A stretch of 50,874 bases of DNA. Source: Phototrophicaceae bacterium. Its GTDB lineage: Bacteria > Chloroflexota > Anaerolineae > Aggregatilineales > Phototrophicaceae. The position numbers were made by a program, and so were the translations under genes. The stretch covers positions 1 to 50,874 of the forward strand of contig JBMOFU010000001.1 of assembly GCA_049318725.1 (NCBI GenBank), given 5' to 3'. Positions 1-50,874 of the stretch are shown here, piece by piece. The notes beneath the pieces are model-generated. The model did not search any database and was not told the origin of the DNA. It saw only the letters and a list, made by a program, of their open reading frames with translations. How positions within the stretch are numbered: position 1 is the first letter of the stretch; every line of letters starts with the position of its first letter.

Positions 1-537
1 CCGTCTGCCGGGCATCATTTTCTGGCGTATTTAGAACAACTTGGGAAGTTAAAGGCCGTGATTACTCAAAATGTAGACAGCCTACACACAAAGGCGGGTA
101 ACACAACCGTCTATGAGTTACATGGTCACTGCCGAACGGCCACCTGTACCCATTGCTTCCGCAAGTTTGATGCAACCGCCTTACTGGAAGCGCTGATTAA
201 AACGGGTGAAATCCCCATGTGTGCTTGCCAACCTGCTGGAAGCGTCATTAAACCAGATGTGATATTGTTTGGGGAACAATTGCCAGTCAAGGTGGTACAA
301 GCAACCCGTCGTGCGCTGATACAGGCAGATTTACTGCTGGTGATGGGGTCTAGCTTACAAGCAGAGCCAGCGGCCAACATCCCCTACATTGTTGCTGAAC
401 ACGGCGTCAAACTGGTGATTATCAACGATGAACCCACCCACATAGATTCACTGGCGCATGTGGTATTACGGGGTAACATTGAAGGTTATATTGAGCCAAT
501 CATTGAGGTTTTAGAAACGAGCTATGAGAGATCGTAA
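1..537 (+). CDS. cobB: NAD-dependent protein deacylase, Sir2/CobB family (5' end outside window)
   Basis: Frame 1 is open from base 1 (PSAGHHFLAYLEQLGKLKAVITQNVDSLH...). It shows the Sir2 QNVD and HG motifs, a cysteine zinc module (CTHC...CAC) and the VILFGE segment. The tracked ORF 58..537 begins at an internal GTG. Confidence 0.85.
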   Translation, partial: PSAGHHFLAYLEQLGKLKAVITQNVDSLHTKAGNTTVYELHGHCRTATCTHCFRKFDATALLEALIKTGEIPMCACQPAGSVIKPDVILFGEQLPVKVVQATRRALIQADLLLVMGSSLQAEPAANIPYIVAEHGVKLVIINDEPTHIDSLAHVVLRGNIEGYIEPIIEVLETSYERS

Positions 538-1732
538 TCTCATCACGCAAACCAAGCTCCTAGAGCGCTATGAGCGTCTGATTAGCATCAGCCAGCGAAT
601 GAACTCTACTTTTGAGGTTCGTTCGTTGTTGGGGATGATTATTGACGCGGCGAAAGAGCTGACCGATACAGAAGCGGCATCTATTTTGCTTATTGACCCC
701 TCTAGCGGGGATTTGCGTTTTGAGGCCGCCTCTAACATCAAGCCGCACGAGATGGAGCGTATCACCGTTCCGCTTGATGGGAGCATCGCGGGCTGGATTG
801 TCAAGCACGGTGAACCGCGTGTTATTCACGATGTGACGAAAGAGCCTGAATTTTACAATCGGGTAGACGATGCGATTGCCTTCAAGACCCGTAGCCTGTT
901 GGGGGTTCCGATGCGCGCCCATGATAAGGTGATTGGCGTGTTAGAGGCGCTCAATAAAAACGATGATAACGAATTTTACCCTGACGACATTGAAACCCTC
1001 ACTGCGTTGGCAAACCAAGCCGCCATTGCGATTGAAAATGCGCGCTTGTTCCAACAAAGTGACTTTATCGCTGAAATGGTGCATGAAATCCGTACGCCAC
1101 TAGCGGCGTTAAAGGCCAGTACGGTGTTGCTCCAACGCCCAGATTTACCCGCTGAAAAGCGCACCGATATTGTGGTGACGATGCAGGGCGAAACGGAACG
1201 GTTGATCCGTATGACGAGCGAGTTTTTAGACCTTGCACGGCTAGAATCGGGTCGCTTCCAGCTTGAAAAAGCCCCGTTTGACCTCAACCGCCTGTTACAC
1301 GAAAGCGTGGATGTGGTCATTCATCAAGCCCAGCAAAAAAGTGTGACCTTTCACCTCAACGCGGTGCCGATTCAGGTGATGGGGGATCGTGGCAAAATCA
1401 AGCAGGTGATTTTGAATATGCTGACCAACAGCATTAAGTACAACCGTGAAAACGGCCATGTGACGATTCGGGTGCGCGACATTGAAATCAAGGGCGATGC
1501 CTTCGTTGAAATTTCCGTGTCAGATACTGGCTTTGGGATTTCTGCCGACAACCTCAAGAATTTGTTTCAAAAGTTCTTCCGTGTGGCAGACACTGCCGGA
1601 ATGACGCAAGGGACGGGGCTTGGGTTAGCCATCACCCGCCATATTGTTGAGGCGCACGGCGGGCAAGTATGGGCAGAAAGCGAACATGGCAAGGGGTCAA
1701 CGTTCTTTGTCACGCTGCCTGTAGCCCATTAG
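524..1732 (+). CDS. Cytoplasmic sensor histidine kinase (GAF + HisKA + HATPase_c)
   Basis: N-terminal GAF-like region, H-box (EMVHEIRTPL), N box (NSIKYN) and G boxes (DTGFGI, GTGLGLAI). No TM segment seen. The ATG overlaps the Sir2 stop by 14 nt. Confidence 0.9.
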   Translation: MRDRNLITQTKLLERYERLISISQRMNSTFEVRSLLGMIIDAAKELTDTEAASILLIDPSSGDLRFEAASNIKPHEMERITVPLDGSIAGWIVKHGEPRVIHDVTKEPEFYNRVDDAIAFKTRSLLGVPMRAHDKVIGVLEALNKNDDNEFYPDDIETLTALANQAAIAIENARLFQQSDFIAEMVHEIRTPLAALKASTVLLQRPDLPAEKRTDIVVTMQGETERLIRMTSEFLDLARLESGRFQLEKAPFDLNRLLHESVDVVIHQAQQKSVTFHLNAVPIQVMGDRGKIKQVILNMLTNSIKYNRENGHVTIRVRDIEIKGDAFVEISVSDTGFGISADNLKNLFQKFFRVADTAGMTQGTGLGLAITRHIVEAHGGQVWAESEHGKGSTFFVTLPVAH

Positions 1733-1737
1733 ATCGG

Positions 1738-1763
1738 CAGGGATTCACCACTGAATCCCTGCT
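1738..1763. terminator. 10-bp hairpin between convergent histidine kinase and secF genes
   Basis: GCAGGGATTC-ACCACT-GAATCCCTGC, a perfect inverted repeat. No clear U-tract on either strand. Confidence 0.45.
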
Positions 1764-1777
1764 AATCAAACGCTAGA

Positions 1778-2728
1778 TTAGTCGCTTTCAGCGGCCAGCG
1801 TGGGGTAGCCGCCCTTCAAAAACGGAATTTCGCCTTTTTCCCACGCAACTAACAGTGGAACGGCGTTGAAAATGGACGAATAGGTTCCAGAAACCAAGCC
1901 GATAAACAACACGGCGATAAACGGCTTCACGCTAGGCCCCCCGAACAACAGAATCGCCACCATCACAAAGAAGGCGTTTAACTGGGTTGCCAATGAGCGG
2001 TGGATGGTTTCTAGCACGCTACGGTTGACAATCGTTTCGTAGGGTTCCCCTAAATGTTTAGGGATGTTCTCTCGGATGCGGTCAAACATGACGATCGAAT
2101 CTTGTACGGAGAAGCCGACCACCGTTAAGACCGCGCTCAAGAACAGCGCATCTACTTCCCAACCGAACAGAATGCCCCCTAACGAAACCGCCCCTAACAT
2201 CACCAATACGTCATGTAACATCGCCACTACTGCACAGATGCCATAACGAAAGGCGTTCGGAATTTTGCGGAAGGCCAAGACAATGAACACCGTGACGACG
2301 AGCGAAGCCACTGCCACTGCCAAGAACGCAGAACGGGTTACTTCAGCGCCAATGGTGGGGGAAACAAACTCGCTGCTGGTCGTTTGGGGGATCAAGTTAT
2401 AGTTATCTTCTAGGTCAGTCACGAGCGAGATAGATTCATTGTCGGGCAAGAATCCAGAACGGATTGACCAGCGATTTTCTTCAAGGTCACCAATCCGTTG
2501 CACAATGATGTTGTCTTCGCCATATTTGGCAAAGACTTCGCGCAGGGTGCTTTCTTCGATGGCTTCGCTGAACTGCAATTCATAGATGTTGCCCCCGGCG
2601 AAGTCAATGCTGAGGATAAACGGCGAGCCGGTTTGAACGAAGGAATAGCCCATAATGGCAAGCCCGATGCCAATGACCAGCGTGGAGAGCAAGAAATAGT
2701 AACGGCGATGTTGCACAAGTTGAAACAT
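1778..2728 (-). CDS. secF: Protein translocase subunit SecF
   Basis: Multi-TM protein with the SecF signature region (FGWEVDALFLSAVLTVVGFSVQDSIVMFDRIRE). Sits directly downstream of secD. Confidence 0.93.
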   Translation of the reverse strand: MFQLVQHRRYYFLLSTLVIGIGLAIMGYSFVQTGSPFILSIDFAGGNIYELQFSEAIEESTLREVFAKYGEDNIIVQRIGDLEENRWSIRSGFLPDNESISLVTDLEDNYNLIPQTTSSEFVSPTIGAEVTRSAFLAVAVASLVVTVFIVLAFRKIPNAFRYGICAVVAMLHDVLVMLGAVSLGGILFGWEVDALFLSAVLTVVGFSVQDSIVMFDRIRENIPKHLGEPYETIVNRSVLETIHRSLATQLNAFFVMVAILLFGGPSVKPFIAVLFIGLVSGTYSSIFNAVPLLVAWEKGEIPFLKGGYPTLAAESD

Positions 2729-2737
2729 TGGCTTCCC

Positions 2738-4171
2738 CTAAGTCCCCAGCGTCCATTTATGTTGCTGGATGTAATTAAAGCCGACGCGAGTGACCAAGCT
2801 CAGGAATGTCTTGGTGACGATCACGGCGGTAAATAGGTTCAATACCAGACCCAATGCCAGCGTAATGGCAAAGGCGCTCACGATGCTGGCGCCGGGGGTT
2901 TGCCCGAACAAGAACAAGATCGCGCAGATGATGATGGTAGAGGTGTTGGAATCTCGGATGGACGCCCATGCCCGTTGGAAACCCGTTTCTAGCGATTCCC
3001 CAAGCGGTTGCCCGTTCCGCACTTCCTCTTTGATGCGTTCAAAGATCAAGATGTTGCCGTCTACCGCCGTGCCAATCGAAATCAAGAAGCCCGCGATGGC
3101 CGGGAGCGTCAACGTCACCGGGATCATCTTAAAGAGCGCAAGGTTCATCACAATGAAGACAAACAGCGCTAAGTCTGCGGCGATGCCTAACGCCCGATAG
3201 TAGATCAACATAAAGGCCAAGACAATCACTACGCCGATGATTCCAGCGCGGATACTCAAATCAACCGATTGTTGCCCTAACGTAGCGCCAACCGTTGCGC
3301 CGTTTTCCACGCGCAGGGGGATTTGCAGCGCCCCAGAGCGCAGTTGTAGCGCCAATGTTTCGGCTTCCTCTTGGGTGAAGTTCCCAGAAATGACGCCGCC
3401 GTTGGGCAATGCCGCTTGAATCGTTGGGGCAGAAAGTAACACACCATCTAACACGATCCCCATCGGTTCACCGATGTTGGCTGCTGTGTAGGAACCAAAC
3501 ACCTCTCGCCCATCACCAGAAAGCTCAAAGGCAATCAGCCACCCGCCGTTTTGTGAATCATATTGGGCGGCTGCTGAAGATAAGCCGCCGCCTGTCATCA
3601 CCGTTTCAAATGGCAGGCCGGTTTGTTGATTGACAATGCTGCTCAGGGAAGGGTCTATAAATTCCTCACCGCTGGCTTCAGCCACAATCCGCCGCTGTTG
3701 GATGACTTTATCTTGTTCAGTGGTGAGGACGGGTTGGTTGACAAATTGGGCAACCTGACCGCTTAACCCGCTGAAGTTGACAAATTCTAAGAGCGCGGTT
3801 TGCTGAATGGCATCAATCGCTTGTTGTGGGTCACGCACGCCGGGTAGCTCTACTAGAATACGATTATTCCCCTGTACCTGTACCGTAGATTCCGAAAGGC
3901 CAAGCGAGTTCACGCGCCGTGCCACGCTGTTGGCAGTTTCTTGCAGTTCTTCGGGCGTGTAGGCATCGGGGGGGAGTTCAGCAGCGAGCAGCACGCGCAG
4001 GCCGCCGACTAAATCCAGACCGAGTGGCTGGTTTATGACTGTTTCTGGAGTGCCGTCAAAGTTAAAGTCTATTGCAGTGCCGTTGGTGCTAGGTAGTGCC
4101 ATCCATGTGCAAAAGATGGCAATCCCCAAGATTGCAATGAGCCATCCGGTTTGGCGTTGCATGTAATTCAT
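2738..4171 (-). CDS. secD: Protein translocase subunit SecD
   Basis: N-terminal TM, large periplasmic-type domain, and a C-terminal RND-like 6-TM block (LTLPAIAGFLISIGTAVDGNILIFERIKEE). Confidence 0.93.
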   Translation of the reverse strand: MNYMQRQTGWLIAILGIAIFCTWMALPSTNGTAIDFNFDGTPETVINQPLGLDLVGGLRVLLAAELPPDAYTPEELQETANSVARRVNSLGLSESTVQVQGNNRILVELPGVRDPQQAIDAIQQTALLEFVNFSGLSGQVAQFVNQPVLTTEQDKVIQQRRIVAEASGEEFIDPSLSSIVNQQTGLPFETVMTGGGLSSAAAQYDSQNGGWLIAFELSGDGREVFGSYTAANIGEPMGIVLDGVLLSAPTIQAALPNGGVISGNFTQEEAETLALQLRSGALQIPLRVENGATVGATLGQQSVDLSIRAGIIGVVIVLAFMLIYYRALGIAADLALFVFIVMNLALFKMIPVTLTLPAIAGFLISIGTAVDGNILIFERIKEEVRNGQPLGESLETGFQRAWASIRDSNTSTIIICAILFLFGQTPGASIVSAFAITLALGLVLNLFTAVIVTKTFLSLVTRVGFNYIQQHKWTLGT

Positions 4172-4193
4172 CTTCCCCTTTTTATGATTGGGC

Positions 4194-4520
4194 TTAACGT
4201 TTTTCGGTAGGTTCGTCGTTTAGCGCACGTTGGGTATTTTCAGCCAATTGTTTGGGATCATACTCAGAAACTACAGAGGCAGCGATGACCTTGATAACGA
4301 CGCCTTCGGCAATTTCTAAATTGACCACCCCCGTTTCGGCATCCATGCCCACCACCCGCCCAACGACCCCCCCAAAGGTAATGACTTCATCCCCCATATG
4401 GAGTGACCGAACATATTTTTGGCGTTGGTTAAATTCTCGTTGACGCGGATATACAAAGAACGACCAATATCCCCCCATCACCAGAAGCATAACCACCAAC
4501 AAAAACCCAAATTCAGCCAT
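4194..4520 (-). CDS. yajC: Preprotein translocase subunit YajC
   Basis: Single TM followed by the YajC motif (MGDEVITFGGVVGRVVGMD). I chose the ATG at 4520 (MAEFGFLL...) rather than the TTG at 4550. Forms a yajC-secD-secF operon. Confidence 0.85.
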   Translation of the reverse strand: MAEFGFLLVVMLLVMGGYWSFFVYPRQREFNQRQKYVRSLHMGDEVITFGGVVGRVVGMDAETGVVNLEIAEGVVIKVIAASVVSEYDPKQLAENTQRALNDEPTEKR

Positions 4521-4618
4521 AGTACATTTTATTCCTTGAATGGCAAGCAAACCCGATCATTATAGTCCTATGCAATTGAAAAGGTGAAGGCGGCATGTAG
4601 AAAAACAGCCACTAGGTT

Positions 4619-4627
4619 TGCTATAAT
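4619..4627 (+). promoter_or_regulatory. Extended -10 promoter element (TGcTATAAT) for the HEAT-repeat gene
   Basis: TG at 4619-4620 and TATAAT at 4622-4627, about 50 nt upstream of the 4679 start. Confidence 0.4.
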
Positions 4628-4678
4628 AGGGTTTAACGGTGTTTTGTAATATCCGGTGTAGCAGAGGAAATCATCATC

Positions 4679-4903
4679 GTGAAAAAGCTAGTGAGCTATC
4701 ACATCTCACGCCTGTCTGACAAAAACGTGGCAGTGCGGTTGAATGCGGTTGAAGAACTTCGTAAGTTGGATGATCCAGATGCGCTACAACCCTTACAAGA
4801 GTTGTTCCAGAATGACGCTGATGTAGACGTTCGGCGGGCAGCACAAGAGGCAGGTCGGACGATCTTTATGTCTCAAAAAGCCCGTGAAGGCGGGGGTACC
4901 TAA
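4679..4903 (+). CDS. Small HEAT-repeat protein
   Basis: Two HEAT/PBS-lyase-like repeats (VAVRLNAVEELRKLDDPDALQPL; DVDVRRAAQEAGRTI). Confidence 0.6.
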   Translation: MKKLVSYHISRLSDKNVAVRLNAVEELRKLDDPDALQPLQELFQNDADVDVRRAAQEAGRTIFMSQKAREGGGT

Positions 4904-4917
4904 TTCGTCTATAGGTT

Positions 4918-4943
4918 AGGGGCGGTGTGGCAACGCCGCCCCT
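4918..4943. terminator. GC-rich hairpin between the convergent HEAT gene and valS
   Basis: AGGGGCGG...CCGCCCCT stem (8 bp) around a 10-nt loop. Confidence 0.45.
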
Positions 4944-4953
4944 AGTGCCTCAC

Positions 4954-7620
4954 TTAGGCGTTATTTTGGCAAAGTTGGCGAATCCGCTCGGTAATCTGTT
5001 GAGCTTTCGCCTGTAGGTCAGCTAGGCCGTCCCGTTCTTTTTGGATCACTGCTTCGGGCGCACGGGCGACAAACCCCTCATTGGCTAACATCCCCTCACT
5101 GCGTATCACCCCTTGCATGACCTTTTCAAGTTCTTTTTGCAGGCGCGCACACTCTGCACTGACATCCACCAAATCGTCTAACGGCAAGTAGAAGATCACA
5201 TCATTCGAGACGATTGAGGCGGCTTTGTCTGGTACAGGGTCGGCTTCCCCTAAAAGGGTGATGTCGGTGACGTTGGTATTCGGCACGCGGGCAAAGATCG
5301 GCAAATTGGCCTGTAACAGGTCGCTATGGGTGCCGGGACTCACCAACGCCTTGAGTTTGCGCTTGGCCTCCACATTGTATTCATCGCGGGTGTTGCGGAT
5401 GCCGCGCACTAGATCAATCAGCAGGTTCATGTCGCTTTCGGCCTGCTCATTGATGTAGGCGGCTTCGGCTTGCGGCCACTTGGCGATGATTAATGCCTCA
5501 CCCTCAACAGGTAGATAGCTCCATGCGGCTTCTGTGGAAAAGGGCATGAACGGGTGCAGCAAACGTAGTGAGGTGTCTAGGACATGCACCAGCGTGCGGA
5601 GTGCGTTCTCACGGGATTTTGCATCCCCGTCGTAGATGGCGGTCTTAGAAAACTCAATGTACCAGTCGGCAAATTCGTGCCAGATGAACTCGTAAATCTG
5701 GCGGCCTGCTTCGCCAAACTGGTAGATGTCGAACAGCTTTTGCACATTGCTGATCACGTTGTTCAGGCGGCTCAAAATCCAGCGTGACGGCAAATCGAGT
5801 TCATCTACGGGCGGCGCGCCCGCAGGCAATTGCCCGCTATAGTTGCTTTCGAGGTTGAACTTGACGAAGCTCACCATATTCCAGATTTTGTTGATGAACT
5901 TGAAGTTACCCTCAATGCGGGAGGGGTCTAGGTTGACATCTTGGCCGGGTGTGCCGCTGGTGATGAGCGTGTAACGGAGCGGGTCTGCGCCGTATTGTTC
6001 GATGATCTCTAGCGGGTCAATCACGTTGCCCAACGTTTTGCTGATTTTGCGGCCTTGCTTGTCCCGAATCAAGCCGTGCAGATAAACGGTATGGAACGGC
6101 GGTTCATCGGTGAACCACAGGCCAAGCATTATCATGCGGGCGACCCAGAAGAACAGAATATCCCAGCCTGTTTCCATCACAGCAGTGGGGTAGTAGCGTT
6201 TCAGGTCGGCGGTTTGTTGCGGCCAGCCCAACGTGCTAAACGGCCATAATCCGCTGCTGAACCATGTATCTAACACGTCTTCATCAGGCGTCCATGGGCC
6301 ACCTTCGGCGGGCATCTCGGCGCTGATAACCATATTCCCTTGTGGATCGTACCATGCAGGGACGCGATGCCCCCACCATAACTGGCGGCTGATGTTCCAG
6401 TCTTGGATGTTTTCCATCCAGTGGAAGAAGACCTTCTCAAAGCGTTCTGGAACGAACTTGATCTTGCCATCGCGCACGGCTTGCATGGCTTTGTCTGCCA
6501 GCGGTTGGATTTTCACAAACCACTGCGTACTCAGCATCGGCTCCACGACTTCGCCGCCGCGTTGACTGCGCGGCACAGCATATTGATGATCGGTCACTTT
6601 GAGCGTTAGCCCGGCCTCGCTCATATCTGCCCAGAGCTTTTCACGGGCGGCATAGCGGTCTAGGCCAGCGTAAGCGCCCGCATTGGCGTTGAGCGTGGCA
6701 TCTGGGTTCATGATGTTGAGCAACGGCAGGTTGTGGCGTTGTGCCAACTCATAGTCGTTAAAGTCATGGGCAGGGGTGATCTTCAACGCGCCTGTACCAA
6801 ACGACACATCTACATAGTCATCGGCAATGACGATGATCTCTCGGTTGAGCATCGGCACAAACGCTTTTTTACCGATCAAGTGTTTATAGCGCTCGTCGTC
6901 AGGGTGAACGCAAACGGCAGTATCCCCAAGAATCGTTTCTGGGCGGGTGGTTGCCACTGGAATAAATTCGCCGCCTTCAACGGGATAGTTGAAGTAGTAC
7001 AGCTTGCCCATTTCTTCTGAGCTTTCTACCTCAAGGTCAGAAACGGACGTTTGCAACCCCGGTGACCAGTTCACCAGCTTAGGCCCGCGATAGATCAAGC
7101 CTTGTTCATGTAGGTCAATGAACACCTTTTGCACGGCATCGGATAGCCCCTCATCCATGGTGAAGCGTTCACGATCCCAATCGCAGCTTGCGCCCAAGCG
7201 CCGTAGCTGGCGGGTGATCGTCCCGCCGTATTGTTCCTTCCACGCCCAAGTGCGGCGCAGGAATTCGTCACGCCCAACCGCTTGGCGGCTTGTTCCCTCA
7301 CTGCGGAGCAATTTTTCGACCTGTAGCTGCGTGGCGATGCCGGCATGGTCGGTGCCGGGAACCCACAGCGCCGCCTTGCCGCGCATCCGCTCGTAACGGA
7401 TCATCAAGTCTTCAAGGGCGGTGAACAAGGCATGGCCGATGTGTAGCGCGCCCGTGACGTTGGGTGGGGGCATACTAATCACGAAGGCTTCAGCATCAGC
7501 GGCGGCAACTTCTGGCTTGAAGTAACCGTTGGCTTCCCACCATTCGTAAATTTGCGCTTCGGCCTGCTGAGGGTCGAAGTTTTTTGGCATTTCTTGAGGC
7601 AGCGGTAACGTTTTTTCCAT
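4954..7620 (-). CDS. valS: Valine--tRNA ligase
   Basis: 888 aa with the HIGH motif (NVTGALHIGHAL), a KMSKS variant (KISKTLGN), a class Ia editing-domain insertion and a C-terminal coiled coil. A GGAGGA RBS lies 6 nt before the ATG. Confidence 0.97.
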   Translation of the reverse strand: MEKTLPLPQEMPKNFDPQQAEAQIYEWWEANGYFKPEVAAADAEAFVISMPPPNVTGALHIGHALFTALEDLMIRYERMRGKAALWVPGTDHAGIATQLQVEKLLRSEGTSRQAVGRDEFLRRTWAWKEQYGGTITRQLRRLGASCDWDRERFTMDEGLSDAVQKVFIDLHEQGLIYRGPKLVNWSPGLQTSVSDLEVESSEEMGKLYYFNYPVEGGEFIPVATTRPETILGDTAVCVHPDDERYKHLIGKKAFVPMLNREIIVIADDYVDVSFGTGALKITPAHDFNDYELAQRHNLPLLNIMNPDATLNANAGAYAGLDRYAAREKLWADMSEAGLTLKVTDHQYAVPRSQRGGEVVEPMLSTQWFVKIQPLADKAMQAVRDGKIKFVPERFEKVFFHWMENIQDWNISRQLWWGHRVPAWYDPQGNMVISAEMPAEGGPWTPDEDVLDTWFSSGLWPFSTLGWPQQTADLKRYYPTAVMETGWDILFFWVARMIMLGLWFTDEPPFHTVYLHGLIRDKQGRKISKTLGNVIDPLEIIEQYGADPLRYTLITSGTPGQDVNLDPSRIEGNFKFINKIWNMVSFVKFNLESNYSGQLPAGAPPVDELDLPSRWILSRLNNVISNVQKLFDIYQFGEAGRQIYEFIWHEFADWYIEFSKTAIYDGDAKSRENALRTLVHVLDTSLRLLHPFMPFSTEAAWSYLPVEGEALIIAKWPQAEAAYINEQAESDMNLLIDLVRGIRNTRDEYNVEAKRKLKALVSPGTHSDLLQANLPIFARVPNTNVTDITLLGEADPVPDKAASIVSNDVIFYLPLDDLVDVSAECARLQKELEKVMQGVIRSEGMLANEGFVARAPEAVIQKERDGLADLQAKAQQITERIRQLCQNNA

Positions 7621-7633
7621 TTGGGTTCCTCCG

Positions 7634-8407
7634 TTATTCAGGTTTACGAGAGATAATCACACGATCAGTGCGGTCGGCGCGGTCTTCAAAGTCCTTAAAG
7701 CCGACTTCTAACAGCACCACTTTGACCTCATCGGTAGAGAGCGGGCGGTATTTCACCCAGCGCTTGAGCGTCTTGTAGCGCTTGCCATCCTGACTTTGCA
7801 CTACATACAGGTTTTGCTTGGCGATAACAGGCGGGCCTTCTTCCCATTCCCACACATCAAAAGTGATGAGTTCGCCGTGTTCTTCCAAGTCGTGAATAAA
7901 GCCGGGGATGAAGCGCGGGCGGTCTTCCATAAAAGGCGCAAAATCGCGCATTCCGATGATGAGTAGCCCGCCGGGACGCAAATAGTTGTAGAAGATTTTG
8001 AGAGTCTGCTCAATCTCTTCATCCAGCAACAAGTGGGGTAGCGCATTGCCCTTAGAAATAACTGCATCAAATGTACCGTGAACGTATTCGGGCAAGTTTA
8101 AGAAGTCAATCCGCTCAAATTGGATTTTATCGCTGACCTGAAAGCGCTCGGCAATCTCGTGTGCTTTGCGGAGCATCCCCGCGCTAGGGTCGGCGGCGAC
8201 GACTTCATAGCCCAACTGCGCCAATGGGATGGCTTGAATGCCAACCCCACAAGAGGCATCTAAAACGCGGTGAATCTGTTGATTGCGAAACAGCGCCCGT
8301 AGCCCGATGCCTTCGCGCTCCAGTTGCGTTTCCCAATCCCGATAGAAGTAAGGGTAGTATTCCGCAATCACATCGTAGAATAAGTTGGTATCGTTGCTGT
8401 GGCTCAA
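7634..8407 (-). CDS. Class I SAM-dependent methyltransferase
   Basis: SAM motif I (VLDASCGVGIQAIPLAQLGYEVVAADPS). The start is moved to the in-frame TTG at 8407 (GAGAGG RBS 6 nt upstream), because the tracked N-terminal extension up to 8521 runs through the T-box terminator. Its stop is 13 nt from the valS start. Confidence 0.8.
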   Translation of the reverse strand: MSHSNDTNLFYDVIAEYYPYFYRDWETQLEREGIGLRALFRNQQIHRVLDASCGVGIQAIPLAQLGYEVVAADPSAGMLRKAHEIAERFQVSDKIQFERIDFLNLPEYVHGTFDAVISKGNALPHLLLDEEIEQTLKIFYNYLRPGGLLIIGMRDFAPFMEDRPRFIPGFIHDLEEHGELITFDVWEWEEGPPVIAKQNLYVVQSQDGKRYKTLKRWVKYRPLSTDEVKVVLLEVGFKDFEDRADRTDRVIISRKPE

Positions 8408-8441
8408 GAGCCGCCTCTCTACTACGGTCTTCGGACAAATC

Positions 8442-8482
8442 AAAAACGCCCTTCCATCCTCATGAACAAGGACGGGAGGGCG
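8442..8482 (-). terminator. Intrinsic terminator of the T-box expression platform
   Basis: Minus strand: CGCCCUCCCGUCC-loop-GGAUGGAAGGGCG followed by UUUUUGAUUU. It is a 13-position stem with one mismatch and one G-U pair. Confidence 0.8.
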
Positions 8483-8740
8483 TTTTAGTTGCACACTCTC
8501 GTGGTACCACCTTGCTTCCAACCATTGGTTGGCGCTCGACTACGCGCTAACGGGCGTTCCCGGTTGGTTCTACTAATTGACCCCCTATAACAGGGCGCCA
8601 ATGTTCTACCAACAAACTCGCAGATGACGTTCGGTGAGCGGGGGTGAACAGGCTCGCAGCCGATGGCCTGTACTCTCTGGCACCTGAAGCACTCACGTAC
8701 TGTTCTGGTCTTCGTCTGTGCTAACTATTGTACTGGATTG
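8442..8740 (-). promoter_or_regulatory. T-box riboswitch leader, probable Val specifier (GUC)
   Basis: Read on the minus strand. Stem I has an AGAGA/AGUA bulge (CCAGAGAGUAC). The specifier loop has the S-turn halves AGUA and GAA, followed by C-GUC-A. Also present: an AGUA-II box (AAUUAGUAGAAC), an F-box (CCCGUUAG) and the T-box sequence AAGGUGGUACCACGAG with a UGGU bulge. A terminator hairpin follows. Confidence 0.85.
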
Positions 8741-8746
8741 ATGAAC

Positions 8747-8776
8747 AGTATAGGGGATTTTACGTAAGCGCGTCAA
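8747..8776 (-). promoter_or_regulatory. Sigma-70-type promoter for the T-box/methyltransferase/valS transcript
   Basis: Minus strand: TTGACG (8776-8771), 18-nt spacer, TATACT (8752-8747). Confidence 0.5.
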
Positions 8777-8813
8777 CACCCTGAACGGCAGGGGAAGGTT
8801 TTGCTATTGCGTA

Positions 8814-9104
8814 ATGCCCTCAAGATTCATTATGATTGCAGCATATCGCATTATTTCTGGGAGTTTCATTTTGCAAGCGACGTTTCAACTTGCGCGTGAG
8901 CGGATCACCACCATTAGCCTGATTATCGGTGAAGTTGTGGGTTCGGTCATTGCGCTGTCGTTTTACTTCACCTTCTTCATTCCCTTTGCGCTGATTGCGC
9001 TGGCCGGGAAAGACCCGCTACGGCGAAAAATCATCGGTGATCCACAGTGGTTAGACCGTGAACCGATTTCTACTGAATTAGACCGCGCCAAGCGCCAAGG
9101 ATAA
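8814..9104 (+). CDS. SxtJ-like small membrane protein
   Basis: Two hydrophobic segments followed by ...FALIALAGKDPLRRK..., which resembles the SxtJ family. It lies 6 nt upstream of a carbamoyltransferase, the usual SxtJ context. The start codon is uncertain. Confidence 0.6.
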   Translation: MPSRFIMIAAYRIISGSFILQATFQLARERITTISLIIGEVVGSVIALSFYFTFFIPFALIALAGKDPLRRKIIGDPQWLDREPISTELDRAKRQG

Positions 9105-9110
9105 AAACTC

Positions 9111-10904
9111 ATGCACATCTTGGGCATTTCATGTTTTTATCATGATTCCGCTGCCGCTTTGTTGCGTGATGGGGCGTTGGTCGCCGCTGCAATGGAAGAA
9201 CGGTTTTCCCGCCAAAAACACGATAATCATTACCCTGAACAGGCGGTTGCCTTCTGCCTGCGTGAAGCGGGTATAACAGGCAAAGACCTCGATTATGTGG
9301 TGTTCTATGAAAAGCCGCTGCTCAAGTTCGAGCGGATTCTGCTTACTTCATTGAACACCTTCCCGCGTTCGGCCAATGTATGGCGTGATGCAATGGTGGC
9401 GTGGTTCAACGAAAAGTTGTGGGTCAAGAACATCCTGATGGAAAAACTCGGCATTCCGCCAGAGCGTGTGTTATTCTGTGACCATCACATGAGCCACGCG
9501 GCCAGCGCGTTCTTTGCCAGTCCGTTCCGTGAAGCGGCAGTGATGACGGTGGATGGTGTGGGTGAGTGGACATCCACCACATTGGGCAGCGCCACAAGCT
9601 ATTGGGAAGGCGAACCCAGCGGCGAAAACTGTATTGACCTGTTCCAAGAGCAACGCTTCCCGCATTCGCTAGGATTGCTGTATTCCACCTTTACCGCGTG
9701 GCTTGGCTTCCGCGTCAATAACGGGGAATACAAGGTCATGGGGATGACGCCCTACGGTGAGCCGAAGTATGTAGACCGCGTGAATAAAGTCTTTCGGCGG
9801 GGCAGCGATGCCAGCTTCATGCTGGATTTAGACTACTTTGCCTTCCACCGCTCAACAAGCCGAAGCTATAGCGACAAGTTCGTGGAATTGTTTGGGGAAG
9901 CACGCCCAGAGACCCTAGACTTCTTCACTATGAAGACCAACCCAGAACGCGCCGCCGAAAAAGAGTTGATGGCGCGCAACCAACACTATGCCGATGTAGC
10001 CGCCAGCATTCAGCAGGTGACTGAAGAAACGCTGATCGAGATGGCGAATTACCTCCACCGCAAAACCGGACACAAAAATCTGGTGATGGCGGGTGGGGTG
10101 GCCTTAAATACGAAGGCCAACTATCGGATTTTGTCTGAAACCCCGTTTGAGGAAATCTACATCCAGCCCGCCGCAGGGGATGACGGTGGCGCTTTAGGGG
10201 CGGCACTGTGGGCGCACTATATGGTACTGGGGAAGCCGCGTAAGTGGGTGATGCCGCACGCCTACTGGGGGCAGGGATACAGTGACGCCGAATGTAAGAC
10301 GTTCTTAGATTCGCTCAATGTCAAATATCATCGTTACGATGACAACGACGATAAAATGCTTGATGTTCTGGCCGATGATTTGACCCAAAGGCGGGTGATT
10401 GGCTTCTTTCAAGGGCGCTTTGAGTGGGGGCCGCGTGCGCTGGGCAACCGCAGTATTCTGGCAGACCCGCGTGATTCTGGCATGAAAGAGGTCGTGAATA
10501 CCAAAATCAAGTACCGTGAGCCGTTCCGCCCGTTTGCGCCTGTCATTTTACGCGACCGTGCGCCGGAATACTTTGATTATCCAAACGTGGAAAAGCACGA
10601 AGCCCCGCGCTATATGCTTATGGTCGCACCGATCAAGCCAGAAAAGGCTGATCAACTGGAGGCCGTCAACCATGAAGGCACCGGGCGCTTGCAGACCATC
10701 GAACGTGAAACCAACCCACGTTACTACGGTGTGATCGAACGTTTTGGGCAGGCCACTGGTGTCCCTGTCCTTCTCAATACCTCGTTTAACCTGCGCGGGG
10801 AACCGATTGTGACTAGCCCGCGTGATGCGTGGAATACCTTTAAGAACAGCGATATTGATATTTTGGCGCTAGGCGCTTTCCTTGTCCGCAAGAGTGACCT
10901 GTAG
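9111..10904 (+). CDS. Carbamoyltransferase (NodU/CmcH/SxtI family)
   Basis: N-terminal ILGISCFYHDSAAALLRDGALVAAAMEERFSRQKHD block and a C-terminal carbamoyltransferase domain (LLNTSFNLRGEPIV). Confidence 0.92.
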   Translation: MHILGISCFYHDSAAALLRDGALVAAAMEERFSRQKHDNHYPEQAVAFCLREAGITGKDLDYVVFYEKPLLKFERILLTSLNTFPRSANVWRDAMVAWFNEKLWVKNILMEKLGIPPERVLFCDHHMSHAASAFFASPFREAAVMTVDGVGEWTSTTLGSATSYWEGEPSGENCIDLFQEQRFPHSLGLLYSTFTAWLGFRVNNGEYKVMGMTPYGEPKYVDRVNKVFRRGSDASFMLDLDYFAFHRSTSRSYSDKFVELFGEARPETLDFFTMKTNPERAAEKELMARNQHYADVAASIQQVTEETLIEMANYLHRKTGHKNLVMAGGVALNTKANYRILSETPFEEIYIQPAAGDDGGALGAALWAHYMVLGKPRKWVMPHAYWGQGYSDAECKTFLDSLNVKYHRYDDNDDKMLDVLADDLTQRRVIGFFQGRFEWGPRALGNRSILADPRDSGMKEVVNTKIKYREPFRPFAPVILRDRAPEYFDYPNVEKHEAPRYMLMVAPIKPEKADQLEAVNHEGTGRLQTIERETNPRYYGVIERFGQATGVPVLLNTSFNLRGEPIVTSPRDAWNTFKNSDIDILALGAFLVRKSDL

Positions 10905-10919
10905 GAGAAATTTCAACCG

Positions 10920-11090
10920 ATGAACGCTTTTTTCAGCCGCTTAGGGGTACTGGGTGAACTGTTACAATTCCTCTGGGAGCGCAAACTCTATTGGCTCATC
11001 CCGATGATTGTTGTGTTGGTTGTGTTCGGCCTGTTGTTGCTCGTGAGCAATAACCCCACTACTGCACCTTTTATTTACTCGTTGTTCTAG
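10920..11090 (+). CDS. DUF5989/SxtK-like 56-aa membrane protein (absent from the ORF track)
   Basis: My translation: MNAFFSRLGVLGELLQFLWERKLYWLIPMIVVLVVFGLLLLVSNNPTTAPFIYSLF*. It has a single TM and the family-typical ERK.YWL.P and APFIYSLF ends. It starts 15 nt after the carbamoyltransferase stop. Confidence 0.75.
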   Translation: MNAFFSRLGVLGELLQFLWERKLYWLIPMIVVLVVFGLLLLVSNNPTTAPFIYSLF

Positions 11091-11100
11091 TGGGGTGAGG

Positions 11101-11451
11101 ATGCCAACTGAAACTGTAATCCTATTGGCTGGAGTTGTCTTTGGCTTGGGGGTAGGCTTGTTCACTGCACGAACGTCCGCCCGTCGTGACCCAATCTACG
11201 GCGGCGCGGTTGCGCGGTTCTTTCATTATTTGGCCGCTAGTGTGATGACGGCTTTGCCGTTGACGGTCATCGCCAGCGCCGCTGTGGGGGGTTTTCTGCG
11301 TGCGCTGACGGTTGGACTTGGTTTTTTTGTGACGTTGTGGGGGTGTGCGTTGATCTTCGCGTGGTTAGAACGCCCCGCACGCGAGGTAGCACTTGCCCGC
11401 AAAGTTGACCTCGGCTGGACGGAGCAGGACGCACGCACCTCTGGGCTATAA
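11101..11451 (+). CDS. Hypothetical 3-TM membrane protein
   Basis: ATG at 11101 preceded by GGGGTGAGG. Three hydrophobic spans. No recognisable family. Confidence 0.6.
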   Translation: MPTETVILLAGVVFGLGVGLFTARTSARRDPIYGGAVARFFHYLAASVMTALPLTVIASAAVGGFLRALTVGLGFFVTLWGCALIFAWLERPAREVALARKVDLGWTEQDARTSGL

Positions 11452-11464
11452 AGAGGTCATTTAC

Positions 11465-13867
11465 ATGGACGATGTTACCGAACGCGATAGGGCGATTGCC
11501 GAGCGTGCGACACGGCTCACGTCAGAAACCATTCGCCGTCAAATTGAGGCGATGGCCGAAAGCGGCGACCCTAATATCTCGCTCATTTCTGTTGCAGAAC
11601 GTAACCAGATCATCGAAGAAGTTGCTAAGATCATCCCTGCAGGGATGATCTTAGATTTTGTGTTCAGCGGGATCGTGAGCGCAAAAGACCGTACCCTCAT
11701 CGGCGATGAACGAGGGCGTTCTCACCTCAAAGCGCTGTTTAAGGGGGTATCGCTCATGCGCGATAACCTCTTGTATCGCATGGTATTTGCTGGCCCTGCG
11801 ACGGTCTTGGCGGGCTATAACCTTTTGTTGCAATTGGCGGGGGCTAAACCCGATGAATTTTTGCCAGAGGGAACTTGGCAGTTCTATGTAGAATTTGGCC
11901 TGCGGGAAGACCCGGCACGCCACCAAAATGAAACTGTGGGTTTTCAGCGCTATATCAGTCAGCAAAGCGCGACGTTCAATGAGGCGCAACAATTGGCAGC
12001 GTGGCTTTTGGCGTTATCGTGGGTACTGCGCGCCTATGAAGGGTTGATCGGCCAACTGTGGGAAGAAAACACCCGTTTACGCATCTTAGAAGAAACCACT
12101 GGCCTCACAGGGTTGTTACGTCAATGGGAAGTCAAACGCCCCTATAAAGCGGGGCTGTTTCACTTGCTTCAGGTGCGTAAAGCAGAGTTTGATGTCTTTT
12201 GTCGCACCCAACTGGACGCGGTTTCTGAGGCGCAACAGCAACAATTTGAAGCCCAGTGGGACAACCCTACTGCTCAAGAGGAACGCCGTCGTTTGCAGAA
12301 GGCGTATATCAGCCAGATGACGATTCATCGTTGGTTGGAAGCCGGCGATTACAATGACGAACGCAAGCGCATTGAACTCCCCGACCTGCGTTTGGCAGTG
12401 GTCTATCGTAACAACTACTATATCGTGCCGCTCTTGGATGTAGAGGCTGCCAATGTGGGGGAGTCTGCTTTACAGCTTGCCAATAGCCTCTTATTGCGCC
12501 AAGACCCCCCGCTGGCTGATGCAGATATGACCTTAATTGCCATCCCCCGTGCTGCACAGGCTAAGGTGCGGGTATTGCTAGAACCCGCCAGCCGTACTGA
12601 CCTAGATCAGCTGCGCGCTGCGCCCATCATCCTCAATTGGGATGCCGTCAACGCACAACATCCGCTCAGTGACATTCGTGTCACAAGCCGCCGTGGGGTA
12701 GGCGATCATGCGCTTTCGATCTTCCGCAGTGAAAGCAGCATGATTTTTGACTTTTCACACATCTTCTTTGACGGTCCTTGGGCAATGGCAATGGCAGAAA
12801 TCCTCACCAACAGCGCGGTGGTCGCTATTGAAGCTATCGAAGCCGCCCCTGTAACAGTGGCTACCTCCACAATGCCTTTAGCGCCGCTTGCCCTGCAAAC
12901 ATCCCCAGAATTTCTTCGCGCTGCGGCAAAATACCCGCCTGTACTACAATCCGTGAGCGCCGAATATAAGTTCCCCATTGCTCCGCTGCGCTCGGTACGG
13001 CGGGTGATTTCAACCCGTACCCCTCTGAACTTGACGATCAACGACCTATTGGTGTTATACCGTAGTGTGTTTAACCACTACTATGAGCCAAGCGACCGTT
13101 TAATTCGGGCGTTGAACGTCTTTCGTCGTAGCGCACAGGGGGCAGCCCTAGCAAAGCAAGTAGACGCAATGTTGGCTGAACGCAAGCAGATTAACCCCTC
13201 TTTGTTGATCCCTATTGATGCTTCGCGGGTGAACCCCAAAGAACGAATTTTCCCTAGTCCGTTTCGGAACCCTTTGACAAACTTTCATACTGAGCATCAA
13301 AACCTTTGGCAACTGTATGAACAGGCCAAACGCCCGCACCTCTTTGGAAGCAAGAACGACATCGAAACGTTTTATGCCGCCCGTGAACACTATCTTGGGG
13401 CATTGAGCGCCTTTAACAAGATTATCAGCCTGTACCGCTCTATTGCGCTTGAAGGTAAAACGATGAGCGCTACGGCCATCCGCCTGATTGCAGGACTACC
13501 GGGACCGGTTCAACGCCTAGCCGATGGCATCCCCGGTCAGGTTGCCGTTGTCAATGATGTCATCAAGGGGGAGGAAGTCTTTAGCAATGTCGGGCAAGTG
13601 GTGAAGGGGGCGTCAATCACGCGGTTTGCCAGCGCCAAAGATGACAATGATAAAAAGGTGTTGGTGTGGGGGATTATGACCGATGACCGTGATTTAATGG
13701 TTATCACGCTGCGTGACTTCCGCCCAGTGATTTTAGAGCTTTCGAGGCAGGGATACACAGAAATCGCTCAATTGGTGACACAAGATTTTCTACAGGGCTA
13801 TTGCGAAGGGTTGATCCGCTTTGTCAATCAAATGGAGGCGATTTTAACCGCCTCCAAAAGACGCTAA
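11465..13867 (+). CDS. Large (800 aa) hypothetical protein with no recognisable domain
   Basis: A long clean ORF. I chose the ATG at 11465 (MDDVTERD...) because it has an AAAGAGG RBS and starts 13 nt after the upstream stop. The tracked 11393 start overlaps the preceding gene. Confidence 0.8.
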   Translation: MDDVTERDRAIAERATRLTSETIRRQIEAMAESGDPNISLISVAERNQIIEEVAKIIPAGMILDFVFSGIVSAKDRTLIGDERGRSHLKALFKGVSLMRDNLLYRMVFAGPATVLAGYNLLLQLAGAKPDEFLPEGTWQFYVEFGLREDPARHQNETVGFQRYISQQSATFNEAQQLAAWLLALSWVLRAYEGLIGQLWEENTRLRILEETTGLTGLLRQWEVKRPYKAGLFHLLQVRKAEFDVFCRTQLDAVSEAQQQQFEAQWDNPTAQEERRRLQKAYISQMTIHRWLEAGDYNDERKRIELPDLRLAVVYRNNYYIVPLLDVEAANVGESALQLANSLLLRQDPPLADADMTLIAIPRAAQAKVRVLLEPASRTDLDQLRAAPIILNWDAVNAQHPLSDIRVTSRRGVGDHALSIFRSESSMIFDFSHIFFDGPWAMAMAEILTNSAVVAIEAIEAAPVTVATSTMPLAPLALQTSPEFLRAAAKYPPVLQSVSAEYKFPIAPLRSVRRVISTRTPLNLTINDLLVLYRSVFNHYYEPSDRLIRALNVFRRSAQGAALAKQVDAMLAERKQINPSLLIPIDASRVNPKERIFPSPFRNPLTNFHTEHQNLWQLYEQAKRPHLFGSKNDIETFYAAREHYLGALSAFNKIISLYRSIALEGKTMSATAIRLIAGLPGPVQRLADGIPGQVAVVNDVIKGEEVFSNVGQVVKGASITRFASAKDDNDKKVLVWGIMTDDRDLMVITLRDFRPVILELSRQGYTEIAQLVTQDFLQGYCEGLIRFVNQMEAILTASKRR

Positions 13868-13886
13868 TCCCTAAACGTATGACAGG

Positions 13887-14807
13887 CTAGACTTCTGCGA
13901 TTTGCACGGTTGCGTAAAAACTACCTGCGCTGGTGGGAACAGCGACAATAGTCAACGTACCATTCCACGAATTGCCTTGATCGTCTGTAAATGACCATGT
14001 GCTGTAGCCGATATTGGTGTCTCCGCCAGCGCTGACCTGTACCCAGCCGGTGACTGCTAATTGTGCATTGTAGAATGCGGTGAGTTCAGCGGCAGAAAGT
14101 GTGGTGCTGACCGTTGCCAATGTGCTGGCAATTTGTTCCCCCGGGAAGCCGCCGCTACCATTCCCAATACTAGAAAGGGTTGCCCCTTCAGGGTTGCTCA
14201 GGCTGGGGAGTAAGCGATAAGGGTCGCTATAGGGTGGGACTTCTTGCGCGTCCCCACACAAATAGGCGTCGCCCGGCTGACGCATAAAGACGATCACTGA
14301 GGTGTTACCCCCCGCAGGATTTGCTGTGCCATTGACGTTTACAAATCCCTCATTGCCGTTATAGCAATAATTGGCATTGAGGATGTCGCTGGCGCCGAAT
14401 CCTGTCGGTTGCCCGGCATCGTCGGTGACATCCCGCCAAACGGCTGCATCTGCAAAGGCGGTTTGATAGAACGCGGTCAACTCTGCGTTGGTAAGCGTGG
14501 TATCAAAGCTTAGGCGGGTGTAGGCTTCGGGTTCATTTTGGCTCACACTGCCGATGATGGTTGCGCCTTCTGGAATTGGTACGTTCATCAACAAGGTTTG
14601 TGGAAGTTCCCCAACCGTGATGGTTTGATTCACAACATACGGCGCGCCCGGCAAGCCGCCGAGTTCACGCTCGATAAAACGGCGCAGGGCTGCATCATCG
14701 CCGCCGATGACCGTAGTGCCGTTACCAGATTCTTGGGCAATGATGCCAAAGGCAGTTGCCATCAACGCCAATACAACAAAAAATAGGGTGTTCTGTTTGC
14801 GGTGCAT
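13887..14807 (-). CDS. Secreted protein with two internally duplicated modules
   Basis: Signal peptide (MHRKQNTLFFVVLALMATAFGIIAQE). An AGGAGAG RBS precedes the ATG at 14807. A repeated PEGAT...TL(T/S)xAELTAFY module is present. Confidence 0.75.
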   Translation of the reverse strand: MHRKQNTLFFVVLALMATAFGIIAQESGNGTTVIGGDDAALRRFIERELGGLPGAPYVVNQTITVGELPQTLLMNVPIPEGATIIGSVSQNEPEAYTRLSFDTTLTNAELTAFYQTAFADAAVWRDVTDDAGQPTGFGASDILNANYCYNGNEGFVNVNGTANPAGGNTSVIVFMRQPGDAYLCGDAQEVPPYSDPYRLLPSLSNPEGATLSSIGNGSGGFPGEQIASTLATVSTTLSAAELTAFYNAQLAVTGWVQVSAGGDTNIGYSTWSFTDDQGNSWNGTLTIVAVPTSAGSFYATVQIAEV

Positions 14808-14981
14808 CTTGATAGCTCTCCTCATTGCGAGAAAGTCATTCTCTTGTGACCTTACTGTAGCATGAAGCCATTTTCGAGGTAAGTGACGGCTACCCTACGC
14901 TTTGCCTGTGGTGCTTCTGGCAGAACACGCTATAATGTGGCGCTGGGTTTTTGTAGTTTTTCTGTGTATGGGAGTAGGGCA

Positions 14982-16517
14982 ATGCCGCGTGCGTTGATAA
15001 GCGTCCACGATAAGGTGGGGTTGGTAGAGTTTAGTCGGTCACTTATTGCGTTAGGGTGGGATATTGTTGCCAGTGGTGGGACGGAACGCGCATTGGTGGA
15101 TGCAAATGTACCTGTAACGCCTGTGGAGCAAGTGACTGGTGTGGCCGAAATGCTCGGTGGGCGCGTCAAGACGTTACATCCTGCAATTCACGCAGGCATT
15201 TTAGCGCGAGATCGTGATGAGGATTACCGCGACTTAGAAGCCAACGGCTACGGGCCAATCAGCATGGTAGTGTGCAACTTATATCCCTTTCAAGAAACGG
15301 TTGCCCAGCCGAATATCGCCATGCAAGATGCCATTGAACAAATTGACATTGGTGGCGTAACGTTGTTGCGCGCTGCGGCCAAGAATTTCTTCCGTGTGAC
15401 TGCGGTCTGCGACCCTTTCGATTACGCGGCAGTTTTGGCGGTGATTCAAGCAGAGGGGGAAGTGCCACTGGCCGTGCGTCAACGGCTTGCTGTCAAAGCC
15501 TTTGCCCACACCCGTGACTATGATACTGCCATTCACGCCTTCCTTGCGGGCGACCCTAAACCTGATGCAGAAACGACTTTGCCCGATCAAATTTCCTTTG
15601 GCGGCAAAAAAGTGCAAGCCATGCGCTATGGAGAAAATCCGCATCAGCAAGCCGCCTACTATAGCCGCAAGTCTGGCACGTCGGTGTTAGGCGGCGAGCA
15701 ATTGGCTGGCAAAGAGCTTTCGTACAATAACATTCTTGATTTAGACGCCGCTTGGCGCACCGTGTCATCGTTCAATGAGCCTACTGTGGTGATTGTCAAA
15801 CACTTGACCCCCACTGGGGTTGCTACCGATGAGAATTTGGCCGAAGCCTATCGTGCAGCATTGGCCTCTGATCCGGTATCTGCGTTTGGGGGGATCATTG
15901 CGCTCAACCGCGCAGTAGATGTGAACTTTGTAGAAGCGTTAGAGTCTATCTTCCTAGAGGCGATCGCTGCACCGGATTTTACGCCAGAAGCCGAAGCTTT
16001 ATTGATTGCCCGCCGCAAGAACTGCCGCCTCGTCAAGATCACCCAACCCTACGACGGCAGCGAAATTGAAGTGCGTAGCGTACATCGCGGCTTATTGATC
16101 CAACAAGTGGATATGGGGGATCCCGAAGACAGCGTTTTTCGCGTAGTCACTAACAAACAACCATCAATGGAAGAACTCAATACCCTCAAATTTGCGTGGA
16201 ACGTTGTGCAGCATGTAAAATCCAACGCGATTGTACTAGCCCAACCGAACAAAACAGTCGGCGTTGGCGGTGGGCTGCCAAGCCGCGTTGATGCGGTTGA
16301 AATCGCTATCAAAAAGGCCGCGAATGCTACAAACGGGGCAGTGATGGCATCCGACGCTTTCTTCCCATTTGCAGACGGGATTGAAGCCGCAATCAAAGCA
16401 GGCGTTGTAGCGGTTATTCAACCGGGCGGGTCAATCCGTGACAATGAAGTGATTCAAGCGGCCAACGACGCTGGCATCACCATGATCTTTACTGGCACGA
16501 GACACTTCCGCCACTAA
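14982..16517 (+). CDS. purH: Bifunctional AICAR formyltransferase / IMP cyclohydrolase
   Basis: MPRALISVHDKVGLVEF... MGS-like N-terminal domain plus an AICARFT domain ending FTGTRHFRH. The ATG at 14982 is chosen because a TATAAT box (14931-14936) lies inside the tracked GTG-14883 extension. Confidence 0.95.
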   Translation: MPRALISVHDKVGLVEFSRSLIALGWDIVASGGTERALVDANVPVTPVEQVTGVAEMLGGRVKTLHPAIHAGILARDRDEDYRDLEANGYGPISMVVCNLYPFQETVAQPNIAMQDAIEQIDIGGVTLLRAAAKNFFRVTAVCDPFDYAAVLAVIQAEGEVPLAVRQRLAVKAFAHTRDYDTAIHAFLAGDPKPDAETTLPDQISFGGKKVQAMRYGENPHQQAAYYSRKSGTSVLGGEQLAGKELSYNNILDLDAAWRTVSSFNEPTVVIVKHLTPTGVATDENLAEAYRAALASDPVSAFGGIIALNRAVDVNFVEALESIFLEAIAAPDFTPEAEALLIARRKNCRLVKITQPYDGSEIEVRSVHRGLLIQQVDMGDPEDSVFRVVTNKQPSMEELNTLKFAWNVVQHVKSNAIVLAQPNKTVGVGGGLPSRVDAVEIAIKKAANATNGAVMASDAFFPFADGIEAAIKAGVVAVIQPGGSIRDNEVIQAANDAGITMIFTGTRHFRH

Positions 16518-16541
16518 TAGGGGTAAGCAATAAGGTCGAAC

Positions 16542-16570
16542 TTGTCAAAGCATCCAAGCCATGATATAGT
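16542..16570 (+). promoter_or_regulatory. Promoter for tRNA-Thr
   Basis: TTGTCA (16542-16547), 17-nt spacer, TATAGT (16565-16570), ending 16 nt before the tRNA 5' end. Confidence 0.5.
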
Positions 16571-16586
16571 TTTACCTGTATAAAAC

Positions 16587-16658
16587 GCCACCGTAGCTCA
16601 ATGGCAGAGCATTCGCTTCGTAAGCGAGAGGTTATGGGTTCAAGTCCCATTGGTGGCT
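16587..16658 (+). tRNA. tRNA-Thr (anticodon CGU)
   Basis: Hand-folded cloverleaf. Acceptor GCCACCG/TGGTGGC, D arm GCTC-AATGGCA-GAGC, anticodon arm TTCGC-TTCGTAA-GCGAG (positions 34-36 are CGT), T arm ATGGG-TTCAAGT-CCCAT. CCA is not encoded. Confidence 0.9.
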
Positions 16659-16669
16659 CAAATCAATAT

Positions 16670-16695
16670 GCCCGCATTTTGCGGGCTTTTTTTTT
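16670..16695 (+). terminator. Rho-independent terminator after tRNA-Thr
   Basis: GCCCGC-ATTTT-GCGGGC followed by nine T residues. Confidence 0.85.
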
Positions 16696-16726
16696 GGGTC
16701 AACGGCCAAAAGGAACAGAGTGAACC

Positions 16727-17353
16727 ATGAATACGCAACCTATCACCATCGGGATTGCTGGCGGGACGGGTTCAGGGAAAACAACCGTTTCTAACGCGAT
16801 CTTACAACAAGTCGGCAGAGAGAAAATCGCCTACCTTGCTCACGACTCATACTACAAAGACCTCAGAAACCTACCGAAACACCAAAGAAAGGAAATTAAT
16901 TTCGACCACCCAGATTCGCTCGATACCGACCTGCTCATTGAACACATCAAGCAACTACAAGCACAGCAAGACATCCAAATGCCGATCTATGACTTTCGGC
17001 TAGATGAACGTCTGCCAGAATCCGAACACATCACGGCAAGGCCTGTCATCCTTATCGAAGGCATTTTAATTTTAGCGCTCCCGACCCTACGCGAACTGTT
17101 CGATATCCGCATTTATGTAGACACTGACCCCGATGTGCGCTTGATCCGACGACTACAACGCGATATTACCGAGCGCGGGAGAACGGTAGAATCGGTCATC
17201 AATCAATATCTACAGACGGTACGCCCTATGCACCTAGAATTCGTTGAGCCGAGCAAACGCTATGCAGACATCATCATCCCTGAAGGTGGGCATAACATGA
17301 TTGCCATTGACATGATTACCGACCGCGTTAAGGCAATGATGGGGAATTCATAA
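16727..17353 (+). CDS. udk: Uridine kinase
   Basis: P-loop IGIAGGTGSGKTT and the Udk core (YYKD...FDHPDS...D). Confidence 0.92.
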   Translation: MNTQPITIGIAGGTGSGKTTVSNAILQQVGREKIAYLAHDSYYKDLRNLPKHQRKEINFDHPDSLDTDLLIEHIKQLQAQQDIQMPIYDFRLDERLPESEHITARPVILIEGILILALPTLRELFDIRIYVDTDPDVRLIRRLQRDITERGRTVESVINQYLQTVRPMHLEFVEPSKRYADIIIPEGGHNMIAIDMITDRVKAMMGNS

Positions 17354-17431
17354 CGCAGTTTCGCTTGTTGAAGCGCTTATTGCTGTTTAGAATAGCGGTG
17401 AACTATAAGGCAATACACTGGAGAAACCCAT

Positions 17432-17755
17432 ATGACACAAATTCAAGAGTTTGACCAAAAAATACACCTCAAGCGCGACGAAAAAACCATCCCGCATTTA
17501 CAACAGTACGCCCCAGTCTGGATCATTGAAGAAATCCTCATTCCAGAGGATAGCTCCATCCAATTCAATGTACTGTTCTTCCACAACTTATACGGTTGGG
17601 TAAACCGCCGCTACCGCTACGACGGGTTTAACAACGTGCTGTATCACAAAGGACAAACCATCCTTACAGAAGACACTGCCCTAGAAATTATCGATGACAA
17701 AGCCCCCTACATCGAAACAACCCTTTCAGATACCTCCAATGCCTATGGTGGCTAG
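17432..17755 (+). CDS. Hypothetical 107-aa protein
   Basis: Clean ORF with a GGAGAAACCCAT-ATG RBS. No recognised family. Ends ...SNAYGG. Its 3' end overlaps the convergent GT4 gene by 30 nt. Confidence 0.5.
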   Translation: MTQIQEFDQKIHLKRDEKTIPHLQQYAPVWIIEEILIPEDSSIQFNVLFFHNLYGWVNRRYRYDGFNNVLYHKGQTILTEDTALEIIDDKAPYIETTLSDTSNAYGG

Positions 17756-19003
17756 TTCACTAGAGGTTGAACCGCTCTTGGCCGCCTCAAAAGCCACCAA
17801 GAGCGATTCAGCAATCTTTTGCCAGCTATACTTCTGTGCCTCTAAGACAGATGCCTTTGCCATATTACCGCGCAACACATCGTCAACTAAGATATGCTGA
17901 ATGGCCGATGCAAGCGTTACTGAATCCCGCACAGGCACGAGTAAACCTGTATAGCCATCTTTGACAAGATAGGCAAGCCCGCCCACCGCAGAAGCAATCA
18001 CGGGTGTCCCCGAAGCCATAGCCTCTAATGCAACCATCCCAAACGACTCATATTCAGACGGAACTAGCACAACATCCGCTGCTGCATAGTAAAGCGCCAA
18101 TCGGTCATGGGCTTGTGCAGGGATGAACTCTACTTGCTCATTCAGCCCCAATTGCGTACATAGTTGCCGCAAGTTGACCATATCCCCATCAAAGCGGTCT
18201 TGCGGGTTCCCCCCGATAATGAGCAATTTCGGGCGGGTGGATACCGATAGCGGATCATAACCTAACGCTGCAAGGGCATAGAGAATGCTGTCCACTGCCT
18301 TAAGGGGTTCAATCCGACCCACAAACACCATTAAACGTTCATCAACAGGCAAGTTTAACGCATGGCGTGCCACATGCTGCTCAATGGGATGAAAGCGCGT
18401 TAAGTTTACCCCCGGTGGGCAAACAAACACCTTACGCCGATCGGCATGATATAACCAGATGAGTTGGGTACGTTCCGCCGGGGTATTGGCAAGCACGACA
18501 TTCGCCCACTGGACGATTTGCGTTTCAACATGAATGCGGGTGTGCGGCGTGCCTGCCCCCATTGACGGAATTCGGTTTTTCATCCGCCCTAGCGTGTGAA
18601 ACATATGAACAAACGGGGTTCCCCAAAACTCTTTCAGCTTTTGTGCAACCCAGCCACTAAGCCAATAGTGGCTAAAGATCAAGTCATACTGCACATTGTT
18701 GCGAATGCTGTAAGCGATTACCCCTGCGGTAAACGCCTGCAAATGGGGGAATAGGTCGTCGGGCGCAACGTCCCCTAAACCACCGGCGGCAATCTGAATT
18801 ACATTCACCCCGTTACCGAGCGCTGTATCTATCGCTGGAGCGTCTGCTACAACGCGCCGCGTAAAAATATCCACATGGATGCCCATCGTTGCAAACGTCT
18901 GAGCAATCTCTCGAATATAGGTATTCATTCCCCCAACTTTTTTCCCGCCGGGAGTGGCAAGCGGGCTAGTGTGTACACTTAAAATTGCGATGCGCTGGAT
19001 CAT
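17726..19003 (-). CDS. Family 4 glycosyltransferase (MshA-like)
   Basis: RIAILSVHTSPLATPGGKKVGGMNTY N-terminus and the GT4 EX7E region (EYESFGMVALEAMASGTPVIAS). The ATG at 19003 has a GAGG RBS and lies 13 nt after the upstream stop. Confidence 0.88.
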   Translation of the reverse strand: MIQRIAILSVHTSPLATPGGKKVGGMNTYIREIAQTFATMGIHVDIFTRRVVADAPAIDTALGNGVNVIQIAAGGLGDVAPDDLFPHLQAFTAGVIAYSIRNNVQYDLIFSHYWLSGWVAQKLKEFWGTPFVHMFHTLGRMKNRIPSMGAGTPHTRIHVETQIVQWANVVLANTPAERTQLIWLYHADRRKVFVCPPGVNLTRFHPIEQHVARHALNLPVDERLMVFVGRIEPLKAVDSILYALAALGYDPLSVSTRPKLLIIGGNPQDRFDGDMVNLRQLCTQLGLNEQVEFIPAQAHDRLALYYAAADVVLVPSEYESFGMVALEAMASGTPVIASAVGGLAYLVKDGYTGLLVPVRDSVTLASAIQHILVDDVLRGNMAKASVLEAQKYSWQKIAESLLVAFEAAKSGSTSSELATIGIGGI

Positions 19004-19016
19004 TCGCTGACCTCTG

Positions 19017-20036
19017 CTACTTCCGTAAGGTTGCATTCAACTGGTAAAGGATGACATCTTTGGCACCCATCTTGTATTTATAGTCTTCGTTACCGCGCAA
19101 GAAATCGAAGACGCTGTAGCCACGCTCAATTGCCCATTGCACAAGATATTGCAACAACACAATCCCCGGACTCAACGCGCCATATTTTTGCCGCGCAATG
19201 CCAGAGTTGTAGACAAATAGTGTATTGGCATAGTCAAAATTCAAGTAGGCGGCACAGGCAACGCCATCCACGTAGATAAACGCCAACTTCAAGAGGCCTA
19301 GTGCATGTAAACTGGGCATTAAACGCCTAAAAAAATCAAGATGTTGCGGGTTAGTCAAGAACGCCGCTTTATCTTCATCGGCACTTGCCATCAACGCTAA
19401 AAACAAATCCAGCGCTGCTTGTAAATCATCGTCAACCCCAACAAATGACCATGTCACGGCATATTCACCGCCTTGTGCATGGCGCATTTTACGCTTCACT
19501 TCTTTGCGCTCACGGCTGTCCAGTATCGTTTCGACATACGCATCATAGCTTTGGGGCAATACGATCTGTGGGGAAACCTCACTCACGGTGAAGCCTACCT
19601 CAAAGCCTGCTGTTTCAAGCATCGCCGCCAAGTGTTGATAGGTTGGGCTATGCGGTTGCAAGTTGGCAAAGGCAACTGCGTCAAAGCGGTCAGCAGTTTG
19701 CTGAAGGTGCTGCGCCAATGATTGATAAACCGCACCTGCATAATCAAGATGAACAATGATGTCCATGTAGTCGGTGACATCAATATGCCCGACAAGGTAC
19801 AACATCCGTTGTGTACCCACTTGCGCGATGAAACACGGCACAATCCCGATCAGTACATCTTCATCCGTCCAATAGGTAATCACCCACAATTGCCCCGGAT
19901 GATAGGCTGCCCACCACGCCGAATACCACTCCCACAAAGCAAAGGGGCTGTTAAAGCTGCTTTGTTGAACCAGCGAATTCCAATGCGGTTTCAGCGTATC
20001 AAAAACAACAGGATCACTGTATTCGATAACTTTCAT
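19017..20036 (-). CDS. FemAB/CelD-like GNAT-fold acyltransferase
   Basis: 339 aa. The C-terminal half (GALSPGIVLLQYLVQWAIERGYSVFDFLRGNEDYKYKMGA) matches the BioF2-like/CelD acetyltransferase family. Confidence 0.7.
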   Translation of the reverse strand: MKVIEYSDPVVFDTLKPHWNSLVQQSSFNSPFALWEWYSAWWAAYHPGQLWVITYWTDEDVLIGIVPCFIAQVGTQRMLYLVGHIDVTDYMDIIVHLDYAGAVYQSLAQHLQQTADRFDAVAFANLQPHSPTYQHLAAMLETAGFEVGFTVSEVSPQIVLPQSYDAYVETILDSRERKEVKRKMRHAQGGEYAVTWSFVGVDDDLQAALDLFLALMASADEDKAAFLTNPQHLDFFRRLMPSLHALGLLKLAFIYVDGVACAAYLNFDYANTLFVYNSGIARQKYGALSPGIVLLQYLVQWAIERGYSVFDFLRGNEDYKYKMGAKDVILYQLNATLRK

Positions 20037-20221
20037 GGGCTTCCTTCTTGTATAGCGGTGCAGTCTGCATTAATCAATGACGTGCCTATCTCACCTTATC
20101 ATACCCAGTCTGACGAGCAGCCAACACGATATTCTATTGGAAGGCTCATAGAGAAATGACCGCAAGGAAAAAGATTCAACTATGTTATACTATTGGCGCA
20201 ACCTAAGCTGAACCTATAATT

Positions 20222-21619
20222 TTGCCTATAGGGGGCGAAGTATTGTCCTTAGCCATTGATCCCCACGAACCCAACGGCGTAAAACAACATCTTAAACCCA
20301 ATATGCACCAGCTGGCATGGCTTGTACTATGGGCGTCCTTTGGTTTGTTCTTCGTTTTCTGTGCTTCCAGCACCTTTTCCATCTATCATTTTGTGTTTCG
20401 GTCAACCGTGCCACTAGGCGGGGTGATTGCGGTTGCAAAAGGCGCCGTCGGGATCGTCCACAATGACCTGTCAGAGAGTTTTGAGCTAGACCAAAGCGTT
20501 ATTGCCCGCGGCGATCAAGTCATCACCGATTCGCAATCACAAGCGGTGCTTAACTTTCGGAATGATGAGACACAAAATCTTGTGGCAGTTGTGACAGTAA
20601 AGGGCAACTCTATACTGGTAGTTCGCGGGGGGTTACAGCCGCGTTTCGGGTGGTCTATACGCCCCTATACCATTACCCTAGAGGCCATTCAAGGCGATTT
20701 CGATATTTTCATCCCAGAGACGCTGAACCGCCCCAATGGGGTGAATGTTCAAATTAAGTTGCCGCAAAATACGCTTGTGGATATTCGCAATGCTGGGCGG
20801 CACCACCTTGTGATTAATGAGCAAACGATTCAACTCAACACGGACAGCGGGCAGGCCGCAATGCTTGATCTTGAAGACGACGTGAGCCAATCTGTGGGGC
20901 GCGGCCAGATGATCGTCTTTGATCGAGAATCGCGGAATTTATTGCAATTGGTTGGGTATGAAAACTTAGTTTCCGAATATGACCTAGCGGCTTTACCGGT
21001 ACAGGGGGATATGCCGACAACCCTGATGAATTCTTGGAATTGCGATGACCGTAGTCCAGAGTCTACCCGCAGCACATTCATCAGCATGATTTTAGACAAC
21101 CGCAATGTCATTGAGTTGTTGCGCGGGGGCAATGCCCGCTCGCACGGAGAAACGCGCTGTGTGCAACCGTTTGGCCCTTCTGCCCAGACGGGATTGCTGC
21201 TAGAAAACTATGACTATTTGGACATTCGCGCTACGTTTTACATTGAAAGCCACTCACTTGATTTGTGTGGCGATAAGGGGAGCGAATGCCCGCTCATGCT
21301 TTTAATGGACTATATTGATACAGAAGGGCGCTCGAATCAGTGGTTTCATGGGTTTTATACCACCTTAGAAGCTCGTCGAGATTACCCCGCCTCATGCGTC
21401 AGTTGCCAAGAACCGCATGAACGGATCAATAATCAAGAATGGTACACTTATGAAAGTGGCAACTTGTTTCGCTTACTCCCAGACCGTACCCCAGCTTCGA
21501 TCTTAAACTTGCGATTTTATGCCTCTGGACATGAGTATCGGTTATTCGTTGATGAGGTGTCTTTGCGGGCGCTAAACCATGAGACGTTTGACCTCATCCA
21601 AACGATTGAGGGGAATTAA
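20222..21619 (+). CDS. Membrane-anchored protein with a FecR-like segment and a Cys-containing C-terminal domain
   Basis: One TM (LAWLVLWASFGLFFVFCASS), then a FecR-like stretch (GAVGIVHND...ARGDQVITDSQSQAVLNF). The start is uncertain: TTG 20222, TTG 20243 or ATG 20303. Confidence 0.6.
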   Translation: MPIGGEVLSLAIDPHEPNGVKQHLKPNMHQLAWLVLWASFGLFFVFCASSTFSIYHFVFRSTVPLGGVIAVAKGAVGIVHNDLSESFELDQSVIARGDQVITDSQSQAVLNFRNDETQNLVAVVTVKGNSILVVRGGLQPRFGWSIRPYTITLEAIQGDFDIFIPETLNRPNGVNVQIKLPQNTLVDIRNAGRHHLVINEQTIQLNTDSGQAAMLDLEDDVSQSVGRGQMIVFDRESRNLLQLVGYENLVSEYDLAALPVQGDMPTTLMNSWNCDDRSPESTRSTFISMILDNRNVIELLRGGNARSHGETRCVQPFGPSAQTGLLLENYDYLDIRATFYIESHSLDLCGDKGSECPLMLLMDYIDTEGRSNQWFHGFYTTLEARRDYPASCVSCQEPHERINNQEWYTYESGNLFRLLPDRTPASILNLRFYASGHEYRLFVDEVSLRALNHETFDLIQTIEGN

Positions 21620-22322
21620 ACGCAAGCCGCATCTCACGCAAAGATACCCAATCGCGCTCACCAATAATCAGGTGGTCAACAAAATCTACATCTAAGAGCG
21701 TGCTGGCAGCGATAAGGTCGCGTGTGAGATGCACATCTTCTGGGGAGGGGGACGCCGCGCCATAGGGGTGATTATGCACCATAATGTAGGCCGCTGCACC
21801 GCGCCCGATGACTTCCCGCAAGATTTCAGGAATCCGTAATACAGAGGCGTTTTGCGTCCCGACATAAAGCGTGGGGATGGAGTGTACATGGCCGTTCAGA
21901 TCAAGCAGAATGAGCTTTACCGTTTCTTGTTGCAGGTGACGCATGTCAATCACCAGTTGCATGGCGTCTTCCGCAGACTGAATCTTGAGCCGTTCTTGGG
22001 GTAAGCCGCTTTTTAGCCGAATGCCTATTTCTAGGGCAGCGCAAATTTGGGCAACTTTTGCCATCCCTAACCCCTTAAACTTGAGCAACTCATGGGGTTT
22101 GGCCTTTGCTAAACCGTGCAACCCGCCAAATTCCACCAGCAAACGCTCGGCAAGCCGTAATACATTTTCTGATGCGGTACCAGTACGCAACAAGATCGCC
22201 AATAGTTCACTGTTGGATAGGCTATTGGCACCTTGTTCTATCAATCGTTCACGCGGGCGCTCGGACTCCGGTAAGTCTGCCATCATCACAGGTGGGTTGC
22301 TCATACTAGGCTTATCGTCCAT
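21594..22322 (-). CDS. radC: RadC-family JAB-domain protein
   Basis: HhH-like N-terminus (LSNSELLAILLRTG) and the JAB motif HNHPYGAASPSPEDVHLT. Confidence 0.9.
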   Translation of the reverse strand: MDDKPSMSNPPVMMADLPESERPRERLIEQGANSLSNSELLAILLRTGTASENVLRLAERLLVEFGGLHGLAKAKPHELLKFKGLGMAKVAQICAALEIGIRLKSGLPQERLKIQSAEDAMQLVIDMRHLQQETVKLILLDLNGHVHSIPTLYVGTQNASVLRIPEILREVIGRGAAAYIMVHNHPYGAASPSPEDVHLTRDLIAASTLLDVDFVDHLIIGERDWVSLREMRLAFNSPQSFG

Positions 22323-22370
22323 GTTAGCGAATGCGAATTTACAAGGGATTGTAGCGAAGACGGCGAACGA

Positions 22371-22399
22371 TTGCGACGCTCTTTCCCCACTGCTATACT
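22371..22399 (+). promoter_or_regulatory. Promoter for the zinc-ribbon membrane protein gene
   Basis: TTGCGA (22371-22376), 17-nt spacer, TATACT (22394-22399). Confidence 0.45.
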
Positions 22400-22439
22400 G
22401 CTACCTACAATCGTAATTTGAGCGAAGGATGCCCATACA

Positions 22440-23006
22440 ATGACCTTAAATGATGTGCTGCTGTGGGGGGGAATCTATGCTGGGGTGATTGTCGTTGCGG
22501 CGTGGATTGCAATGGTCATATGGGCGTACCGAGATATGCAAGCGCGCTCACGAGAGGCGTGGTTACACGTTTTCATGGCGCTAGTCGTTTTGCTCTTAAG
22601 CCTGCCGGGACTGTTGATTTACCTGTTGCTTAGGCCGCGTGAAACGTTGGCTGAAGCCTATGAACGCTCTTTAGAAGAAGAAGCCTTACTCCAAGAAATC
22701 GAAGAAAAGCCCACCTGCCCCGGCTGTAGTCAGCGGATTCAAGAAAATTGGCAAGCCTGCCCCCATTGCCATACACGGCTTAAGAAGCCGTGCATCAACT
22801 GCGGGCAGATGTTACATCTCAGTTGGGATTTATGCCCTTACTGTGCCAGTGTACAAACCATAGGCGGGCAAGATTCGCGCGCGCACGTTTCTCGTAAAGT
22901 TCGGCGGGGTGGCGATACACAACCGCAAGAGGGGATGGACGCACCCGCACGATTAAGCTCGGCAGCGAATGCGCCCACTGTAGAATTTACTGAAAACGAA
23001 TACTAA
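22440..23006 (+). CDS. Membrane protein with a double zinc ribbon
   Basis: Two N-terminal TM helices, then CPGC...CPHC...CINC...CPYC. Confidence 0.7.
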   Translation: MTLNDVLLWGGIYAGVIVVAAWIAMVIWAYRDMQARSREAWLHVFMALVVLLLSLPGLLIYLLLRPRETLAEAYERSLEEEALLQEIEEKPTCPGCSQRIQENWQACPHCHTRLKKPCINCGQMLHLSWDLCPYCASVQTIGGQDSRAHVSRKVRRGGDTQPQEGMDAPARLSSAANAPTVEFTENEY

Positions 23007-24428
23007 CTAGACATCCATCGGAACGACATGAACCTTGAGGAAGTTGGTTTGTCCGCCAATCCCAAAGGGAATACCTGCGATGACTACCAGCACATCTTCT
23101 GGCTTGACGTAACCGGCCTTCTTACAGGCTTTAACGACCAAATCCAGCATTTCATCAATGGTGTTGAATTGCGGGATCATGATCGGGGTGACGCCCCACA
23201 CCAACGACATGCGACGATAGGTATTTTCGTTGGGGGTCACGCAAATGATGGGGACACGCGCACGCTCTGCTGAAACATTGCGGGCGGTGTAGCCAGAAAT
23301 TGTCGAAGTCACGATGGCGCGTGGTTTCAATTGCTTGGCAATTTCATACACAGAAGCCGCAATTGCATCGGTGATGGCTTCTTTTTCGCGCCGAACGCGG
23401 TTCACTTCTGGGCGCTCTGGCGAAATGCGCGCTTCTGCTGTCAATGCGATGTCGCTCATCATCTGCACAGATTCAATCGGATAGGTACCGTTTGCCGTTT
23501 CATTGCTCAACATTACCGCGTCTGTGCCGTCTACAATGGCGTTATAGACATCGCTGACTTCAGCGCGGGTGGGGCGTGGCGAGCTTTCCATTGAACTGAG
23601 CATCTGCGTAGCGGTAATCACGGGCTTGGCGCGCTCATTACATAGGCGAATCATGCGCTTTTGTTCACGCGGGACGTGTTGCGGGGGGATTTCTAGCCCC
23701 AAGTCCCCGCGTGCGACCATGATACCGTCGCAGACATCAATGATTTCTTCCAGCACATCCAGCGCGTCGAACTTTTCGATTTTGGCGATGATGCCGACCC
23801 GTTGTTCACCCGTCAGCAGGTCAATCAGCCAGCGCAACTGGCGAATATCGTCAGCAGAACGCACGAAAGACAAGGCCATATATTCGGGGTTCTTTTTCAG
23901 CACGAACTCAATATCACGGCGGTCTTTTTCAGTAATGGCAGAAAGGCTTAAGCGGGCAGTCGGGGCCATGATCCCCTTGCGGGACTCAATCAGGCCGTCT
24001 ACGGCAGCTTCAACAATCAAGCTACGCGCACGCTTTTCAACCACTTCAAATTGCATTTCACCGTCACCATAGAGCAACGGCATCCCCGGCTGAATGTCTA
24101 CAACAAATTCAGGGTGGGGCAGTTGAATGATGCCATTGGAACCGTCTGCCTCATCGAGCGTGAACTCAAAGTGATCGCCAGCCTTAACGGGGATCGGTTG
24201 CGCGACTTTGCCAAGCCGAATCTTCGGCCCTTGGATGTCTGCAAGAATCCCAATCACGGTGCCTTCTTCAGCGGCCACTTCGCGCACAAGGTCAATCGTT
24301 TTCCCTTGTGTTTCTTGGTCACCATGAGAGAAGTTAATGCGGGCAATATTCATCCCTGCCCGTATCATCCCGCGAATCACCTCTTTACTGTTTGAAGACG
24401 GCCCCAACGTGGCGACAATCTTCGTCAT
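23007..24428 (-). CDS. pyk: Pyruvate kinase
   Basis: MTKIVATLGPSS start and canonical PK motifs (NFSHG, MVARGDLG). The tracked 24479 start adds 17 aa that are not typical of PK. Confidence 0.93.
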   Translation of the reverse strand: MTKIVATLGPSSNSKEVIRGMIRAGMNIARINFSHGDQETQGKTIDLVREVAAEEGTVIGILADIQGPKIRLGKVAQPIPVKAGDHFEFTLDEADGSNGIIQLPHPEFVVDIQPGMPLLYGDGEMQFEVVEKRARSLIVEAAVDGLIESRKGIMAPTARLSLSAITEKDRRDIEFVLKKNPEYMALSFVRSADDIRQLRWLIDLLTGEQRVGIIAKIEKFDALDVLEEIIDVCDGIMVARGDLGLEIPPQHVPREQKRMIRLCNERAKPVITATQMLSSMESSPRPTRAEVSDVYNAIVDGTDAVMLSNETANGTYPIESVQMMSDIALTAEARISPERPEVNRVRREKEAITDAIAASVYEIAKQLKPRAIVTSTISGYTARNVSAERARVPIICVTPNENTYRRMSLVWGVTPIMIPQFNTIDEMLDLVVKACKKAGYVKPEDVLVVIAGIPFGIGGQTNFLKVHVVPMDV

Positions 24429-24504
24429 CTTCCCGTCTATTCCGTACAATGGTTTAGCGATAGACATACTACAGTGCATCCTTTCAGGGAATAGGGGATT
24501 TCAG

Positions 24505-25899
<1,395 letters not shown>

Positions 25900-25989
25900 T
25901 TAAATCTTGTTGAAAACATCACAGACAAGCGCGCCCCCTTCCGCTAGAATAGAACAATACCGTGCATATACTGTTGAAAGGGTATCCTG

Positions 25990-27159
25990 ATGCAAAATCC
26001 CATGATCTACCTTGACCACGCCGCCACTACCCCCACAGATCCGCGTGTGGTAGAGGCGATGATGCCCTACTTTACACAGGTTTACGGCAATGCGTCCTCT
26101 GCACATCAGTTTGGGCGCGATGCTGAATCTGCCATCGAAGATGCACGGGCGCGGGTTGCACGGGTATTGAATTGCACCCCCAATGAAGTAGTTTTCACCA
26201 GCGGTGGCTCTGAAGGGGATAACCTTGCCGTGCGAGGGGCTGCGTGGGGGGCAAAACACAGCAGCAAGGGCAATCACCTCATTACGACGCCGATTGAGCA
26301 TAGCGCGGTCGTCAAGACCCTACAGCAATTGGCCGAAACGCAAGGATTCACTGCCTCATTATTGCCTGTAGATTCGTGTGGCATGGTCAACCCCAATGAC
26401 CTTGAGACGATCATCACCGAGCAAACGAGCCTTGTCAGCGTGATGTACGCAAACAATGAAGTGGGCAGTGTTGAACCGATTGCCGAGCTTGCAGCCGTTG
26501 CCCACGCGCACGGCGCAATCTTCCACACAGACGCAGTACAGGCCGCCGGACAGCTCCCATTAGATGTGCAGGCACTCGGCGTAGATATGTTGAGCCTTTC
26601 TGCTCACAAGTTCTATGGGCCAAAAGGGGTCGGGGCGCTTTACATCCGCAATGGGGTAGAACTGCTGTCTAGCCAAACAGGGGGCAGTCACGAAAACGGG
26701 CGGCGGGCGGGTACGCACAATACGCCGTTTATTGTTGGGATGGCGAAGGCGCTTGAATTGGCCTATGACGAGTATGACGCACGCATAAGCCACTACCGCC
26801 AACTGCGTGACCAACTGATTGACGGGATTACCGCCCGTGTGCCAGATGTGATCCCTACCGGACACGCTGAAAAACGCCTGCCAAGCCATGCCAGCTTTAT
26901 CTTCACTGGGGTAGATGCCAACACGCTTATCATCCACCTTGATTTGAAAGGCGTTGCCGCAAGTAGTGCCTCTGCATGTAAGGTTGGCAACTCAGAGCCG
27001 TCTAGTGTTTTGTTGGCATTAGGCTATTCGCGTGATTTAGCGCTAGGGAGCCTGCGCTTGACAGTTGGGCAACAAACAACAGAGGCCGATATTGACTATG
27101 CCGTAGACGCCATTGCTCAATCTGTAGAAAAAGTTCGTAAAATTGGAGCGTTTCGTTAG
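25990..27159 (+). CDS. Cysteine desulfurase (NifS/IscS class, YrvO-like context)
   Basis: PLP lysine motif (SAHKFYGPKG) and active-site loop (SSASACK). Lies 11 nt upstream of mnmA. Confidence 0.92.
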   Translation: MQNPMIYLDHAATTPTDPRVVEAMMPYFTQVYGNASSAHQFGRDAESAIEDARARVARVLNCTPNEVVFTSGGSEGDNLAVRGAAWGAKHSSKGNHLITTPIEHSAVVKTLQQLAETQGFTASLLPVDSCGMVNPNDLETIITEQTSLVSVMYANNEVGSVEPIAELAAVAHAHGAIFHTDAVQAAGQLPLDVQALGVDMLSLSAHKFYGPKGVGALYIRNGVELLSSQTGGSHENGRRAGTHNTPFIVGMAKALELAYDEYDARISHYRQLRDQLIDGITARVPDVIPTGHAEKRLPSHASFIFTGVDANTLIIHLDLKGVAASSASACKVGNSEPSSVLLALGYSRDLALGSLRLTVGQQTTEADIDYAVDAIAQSVEKVRKIGAFR

Positions 27160-27170
27160 GGGCATTACCC

Positions 27171-28262
27171 ATGCAGAATCACAAGGATATAACCGTTGTT
27201 GTGGCAATGAGCGGCGGCGTAGATAGTTCAGTCGCGGCGGCCTTGCTGGTAGAGCAAGGCTATACAGTTATTGGGATGATGATGCGCTTGTGGTCTGAAG
27301 AAAGTTTTGACGACAAGCAACATAACCGTTGCTGCACCCCAGAGCAGATGAACGATGCCCAGATGATTGCCAAGCGCTTGGGGATTCCGTTTTACGTACT
27401 CGACACGAAAGCGACGTTCCGTAACACCGTCGTGCAGTATTTCATTGACCAACACGCCGACGGATTGACCCCAAACCCGTGTATTGAGTGTAATCGGCAA
27501 ATTCGCTTTTCGTTCTTGCAGCAAAATGCGCTGGCACTCGATGCCGATTACCTTGCTACAGGGCATTATGCACGCATTACACAGGCTGACAACGGGCGCT
27601 ATCAGCTACGCATGGGCGTTGACCCACTCAAAGATCAAAGCTACGTGTTGAGTGTGATGGGGCAAGAACAACTGGCTCATGCCCTGTTCCCGTTGGGCGG
27701 CTATGAAAAAGTTGAAATCCGCAAGATTGCCCACGACATCGGGCTAACGGTTCATGATAAGAAAGACAGCCAAGACCTGTGTTTCTTGGGCGATGGCGAT
27801 TATCGGCGCTTTCTGCGGGATCATGCACCGTCCTTAATCCAGCCGGGGGAAATTCGGCTTGCAAGCGGTGAGTCGCTTGGGCAACATGAAGGGCTGGTCA
27901 ATTACACGATTGGTCAACGGCGTGGGATTGGCGTGGCGCACGCCACCCCGCTATATGTGATCGGCAAAGACGCCGCACAAAACGCCCTGATTGTTGGGGA
28001 AGAATCAGAGTTAGGCCAAGCATCCCTAACCGCCAAGCGGGTGAATTGGGTCAGCGGAGAAACCCCAAGCGCACCGTTTGAGGCACAGGTGAAAATCCGC
28101 TATAAGGCCAAGCCTGTGCCGGGGATCGTCACCCCGCTAGACGATGGGCGTATTCACATCGCCTTTGAGGGGGTTTTACGAGACATCACCCCCGGACAAG
28201 GCGCAATTCTGTATCAGGGCGATTTGTGCTTAGGTGGCGGATTGATCGAAGCCGATCAATAA
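27171..28262 (+). CDS. mnmA: tRNA 2-thiouridine(34) synthase
   Basis: PP-loop VVAMSGGVDSSVAA and the conserved DQSY motif (KDQSYVL). Confidence 0.95.
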   Translation: MQNHKDITVVVAMSGGVDSSVAAALLVEQGYTVIGMMMRLWSEESFDDKQHNRCCTPEQMNDAQMIAKRLGIPFYVLDTKATFRNTVVQYFIDQHADGLTPNPCIECNRQIRFSFLQQNALALDADYLATGHYARITQADNGRYQLRMGVDPLKDQSYVLSVMGQEQLAHALFPLGGYEKVEIRKIAHDIGLTVHDKKDSQDLCFLGDGDYRRFLRDHAPSLIQPGEIRLASGESLGQHEGLVNYTIGQRRGIGVAHATPLYVIGKDAAQNALIVGEESELGQASLTAKRVNWVSGETPSAPFEAQVKIRYKAKPVPGIVTPLDDGRIHIAFEGVLRDITPGQGAILYQGDLCLGGGLIEADQ

Positions 28263-29086
28263 AATATGCTGACCAGCGCTTGCCTGTAAATCATCATCCA
28301 CAACGTGCCGATGACGATATAAGGCCCATACGGTAGTGGGGTGGTCAACCCAGCAGATTGCCCCCCTACCTTACGCCCAATAATATAGACCAACGCGCCA
28401 AAAGCACCTAAAAACACGGTGATAAACATGGCAAAAATCAGCGATTGCCAGCCCAAGATCAAGCCAGAGAAGGTTACTAACATCACATCCCCGTAGCCAA
28501 AGGCGACTTCGTTAAAGCTGTAGCCCCGTAACTCGGCAGAAATGCGGTTGTATAAAAATCCGCCGAGGTAAAACAGAAAGAACACCCCAAAGCCAAGCGC
28601 CCCCCCTAGCAACGCCCCAACGATGTTAGGTCGCATCGGCGCAAACGACGGGTATAAGAGTGCATCCACAACCGCAATCACGCCGCACGGAATCATCACC
28701 GAGAATAAAATCAAGCGGTGTTCTACGTCAATCACAAAGATCAACACGAGCGCAGCCGTATAGAACCACCAAAACCCCATTTGCCAGACTGTAAAGTAGT
28801 CAGTCCGCTCAATCATGTGTTGGGTCACGATGTAAAACAGAATACCGGTTGCAATCTCGGTAAGCGGGTAACGCCAGCTTAAGCGCGCTGAGGGGTTTTC
28901 TTTGGGGGAACGCCCACCCAATATAAAGGCGGTAATCCCCCAATAGGCAATCGGTGGGCGTGGGTTGCCGTCAGGATATTGGGGGCGTTGTGGCACGCGA
29001 TAATGCGGTAGTTCATCAGCCAGCCAGTTGATTAGGCCGCCGAGTACAACCCCAACAATCGCGGCGATCAGTGATGAAATCTGCAC
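28256..29086 (-). CDS. A24-family prepilin peptidase homologue
   Basis: Catalytic Asp motifs (FVIDVEHRLIL and FGYGDVML). The GTG at 29086 is preceded by AGAGGAG. The N-terminal region lacks the usual four cysteines. Confidence 0.8.
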   Translation of the reverse strand: MQISSLIAAIVGVVLGGLINWLADELPHYRVPQRPQYPDGNPRPPIAYWGITAFILGGRSPKENPSARLSWRYPLTEIATGILFYIVTQHMIERTDYFTVWQMGFWWFYTAALVLIFVIDVEHRLILFSVMIPCGVIAVVDALLYPSFAPMRPNIVGALLGGALGFGVFFLFYLGGFLYNRISAELRGYSFNEVAFGYGDVMLVTFSGLILGWQSLIFAMFITVFLGAFGALVYIIGRKVGGQSAGLTTPLPYGPYIVIGTLWMMIYRQALVSIFY

Positions 29087-29100
29087 GGGAAAACTCCTCT

Positions 29101-29652
29101 TTACGGGATAACAGGCGCAGGCGGTAACAGCGCAATGGAAGCCCCAATCAGGCTCATCACTGCGATGATTGCCGCTAACCAAACGACCAGCGGAACCGTG
29201 CGGCGCGCCGTGCTACGGTTGACCTCTGGCTCTGGCATTGAGTCTTGTAGATACAGTGGAACGGGATTTACCGATAGCCCTTGAATTGCCCATGCTGCAA
29301 AACGGGCTTGGGCGTGCTGTAGGCTAACGATAAGGCACAGCGCATCGGGATAGGCGAACTCGGCAACATCCACCAGCGACGGCAACGGCTCTGTGGTGGG
29401 GTGAGAGTGAAAAATCGCCAGCACTTCTAGCTTTTCTCGTTGAAGCCGCATCAAGGCTTGAATCTGTTGCTGTGGCTCCATGATAAAGCGCTGTTGTGGA
29501 TTTGGCGCGATATTGCCAATGGGGATCACCTCAAGCGCTTGTTGCCCGCGCCCAACGATAAACCCACACACTTCTTGGTCTGGCATTTGGCGGGCTAACG
29601 CGACGATGGAGTGTGCTTGGGCGCGGGTGAGCCAAAGGTAGGGCGGTTTCAT
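29101..29652 (-). CDS. JAMM/MPN+ metalloprotease with a C-terminal TM anchor
   Basis: E (QEVCGF), HSHP, and S..D (PSLVDV) make up the JAMM motif. The C-terminal hydrophobic helix is PLVVWLAAIIAVMSLIGASIALL. Its start shares an ATGA overlap with the upstream gene. Confidence 0.85.
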   Translation of the reverse strand: MKPPYLWLTRAQAHSIVALARQMPDQEVCGFIVGRGQQALEVIPIGNIAPNPQQRFIMEPQQQIQALMRLQREKLEVLAIFHSHPTTEPLPSLVDVAEFAYPDALCLIVSLQHAQARFAAWAIQGLSVNPVPLYLQDSMPEPEVNRSTARRTVPLVVWLAAIIAVMSLIGASIALLPPAPVIP

Positions 29653-30026
29653 GGGGTGTCGGGCGTTTCATCTGGCGCGGCAACTACAAAGCCTTCGACA
29701 AATTCGTCTTGCGGTGGATTGCGTGTCTCATAAAACAACTCTGCTGTGAGCGTATAGACCCCATACGGCGATTCTACGCCCCGTAGGTGCATCGTAAATT
29801 CCATGTGGGTGTGCATGGTTTCGATAATGCTCAATTCGCTCACTACACGGTCTTGCTCGTCGTGAATCGCCAAGAGCAGGTTGGGGCGTTGCAAGAAGGG
29901 GGTCACATCCAATTCAACTTTTACACGAAAGCCATCTTGTAACGGAACAATGCTCACCGATTCGATGCGAATTTCTTCTGCGGGCTTTGGAATTTGCTCA
30001 GGGTCGTTGAAAAAGGTAATGTCCAT
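29649..30026 (-). CDS. Hypothetical 125-aa protein
   Basis: Clean ORF translationally coupled (ATGA) to the JAMM gene. No recognisable family. The beta-rich composition suggests a small sandwich domain. Confidence 0.55.
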   Translation of the reverse strand: MDITFFNDPEQIPKPAEEIRIESVSIVPLQDGFRVKVELDVTPFLQRPNLLLAIHDEQDRVVSELSIIETMHTHMEFTMHLRGVESPYGVYTLTAELFYETRNPPQDEFVEGFVVAAPDETPDTP

Positions 30027-30038
30027 AGTAGGTTAGGT

Positions 30039-30863
30039 TCACTCGTTAAACTGATAGGTGGATTCGGCGTAGTAACGCACTTGCCGATTCAGGAATTTTT
30101 CTTGTAACCACGCTTGTAGATGGTCATTTTTGGCCGTGAGGCTCATCGTTGTATCTTTCAATACTGCCATAGGATAGTTTAACTGCAAAGCGCGGCCATG
30201 TACAATATGGCGGCTGATCCCCGGCGGTAAAAAGGCCTGTTGGCGTGCCGCTTCGACAATATCCTGTGGGTGATAGCCGGGAAAAATCACCAACGCATTG
30301 GCTGTGGGGTAGGAATCCCAAACTTCAACCGGGTCACTGAACGGGGTTCGGTTCAGCCGTGCTTGCCGCTGATAGACTTGTACCACTGCACGTAAGACCG
30401 CATTTTGCGCTTGTATCGTTGGGGCAGGAGCATAAATTGCATATCGCTGTTGATCGGCGGTAATGATGTGTGCAAGCGCGGGTTGATCGTGTTTAGCTTC
30501 CCCCTGATGGATTTCAAGCATTGCCAATTGCCGAAGTTGACGAATGAAAGCGTCGCTGCTCCAGCCGCTGATAACATGGTTCCATGTGGCAAGTTCAACC
30601 TGCCCGTTGATATACGAGGCCACTTGAACCAGAAGGTGCGGAATACCCAATTGGGTGATGGAATAACAACGGTTTGCGCCGTCTAGGATGATGTAGAGGT
30701 CGTCTTCTGTGTGGGCAACAATCGGCGGGTTCGTGATATACTCAGCACGCTGGAGCGTTTCGATCAGCGGCTCGGCGCGTTGGCTGTCGTGTTCCTCATG
30801 GGGCAAGGGGGCAGTTGCGGCGATGATTCGCAAATCTGGAACTGGGATAGGAACATGCTGCAT
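30039..30863 (-). CDS. ParB/Sulfiredoxin-fold (ParB N-terminal-like) protein
   Basis: LPHEEHD...R...L...NPPIV...YIILDGANRCYSITQLGIPHLLVQV resembles the ParB N-terminal/Srx core, with DGANR in place of DGHHR. The ATG at 30863 has a GGAG RBS. Confidence 0.6.
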   Translation of the reverse strand: MQHVPIPVPDLRIIAATAPLPHEEHDSQRAEPLIETLQRAEYITNPPIVAHTEDDLYIILDGANRCYSITQLGIPHLLVQVASYINGQVELATWNHVISGWSSDAFIRQLRQLAMLEIHQGEAKHDQPALAHIITADQQRYAIYAPAPTIQAQNAVLRAVVQVYQRQARLNRTPFSDPVEVWDSYPTANALVIFPGYHPQDIVEAARQQAFLPPGISRHIVHGRALQLNYPMAVLKDTTMSLTAKNDHLQAWLQEKFLNRQVRYYAESTYQFNE

Positions 30864-30916
30864 GGGGCGTCTCCGCTGATGTAAGCGATAGCCAAGTAGG
30901 GTAGCAGTGGGATAGG

Positions 30917-31438
30917 ATGCTGACAATGGGCGCAAAAGAACAAGGGGCAAATGCAACAGAAGGGCGGTGGCTGGTCATCCCCAGAACGCTTTGCTTTGTT
31001 TTTCACGGGGATGAGGTTTTGATGCTCAAACGCGCCCCTCACCGCCGCATTTTTCCCAACCGCTATAATGGGGTGGGCGGGCATTTAGAACGCTTTGAAG
31101 ACCCCAGTGCAGGCGCAATCCGAGAGGTTCTTGAAGAAACTGGCTTAACGGTCTATGGCCTACGCTTGCGAGGCGTCAGCCACATTGACGCTGGCGAATC
31201 TACAGGCATTGTGTTGTACATCTATACGGCCTACAGCCACAGCCGTGAATTCACCGACGATGAACATGAGGGGACGCTACACTGGGTTGCCCGCGATCAG
31301 CTATTGTCATTAGACCTTGTTGAGGATTTGCCCCACATTTTGCCGCGTATCTTGGCCGCGCAAGAAGATACCCCGCCGTTTTCATTTCACCTGAGCTATG
31401 ATGCTCAAGACCAGTTAGCCATTCATTTTACGGAGTGA
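30917..31438 (+). CDS. NUDIX hydrolase
   Basis: Complete Nudix box: GGHLERFEDPSAGAIREVLEETGL. Confidence 0.88.
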   Translation: MLTMGAKEQGANATEGRWLVIPRTLCFVFHGDEVLMLKRAPHRRIFPNRYNGVGGHLERFEDPSAGAIREVLEETGLTVYGLRLRGVSHIDAGESTGIVLYIYTAYSHSREFTDDEHEGTLHWVARDQLLSLDLVEDLPHILPRILAAQEDTPPFSFHLSYDAQDQLAIHFTE

Positions 31439-31442
31439 TGAC

Positions 31443-31877
31443 ATGCTGAACCCGAAACCACTTCCTTCTGAAACAGCAGATGCCCCCCAACGAATTTATA
31501 CCCCTCAAGAAATTCTAGTTCGGCGGGTGTTATTCTGGCTTGGGATCGGGCTTTGGGTCGTGATTTTGCTGATCCCATTTTCGTTTGTTGTATTGGCCGC
31601 ACGCGGGGAGTTTTCGATTGCCTTACCGGGAGATTATCCTGACAACGACCTGCGTGTCTGGATGATTATGGAACGTGATGAGCGCGGCCTTGCGTTTTCT
31701 AGTCCCGCAGTGATTGAACAAACCCCGACAACATTGATTGTAGAAACATCAGTGGGCTATCTTTTGTGGGAGGGGCATTCAGAACCGGGTAACTATTGTA
31801 TGCGCTATAACCGTCTAAACTCAAGTGACCCTTGGCGGTTGGCAGAGACACTTCAAACAAAATGTATAGAAAGATGA
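31443..31877 (+). CDS. Hypothetical single-TM protein
   Basis: TM helix VLFWLGIGLWVVILLIPFSFVVLAA. Starts 4 nt after the NUDIX stop. Confidence 0.55.
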   Translation: MLNPKPLPSETADAPQRIYTPQEILVRRVLFWLGIGLWVVILLIPFSFVVLAARGEFSIALPGDYPDNDLRVWMIMERDERGLAFSSPAVIEQTPTTLIVETSVGYLLWEGHSEPGNYCMRYNRLNSSDPWRLAETLQTKCIER

Positions 31878-31885
31878 GAGAGTTT

Positions 31886-31915
31886 TTGGCAATTTTTCAT
31901 TGAACCGTCTATAAT
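31886..31915 (+). promoter_or_regulatory. Promoter for the ABC ATPase gene
   Basis: TTGGCA (31886-31891), 18-nt spacer, TATAAT (31910-31915). The ~100-nt leader contains an 8-bp hairpin (31928-31935 pairing with 31957-31964). Confidence 0.45.
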
Positions 31916-32013
31916 CTCTCACGTAGAGCAGATTGTTTAATTGCAAATACCTTGTGCAATCTGCCCAATGACGAATTGTGATAACCAAAAAAACGTTTTG
32001 GAGGAACTTCAGC

Positions 32014-33153
32014 GTGGCAAGCGTAACTTTTGACCATGTACGCAAAGCGTATAGCAGCAACAATGTTGTTATCAAAGACCTTAATTTTCATGTAGAAGAT
32101 AAGGAATTCCTTGTCTTAGTTGGCCCCTCTGGTTGTGGTAAGTCAACTAGCCTACGTATGCTGGCAGGGCTTGAAGAAATTTCTGATGGGCGGATCATGA
32201 TTGGTGATCGCGTGGTCAATAATGTCGCCCCCAAAGACCGCGACGTTGCGATGGTGTTCCAAAGCTACGCCTTATACCCTCATATGACGGTATACGACAA
32301 TATGGCCTTTGGTTTGCGTCTTCGTAAAACCCCGAAAACGGTTATTGATGAGCGTGTACACGAAGCTGCCAAGAGTTTGGGGATTGAAAACCTCTTGAAG
32401 CGCCGCCCGCGTGAACTTTCAGGCGGTCAGCGTCAACGTGTGGCTGTAGGCCGCGCCATTGTACGCGAACCCAGCGTGTTCTTGATGGACGAACCGCTTT
32501 CTAACTTGGATGCCAAGCTCCGCGTAGAAGCCCGTTCATTCATCAGCAAGTTGCATCAACGTCTTGAAACCACCTTCGTTTACGTGACCCACGACCAAGT
32601 GGAAGCGATGACGATGGGTACCCGTATTTGCGTGTTGAACGCCGGGGACTTGCAACAACTTGATACCCCGTTTAACTTGTATCACAACCCCTGCAATGTA
32701 TTTGTTGCTGGTTTTATTGGTAGCCCCTCTATGAATTTCTTTGATGCCACTTTGGTGCAAACCGACAGCGGGATTGCCGTTGACACGGGCATCTTCCAAA
32801 TTCCGTTGCCAAAAATTCACGATCACCTGTATAAGAGCTACTTAGGGCGCAGTGTCGTCTTTGGCGTACGTCCAGAAGACATCCATGACCGTGACTACCA
32901 ACCGGCCAGCATTACCCCCGTTGGCATTGAAGCTAACGTAGATGTGGTGGAGCAGATGGGTAACGAGATGATCGTGTACTTTGAAGAAGGTGGCAAAACC
33001 TTCATCGCACGGCTTGACCCACGTACGAAGGCGCGTGTGGGTGGGCGTATGAGCATCATGATTAACGTGGACAACGTTCATATCTTTGATACAGATACTG
33101 AAGTCTCGCTCACTTATGAATTTAAGAAAGAACAAGCTGCTGCTGCTCGTTAG
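32014..33153 (+). CDS. Sugar-type ABC transporter ATP-binding protein (MalK/UgpC/MsiK-like)
   Basis: Walker A (GPSGCGKST), signature (LSGGQRQR), Walker B (FLMDEPLS) and a C-terminal TOBE-like regulatory domain. GTG at 32014 has a GGAGGA RBS. Confidence 0.9.
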   Translation: MASVTFDHVRKAYSSNNVVIKDLNFHVEDKEFLVLVGPSGCGKSTSLRMLAGLEEISDGRIMIGDRVVNNVAPKDRDVAMVFQSYALYPHMTVYDNMAFGLRLRKTPKTVIDERVHEAAKSLGIENLLKRRPRELSGGQRQRVAVGRAIVREPSVFLMDEPLSNLDAKLRVEARSFISKLHQRLETTFVYVTHDQVEAMTMGTRICVLNAGDLQQLDTPFNLYHNPCNVFVAGFIGSPSMNFFDATLVQTDSGIAVDTGIFQIPLPKIHDHLYKSYLGRSVVFGVRPEDIHDRDYQPASITPVGIEANVDVVEQMGNEMIVYFEEGGKTFIARLDPRTKARVGGRMSIMINVDNVHIFDTDTEVSLTYEFKKEQAAAAR

Positions 33154-33177
33154 TCTTTAACCCGCGCAGAACATAAC

Positions 33178-33213
33178 AAAAACGGCCACTTTCAAAGTGG
33201 CCGTTTTTGTTTC
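33178..33213. terminator. Bidirectional intrinsic terminator
   Basis: AAAAACGGCCACT-TTCAA-AGTGGCCGTTTTTGTTT. A 9-bp GC-rich stem flanked by an A-run and a T-run, between convergent genes. Confidence 0.85.
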
Positions 33214-33247
33214 TTCTCAAGTTATAACACTACCTACAAACTGCGCT

Positions 33248-33550
33248 TTAGTGAATCGGCATGACTTTACGGAACTTGTACCCGTAAATAATCATGCCCG
33301 TGTCGCCTTCAGTGGTCAGTTTGCGGGTAACCATTTCTACTGCATCGCCAATTTGTGGCGGTTCATCTAAATCAGTAAGCTGCGCGGTGATGATTGGGCC
33401 TTCATCCAGCTTAATCAGCGCCAATACATAAGGCGCTTGCCATTCGTAGCCAGCAGGGGGTTCTTGCAAGATCGTGAAACTGTAGATTTCTCCCTTGCCC
33501 GAAAACTGGACAACTTCACGATCTTGGGAGGTTTCTGTTTTGTAGGTCAT
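33248..33550 (-). CDS. DUF35 OB-fold protein, C-terminal (OB) part only
   Basis: From ATG 33550: MTYKTETSQDREVVQFSGKGEIYSFTIL...APYVLALIKLDEGPIITAQL...IGDAVEMV, a typical DUF35 OB fold. Located next to thiolase-like and HMGCS genes. Confidence 0.75.
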   Translation of the reverse strand: MTYKTETSQDREVVQFSGKGEIYSFTILQEPPAGYEWQAPYVLALIKLDEGPIITAQLTDLDEPPQIGDAVEMVTRKLTTEGDTGMIIYGYKFRKVMPIH

Positions 33551-33569
33551 AGTTGCTTTTGCGGGTGCT

Positions 33570-33752
33570 TTACGATTGACGAACGGCAGTGACCGCCGCT
33601 GCTTGTTCAACAGAGGTGGTGACCTCATTGTCTAGCGTAATTTGGTTCACGCTTGTGGGGCGGGTTTGTAGGCTCACGGAGCCATCTTCCAAGCGCACAC
33701 CTTGCAGACGATACCGTTGTGGGTTTAGGCGCCAGTGACGAGAAATCTGCAT
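33570..33752 (-). CDS. DUF35 N-terminal segment as a separate 60-aa ORF (zinc-ribbon cysteines absent)
   Basis: MQISRHWRLNPQRYRLQGVR... matches the DUF35 N-terminal W-R...P.RY.L.G motif. An AGGAG RBS lies 9 nt upstream. It is in a different frame from the OB-fold ORF and stops 19 nt before that ORF's ATG. Confidence 0.55.
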   Translation of the reverse strand: MQISRHWRLNPQRYRLQGVRLEDGSVSLQTRPTSVNQITLDNEVTTSVEQAAAVTAVRQS

Positions 33753-33858
33753 GTTGGTACACTCCTATGTGTATTTGTTTGCGTCATCTGAAGAAAACTA
33801 TACGCCCCATTAGCTCTCAAAACCTCTCATGGCAGGTGTTGAGAGCTTTCAAAGCCTA

Positions 33859-35019
33859 TCAGATCACCTGTAGTAGGTGGGTGATTGCCGTTGATGCTAA
33901 CCCGCCTAAGTTTTGGATGAGAGCAACTTGAGCGTTTGCTACCTGATTGGCGCCTGCTTCACCGCGCAGTTGCAATGTGGCCTCAACCGCCTGATAAACC
34001 CCAGTAGCTCCAGCGGGGTTGCCCCGACTTTTAAGCCCGCCCCATGTACTCAAGGGAAGCTTACCCGTTAAAGCAATTGCTTCACCCCCGTTTGTAGCCA
34101 ATTGCCAGCCAGTGCCGCGTTCAGCATATCCGGCGGCTTCTAAGCTGAGGGCAGCAAGGATGGTATAGGCGTCGTGCAACTCGAAAAGGTCTACCGCATC
34201 TGGCGTTAGGTCGGCTTGTTGAAATGCCTTTTGCGTAGAAAGCGCAACTGCCGCTAAAAATAACGGGTCTTTACGGTCGTGTAGGGCAAAGATGTCTGTG
34301 GCAGCTGCACTGCCTACAATTTGGATGGGTTTCGCAACCCGATCTAGTGCGCGTTCCGTTGAGGTTAAAATCACAGCAGCAGCGCCATCCGCATCTGGGG
34401 CGCTATCAAATAGGCTCACTGGATCAGAGATCATTGGGGCTTTAGCAAAGGCGCCAGCCTTTAAGCGATTCCGATACATTGCATTGGGGTTGAGGCTCCC
34501 GTTATGATGGGCGTTCAGGCTAAAGCCTTCAAACGCACTAAGGTCTAGGCCATATTCGTGCATATAGCGGCGCATGAGCATGGCCGCAAGTGCCGTGATA
34601 GATGCGCCGTGTATCGTTTCATAGTCAGCGTCAATACTCACGTTGCGTGCGCGTACTCGTTCAGCGGCAACTGTATCCGTGAGTTTTTCAACCCCTAGCA
34701 CCAATACACTGTCTACAAGGCCAGAGGCAACGGCCAAATAACCGCTTCGTAGCGCTGCCGCGCCAGAGGCGTCGCCTGCCTCAAAACTAAAAGCCTCTAT
34801 GCCAGCAAGCCCGGCAAAGTCTGCGATCAGCGCGCCAATATGCGCTTGACTGCTGACACTTGCACCATAGCCGTTGCCCACATAAAGTGCATCCACGCTT
34901 TCCATGTTGGCATCGGCCATTGCCAAGCCAATAGCCTCCCCAGAAAGGCTACGCAGACCCCGATCCCAATATTCATTAACGGGGGTTTGTCCAACCCCCA
35001 CGATAGCTACATCTCGCAT
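33859..35019 (-). CDS. Thiolase-fold protein (archaeal/SCP2-type) with substituted catalytic positions
   Basis: Full-length similarity to archaeal-type acetoacetyl-CoA thiolases (MRDVAIVGVGQT..., YLAVASG, GVEKLTD, GGLKSRG.PAGATG, QLRGEAG). However it reads GDASG for ACASG, HDAY for HDCF and GNP for GHP. Confidence 0.85.
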   Translation of the reverse strand: MRDVAIVGVGQTPVNEYWDRGLRSLSGEAIGLAMADANMESVDALYVGNGYGASVSSQAHIGALIADFAGLAGIEAFSFEAGDASGAAALRSGYLAVASGLVDSVLVLGVEKLTDTVAAERVRARNVSIDADYETIHGASITALAAMLMRRYMHEYGLDLSAFEGFSLNAHHNGSLNPNAMYRNRLKAGAFAKAPMISDPVSLFDSAPDADGAAAVILTSTERALDRVAKPIQIVGSAAATDIFALHDRKDPLFLAAVALSTQKAFQQADLTPDAVDLFELHDAYTILAALSLEAAGYAERGTGWQLATNGGEAIALTGKLPLSTWGGLKSRGNPAGATGVYQAVEATLQLRGEAGANQVANAQVALIQNLGGLASTAITHLLQVI

Positions 35020-35030
35020 AGTATTTGCGT

Positions 35031-36113
35031 TTAGTCCTTGAGTTTGCCCCGATAACGGGTATACGTTGCATAGTCAATTTCGGTACGGCGGCTGATATAG
35101 TCACGAGTGGTAGGCGCAAGCCCGCGCGTCTGCAAAATACGGTCTGTCACCACAAGGTCAAAACTATCAGAACCGGCACCGCTCCCGTAGCTTACCATAA
35201 GGATGCGATCCCCCGGTTTAGCAATGTCCAGAATTGCAGTTAAGCCAAGCATACACGAGCCAGAATAGACATTGCCGATTTCACCCACCAGCAAGCCGGT
35301 TTGATATTGCTCTGGTTTGAAGCCTAAACTTTCCATTGCGCGGGTCGGGAACTTGAGGTTTGGCTGATGGAAGACAACATAGGTGTAATCTGAAGCCTGC
35401 GTCCCCATCATTGCCAACATGCGCGAAGCAGAGTTTAGCGTGTGGTTAAAGTAGGCAGGTTCCCCCGTGAAGCGGTCACCGTGGCTCGGATAGGGGACAT
35501 CGGCGCGTCGCCAAAAGTCTGGCGTATCGGTCACGTAACTGTAGCTCCCCTGATACACGGCAATGGATTCTTCGGCACGCCCAATGAGGAAGGCCGCGCC
35601 ACCCGACGCCGCTGTATATTCGAGCGCATCGCCCGGTCGCCCCTGTGCGGTATCCATGCCGATGCTAAGGGTATAAGCCCCCATGCCACTACCGACCATC
35701 CCAATAGAGGCTTGTACGGCTTCCGTCCCGGCTTTACAGGCAAATTCCCAGTCGGCAGCCTGAATGCTAGGGGAAGTTCCAATGCTTTCAGCGACAATCG
35801 TGCTAGAAGGCTTTACGGCGTAGGGATGGCTTTCGCTACCTACCCATACAGCACGAATCTTGAGGGGGTCAATTTGGCCGCGTGCTAAGGCATTACGTGC
35901 TGCTTCAACAGACATCGTAATCACGTCTTCGTCAAGGCCAGCGACGGCCTTCTCTTTAATCGGGCTTCCCCCAAGGCCATTTGTCCAAACGCGGGCAACT
36001 TCTTTGCCCGGCAAGCGATAACGGGGGATGTATGCGCCATAGCCGACGATCCCGACGGCGCGGTCTGGGCGTAACAAATCACTGCTGACGTGTCCGTTTG
36101 TATTTTGCATCAT
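35031..36113 (-). CDS. Hydroxymethylglutaryl-CoA synthase, archaeal type
   Basis: [22 protein letters not shown] (Glu), EFACKAGT (Cys), FHQPN (His), GNVYSGS and SYGSGAGSD. The catalytic triad is intact. Confidence 0.9.
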
Positions 36114-36120
36114 AATGGTG

Positions 36121-37419
36121 TTATGTCCCTGTTGTGAACTGTTGAACCAACTGTTTCGCCCGTTCTAGGCGGATGTTCCCTTCACTGACCATGTGTTGCA
36201 CAACCTTATCAATCATGGCGCCATTTGCACCGGCGGCAACGGCCAACTGCTTGGCATGAAGGCGCATGTGGCCGTGTTGAATCCCTGTTGTAGCAAGCGC
36301 ACGGATGGCCGCCAAATTTTGCGCCAGCCCCACCGATACGACCACTTCGGCCAACTCGCGGGCAGAGGCGACATTGAGAATCTTGAGCGCTAACGGGGCC
36401 ACTGGATGAACCCGCGTCGTACCGCCCACGATCCCCAACGCCATCGGCAATTCAATGGAGCCGTGTAAATTCCCATCGTCATCTTGCCACCAGCGGGTCA
36501 AACTGGTGTAACGCCCGTTGCGTGCGGCATAGGCGTGCGCGCCAGATTCCACCGCCCGCCAGTCATTGCCAGTCGCAATCACCACCGGATCAATCCCGTT
36601 CATGATACCCTTGTTGTGCGTCGTGGCACGGTAAGGGTCAACTTCAGCAAAGACGCCCGCCTCAACAATCAGTCGGCCAACCGTCACGCCATCAAGCGTT
36701 TCTGTGGCAAGTTGCTCGGCGGGGATCATCCCCTCTGCGCGGGCTTTGCGCTGGTCGGTGAGGTTGCTCAAAATACGCAGGTTGACCCGCCCCCCAATGA
36801 TTTCTTCAATGCGTGGGGTCAGTTGCTCTACAACGGTATTGATGGCGTTTGCGCCCATCGCATCACGGGTATCGTACAGAATGTGAATCACCAGCATGGG
36901 GCCGATGGCAGTATCAGGGAAGGGGCGTACTTGCAAGTCACGCGCACCGCCGCCATACTTGACAATGCTCCCGCCAAGCGTATTGGCCTGTTGCAAAAGT
37001 TCTTGCTTCTGAGCATTGATTGCCCCAGCAGCAGCGTATAAATCTGGCAGGTCTAGCACTTGAATCTGACCAATCATGATCGGCTCATCACTACTGCTGA
37101 CGAACCCGCCACCATCACGGAATAATTTTGCTGCACTGCTCACAGCAGCGACAACGGAGGGTTCCTCAATGACCATTGGGATTAGATAATCTTTTTGGTT
37201 GATGAGAAAGTTGGTTGCCACCGCCAACGGAAGCCCATAAACGCCAATGGCATTTTCAACCATATGATCGGCTTGTTGGGCATTTAACCCAGTGATCCCA
37301 ACGAGGTTCGTCTGCTCAGTGACGCTGAGGTTTGCCCATTGGGCGACAATGGCAGCTCGTTCGGCCAACGACCGCTTATAAAAGCCAGTGATTCGAGAGG
37401 TGTGTTTATTGGTGTCCAT
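36121..37419 (-). CDS. mvaA: HMG-CoA reductase, class II
   Basis: [19 protein letters not shown]-terminus, [30 protein letters not shown] and [11 protein letters not shown]. Confidence 0.92.
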
Positions 37420-37512
37420 GAGGGGTACTCTAACATGATGTCCCTTTCAAAAGCTATCAGGCATATCATGATAGTTAAAGAGAGTATCCTTAAGTGTGAG
37501 TGAGGTGAACTT

Positions 37513-38286
37513 ATGCGGTATTGGTTGACTTTTATGCTCTTAGGATGGCTTGCAGCGGCGTCTGTTGCCGCGCAAGAAACGCCAGATTATACCCTACGGC
37601 GGATTCGCGTTCCGATTTTGATGTACCACTATGTCAGCGAACTCCCTGCGGATGCCGACGCTTATCGTGTGGATTTGACGATCCGCCCTAGCACATTTCA
37701 AGCGCACCTTGACTACTTACGCGCAGAAGGCTACACCACAGTGTCGTTGTATGATCTTGATCGTGCGCTGGTCAACGGTGCGCCCTTGCCCGCTAAACCC
37801 GTCATCCTCACGTTTGATGATGGCTATCGTGAACACTATGATTTTGTCTTCCCGCGTTTGCGTGATTATGGCATGACCGGGACGTTTTTCATCATCACAG
37901 ACCCTGTGGAAAGTGGCAATCCGCGATATGTCACATGGGGGCAGTTGCAAGAGATGGCCGCAGCGGGAATGTCTATTGAACCGCACACCAAGACACATTT
38001 GGATTTGCGTAACCGCGATTATGACTTTTTGGTGTGGGAAGTCTTGGGTAGCTTACAAACACTACAGGGGCAATTGAACGTGCCAGCAGCGATGTTCGCC
38101 TATCCCGCTGGACGCTATGATGACTTCACCTTGCAAATCTTAGACACGATGCCGATTCAGCGTGCCGTGACCACGCAACACGGGGTAACGCATACCACCG
38201 ATAACGGGCTGGAACTCACACGCTTGCGGGTTAATGGAGATTTAGGCGTGAGTGGGTTGGTGTATCTGTTGAACAGTGCGGGATAA
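37513..38286 (+). CDS. Secreted polysaccharide deacetylase (CE4/NodB family)
   Basis: Signal peptide, the TFDDGY motif and His motifs (EPHTKTH). Confidence 0.88.
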   Translation: MRYWLTFMLLGWLAAASVAAQETPDYTLRRIRVPILMYHYVSELPADADAYRVDLTIRPSTFQAHLDYLRAEGYTTVSLYDLDRALVNGAPLPAKPVILTFDDGYREHYDFVFPRLRDYGMTGTFFIITDPVESGNPRYVTWGQLQEMAAAGMSIEPHTKTHLDLRNRDYDFLVWEVLGSLQTLQGQLNVPAAMFAYPAGRYDDFTLQILDTMPIQRAVTTQHGVTHTTDNGLELTRLRVNGDLGVSGLVYLLNSAG

Positions 38287-38291
38287 TGCAA

Positions 38292-38321
38292 AACCGCCTA
38301 TCTACATAACGATAGGCGGTT
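38292..38321. terminator. Hairpin between convergent genes
   Basis: AACCGCCTATC-TACATAAC-GATAGGCGGTT, an 11-bp perfect stem. Confidence 0.6.
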
Positions 38322-38330
38322 GAGGATATG

Positions 38331-38564
38331 CTATTCGGGGTGAATCTTGGTGTCTAGGAAGTAATCTAGCCAAGCCACAAAGATTAAACTGGCCGGGATG
38401 GTTGCCAAGACCGTCAACAACACACCAAAGTCTTCTAATCCCTTGCCTGCCTCAGCAGGGATCAAAATCGGGAAGACAAAAATGACGGTGCTGACCACCA
38501 CAATCAAGCCAAGAACAATAGAAACTGCCCAAACAAACAGGCGACGAAGCAGTAAATTAGACAT
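38331..38564 (-). CDS. Small two-TM membrane protein
   Basis: 77 aa with two hydrophobic helices. No family recognised. Confidence 0.5.
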   Translation of the reverse strand: MSNLLLRRLFVWAVSIVLGLIVVVSTVIFVFPILIPAEAGKGLEDFGVLLTVLATIPASLIFVAWLDYFLDTKIHPE

Positions 38565-38678
38565 CTCTGGCGTATTTTCCCTTCACTAGCGTGCGAATCT
38601 CTTTTGCGTTTAAGAGATTGTACCGATAGACGCCCAACCTGTGCAAGCGACAAAATTCACAAGCGGGCGTTTATCGAG

Positions 38679-39086
38679 TTAGTGACTACAGGTGCTGCAA
38701 CCGGCTTCGCTGGTGCTACCGTCATCCTTCGTTTTGAAGGAATGGCCGCAACCACAGGATGAGACTGCATTTGGGTTGTCAATGCGGAAGCCGCCACCCA
38801 TCAGGCTGTCTACAAAGTCAATCGTCGCGCCTTCTAGGTACATCATGCTAGTGCTGTCAATCAGCAGGCGAACGCCATCACGGACTTCAATCACACAGTC
38901 AGATTCACGCGGGGCAGCCTCAAACGCCATCCCGTATTGCATCCCTGAACAACCGCCACCAGAAACAAACACGCGCAAGGCGTGGTTCGGAATTTGGCGT
39001 TGCACCAACAGATTTTGAATGGTATCTGCCGCAGAAGCGGTCACTTCAACCACATTGGTCTGAATTTGCAGGTCAATGAGACTCAT
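38679..39086 (-). CDS. erpA: A-type Fe-S cluster carrier (IscA/ErpA/HesB family) with a Cys-containing C-terminal extension
   Basis: SGGGCSGMQYGMAFE and CGCGHSF motifs, then an extra ~20 aa ending GCSTCSH. The ATG at 39086 (MSLIDLQ...) is preferred. Confidence 0.85.
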   Translation of the reverse strand: MSLIDLQIQTNVVEVTASAADTIQNLLVQRQIPNHALRVFVSGGGCSGMQYGMAFEAAPRESDCVIEVRDGVRLLIDSTSMMYLEGATIDFVDSLMGGGFRIDNPNAVSSCGCGHSFKTKDDGSTSEAGCSTCSH

Positions 39087-39184
39087 GTTGCTTATTTCCC
39101 TCACAACACTGTATGTTTACATTCGGTCATAGTGTAACACAACCCGCTTGTGCAGGTCAATTTTCATGATGAACATCAGCAAAA

Positions 39185-39832
39185 TTAAGGAAGTTGCTCA
39201 GTCTCGATCAAGGGGATTTCATATGAGCAGGTGTTATCCCCGGCAGAAATGCGGGTCAGTCGGCGTGGCACACGGCCAATCAACGCGCTTACCAAGCGCA
39301 TATCCATTTGGCAGAGCATATCATCTTGCTGGGCGACTTGATGATACGGGCAGTTGCTCGTATGCAAAATATAGCCGCTTGGGATGGGTTCCCAGTGGGC
39401 TTTGTAGCCCTGCTCACTGAGGTATTGCACCACAAAGTCAAGCCGTTGTCGTATGGGGACGTTGGGTATAGATGCGACTCCCGCCATATGATTTGCCATG
39501 CCCTCTACAATCACGTTGACGGCGTTAGGCGACATTTGCTGTCGCACCTGATGAAGCAACGCCTCTAACACTGTTTCGTAATTGTTGGCAAAGTGCTGTT
39601 GGGCGTCTGCGGTAAGCTCATAGACGTATTGTGGCCGTCCGGGGCGGGTTTGATGAAGCATCTCTACCGTACGGATCAAAGACCCGCTCTGTAACCAATT
39701 CAGATGGTGGCGCACCGTCACTGGGGTGATTGCCTCACCACGCACCTCATTAAGGGCTTCGGTGATCTCTTGCACAGTGGCTTTGCCGTGCTGATTGAGG
39801 AAATCAAGAATTTGCTGACGGGTTTTTTGCAT
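39185..39832 (-). CDS. ArsR/SufR-like wHTH transcriptional regulator with a C-terminal Cys cluster
   Basis: N-terminal wHTH (TRQQILDFLNQHGKATVQEITEAL). C-terminal pattern NCPYHQVA...LCQMD...GDNTCSYEI is typical of SufR-like Fe-S sensing regulators. Confidence 0.7.
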   Translation of the reverse strand: MQKTRQQILDFLNQHGKATVQEITEALNEVRGEAITPVTVRHHLNWLQSGSLIRTVEMLHQTRPGRPQYVYELTADAQQHFANNYETVLEALLHQVRQQMSPNAVNVIVEGMANHMAGVASIPNVPIRQRLDFVVQYLSEQGYKAHWEPIPSGYILHTSNCPYHQVAQQDDMLCQMDMRLVSALIGRVPRRLTRISAGDNTCSYEIPLIETEQLP

Positions 39833-39867
39833 GGTGACGGCTGATTTTTCTCATTAAGATGATAAAA

Positions 39868-39897
39868 ATTCTAACATTGTTATAGAACGCTTGTCAA
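39868..39897 (-). promoter_or_regulatory. Promoter for the SufR-like regulator/erpA operon
   Basis: Minus strand: TTGACA (39897-39892), 18-nt spacer, TAGAAT (39873-39868). The palindrome AACATTGTT lies at the -10 / spacer junction, overlapping the first base of the -10, and could be an operator. Confidence 0.5.
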
Positions 39898-39943
39898 ACG
39901 CTACAACAAAAGAGGTGAGGGGTTTTTTCCTCCTAGTGGATGC

Positions 39944-39971
39944 TTGCTCTTTATTAGAGCGGCGCTATAAT
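39944..39971 (+). promoter_or_regulatory. Promoter for the Roadblock/LC7 gene
   Basis: TTGCTC (39944-39949), 16-nt spacer, TATAAT (39966-39971). Predicts a leader of about 110 nt. Confidence 0.5.
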
Positions 39972-40089
39972 TAGCGGCAAGTGTATCTCTCAGCGCAGGG
40001 ATCTTCTGTGTTTATTCCCTAATTTCCAGAGACTTTATCTTCCTTCGGAAGCCAATCTTGGGCTACGGGGCAAAAAGGAGCAACAACTG

Positions 40090-40461
40090 ATGGCGAAATC
40101 GCGCACCGAATTAATGTATGACCGTCTGCGTGAACTACAGGGGACGACGCCTGAAATTGAGGCTTCCGCAGTAGTCAGTGTAGACGGTTTGATTATGGCC
40201 TCGGCGTTGCCTTCTGGCGTTGAAGAAGACCGCGTTTCGGCGATGTCTGCGGCGATGCTTTCACTGGGCGAGCGCATCTCGTCAGAGCTAGGGCGGGGGT
40301 CACTTGACCAAGTGTATGTGCGCGGGACGAATGGTTACGTCATCCTGATGTCTGTTGGGGATGAAGCGGTGTTGACGGCGCTTGTTCGTGACGGTGCCAA
40401 ACTCGGTTTGATCTTCTTGGATATGCGCCGCGCTGCGGATAACCTTTCGCAATTGGTGTGA
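40090..40461 (+). CDS. Roadblock/LC7 (MglB-like) domain protein
   Basis: EIEASAVVSVDGLIMASALP...AMSAAMLSLGERI...GYVILMSVGDEAVLTALV is typical Robl/LC7. AAAGGAG RBS. Confidence 0.88.
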   Translation: MAKSRTELMYDRLRELQGTTPEIEASAVVSVDGLIMASALPSGVEEDRVSAMSAAMLSLGERISSELGRGSLDQVYVRGTNGYVILMSVGDEAVLTALVRDGAKLGLIFLDMRRAADNLSQLV

Positions 40462-40514
40462 GTGACCTACCGTTGCAGGGGTAAGACCGCAACGGGCTTC
40501 CATTTTCATTTTTC

Positions 40515-40550
40515 AGCGGGGAAGGCACTTAGTTCCCCGCTTTTTGTGTT
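40515..40550 (+). terminator. Rho-independent terminator (second of two tandem hairpins)
   Basis: AGCGGGGAA-GGCACTTAG-TTCCCCGCT followed by TTTTGTGTTTT. It is preceded by the hairpin CCGTTGC...GCAACGG (40470-40495). It ends 38 nt before the pyrG start. Confidence 0.8.
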
Positions 40551-40587
40551 TTAGGGTTGCTCTTGAAACGAGCCTAATGGATGGTCT

Positions 40588-42213
<1,626 letters not shown>

Positions 42214-42262
42214 TGGGGTTTGCGGTGGGATTGTGGCTTTACTATAAGGAGACAAAAATACC

Positions 42263-43297
42263 ATGTCTATTGAGACGTTAATTAAGGCCATGCCTAAAGT
42301 TGACCTGCACCTGCAATTTGAGGGAACGGTTCCGCGTGAAACCATCATGATTATGGTTGACCAAAATGAAGTAAAAGAGAAGATTAAACGCTTTGATAAG
42401 TGGCTAGAAACTTATCAAAACCCAGACTTTAAGAAACTTGACGACCTCACTGAGATGCTCCGCAGCTGGATTGAACACGAAGATGACCTTGTGCGGGCAG
42501 TGTACGACATCGGGGTGTGGATGAACAAAGATAACATTCGCTATGCCGAGATTGCCATCAATCCGCTGGCGTTTGTGACAGGCGATTTTACGTTTGACCA
42601 ATTTATCGCCTCCATCAACGATGGCCGTGACCGCGCAGAGCGGGCGTGGGGTGTAAAAATGCGCTGGGTGCTGTTAACGGCGCGCAATGATCCCCGCCGC
42701 GCTGACGAAATTGGCCGTTGGGCGGCCAGCACGACCGCCCGTAAAGGGGGCGTTGTCGGGATTGCCGTCGCAGGCCATGACGGTAACGCCCCATTAGACG
42801 CCTTTGAGCGCGCTTTCAGCAACGCAGAAAAGAAGGGGCTTTCTCGAACGGTTTACCTCAATGAAAAGGATGACCTCACTGAGGCCATCAAACTATTGAA
42901 TCCGACCGCTATTGTGGACGCATGGGGCGCTGTTCATGCCGCTGGCGGTTTAGGTCTAGCCCCTTTGGTGGCGGCCAATATTGAGTTGAGTATTGGGCTA
43001 AAACGGGCAGAACGGCGCGGATGGGTGTCACAGATGGCAAATTACCCATTAGCGCAGATGATTGCAGCGGGGGTGCCGCTCACGTTCACCACTCATATGC
43101 CTACACTATTTGGGGCTACCCTCAGTGAGGATTTTACGGCAGCCGTTGCGCTTGGGCTAATGACCCTAGAGGATGTTCAAACGGTTACGCTGCGTTCACT
43201 TCAACGCGCACAACTGACCGAAGAAGAAAAAGCCGAACTTACCGTGATTTTCAACACGGAAATCGCTGTATTGCTTGAAGAACACGCAGTCAATTAG
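42263..43297 (+). CDS. Adenosine-deaminase-fold protein with degenerate metal and catalytic ligands
   Basis: MPKVDLHLQFEGTV aligns to the ADA LPK.ELH.HLDG motif. By eye, HxH reads HLQ, TVHAGE reads TVYLNE, RIGHG reads DAWGA and NTDDP reads TTHMP. Confidence 0.7.
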   Translation: MSIETLIKAMPKVDLHLQFEGTVPRETIMIMVDQNEVKEKIKRFDKWLETYQNPDFKKLDDLTEMLRSWIEHEDDLVRAVYDIGVWMNKDNIRYAEIAINPLAFVTGDFTFDQFIASINDGRDRAERAWGVKMRWVLLTARNDPRRADEIGRWAASTTARKGGVVGIAVAGHDGNAPLDAFERAFSNAEKKGLSRTVYLNEKDDLTEAIKLLNPTAIVDAWGAVHAAGGLGLAPLVAANIELSIGLKRAERRGWVSQMANYPLAQMIAAGVPLTFTTHMPTLFGATLSEDFTAAVALGLMTLEDVQTVTLRSLQRAQLTEEEKAELTVIFNTEIAVLLEEHAVN

Positions 43298-43343
43298 GCG
43301 TGAAAGCTGGGTAGGAGAAGTATTCCCCTGCCCAGCCGAAGGT

Positions 43344-44078
43344 CTATCGGTAGTCAATAAACCGATACCCCACCCCGCGTTCTGTAAGGATATACTTGGG
43401 GTTTGTGGGGTCTTCCTCAATCTTGTTTCGCAGGTAATTGACATATAACCGCACGTAGTGGGCTTCGTCGCGGTACTCATAGCCCCACACCTTTGCCAAC
43501 AACTGCTCATGCGGAACAGTCCAGCCTGCGTTTTCAATCAAGTGATAGAGCAAGCGATATTCTGTGGGACGTAACTTCACCCGCTCCCCCTTAACGATCA
43601 CTTCGCGCTGATTGAAATCAATGCTCAAGTTCTCATCAATCCGTAGTACGGCTTCTTCTGGGGAGCTAGACGGCTTATCAATCCGCCGTAGCACCGCCTT
43701 GATACGGCTTGAAAGCTCTCTGGGGCCAAAAGGCTTGGTCACATAATCATCTGCGCCTAGCTCCAGCCCATAGACCTTATCGTTTTCTTCGTCTTTTGCA
43801 GTAAGCATAATCACGGGCGTGTCAGAAAAGTCACGGAGCATCCGTAGTGTCTCAAAGCCGTCCATTTGCGGCATCATCACATCCAGCAACACGAGGTCGG
43901 GTAGCTTGGTGCGGATGATCTCTAGGGCTTCTAGGCCATTGTGCGCCTCTAAAATTTGATGCCCCTCTAGCTCTAGGTTCATGCGAATGAACCCAATCAC
44001 ACGCGGTTCATCATCTACAACTAAAATGCGTTTGCCATGTTCACGATTATGCAAACGGGGTAAGTTTTGTTGTGCCAT
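43344..44078 (-). CDS. OmpR-family response regulator
   Basis: Receiver domain ([25 protein letters not shown]) plus a winged-helix trans_reg_C domain (RGVGYRF). Confidence 0.93.
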
Positions 44079-44103
44079 TGCTTTGTTCTTTCGTTTGTTG
44101 CGT

Positions 44104-44346
44104 TTACTCGCGGAACAGGTTCGGGAATTCTTGTTGGGCGCCGGCTTCTGGCAAAACCTGTATGTAGTTAATGCGCCACCACGGGAAGATCACGGTTGTT
44201 ACGCCGTCATCAATCCAGATTAGCTCTTTATCGCTACGTTCACGCGGGTTCTTGCCTATGATGGCTGTGTCGCTTGCTTTTGGCATTTCATCTACGTCTA
44301 CTTTGATCGGTTCAGAGTTAGAGATGTGCAGCACAAGGGTAATCAT
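44104..44346 (-). CDS. Hypothetical 80-aa protein
   Basis: ATG at 44346 with a GAGG RBS 9 nt upstream. Lies between the FHA and response-regulator genes. No family recognised. Confidence 0.5.
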
Positions 44347-44406
44347 TAGGAAATACCTCATTTGACCAATGTAAAGGAGAATTTGCAACAAAAACAATAG
44401 AGTACA

Positions 44407-44913
44407 TCACGCACCGAAGTAAATGTGTGTGACTAACTTGCCGAATTTAATCTCGTCACCGTCCCTTAACACGCGCGGTTGATTGGCGATCAAGCGTTGC
44501 CCATTGAGGTAGGTTCCGTTACTACTGCCTAAATCGGTAATTGTAAGGGTATCCTCGCTCCGCTCAATGGTGGCGTGAATGCGAGAAACCCCCTTCTCAA
44601 TCGCCCCAAACGGCATTAAGTCTATAGTGGGAGGGGAAGTGTTAGAACTATCATCCCTCCCCACTAAACACATGGCGTCAAAGTTTAGGCGCAATGGGGC
44701 GTGGCCGTCAACGACATGGAGTAAGATTTCTACACCCGGGATAAGCCGCGCCGTTCCCCACCTTTGCTTTGTGGTCACAAGGTTGCTAGTGTTTTTCTCT
44801 AACATGCGTGTATATGCGTGGTTGCGGGCGCCAATCTCTAGCGGAAAACCACAATCTTCGCAAAAGAAATACCCCTCACGATTAGAGTATTTACAATTTT
44901 TACACGCTATCAT
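44407..44913 (-). CDS. Zinc-ribbon + FHA domain protein
   Basis: N-terminal CKNC...CEDC ribbon and a C-terminal FHA domain (GRDD...SRIHATI...D.GSSNGTYLNG). Confidence 0.9.
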   Translation of the reverse strand: MIACKNCKYSNREGYFFCEDCGFPLEIGARNHAYTRMLEKNTSNLVTTKQRWGTARLIPGVEILLHVVDGHAPLRLNFDAMCLVGRDDSSNTSPPTIDLMPFGAIEKGVSRIHATIERSEDTLTITDLGSSNGTYLNGQRLIANQPRVLRDGDEIKFGKLVTHIYFGA

Positions 44914-46400
44914 TACAAGAGACCCTCCGCCTCAGAACTTAAAAGGTGACGGGTACTGTATTTAATATTTTTTCGACTTTCTTCAGAGAGCATTTTCGTT
45001 TGTGAAAGCCGTACAGCCTCTTGCTGCGCTTCTTGGGCGAGTTCAGGTTCACCCATATCAATCAGGCGGGTGGCAAGGTTTTCTAATTGGCGGGTTGCCT
45101 TTTTAATGTCGCCTGCTTTGACAGACTCGCTTGCCCGTTCTTGCAGGCGATAAAGTGCCAACTTACCCAGCGCATCAATGATAATCGTCGGTGGCGCTTC
45201 GGTACTGGCTTGTTTTACCACTTCAATGCTAAATTCGCTCACAGTAGCATGTTTGCGGTTGGTGGCAAGTACATCCCCCGTGATCACTGAGCGCACAAGG
45301 GGGTAAAAGCCAGGTTGCAAATTCGCGGGCAACAGAAATTGTGCCAATACGCTGATGGGGCGTTCTGCCTGCATTCCCCCTAGTGCAATCACGGGTTCAT
45401 CTTCTGGGAGTGATTGGGGGCTTGGGGTTAACTTAAAGACCATCTCTAGGGCGACATGTTCCGCGCTGGCGAGTGAGAGTTGGATGCGCTCTGCAAAAAG
45501 GTTGGATAGATGCTTGACCTGATTGTTCATGAAGCCCCCTACATCACGGGCAGACTTGATAAACATTGAGGTGCCACCAGTCATTGCAGCGATTTCATCT
45601 AAGAAATCGTCGTTCCACTCACTGCCTAGCCCAAGTACACTAATGCCAACCCCGCGCTCGGCGGCTTCTTTTGCCAACTTGTGGCACTCTTCTTGGTCAC
45701 CATATGTATTGCCGTCGGTCAATAAGATCAGATGATTCACATGGTTATCATCGAGATTCTTCAAAACCTCGTCGTAGCCGGCCTGCAAGCCTTTGTAGAT
45801 TTCGGTACCCCCAGAGGCACGCATCATGCGTGCGCGCGAAATCAATTGGCGTTTGTTACGAACTGTAGTGGCGGGAATAATAATCTCTGGGCGGTCATTA
45901 AAACCAACTACCGAAAGAAAATCGTTTTCGCCCAATTGCTCGATGATTTCAGTGGCCGCCAGCTTCACACGGTCAAGGCGTGCGCCCTGCATGGAATTGC
46001 TGTGATCTAGCACCAGCGCAACGTTTAGGGTGGCGGGTTGAGGTTCAGGAAAATGTGAAGCTATTACGTCTGGTTCGATCTGCAATAACAGATAGACCAC
46101 TTGCGGTTCATCAAGAATTTCAATGGTTCGGCGGCTGGCCGTGACCCTTAGGCCAAGCGCGGTGGGGGGGCCACCCTGCTCTTTAAGGGTCAGGTCAAAA
46201 GCATGACGCCGCTTGCGGTCTGTCAATAACTGGTAGGCGTCACGCGCCTGCTCAATTTGACGCAATGCCGCCAAGTTACCCGACTGATGCGCGGGGGTAA
46301 GCCGATCTATCAGGCCTTGATAAGTCACCTGAATATCACTTGGCGGAGCGTTTCTGGGAACCCCTAAGATTCCATATGGGTCAGGCACATGTAACATCAT
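44913..46400 (-). CDS. J-like domain (no HPD) fused to a vWA domain protein
   Basis: DPYGILGVPRNAPPSDIQVTYQGLIDRL-TPA in place of HPD. vWA MIDAS motif LVLDHSNSM. Start at ATG 46400. Its TAA stop overlaps the FHA gene ATG (TAATG). Confidence 0.85.
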   Translation of the reverse strand: MMLHVPDPYGILGVPRNAPPSDIQVTYQGLIDRLTPAHQSGNLAALRQIEQARDAYQLLTDRKRRHAFDLTLKEQGGPPTALGLRVTASRRTIEILDEPQVVYLLLQIEPDVIASHFPEPQPATLNVALVLDHSNSMQGARLDRVKLAATEIIEQLGENDFLSVVGFNDRPEIIIPATTVRNKRQLISRARMMRASGGTEIYKGLQAGYDEVLKNLDDNHVNHLILLTDGNTYGDQEECHKLAKEAAERGVGISVLGLGSEWNDDFLDEIAAMTGGTSMFIKSARDVGGFMNNQVKHLSNLFAERIQLSLASAEHVALEMVFKLTPSPQSLPEDEPVIALGGMQAERPISVLAQFLLPANLQPGFYPLVRSVITGDVLATNRKHATVSEFSIEVVKQASTEAPPTIIIDALGKLALYRLQERASESVKAGDIKKATRQLENLATRLIDMGEPELAQEAQQEAVRLSQTKMLSEESRKNIKYSTRHLLSSEAEGLL

Positions 46401-46428
46401 GAAATAGCCTCGATGCTGCTTGACGCAT

Positions 46429-47448
46429 TTAACTGGGCATATACAGCAATACCGCTGTGATGTTGTCTTTGCCGCCAAGCATATTGGCTTTGGCAACGAG
46501 TTTATCACAGGCATCTTGCGGGTTTGCACTTTCTCGGACGATTTGTGCCATTGTTTTATTATCTACTAGCCCCCAAAGCCCGTCGCTACATAGCAACAGG
46601 TAAGAGTTGTTGGGCATCCTGCGGGTAACGGCGTCTACCTCTAGGTTTTCACTTTGACCAATGGCACGGTATAGCACATTATGTTGTGGGTGTTCTGCGG
46701 CTTCTTCTGGCGTGATTTGGTCAAGTTCAATCAGCCGTTGCACAAGTGAGTGGTCGCGAGTAATTTGCTCAATGCCATCGCGGGTGATTAGATAGGCACG
46801 GCTGTCACCGACATGGGCAAAATAGGCCAGATCACCGACTAACGCCACCGCTGTGATGGTTGTTCCTGCATCGGGAATGTCTTTTAACACAGATCCGTTG
46901 GCATCTTGAATCGCCTCAATTAGCGATTCTGCCAACGGCGGATGTTGGTTAATCTCATCGAGAGAGTTGCCAATCATCGGCAAAAAGATGCGATTCATCA
47001 CTTGTTCAGACACTTTTCGGGTGACCATCGCAGAGGCTTTTTCGCCGTCATGATGGCCGCCCATACCGTCGGCCACAATGAACAACCCCAAGTCTGGGCG
47101 GTTTTCTACGCTGCGATTAGAAAAGTAAAAGGTCATGAGTGAATCTTGGTTGTTGGCGCGCACCATCCCGACATCGGTAGACTGCCCGAAAATCAGATGG
47201 GCATTGCGTGAGGCGATGACCGTTTCTAGCGGGAGCCGTTGTGTTGCGCCATCTATAACCGCTGTCGTAGAAGGGTCAGCTACGGGTATCGTATCTGACC
47301 CAGCACTGGCTCCTGACGGGTTGGGCGGCACATTCGCTGGCGGTGATGCAGGTATTGAAGTGACCCCAGTCGTACTCTTGGGGCGTTCGGTGTTATCTCC
47401 AGATTGTCCGAGTAGTCGGCGGAACATATCCATAGTGTTTGGCTCCAT
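46429..47448 (-). CDS. PP2C-family Ser/Thr phosphatase
   Basis: GMVRANNQDS, FIVADGMGGH, and a C-terminal DNITAVLL motif. It has a low-complexity N-terminal region of about 80 aa. The start may instead be the ATG at 47433. Confidence 0.9.
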   Translation of the reverse strand: MEPNTMDMFRRLLGQSGDNTERPKSTTGVTSIPASPPANVPPNPSGASAGSDTIPVADPSTTAVIDGATQRLPLETVIASRNAHLIFGQSTDVGMVRANNQDSLMTFYFSNRSVENRPDLGLFIVADGMGGHHDGEKASAMVTRKVSEQVMNRIFLPMIGNSLDEINQHPPLAESLIEAIQDANGSVLKDIPDAGTTITAVALVGDLAYFAHVGDSRAYLITRDGIEQITRDHSLVQRLIELDQITPEEAAEHPQHNVLYRAIGQSENLEVDAVTRRMPNNSYLLLCSDGLWGLVDNKTMAQIVRESANPQDACDKLVAKANMLGGKDNITAVLLYMPS

Positions 47449-47472
47449 CCCTCGTTCATTGGGCGGCGAAAA

Positions 47473-49401
47473 TTATTCCAAAATGGGTACAGCATAAATG
47501 TGATAGTCTAACGAACCAAAAATCACTAACGGGGTATTCCCCACGCTTGCAATAGTTGGGGTAGAAAGAATCTCGCCATGTGCTTTGAACTTCCACTTTT
47601 CTTTGCCCGTTTTGGCATCTAGGCAATAAAGATAATGGTCAGTCCCGCCAATGTACACGTTATTCTCGTAAATGATCGGTGAACTCAGTACCGGCTTTCC
47701 CATCGGGAAGCGCCACTTTTCCTTTTGGCCGTAAGTATCTACCGAGTAAACATTACCGTCCACCGAGCCAAAAATGATGAAGTCGTTCCATATCACTGGG
47801 CTGGAGATAATTGGGCCATTGGTTCTAAAGCGCCAAGAATTATAGCCGCTGGTGATGTCTATCGCATACAGAAAACCGTCATCACTACCAATGTAGCAAA
47901 TCCCTTCGCGCTCGTCAAAGCAGGCAGAAGATTTGATGTCGCGCTTGGTGCGGTATACCCATTTGCGCTCCCCTGCAAGTGTCACCCCCAAGATTTCGCC
48001 TTGACCATTGCCAAAGATTAGTATCTCATCGGTGACTAACACCCGATTACGAACTGGGCTGCCCGCGTCAAAATCCCACAGTTTACGACCGTTGCTAGCA
48101 CTCAATGTATAGAGGCGGCCATCATCACTGCCAAAAAATATGTAATTATTGGCAACAACCGGCGAACTGCGGATTTTGTCCTTTGTGGCAAACGACCATA
48201 TAACTCGTCCAGTGAGTGGATTAACAGCATTGAAAGTGCTATCTTCAGAGCCAAACAAGATTAACTTTGAAGTGGTATCCACCACTGGGGATGAGGCAAT
48301 CCCGGCCAACGTAGAAAACTTCCAGACTTGTTGCCCATTTTCTAGGTTAAGACACCACATATTGGTATCATAAGAGCCGATATACACCTTGCCCTCGTAC
48401 ACAAGCGGGCTACTCCGGATTTCATCCTCAGTTTTGAACACCCATTTCGGTTCGATTTCACCGCCGGCCTCAATGAACGATGTTCCAGTGGCGGCAGCTG
48501 GGGCGATTTCTGGCGCAGCAACAGCGGCATATTGGCGGCGTTGCCGTTGACGAATGGCTTCGGCCATTGCCTCACAGCTTTCAAAGCGGTCTTCTGCATT
48601 GAAGGCTAAGGCTTTATCCACCACTTCGACAAACCAAGCAGGGACATCCGCATTGAAGTTGCGAATAGGGCGCTCTGGAAAGCTAAACGGTGGCTCTAGG
48701 CGTGGGTCTTTGCGCGTAAGGATGTGATGGAGCGTTGCCCCAAGGCTATACTGGTCACTTCTGGGGGAAGCATTCCCTTTATACTGTTCTGGCCCAGAAT
48801 AGCCTTCAGTGCCGATGATCGTTTGCTTATTGGCACCCACAAAGGTTTTTGCAATGCCAAAGTCAATCAAGCGGACTTTACCCAAATTATCAATCATGAT
48901 ATTGGAGGGCTTCATGTCACGGAAAATGATCGAGTCTGGTTGGTGATTGTGCAGGTAGCTTAACACCTCACACAGGTCAATAGACCACTCAATGACCTTT
49001 TCAATCGGCAAGGTCTTGGTTTGTGAAAGTAGCGCTTCTAGGTCACGCCCGTTGATGTGTTCCATAACCAAATACACACGGTCATTTTGGTCGAAGAAGT
49101 CGTAAATCTTCGGGATTGCTGGATGATTCAATGTGGCAAGGATGTTAGCTTCACGACGAAACGTGGCAAGCATTTGGTCACGCAATGCACGGTCACCAGA
49201 AGGGGTGTGCATTTCTTTAACGGCGGCAAGCCGCCGAACATCTGGGAAGTTAAGGTCACGGGCTTGATAGACGGTTCCCATACCGCCACCGCCGAGGACG
49301 CCCATCACTTTGTAACGGCGTAACAGAACCGTGTTGGCACTTAGAACACCGCTAGGTTGCTGGTCGCCTGGATTTCCGTGGAGTTGCATTGTCTCTGGCA
49401 T
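47473..49401 (-). CDS. Ser/Thr protein kinase with a C-terminal 8-bladed PQQ-like beta-propeller
   Basis: GGGGMGTVYQA, AVKEM, FRDMKPSNIMI, DFGIAK, then eight repeats of the pattern ..SSP.V.....I.FGS.D. The start is uncertain (ATG 49401 or 49389; the tracked 49479 would abut hemW). Confidence 0.9.
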   Translation of the reverse strand: MPETMQLHGNPGDQQPSGVLSANTVLLRRYKVMGVLGGGGMGTVYQARDLNFPDVRRLAAVKEMHTPSGDRALRDQMLATFRREANILATLNHPAIPKIYDFFDQNDRVYLVMEHINGRDLEALLSQTKTLPIEKVIEWSIDLCEVLSYLHNHQPDSIIFRDMKPSNIMIDNLGKVRLIDFGIAKTFVGANKQTIIGTEGYSGPEQYKGNASPRSDQYSLGATLHHILTRKDPRLEPPFSFPERPIRNFNADVPAWFVEVVDKALAFNAEDRFESCEAMAEAIRQRQRRQYAAVAAPEIAPAAATGTSFIEAGGEIEPKWVFKTEDEIRSSPLVYEGKVYIGSYDTNMWCLNLENGQQVWKFSTLAGIASSPVVDTTSKLILFGSEDSTFNAVNPLTGRVIWSFATKDKIRSSPVVANNYIFFGSDDGRLYTLSASNGRKLWDFDAGSPVRNRVLVTDEILIFGNGQGEILGVTLAGERKWVYRTKRDIKSSACFDEREGICYIGSDDGFLYAIDITSGYNSWRFRTNGPIISSPVIWNDFIIFGSVDGNVYSVDTYGQKEKWRFPMGKPVLSSPIIYENNVYIGGTDHYLYCLDAKTGKEKWKFKAHGEILSTPTIASVGNTPLVIFGSLDYHIYAVPILE

Positions 49402-49483
49402 ATAAGGGTTGCTCTTGAGGCTCTCATGAATGATGACTACCATAATGGCTATTATATTGAATACGAACGGATACTGCAATTTT

Positions 49484-50674
49484 ATGCTTAAAACAGTTGA
49501 TAAAGTTTCACCTTTGTCGCTCTACATTCACATTCCATTTTGCACGGTTCGGTGCAGTTATTGTGCGTTTAACGTCTATACGCAACACGAAACTATGATC
49601 CCTCAGTTTGTTGATGCCCTCTGCCAAGAAATTAGCTGGGTGGGGCAACGGCAATTACACCCCGCGCAGGTTCATACGATCTACTTTGGCGGGGGGACGC
49701 CAACCCTAATGACGCCTGCACATTTTCAACAGATATTGGCCGCTATTGCCGATGTCTTTGAGGTATTGCCAGAGGCCGAAATTTCAACGGAGGCAAACCC
49801 GAATGATTTGCTGATACCCAATCAACTGCGCGGATTAAAGGCGGCTGGCATTAACCGCTTGAGTATAGGGGTGCAATCCTTCAAAGCTGATGATTTAGCG
49901 CTCTTTGGTCGGCTCCACTACCCGCATACGATTGTTGAGGCGGTGACCCTTGCGCGGCAAGTCGGTTTCGAGAATTTGAATCTTGACCTGATCTTCGGGT
50001 TGCCCAATCAAACCTTAGCGGATTGGCAAAGTAACCTTGCAGGCATTTTAGCGCTGGCACCAGAACATCTTTCACTATACGGTCTGGAACTCGAGCCGGG
50101 AACGGCCATGACCTATTGGGTGGAACAGGGCAAAGTCAGTTCCCCAGATGAAGACTTGGCCGCCGAGATGTACGAGTTGGCCGAAGCGCAACTGGCAAGC
50201 GCTGGCTTTGTCCACTATGAAATTAGCAACTGGAGCAAGCCACAGCGCGAAAGCCGCCATAACAAACAGTATTGGTACAACTTGCCGTATTTGGGGTTTG
50301 GGCCGGGCGCGCATGGTTACGCCAACGAAACGCGCTATGCGGTGCAACGTTCCCCGCAACGCTATATTCATAGCCTTTTGAGCGGCACTGCAACACCGAC
50401 AACCTTCCCGCTTTCGCCAGCAGTGGAGGAGTTCCATACAGTGGCACCAGAAGACGCTCAGTCTGAAACCATTATGATGGGGATGCGCTTGGTTGAAGAA
50501 GGGGTTTCGCTGAAGCGTTTTAAGCAACGCTTTGGTGAAGATTTGCTCACCCTGCGCCAAGCGCCTATCCAGCAATATAGCCAGACAGGCCACTTGGAAG
50601 TTACACAGGATTGCTTACGACTCACAGCGGCAGGCCGCCTCATTAGTAACCGAATCTTGCGCGATTTGATTTAG
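49484..50674 (+). CDS. hemW: Radical SAM heme chaperone HemW (HemN-like, oxygen-independent coproporphyrinogen oxidase family)
   Basis: LYIHIPFCTVRCSYCAF CxxxCxxC motif, GGGTP and a HemN_C-like tail. The ATG at 49484 is preferred. Confidence 0.9.
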   Translation: MLKTVDKVSPLSLYIHIPFCTVRCSYCAFNVYTQHETMIPQFVDALCQEISWVGQRQLHPAQVHTIYFGGGTPTLMTPAHFQQILAAIADVFEVLPEAEISTEANPNDLLIPNQLRGLKAAGINRLSIGVQSFKADDLALFGRLHYPHTIVEAVTLARQVGFENLNLDLIFGLPNQTLADWQSNLAGILALAPEHLSLYGLELEPGTAMTYWVEQGKVSSPDEDLAAEMYELAEAQLASAGFVHYEISNWSKPQRESRHNKQYWYNLPYLGFGPGAHGYANETRYAVQRSPQRYIHSLLSGTATPTTFPLSPAVEEFHTVAPEDAQSETIMMGMRLVEEGVSLKRFKQRFGEDLLTLRQAPIQQYSQTGHLEVTQDCLRLTAAGRLISNRILRDLI

Positions 50675-50725
50675 TATCTCACCTTACGCAGCCCGTTAGC
50701 CAATGGCTGTTACACACCGATTCAC

Positions 50726-50788
50726 GAGCGACACAGGTGTCGCCCCTACAATCAATGACCTTGTAGGGACGAGGCAGGCCTCGTCCGT
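50726..50788. repeat. Inverted pair of about 26-nt hairpin repeats (REP/BIME-like)
   Basis: Reverse complement of unit 1 is TTGTAGGGGCGACACCTGTGTCGCTC. Unit 2 is TTGTAGGGACGAGGCAGGCCTCGTCCGT. They share a TTGTAGGG.CGA..C..G..TCG frame with compensatory stem changes and are separated by 9 nt. Confidence 0.55.
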
Positions 50789-50874
50789 GAGACGGTTTTC
50801 AACGAAAATCTACAACATACGCTGTGGTGTGCGTAACGTGAGTTAGTATTCCCTTTGGAGCAAGGCATCGGTTA

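Follow-up and report, generated by a model that had tools for sequence, protein, structure and literature searches.

The complex of thiolase, HMG-CoA synthase (HMGCS) and DUF35 protein is the textbook case of an endergonic Claisen condensation pulled by channelling via a fused CoA site. Every characterised thiolase uses an acetyl-S-enzyme intermediate, which requires a Cys. In KS-CLF heterodimers, a thiolase-superfamily subunit without this Cys is retained as the partner of the catalytic subunit, and CLF and KS-Q carry Gln at the Cys position and keep decarboxylase chemistry. The nucleophilic Cys is also replaced, as in the protein described here, in the thiolase folds of T. brucei SLP (5AB4-7), Ltp2 (6OK1) and Sal (9MYR), the last two being DUF35-associated, and of S. 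tokodaii ST0096 (4YZO), which has Ser at the nucleophile position and for which we know of no reported function; unlike the present protein, none of these four is encoded with HMGCS and HMG-CoA reductase (HMGR). Archaeal acetoacetyl-CoA thiolase (ACAT, EC 2.3.1.9) is defined by three motifs, CxS, HDxF and GHx. The His of HDxF is essential, the H284A variant being inactive (PMC12960953), and archaeal ACAT alone is insoluble while archaeal HMGS alone is inactive (PMC12960953, citing Voegeli 2018). A dead HMGS accompanying a live ACAT has been established by experiment in the tripartite systems PfACAT/HMGS-DUF35 of Pseudomonas, PhlABC (5M3K) and MucABC (9VBO) (PMC12960953). In the literature searched, no description was found of a Cys-less ACAT partner of HMGCS, no link between Anaerolineae, the mevalonate pathway and thiolase, and no mention of the Pyrococcus furiosus thiolase structure 7YVY.

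The locus considered here belongs to a Phototrophicaceae bacterium (Anaerolineae, Chloroflexota; GCA_049318725.1, contig JBMOFU010000001.1, positions 1-50,874), and the whole stretch of 50,874 nucleotides is referred to as the window. Five genes are arranged in an operon (Table 1), with HMGR first, separated by 7 nt from HMGCS, which in turn lies 11 nt from the thiolase-like gene (THL); the HMGCS, thiolase-fold and DUF35 genes are co-localised within 33248-36113. About 75 of 80 species loci have the same gene order, HMGR-HMGCS-THL-N60-OB. HMGCS aligns with chain I of 6ESQ, the thiolase/HMGCS/DUF35 complex of M. thermolithotrophicus, at E 7e-128 and retains the motifs SESHPY, FACKAGT, FHQPN and GNxYSG; its E-C-H-N catalytic tetrad (residue identities from PMC12960953) is intact, as the original prediction had held. 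The operon would encode a variation on this already known complex. As in 6ESQ, genes for the three components are neighbours and the HMGCS tetrad is complete, and both the thiolase-fold subunit (over its full length, TM 0.75) and the OB domain can be aligned. Unlike 6ESQ, HMGR lies within the operon and a separate canonical thiolase is found elsewhere in related genomes. With HMGR adjacent, the locus looks like primary mevalonate metabolism, unlike PhlABC, MucABC and PfACAT. No genes of the lower mevalonate pathway were found by Pfam scans of 34 ORFs within the 50-kb window.

Table 1. Features of the operon and of the thiolase-like gene (positions in the window)
Feature	Position	Strand	Basis
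Class II HMG-CoA reductase (HMGR), first gene of the operon	36121..37419	-	Pfam HMG-CoA_red E 1e-109; TIGR00532 397 bits, above cut-off
Archaeal-type HMG-CoA synthase (HMGCS)	35031..36113	-	NF003274 529 bits, TIGR00748 521 bits, both above cut-off
Cys-free thiolase-fold protein, 386 aa	33859..35019	-	ORF call, Pfam, NCBIfam, alignments, Foldseek
Codon 83, GAC = Asp, at the nucleophilic Cys position (CxS)	34771..34773	-	Alignment
Codon 334, AAC = Asn, at the GHx His position	34018..34020	-	Alignment
Codons 282-283, CAC GAC = His-Asp of HDxF, kept	34171..34176	-	Alignment
N60, 60 aa, DUF35 N-terminal helix and degenerate Cys-less zinc ribbon	33570..33752	-	Gene calls in independent assemblies
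OB-fold half of DUF35, 100 aa	33248..33550	-	Pfam OB_ChsH2_C E 2e-18

The thiolase-like protein is a member of the thiolase superfamily with the archaeal/SCP2-type fold, by both Pfam and Foldseek. It matches Thiolase_N (PF00108, 36.6 bits against a cut-off of 26.4) and Thiolase_C_1 (PF22691, 135 bits against 28), and the predicted end-to-end alignment with archaeal-type thiolases is borne out by 7YVY (PFC_04095; E 2e-102, about 49% identity), its nearest relative of known structure, and by the thiolase subunit of 6ESQ (E 3e-65). The predicted monomer gave TM scores of 0.72-0.76 to these two structures; the AF2 model (pLDDT 71, active-site loops below 50) is a basis for the fold only and not for geometry. 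The protein reaches none of the NCBIfam cut-offs (NF004720, 388 against 420; NF053570, the AcCoTHIOL equivalog, 324 against 600). Of the three motifs that define ACAT, two are broken: Asp83 stands where 7YVY and 6ESQ have the Cys of ACASG, so that CxS is lost, and Gly333-Asn334-Pro335 stands where they have G-H-P/A, so that the GHx His is lost. HDxF is kept as His282-Asp283-Ala284-Tyr285.

The original prediction, that every alignable catalytic position is substituted, thus holds for CxS and GHx and is overstated for the rest. Ala284 had been counted as a lost Cys of an HDCF loop; however, 7YVY and 120/120 canonical paralogues read HDAF at this place. Gln369 had been counted as a lost His of HN.GG, whereas 7YVY reads QNIGG, 6ESQ reads ANVGG and 120/120 canonical paralogues have QN. 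HDA(F/Y) and QN.GG are therefore common to 7YVY and the present protein, and 7YVY differs in keeping the ACASG Cys and the GHP His. The protein contains no Cys at all, so no alternative alignment can restore an active-site Cys, and the acetyl-S-enzyme intermediate cannot form, in agreement with what had been predicted. Three independent assemblies encode exactly this protein, and a miscall at codon 83 is thereby ruled out.

Intact orthologues of 59-70% identity are encoded in at least 589 Chloroflexota species genomes. Residues were counted at single positions in 80 species loci and in 120 database homologues. Position 83 is D/E in 77/80 loci, with G in the other three, and D or E in 120/120 homologues; position 334 is N in 77/80 loci, with H in three, and N in 120/120 homologues. 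The HDxF His is kept in 78/80 loci, two species having S or Q, and in 119/120 homologues, the Asp in 120/120; Tyr was never seen in place of this His in the Anaerolineae clade. The canonical paralogue has 4-6 Cys where members of the Cys-less clade have 0-1, and the mean pairwise identity is 0.71 within the Cys-less group and 0.74 within the canonical one. The motifs ASG, GVEK, MRRYM, NAH, DGAAA, LEAAGFAE and GGLK.RG.P.GATG are common to both clades. Judged from these alignments, the Cys-less protein is, outside its catalytic positions, as constrained as a working enzyme. A decaying gene or a sequencing artefact would account for the loss of catalytic residues and for nothing else, and has next to no probability: pseudogene and sequencing error alike are refuted by the three identical assemblies, by the intact orthologues in hundreds of species and by a constraint similar to that of the catalytic paralogue. 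The substitutions are a conserved state and not decay, and conserved loss in hundreds of species makes a non-catalytic structural partner most likely.

Three explanations had been offered originally, a scaffold pseudoenzyme, an aldolase resembling Ltp2 and a decarboxylase of the KS-Q type. An Ltp2/Sal-type retro-aldolase working with a DUF35 partner would have the thiolase fold, the missing nucleophilic Cys and the DUF35 neighbour in common with the present protein, and both Ltp2 and Sal are among the Foldseek results (TM about 0.67-0.71). Catalysis in these two enzymes uses the Tyr of a YD(H/C)(F/Y) motif (PMC12329534). That Tyr, present in SLP, Ltp2 and Sal as Y-D-x-(F/Y), is His here (HDAY), and Tyr344 of Ltp2 is without equivalent. 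A MaoC hydratase is neither fused to nor beside DUF35, and the Pfam scans found none in the operon or the window, the DUF35 parts being free-standing. Ltp2 is a distant match (E 1e-22, where a true thiolase reaches 2e-102), and the operon context is HMGR-HMGCS and not steroid catabolism. On the absent Tyr motif and the genomic context the aldolase was rejected as extremely improbable.

A malonyl-CoA decarboxylase, or a decarboxylative condensing enzyme analogous to KS-Q or TbSLP, is very improbable. Weak malonyl-CoA decarboxylase activity is reported for the Cys-less, SCP2-thiolase-like TbSLP (PMC12329534), whose structures are among the Foldseek neighbours; this activity is marginal, however, with a kcat of 0.005 s-1. 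Gln never occupies the Cys position in the Anaerolineae operon clade (D/E/G in the 80 loci, D/E in 120/120 homologues), and the thioester-polarising GHx His is gone as well. In 1999 Witkowski is said to have seen no rise in decarboxylase activity when Asp or Glu replaced the Cys of a KS. The comparison with CLF and KS-Q finds Asp/Glu/Gly for Gln and an additional loss of His, with a heterodimer that is hypothetical here, and nothing positive speaks for the KS-Q analogy.

More distant Cys-less relatives bear on whether the altered site has been given a new task. The nearest of these representatives read, at the three positions, G|SDAY|GNP, Q|HDAY|GNP, G|HDRY|GEV, G|FDAY|GDV, G|WDAF|GNP and E|CDTY|GNV. 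Two were checked for context, with HMGR-HMGCS-THL-DUF35 in P0125 and HMGCS-THL-DUF35 without a called HMGR in P0130, and both adjoin a full DUF35. From such alignments the catalytic positions of Cys-less proteins look relaxed rather than re-specified, and the predominance of Gly in the distant outgroups suggests that Cys was lost before Asp was gained. The neighbor-joining tree is weak at two nodes, the wider Cys-less clade (62% bootstrap) and its placement as sister to the canonical clade (39%). Among 62 family representatives without the Cys, 17 have D/E, both His being retained in 10 of these. One of the family, P0144 (locus L095), represents an independent change from Cys to Asp with GHP kept, in an HMGCS-DUF35 operon within an archaeal-lipid gene cluster; the recurrence of this change in an HMGCS-linked thiolase hints that the carboxylate may be useful.

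Such observations would fit a repurposed site, in which Asp/Glu83 acts as nucleophile (through an acetyl-aspartyl mixed anhydride) or as general base, while His282 serves as base and Asn334 as donor in the oxyanion hole. With such a site the subunit would either go on producing acetoacetyl-CoA or catalyse a different acyl-CoA reaction that feeds HMGCS, and its mechanism would be without precedent in the superfamily. Several features speak for it and against a mere scaffold: residue 83 is acidic in 77/80 species with D and E interchanging, Asn334 is near-invariant, and the catalytic base motif persists as His282-Asp283. By the residue counts, the order at positions 83 and 334 is greater than simple relaxation predicts. 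Invariant polar residues specific to the Cys-less clade (R91, R125, D209, Q343 and E346), among them the charged R91, R125 and D209, and the independent Asp of P0144 point the same way. The individual steps have precedents, since an Asn in the oxyanion hole (FabH) and Glu-acyl anhydrides (class I CoA-transferases) are established chemistry. We know of no thiolase-superfamily enzyme with a carboxylate nucleophile, however. Three species have Gly at position 83 in operons that are otherwise intact, the related Cys-less operonic proteins mostly have G and have lost His residues too, and Ala207 is invariant in the Cys-less clade where active relatives have the Ser before the Pro of the pantetheine-binding S-P-x-x-DGA. 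No new chemistry is needed, as a canonical paralogue is present in the same genomes. A repurposed site is therefore rather unlikely.

The canonical archaeal-type paralogue reads C/HDAF/GHP/QN in 120/120 matches from Anaerolineae and Chloroflexi MAGs. It is widespread in Anaerolineae, usually stand-alone, and had no DUF35 neighbour of its own in the loci examined. Within the 50-kb window no second thiolase was found, either by tblastn with the canonical paralogue or by Pfam scans of the 34 ORFs. Cys-less and canonical genes co-occur in at least three genomes. In one of these the canonical gene lies about 600 kb from the Cys-less operon on a contig of 6,247,952 bp, the two being placed on the same contig from its equal length in bp. 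In locus L064 the canonical gene is 50 nt downstream of the Cys-less gene, and in L050 it is near the Cys-less gene, in the same orientation and just upstream of HMGR; neither locus has DUF35 genes nearby. The original prediction, that acetoacetyl-CoA supply to the pathway is changed, is largely answered by this: the operon subunit does lack the Cys, but a canonical paralogue is at hand, and acetoacetyl-CoA is presumably supplied by it.

DUF35 itself departs from the known form, in which one polypeptide combines a Cys4 zinc ribbon with an OB fold; that form was intact in only 3/80 related loci. In the present operon, unlike 6ESQ, it is split into two genes, N60 without zinc ligands and a protein with the OB fold only. 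The start of N60 is preceded by an AGGAG Shine-Dalgarno sequence 9 nt upstream, and about 70 species share its core MQISRHWR.N.QRYRL.G.R...G...LQ.RP. Its N-terminus resembles 6ESQ_E and PhlB over residues 2-22 and 17-38, a weak similarity in which each stretch is non-significant alone. Two CxxC pairs are retained in the N60 homologues of L062, L066, L070 and L078. The OB protein begins at Met27 of a 126-aa ORF and has neither helix nor zinc ribbon; gene calls in other assemblies likewise give 100 aa, and the protein is present in about 75/80 species loci and matches residues 42-127 of 6ESQ_E with E 2e-16 for the stretch. The early-branching loci L062, L066 and L078 have two N-terminal helix and Zn-ribbon modules, one in a mini-protein and one in a full DUF35.

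The doubled module has a place in an obligate heteromer, in which the Cys-free subunit would pair with the canonical paralogue as KS does with CLF in type II polyketide synthases. One subunit would be live and one dead, N60 and the OB protein or full DUF35 would each serve one of them, and channelling of acetoacetyl-CoA would be preserved. The gene positions in L064 and L050 agree with such a pairing, as does the lack of a DUF35 neighbour beside a paralogue of an enzyme that is insoluble alone in archaea. However, the two genes are unlinked in most genomes, as in the case of those about 600 kb apart, and no DUF35 genes are near the pair in L050 and L064. The heteromer, which refines the scaffold explanation rather than contradicting it, is also rather unlikely. 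Taken in its widest form, the proposal that Asp/Glu83-Asn334-His282 is a working carboxylate catalyst, or that the Cys-free subunit is a CLF-like obligate partner in a five-protein metabolon (HMGCS, dead and live thiolase, N60 and OB), is unlikely.

The Cys-free protein is thus probably a non-catalytic, pseudoenzyme subunit of thiolase fold in an archaeal-type HMGCS complex; of the three explanations originally offered the scaffold is the best supported, and the physical complex itself is what we infer. Within Chloroflexota, an archaeal-type thiolase may have been duplicated in an ancestor. One duplicate would have remained a real acetoacetyl-CoA thiolase (C/HDAF/GHP) and left the operon, while the duplicate beside HMGCS would have lost first its nucleophilic Cys and later the GHx His. 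Purifying selection would have retained the operon copy after catalytic loss, because the archaeal-type HMGCS works only inside a thiolase/DUF35 assembly, which would provide it with the fused CoA-binding cleft and a scaffold. HMGCS and the Cys-free subunit would assemble with the two DUF35 modules, N60 and OB, into a complex, expected to be devoid of thiolase activity of its own, that turns acetoacetyl-CoA from the stand-alone canonical paralogue into HMG-CoA for the adjacent reductase; the paralogue may also bind to this complex. As for Asp/Glu83 and Asn334, the two most likely do no more than fill and stabilise the pocket of the former active site. PhlABC, MucABC and PfACAT are likewise tripartite and retain one thiolase-superfamily subunit that has lost its catalytic residues, but in them it is the HMGS-like subunit that is dead, the ACAT-like one still having its Cys, which is the reverse of the arrangement proposed here.

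As read from their genomes, a bacterial class with at least 589 species-level representatives appears to have kept the architecture of the complex while stripping the operon subunit of thiolase chemistry and DUF35 of its zinc ribbon. The public (JGI) annotation of the Cys-less genes as 'acetyl-CoA C-acetyltransferase' is probably wrong, and in metabolic reconstructions of Anaerolineae the stand-alone paralogue is the probable place for the thiolase step. A catalytic carboxylate, or a heteromer of dead and live thiolases, would be new enzymology in a superfamily already studied in depth and a new operating mode for the thiolase/HMGCS complex, and the Asp of L095 would suggest that it has recurred. 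A subunit serving purely as scaffold would reveal which part of the complex HMGCS truly depends on and would be the natural mirror image of PhlABC and MucABC.

The mevalonate genes form a closely packed operon in which a thiolase-like gene follows that of an archaeal-type HMG-CoA synthase (HMGCS). The HMGCS retains its Glu-Cys-His-Asn tetrad, as predicted. At its N-terminus it has about 18 additional residues that are not found in the HMGCS of 6ESQ, the thiolase/HMGCS/DUF35 complex of M. thermolithotrophicus; extended N-termini occur in related loci too. Neither lower mevalonate-pathway genes nor a second thiolase were found within the window. Elsewhere in the window, a Prok-JAB (MPN) domain protein, the 125-aa ORF overlapping it and a following 305-aa ORF that matches no Pfam family may constitute a small conserved module. 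A run of signalling genes encodes an FHA-domain protein, a DnaJ-VWA protein, a PP2C phosphatase and a Ser/Thr kinase fused to a PQQ-like beta-propeller, and three long ORFs match no Pfam family at E <= 1e-5.

Coordinates of the features discussed (positions without a locus name are those of the window; L0xx are related genomic loci examined for gene context)
Feature	Position	Strand	Remark
Mevalonate operon	33248-37419	-	closely packed
Class II HMG-CoA reductase (HMGR)	36121-37419	-	7 nt to next gene
Archaeal-type HMGCS	35031-36113	-	11 nt to next gene
HMGCS N-terminal extension	~36060-36113
Thiolase-like protein	33859-35019	-	386 aa, Cys-less
Codon 83	34771-34773	-	GAC, Asp; Cys of ACASG in 7YVY and 6ESQ
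Codons 282-285	34165-34176	-	His-Asp-Ala-Tyr; HDAF in 7YVY, HDCF in 6ESQ
Codon 334	34018-34020	-	AAC, Asn; G-H-P in 7YVY, G-H-A in 6ESQ
Codons 369-370	33910-33915	-	Gln-Asn; QNIGG in 7YVY, ANVGG in 6ESQ
N60	33570-33752	-	60 aa; ribosome-binding site AGGAG
OB-fold protein	33248-33550	-	100 aa
Prok-JAB (MPN) protein	29101-29652
125-aa ORF	29649-30026
305-aa ORF	30039-30956
ORF without Pfam family	11393-13867		824 aa
ORF without Pfam family	13887-14825		312 aa
ORF without Pfam family	20222-21619		465 aa
Signalling-gene run	44407-49479	-
Alpha/beta-hydrolase-like ORF	L064:9069-9881		270 aa
Helix + Cys4 zinc-ribbon mini-protein (66-83 aa), then complete DUF35	L062:11243-11919; L066:11272-11912; L078:11325-11933		3' of thiolase-like gene
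HMGCS-thiolase-like-DUF35 operon	L095:781-7540		D|HDSS|GHP (P0144)

The thiolase-like protein matches Thiolase_N and Thiolase_C_1 (Pfam) and scores under every curated NCBIfam cut-off (388 vs 420 for NF004720; 324 vs 600 for the acetyl-CoA acetyltransferase equivalog). It aligns unambiguously over its full length with 7YVY, the Pyrococcus furiosus thiolase (E 2e-102), and over its full length with the thiolase subunit of 6ESQ (E 3e-65); both are also the top Foldseek matches of its AlphaFold model (pLDDT 71, pTM 0.75). Three motifs, CxS, HDxF and GHx, characterize archaeal acetoacetyl-CoA thiolases (ACATs); in HDxF the x position is free and the His essential, as H284A abolishes HMG-CoA formation (2026 study, PMC12960953). 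The replacement of the nucleophilic Cys by Asp83 and of the GHx His by Asn334 was confirmed, so that two of the three defining motifs are broken. The original prediction that every alignable catalytic position is substituted goes too far, however, since HDxF is kept. Ala284 and Gln369 had likewise been counted as catalytic losses, but HDAF and QN are present both in 7YVY and in all 120 canonical Anaerolineae paralogues, and 6ESQ itself reads ANVGG. Not a single cysteine occurs in the protein and therefore no re-alignment could rescue one, and its identical occurrence in three independent assemblies rules out a base-calling error.

Among the 120 best database matches (65-70% identical, from Anaerolineae/Chloroflexi MAGs), position 83 is Asp in 101 and Glu in 19, and position 334 is invariably Asn. 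When one genome was scanned for each GTDB species, at least 589 species were seen to encode an orthologue. The 80 listed are all Chloroflexota (Anaerolineae, Aggregatilineales, Phototrophicaceae, Thermoflexus, Ardenticatenia); they possess Asp or Glu (77) or Gly (3) at the nucleophile position and Asn (77) or His (3) at the GHx position, with the HDxF His retained in 78 and the order HMGR-HMGCS-thiolase-like-N60-OB in about 75. The substitution pattern is thus shared by orthologues. Mean pairwise identity is about equal in the Cys-less (0.71) and canonical (0.74) clades, and motifs common to both include ASG, GVEK, MRRYM, NAH, DGAAA and GGLK.RG.P.GATG. The Cys-less gene is under purifying selection; a decaying gene is ruled out by the conserved substitutions, the operon order and an identity close to that of the canonical clade.

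The canonical paralogue, about 52% identical to the query and reading C / HDAF / GHP, was found as a second thiolase gene at L064 and L050. A search with this type of protein returned C / HDAF / GHP / QN in 120 of 120 matches, named Anaerolineae or Chloroflexi. Where context was readable (L087, L088, L096, L098) it stands alone, with neither HMGCS nor DUF35 beside it. One such protein lies at 875-892 kb of a 6,247,952-bp contig, and the Cys-less operon at 1.495-1.516 Mb of a Phototrophicaceae contig of that length, from which we infer that one genome holds both. L064 is the one locus where the canonical gene directly follows the Cys-less gene (50 nt downstream); an alpha/beta-hydrolase-like ORF separates HMGCS from the Cys-less gene there, and no DUF35 gene occurs within 10 kb.

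The best-supported explanation is that the Cys-less protein is probably a pseudoenzyme, a thiolase-fold subunit kept for structure. This agrees with the scaffold originally proposed, to which the conserved Cys-less state, the intact HMGCS and the canonical paralogue elsewhere all point. According to the statement in PMC12960953 citing Voegeli 2018, archaeal ACAT expressed alone is insoluble and archaeal HMGS alone is inactive; the two active-site clefts of the complex also form a fused CoA site, and an archaeal-type HMGCS therefore cannot simply drop its partner. The thiolase gene would have been duplicated and the catalytic job shifted to the stand-alone paralogue, while the operonic copy would have lost Cys and His and kept its fold and interfaces, the Asp/Glu-Asn pair most likely plugging what used to be the oxyanion pocket in a structural role. 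In PhlABC, MucABC and the P. fluorescens complex it is the HMGS-like subunit that is dead; the present case would be the mirror image, with a dead ACAT-like subunit and an intact HMGCS. Two further functions had been suggested. An aldolase of the Ltp2/Sal type is rejected, since His takes the place of the catalytic Tyr of YDxF and a hydratase partner is absent, and a KS-Q-type reaction finds no support, as the nucleophile position is never Gln in these orthologues.

The DUF35 partner is split. N60, its 60-aa N-terminal module, is the counterpart of the N-terminal helix plus the first hairpin (MQISRHWRLNPQRYRLQGVRLEDG vs VVRSWRHMKERYNLIGTRCKT in 6ESQ_E). All four zinc-binding Cys are missing from it, and about 70 species share its conserved core. 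The following gene encodes the OB fold alone (6ESQ_E residues 42-127, E 2e-16 for that stretch). In the early-branching Anaerolineae loci L062, L066 and L078, a mini-protein with two CxxC pairs precedes a complete DUF35 (helix, zinc ribbon and OB), an arrangement apparently ancestral to the N60 and OB pair, and L070 possesses a zinc-ribbon mini-protein and an OB-only gene. From these intermediate states, N60 appears to have originated as a duplicated N-terminal module, the zinc site of the module and the N-terminus of the full DUF35 being lost later. The two DUF35-type N-terminal modules of the early-branching loci, the adjacency of dead and live paralogues in L064 and L050 and the canonical paralogue without any DUF35 alongside would also suit a CLF-like heteromer of the two paralogues, a refinement of the pseudoenzyme reading that we consider rather improbable.

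Cys-less thiolase-like proteins are already known (ST0096, TbSLP, Ltp2, Sal), as are complexes of the same architecture with one dead subunit. In the literature searched, no paper was found on an intact HMGCS whose ACAT partner is Cys-less, on a split zinc-free DUF35 or on the Cys-less state as characteristic of the whole class Anaerolineae. The Cys-less genes are named 'thiolase domain-containing protein' (NCBI) or 'acetyl-CoA C-acetyltransferase' (JGI), the latter probably wrongly.

The order in the substitutions is incompletely explained by a pseudoenzyme: an acid is kept in 77 of the 80 listed species, Asn334 is nearly invariant, His282-Asp283 is conserved, and R91, R125 and D209 are invariant specifically in the Cys-less clade. 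These features would favour a repurposed carboxylate active site, an idea also sustained by L095, where P0144 carries an independent Cys to Asp change with GHP kept. The L095 operon is embedded among genes for geranylgeranyl reductase (GGR), PcrB (GGGP synthase-like), Fe-ADH (G1P dehydrogenase-like) and polyprenyl synthase, an archaeal-lipid-type set. The presence of Gly in three species and the drift of the catalytic positions in the outgroups argue against such a site, and we regard it as unlikely.

The wider family was sampled through the nearest 50%-identity representatives; the 119 that were informative have Cys at the nucleophile position in 57 and another residue in 62 (G 19, S 11, D 9, E 8; the rest A, P, N, T or Q). 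In a neighbour-joining tree the Anaerolineae D/E-N clade (97% bootstrap) groups moderately (62%) with other Cys-less representatives, reading G|SDAY|GNP, Q|HDAY|GNP, G|HDRY|GEV, G|FDAY|GDV, G|WDAF|GNP and E|CDTY|GNV. All three catalytic positions drift in more distant Cys-less members, the pattern expected after catalysis is lost. Since Gly is the prevailing residue in these outgroups, the Asp/Glu of the Anaerolineae clade probably arose, on this weakly resolved tree, in a protein already without Cys. Context was examined for two of the more distant representatives, to which the names Anaerolineales and Chloroflexota are attached: P0125 (HMGR-HMGCS-thiolase-like-DUF35) and P0130 (HMGCS-thiolase-like-DUF35, no HMGR called), each with a full DUF35. 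Because these also adjoin HMGCS and DUF35, in a broad part of Chloroflexota the HMGCS partner encoded by the operon is Cys-less, and, with about half of the nearest representatives devoid of the nucleophilic Cys, Cys-less archaeal-type thiolase-like proteins seem to be a large and poorly characterised group.
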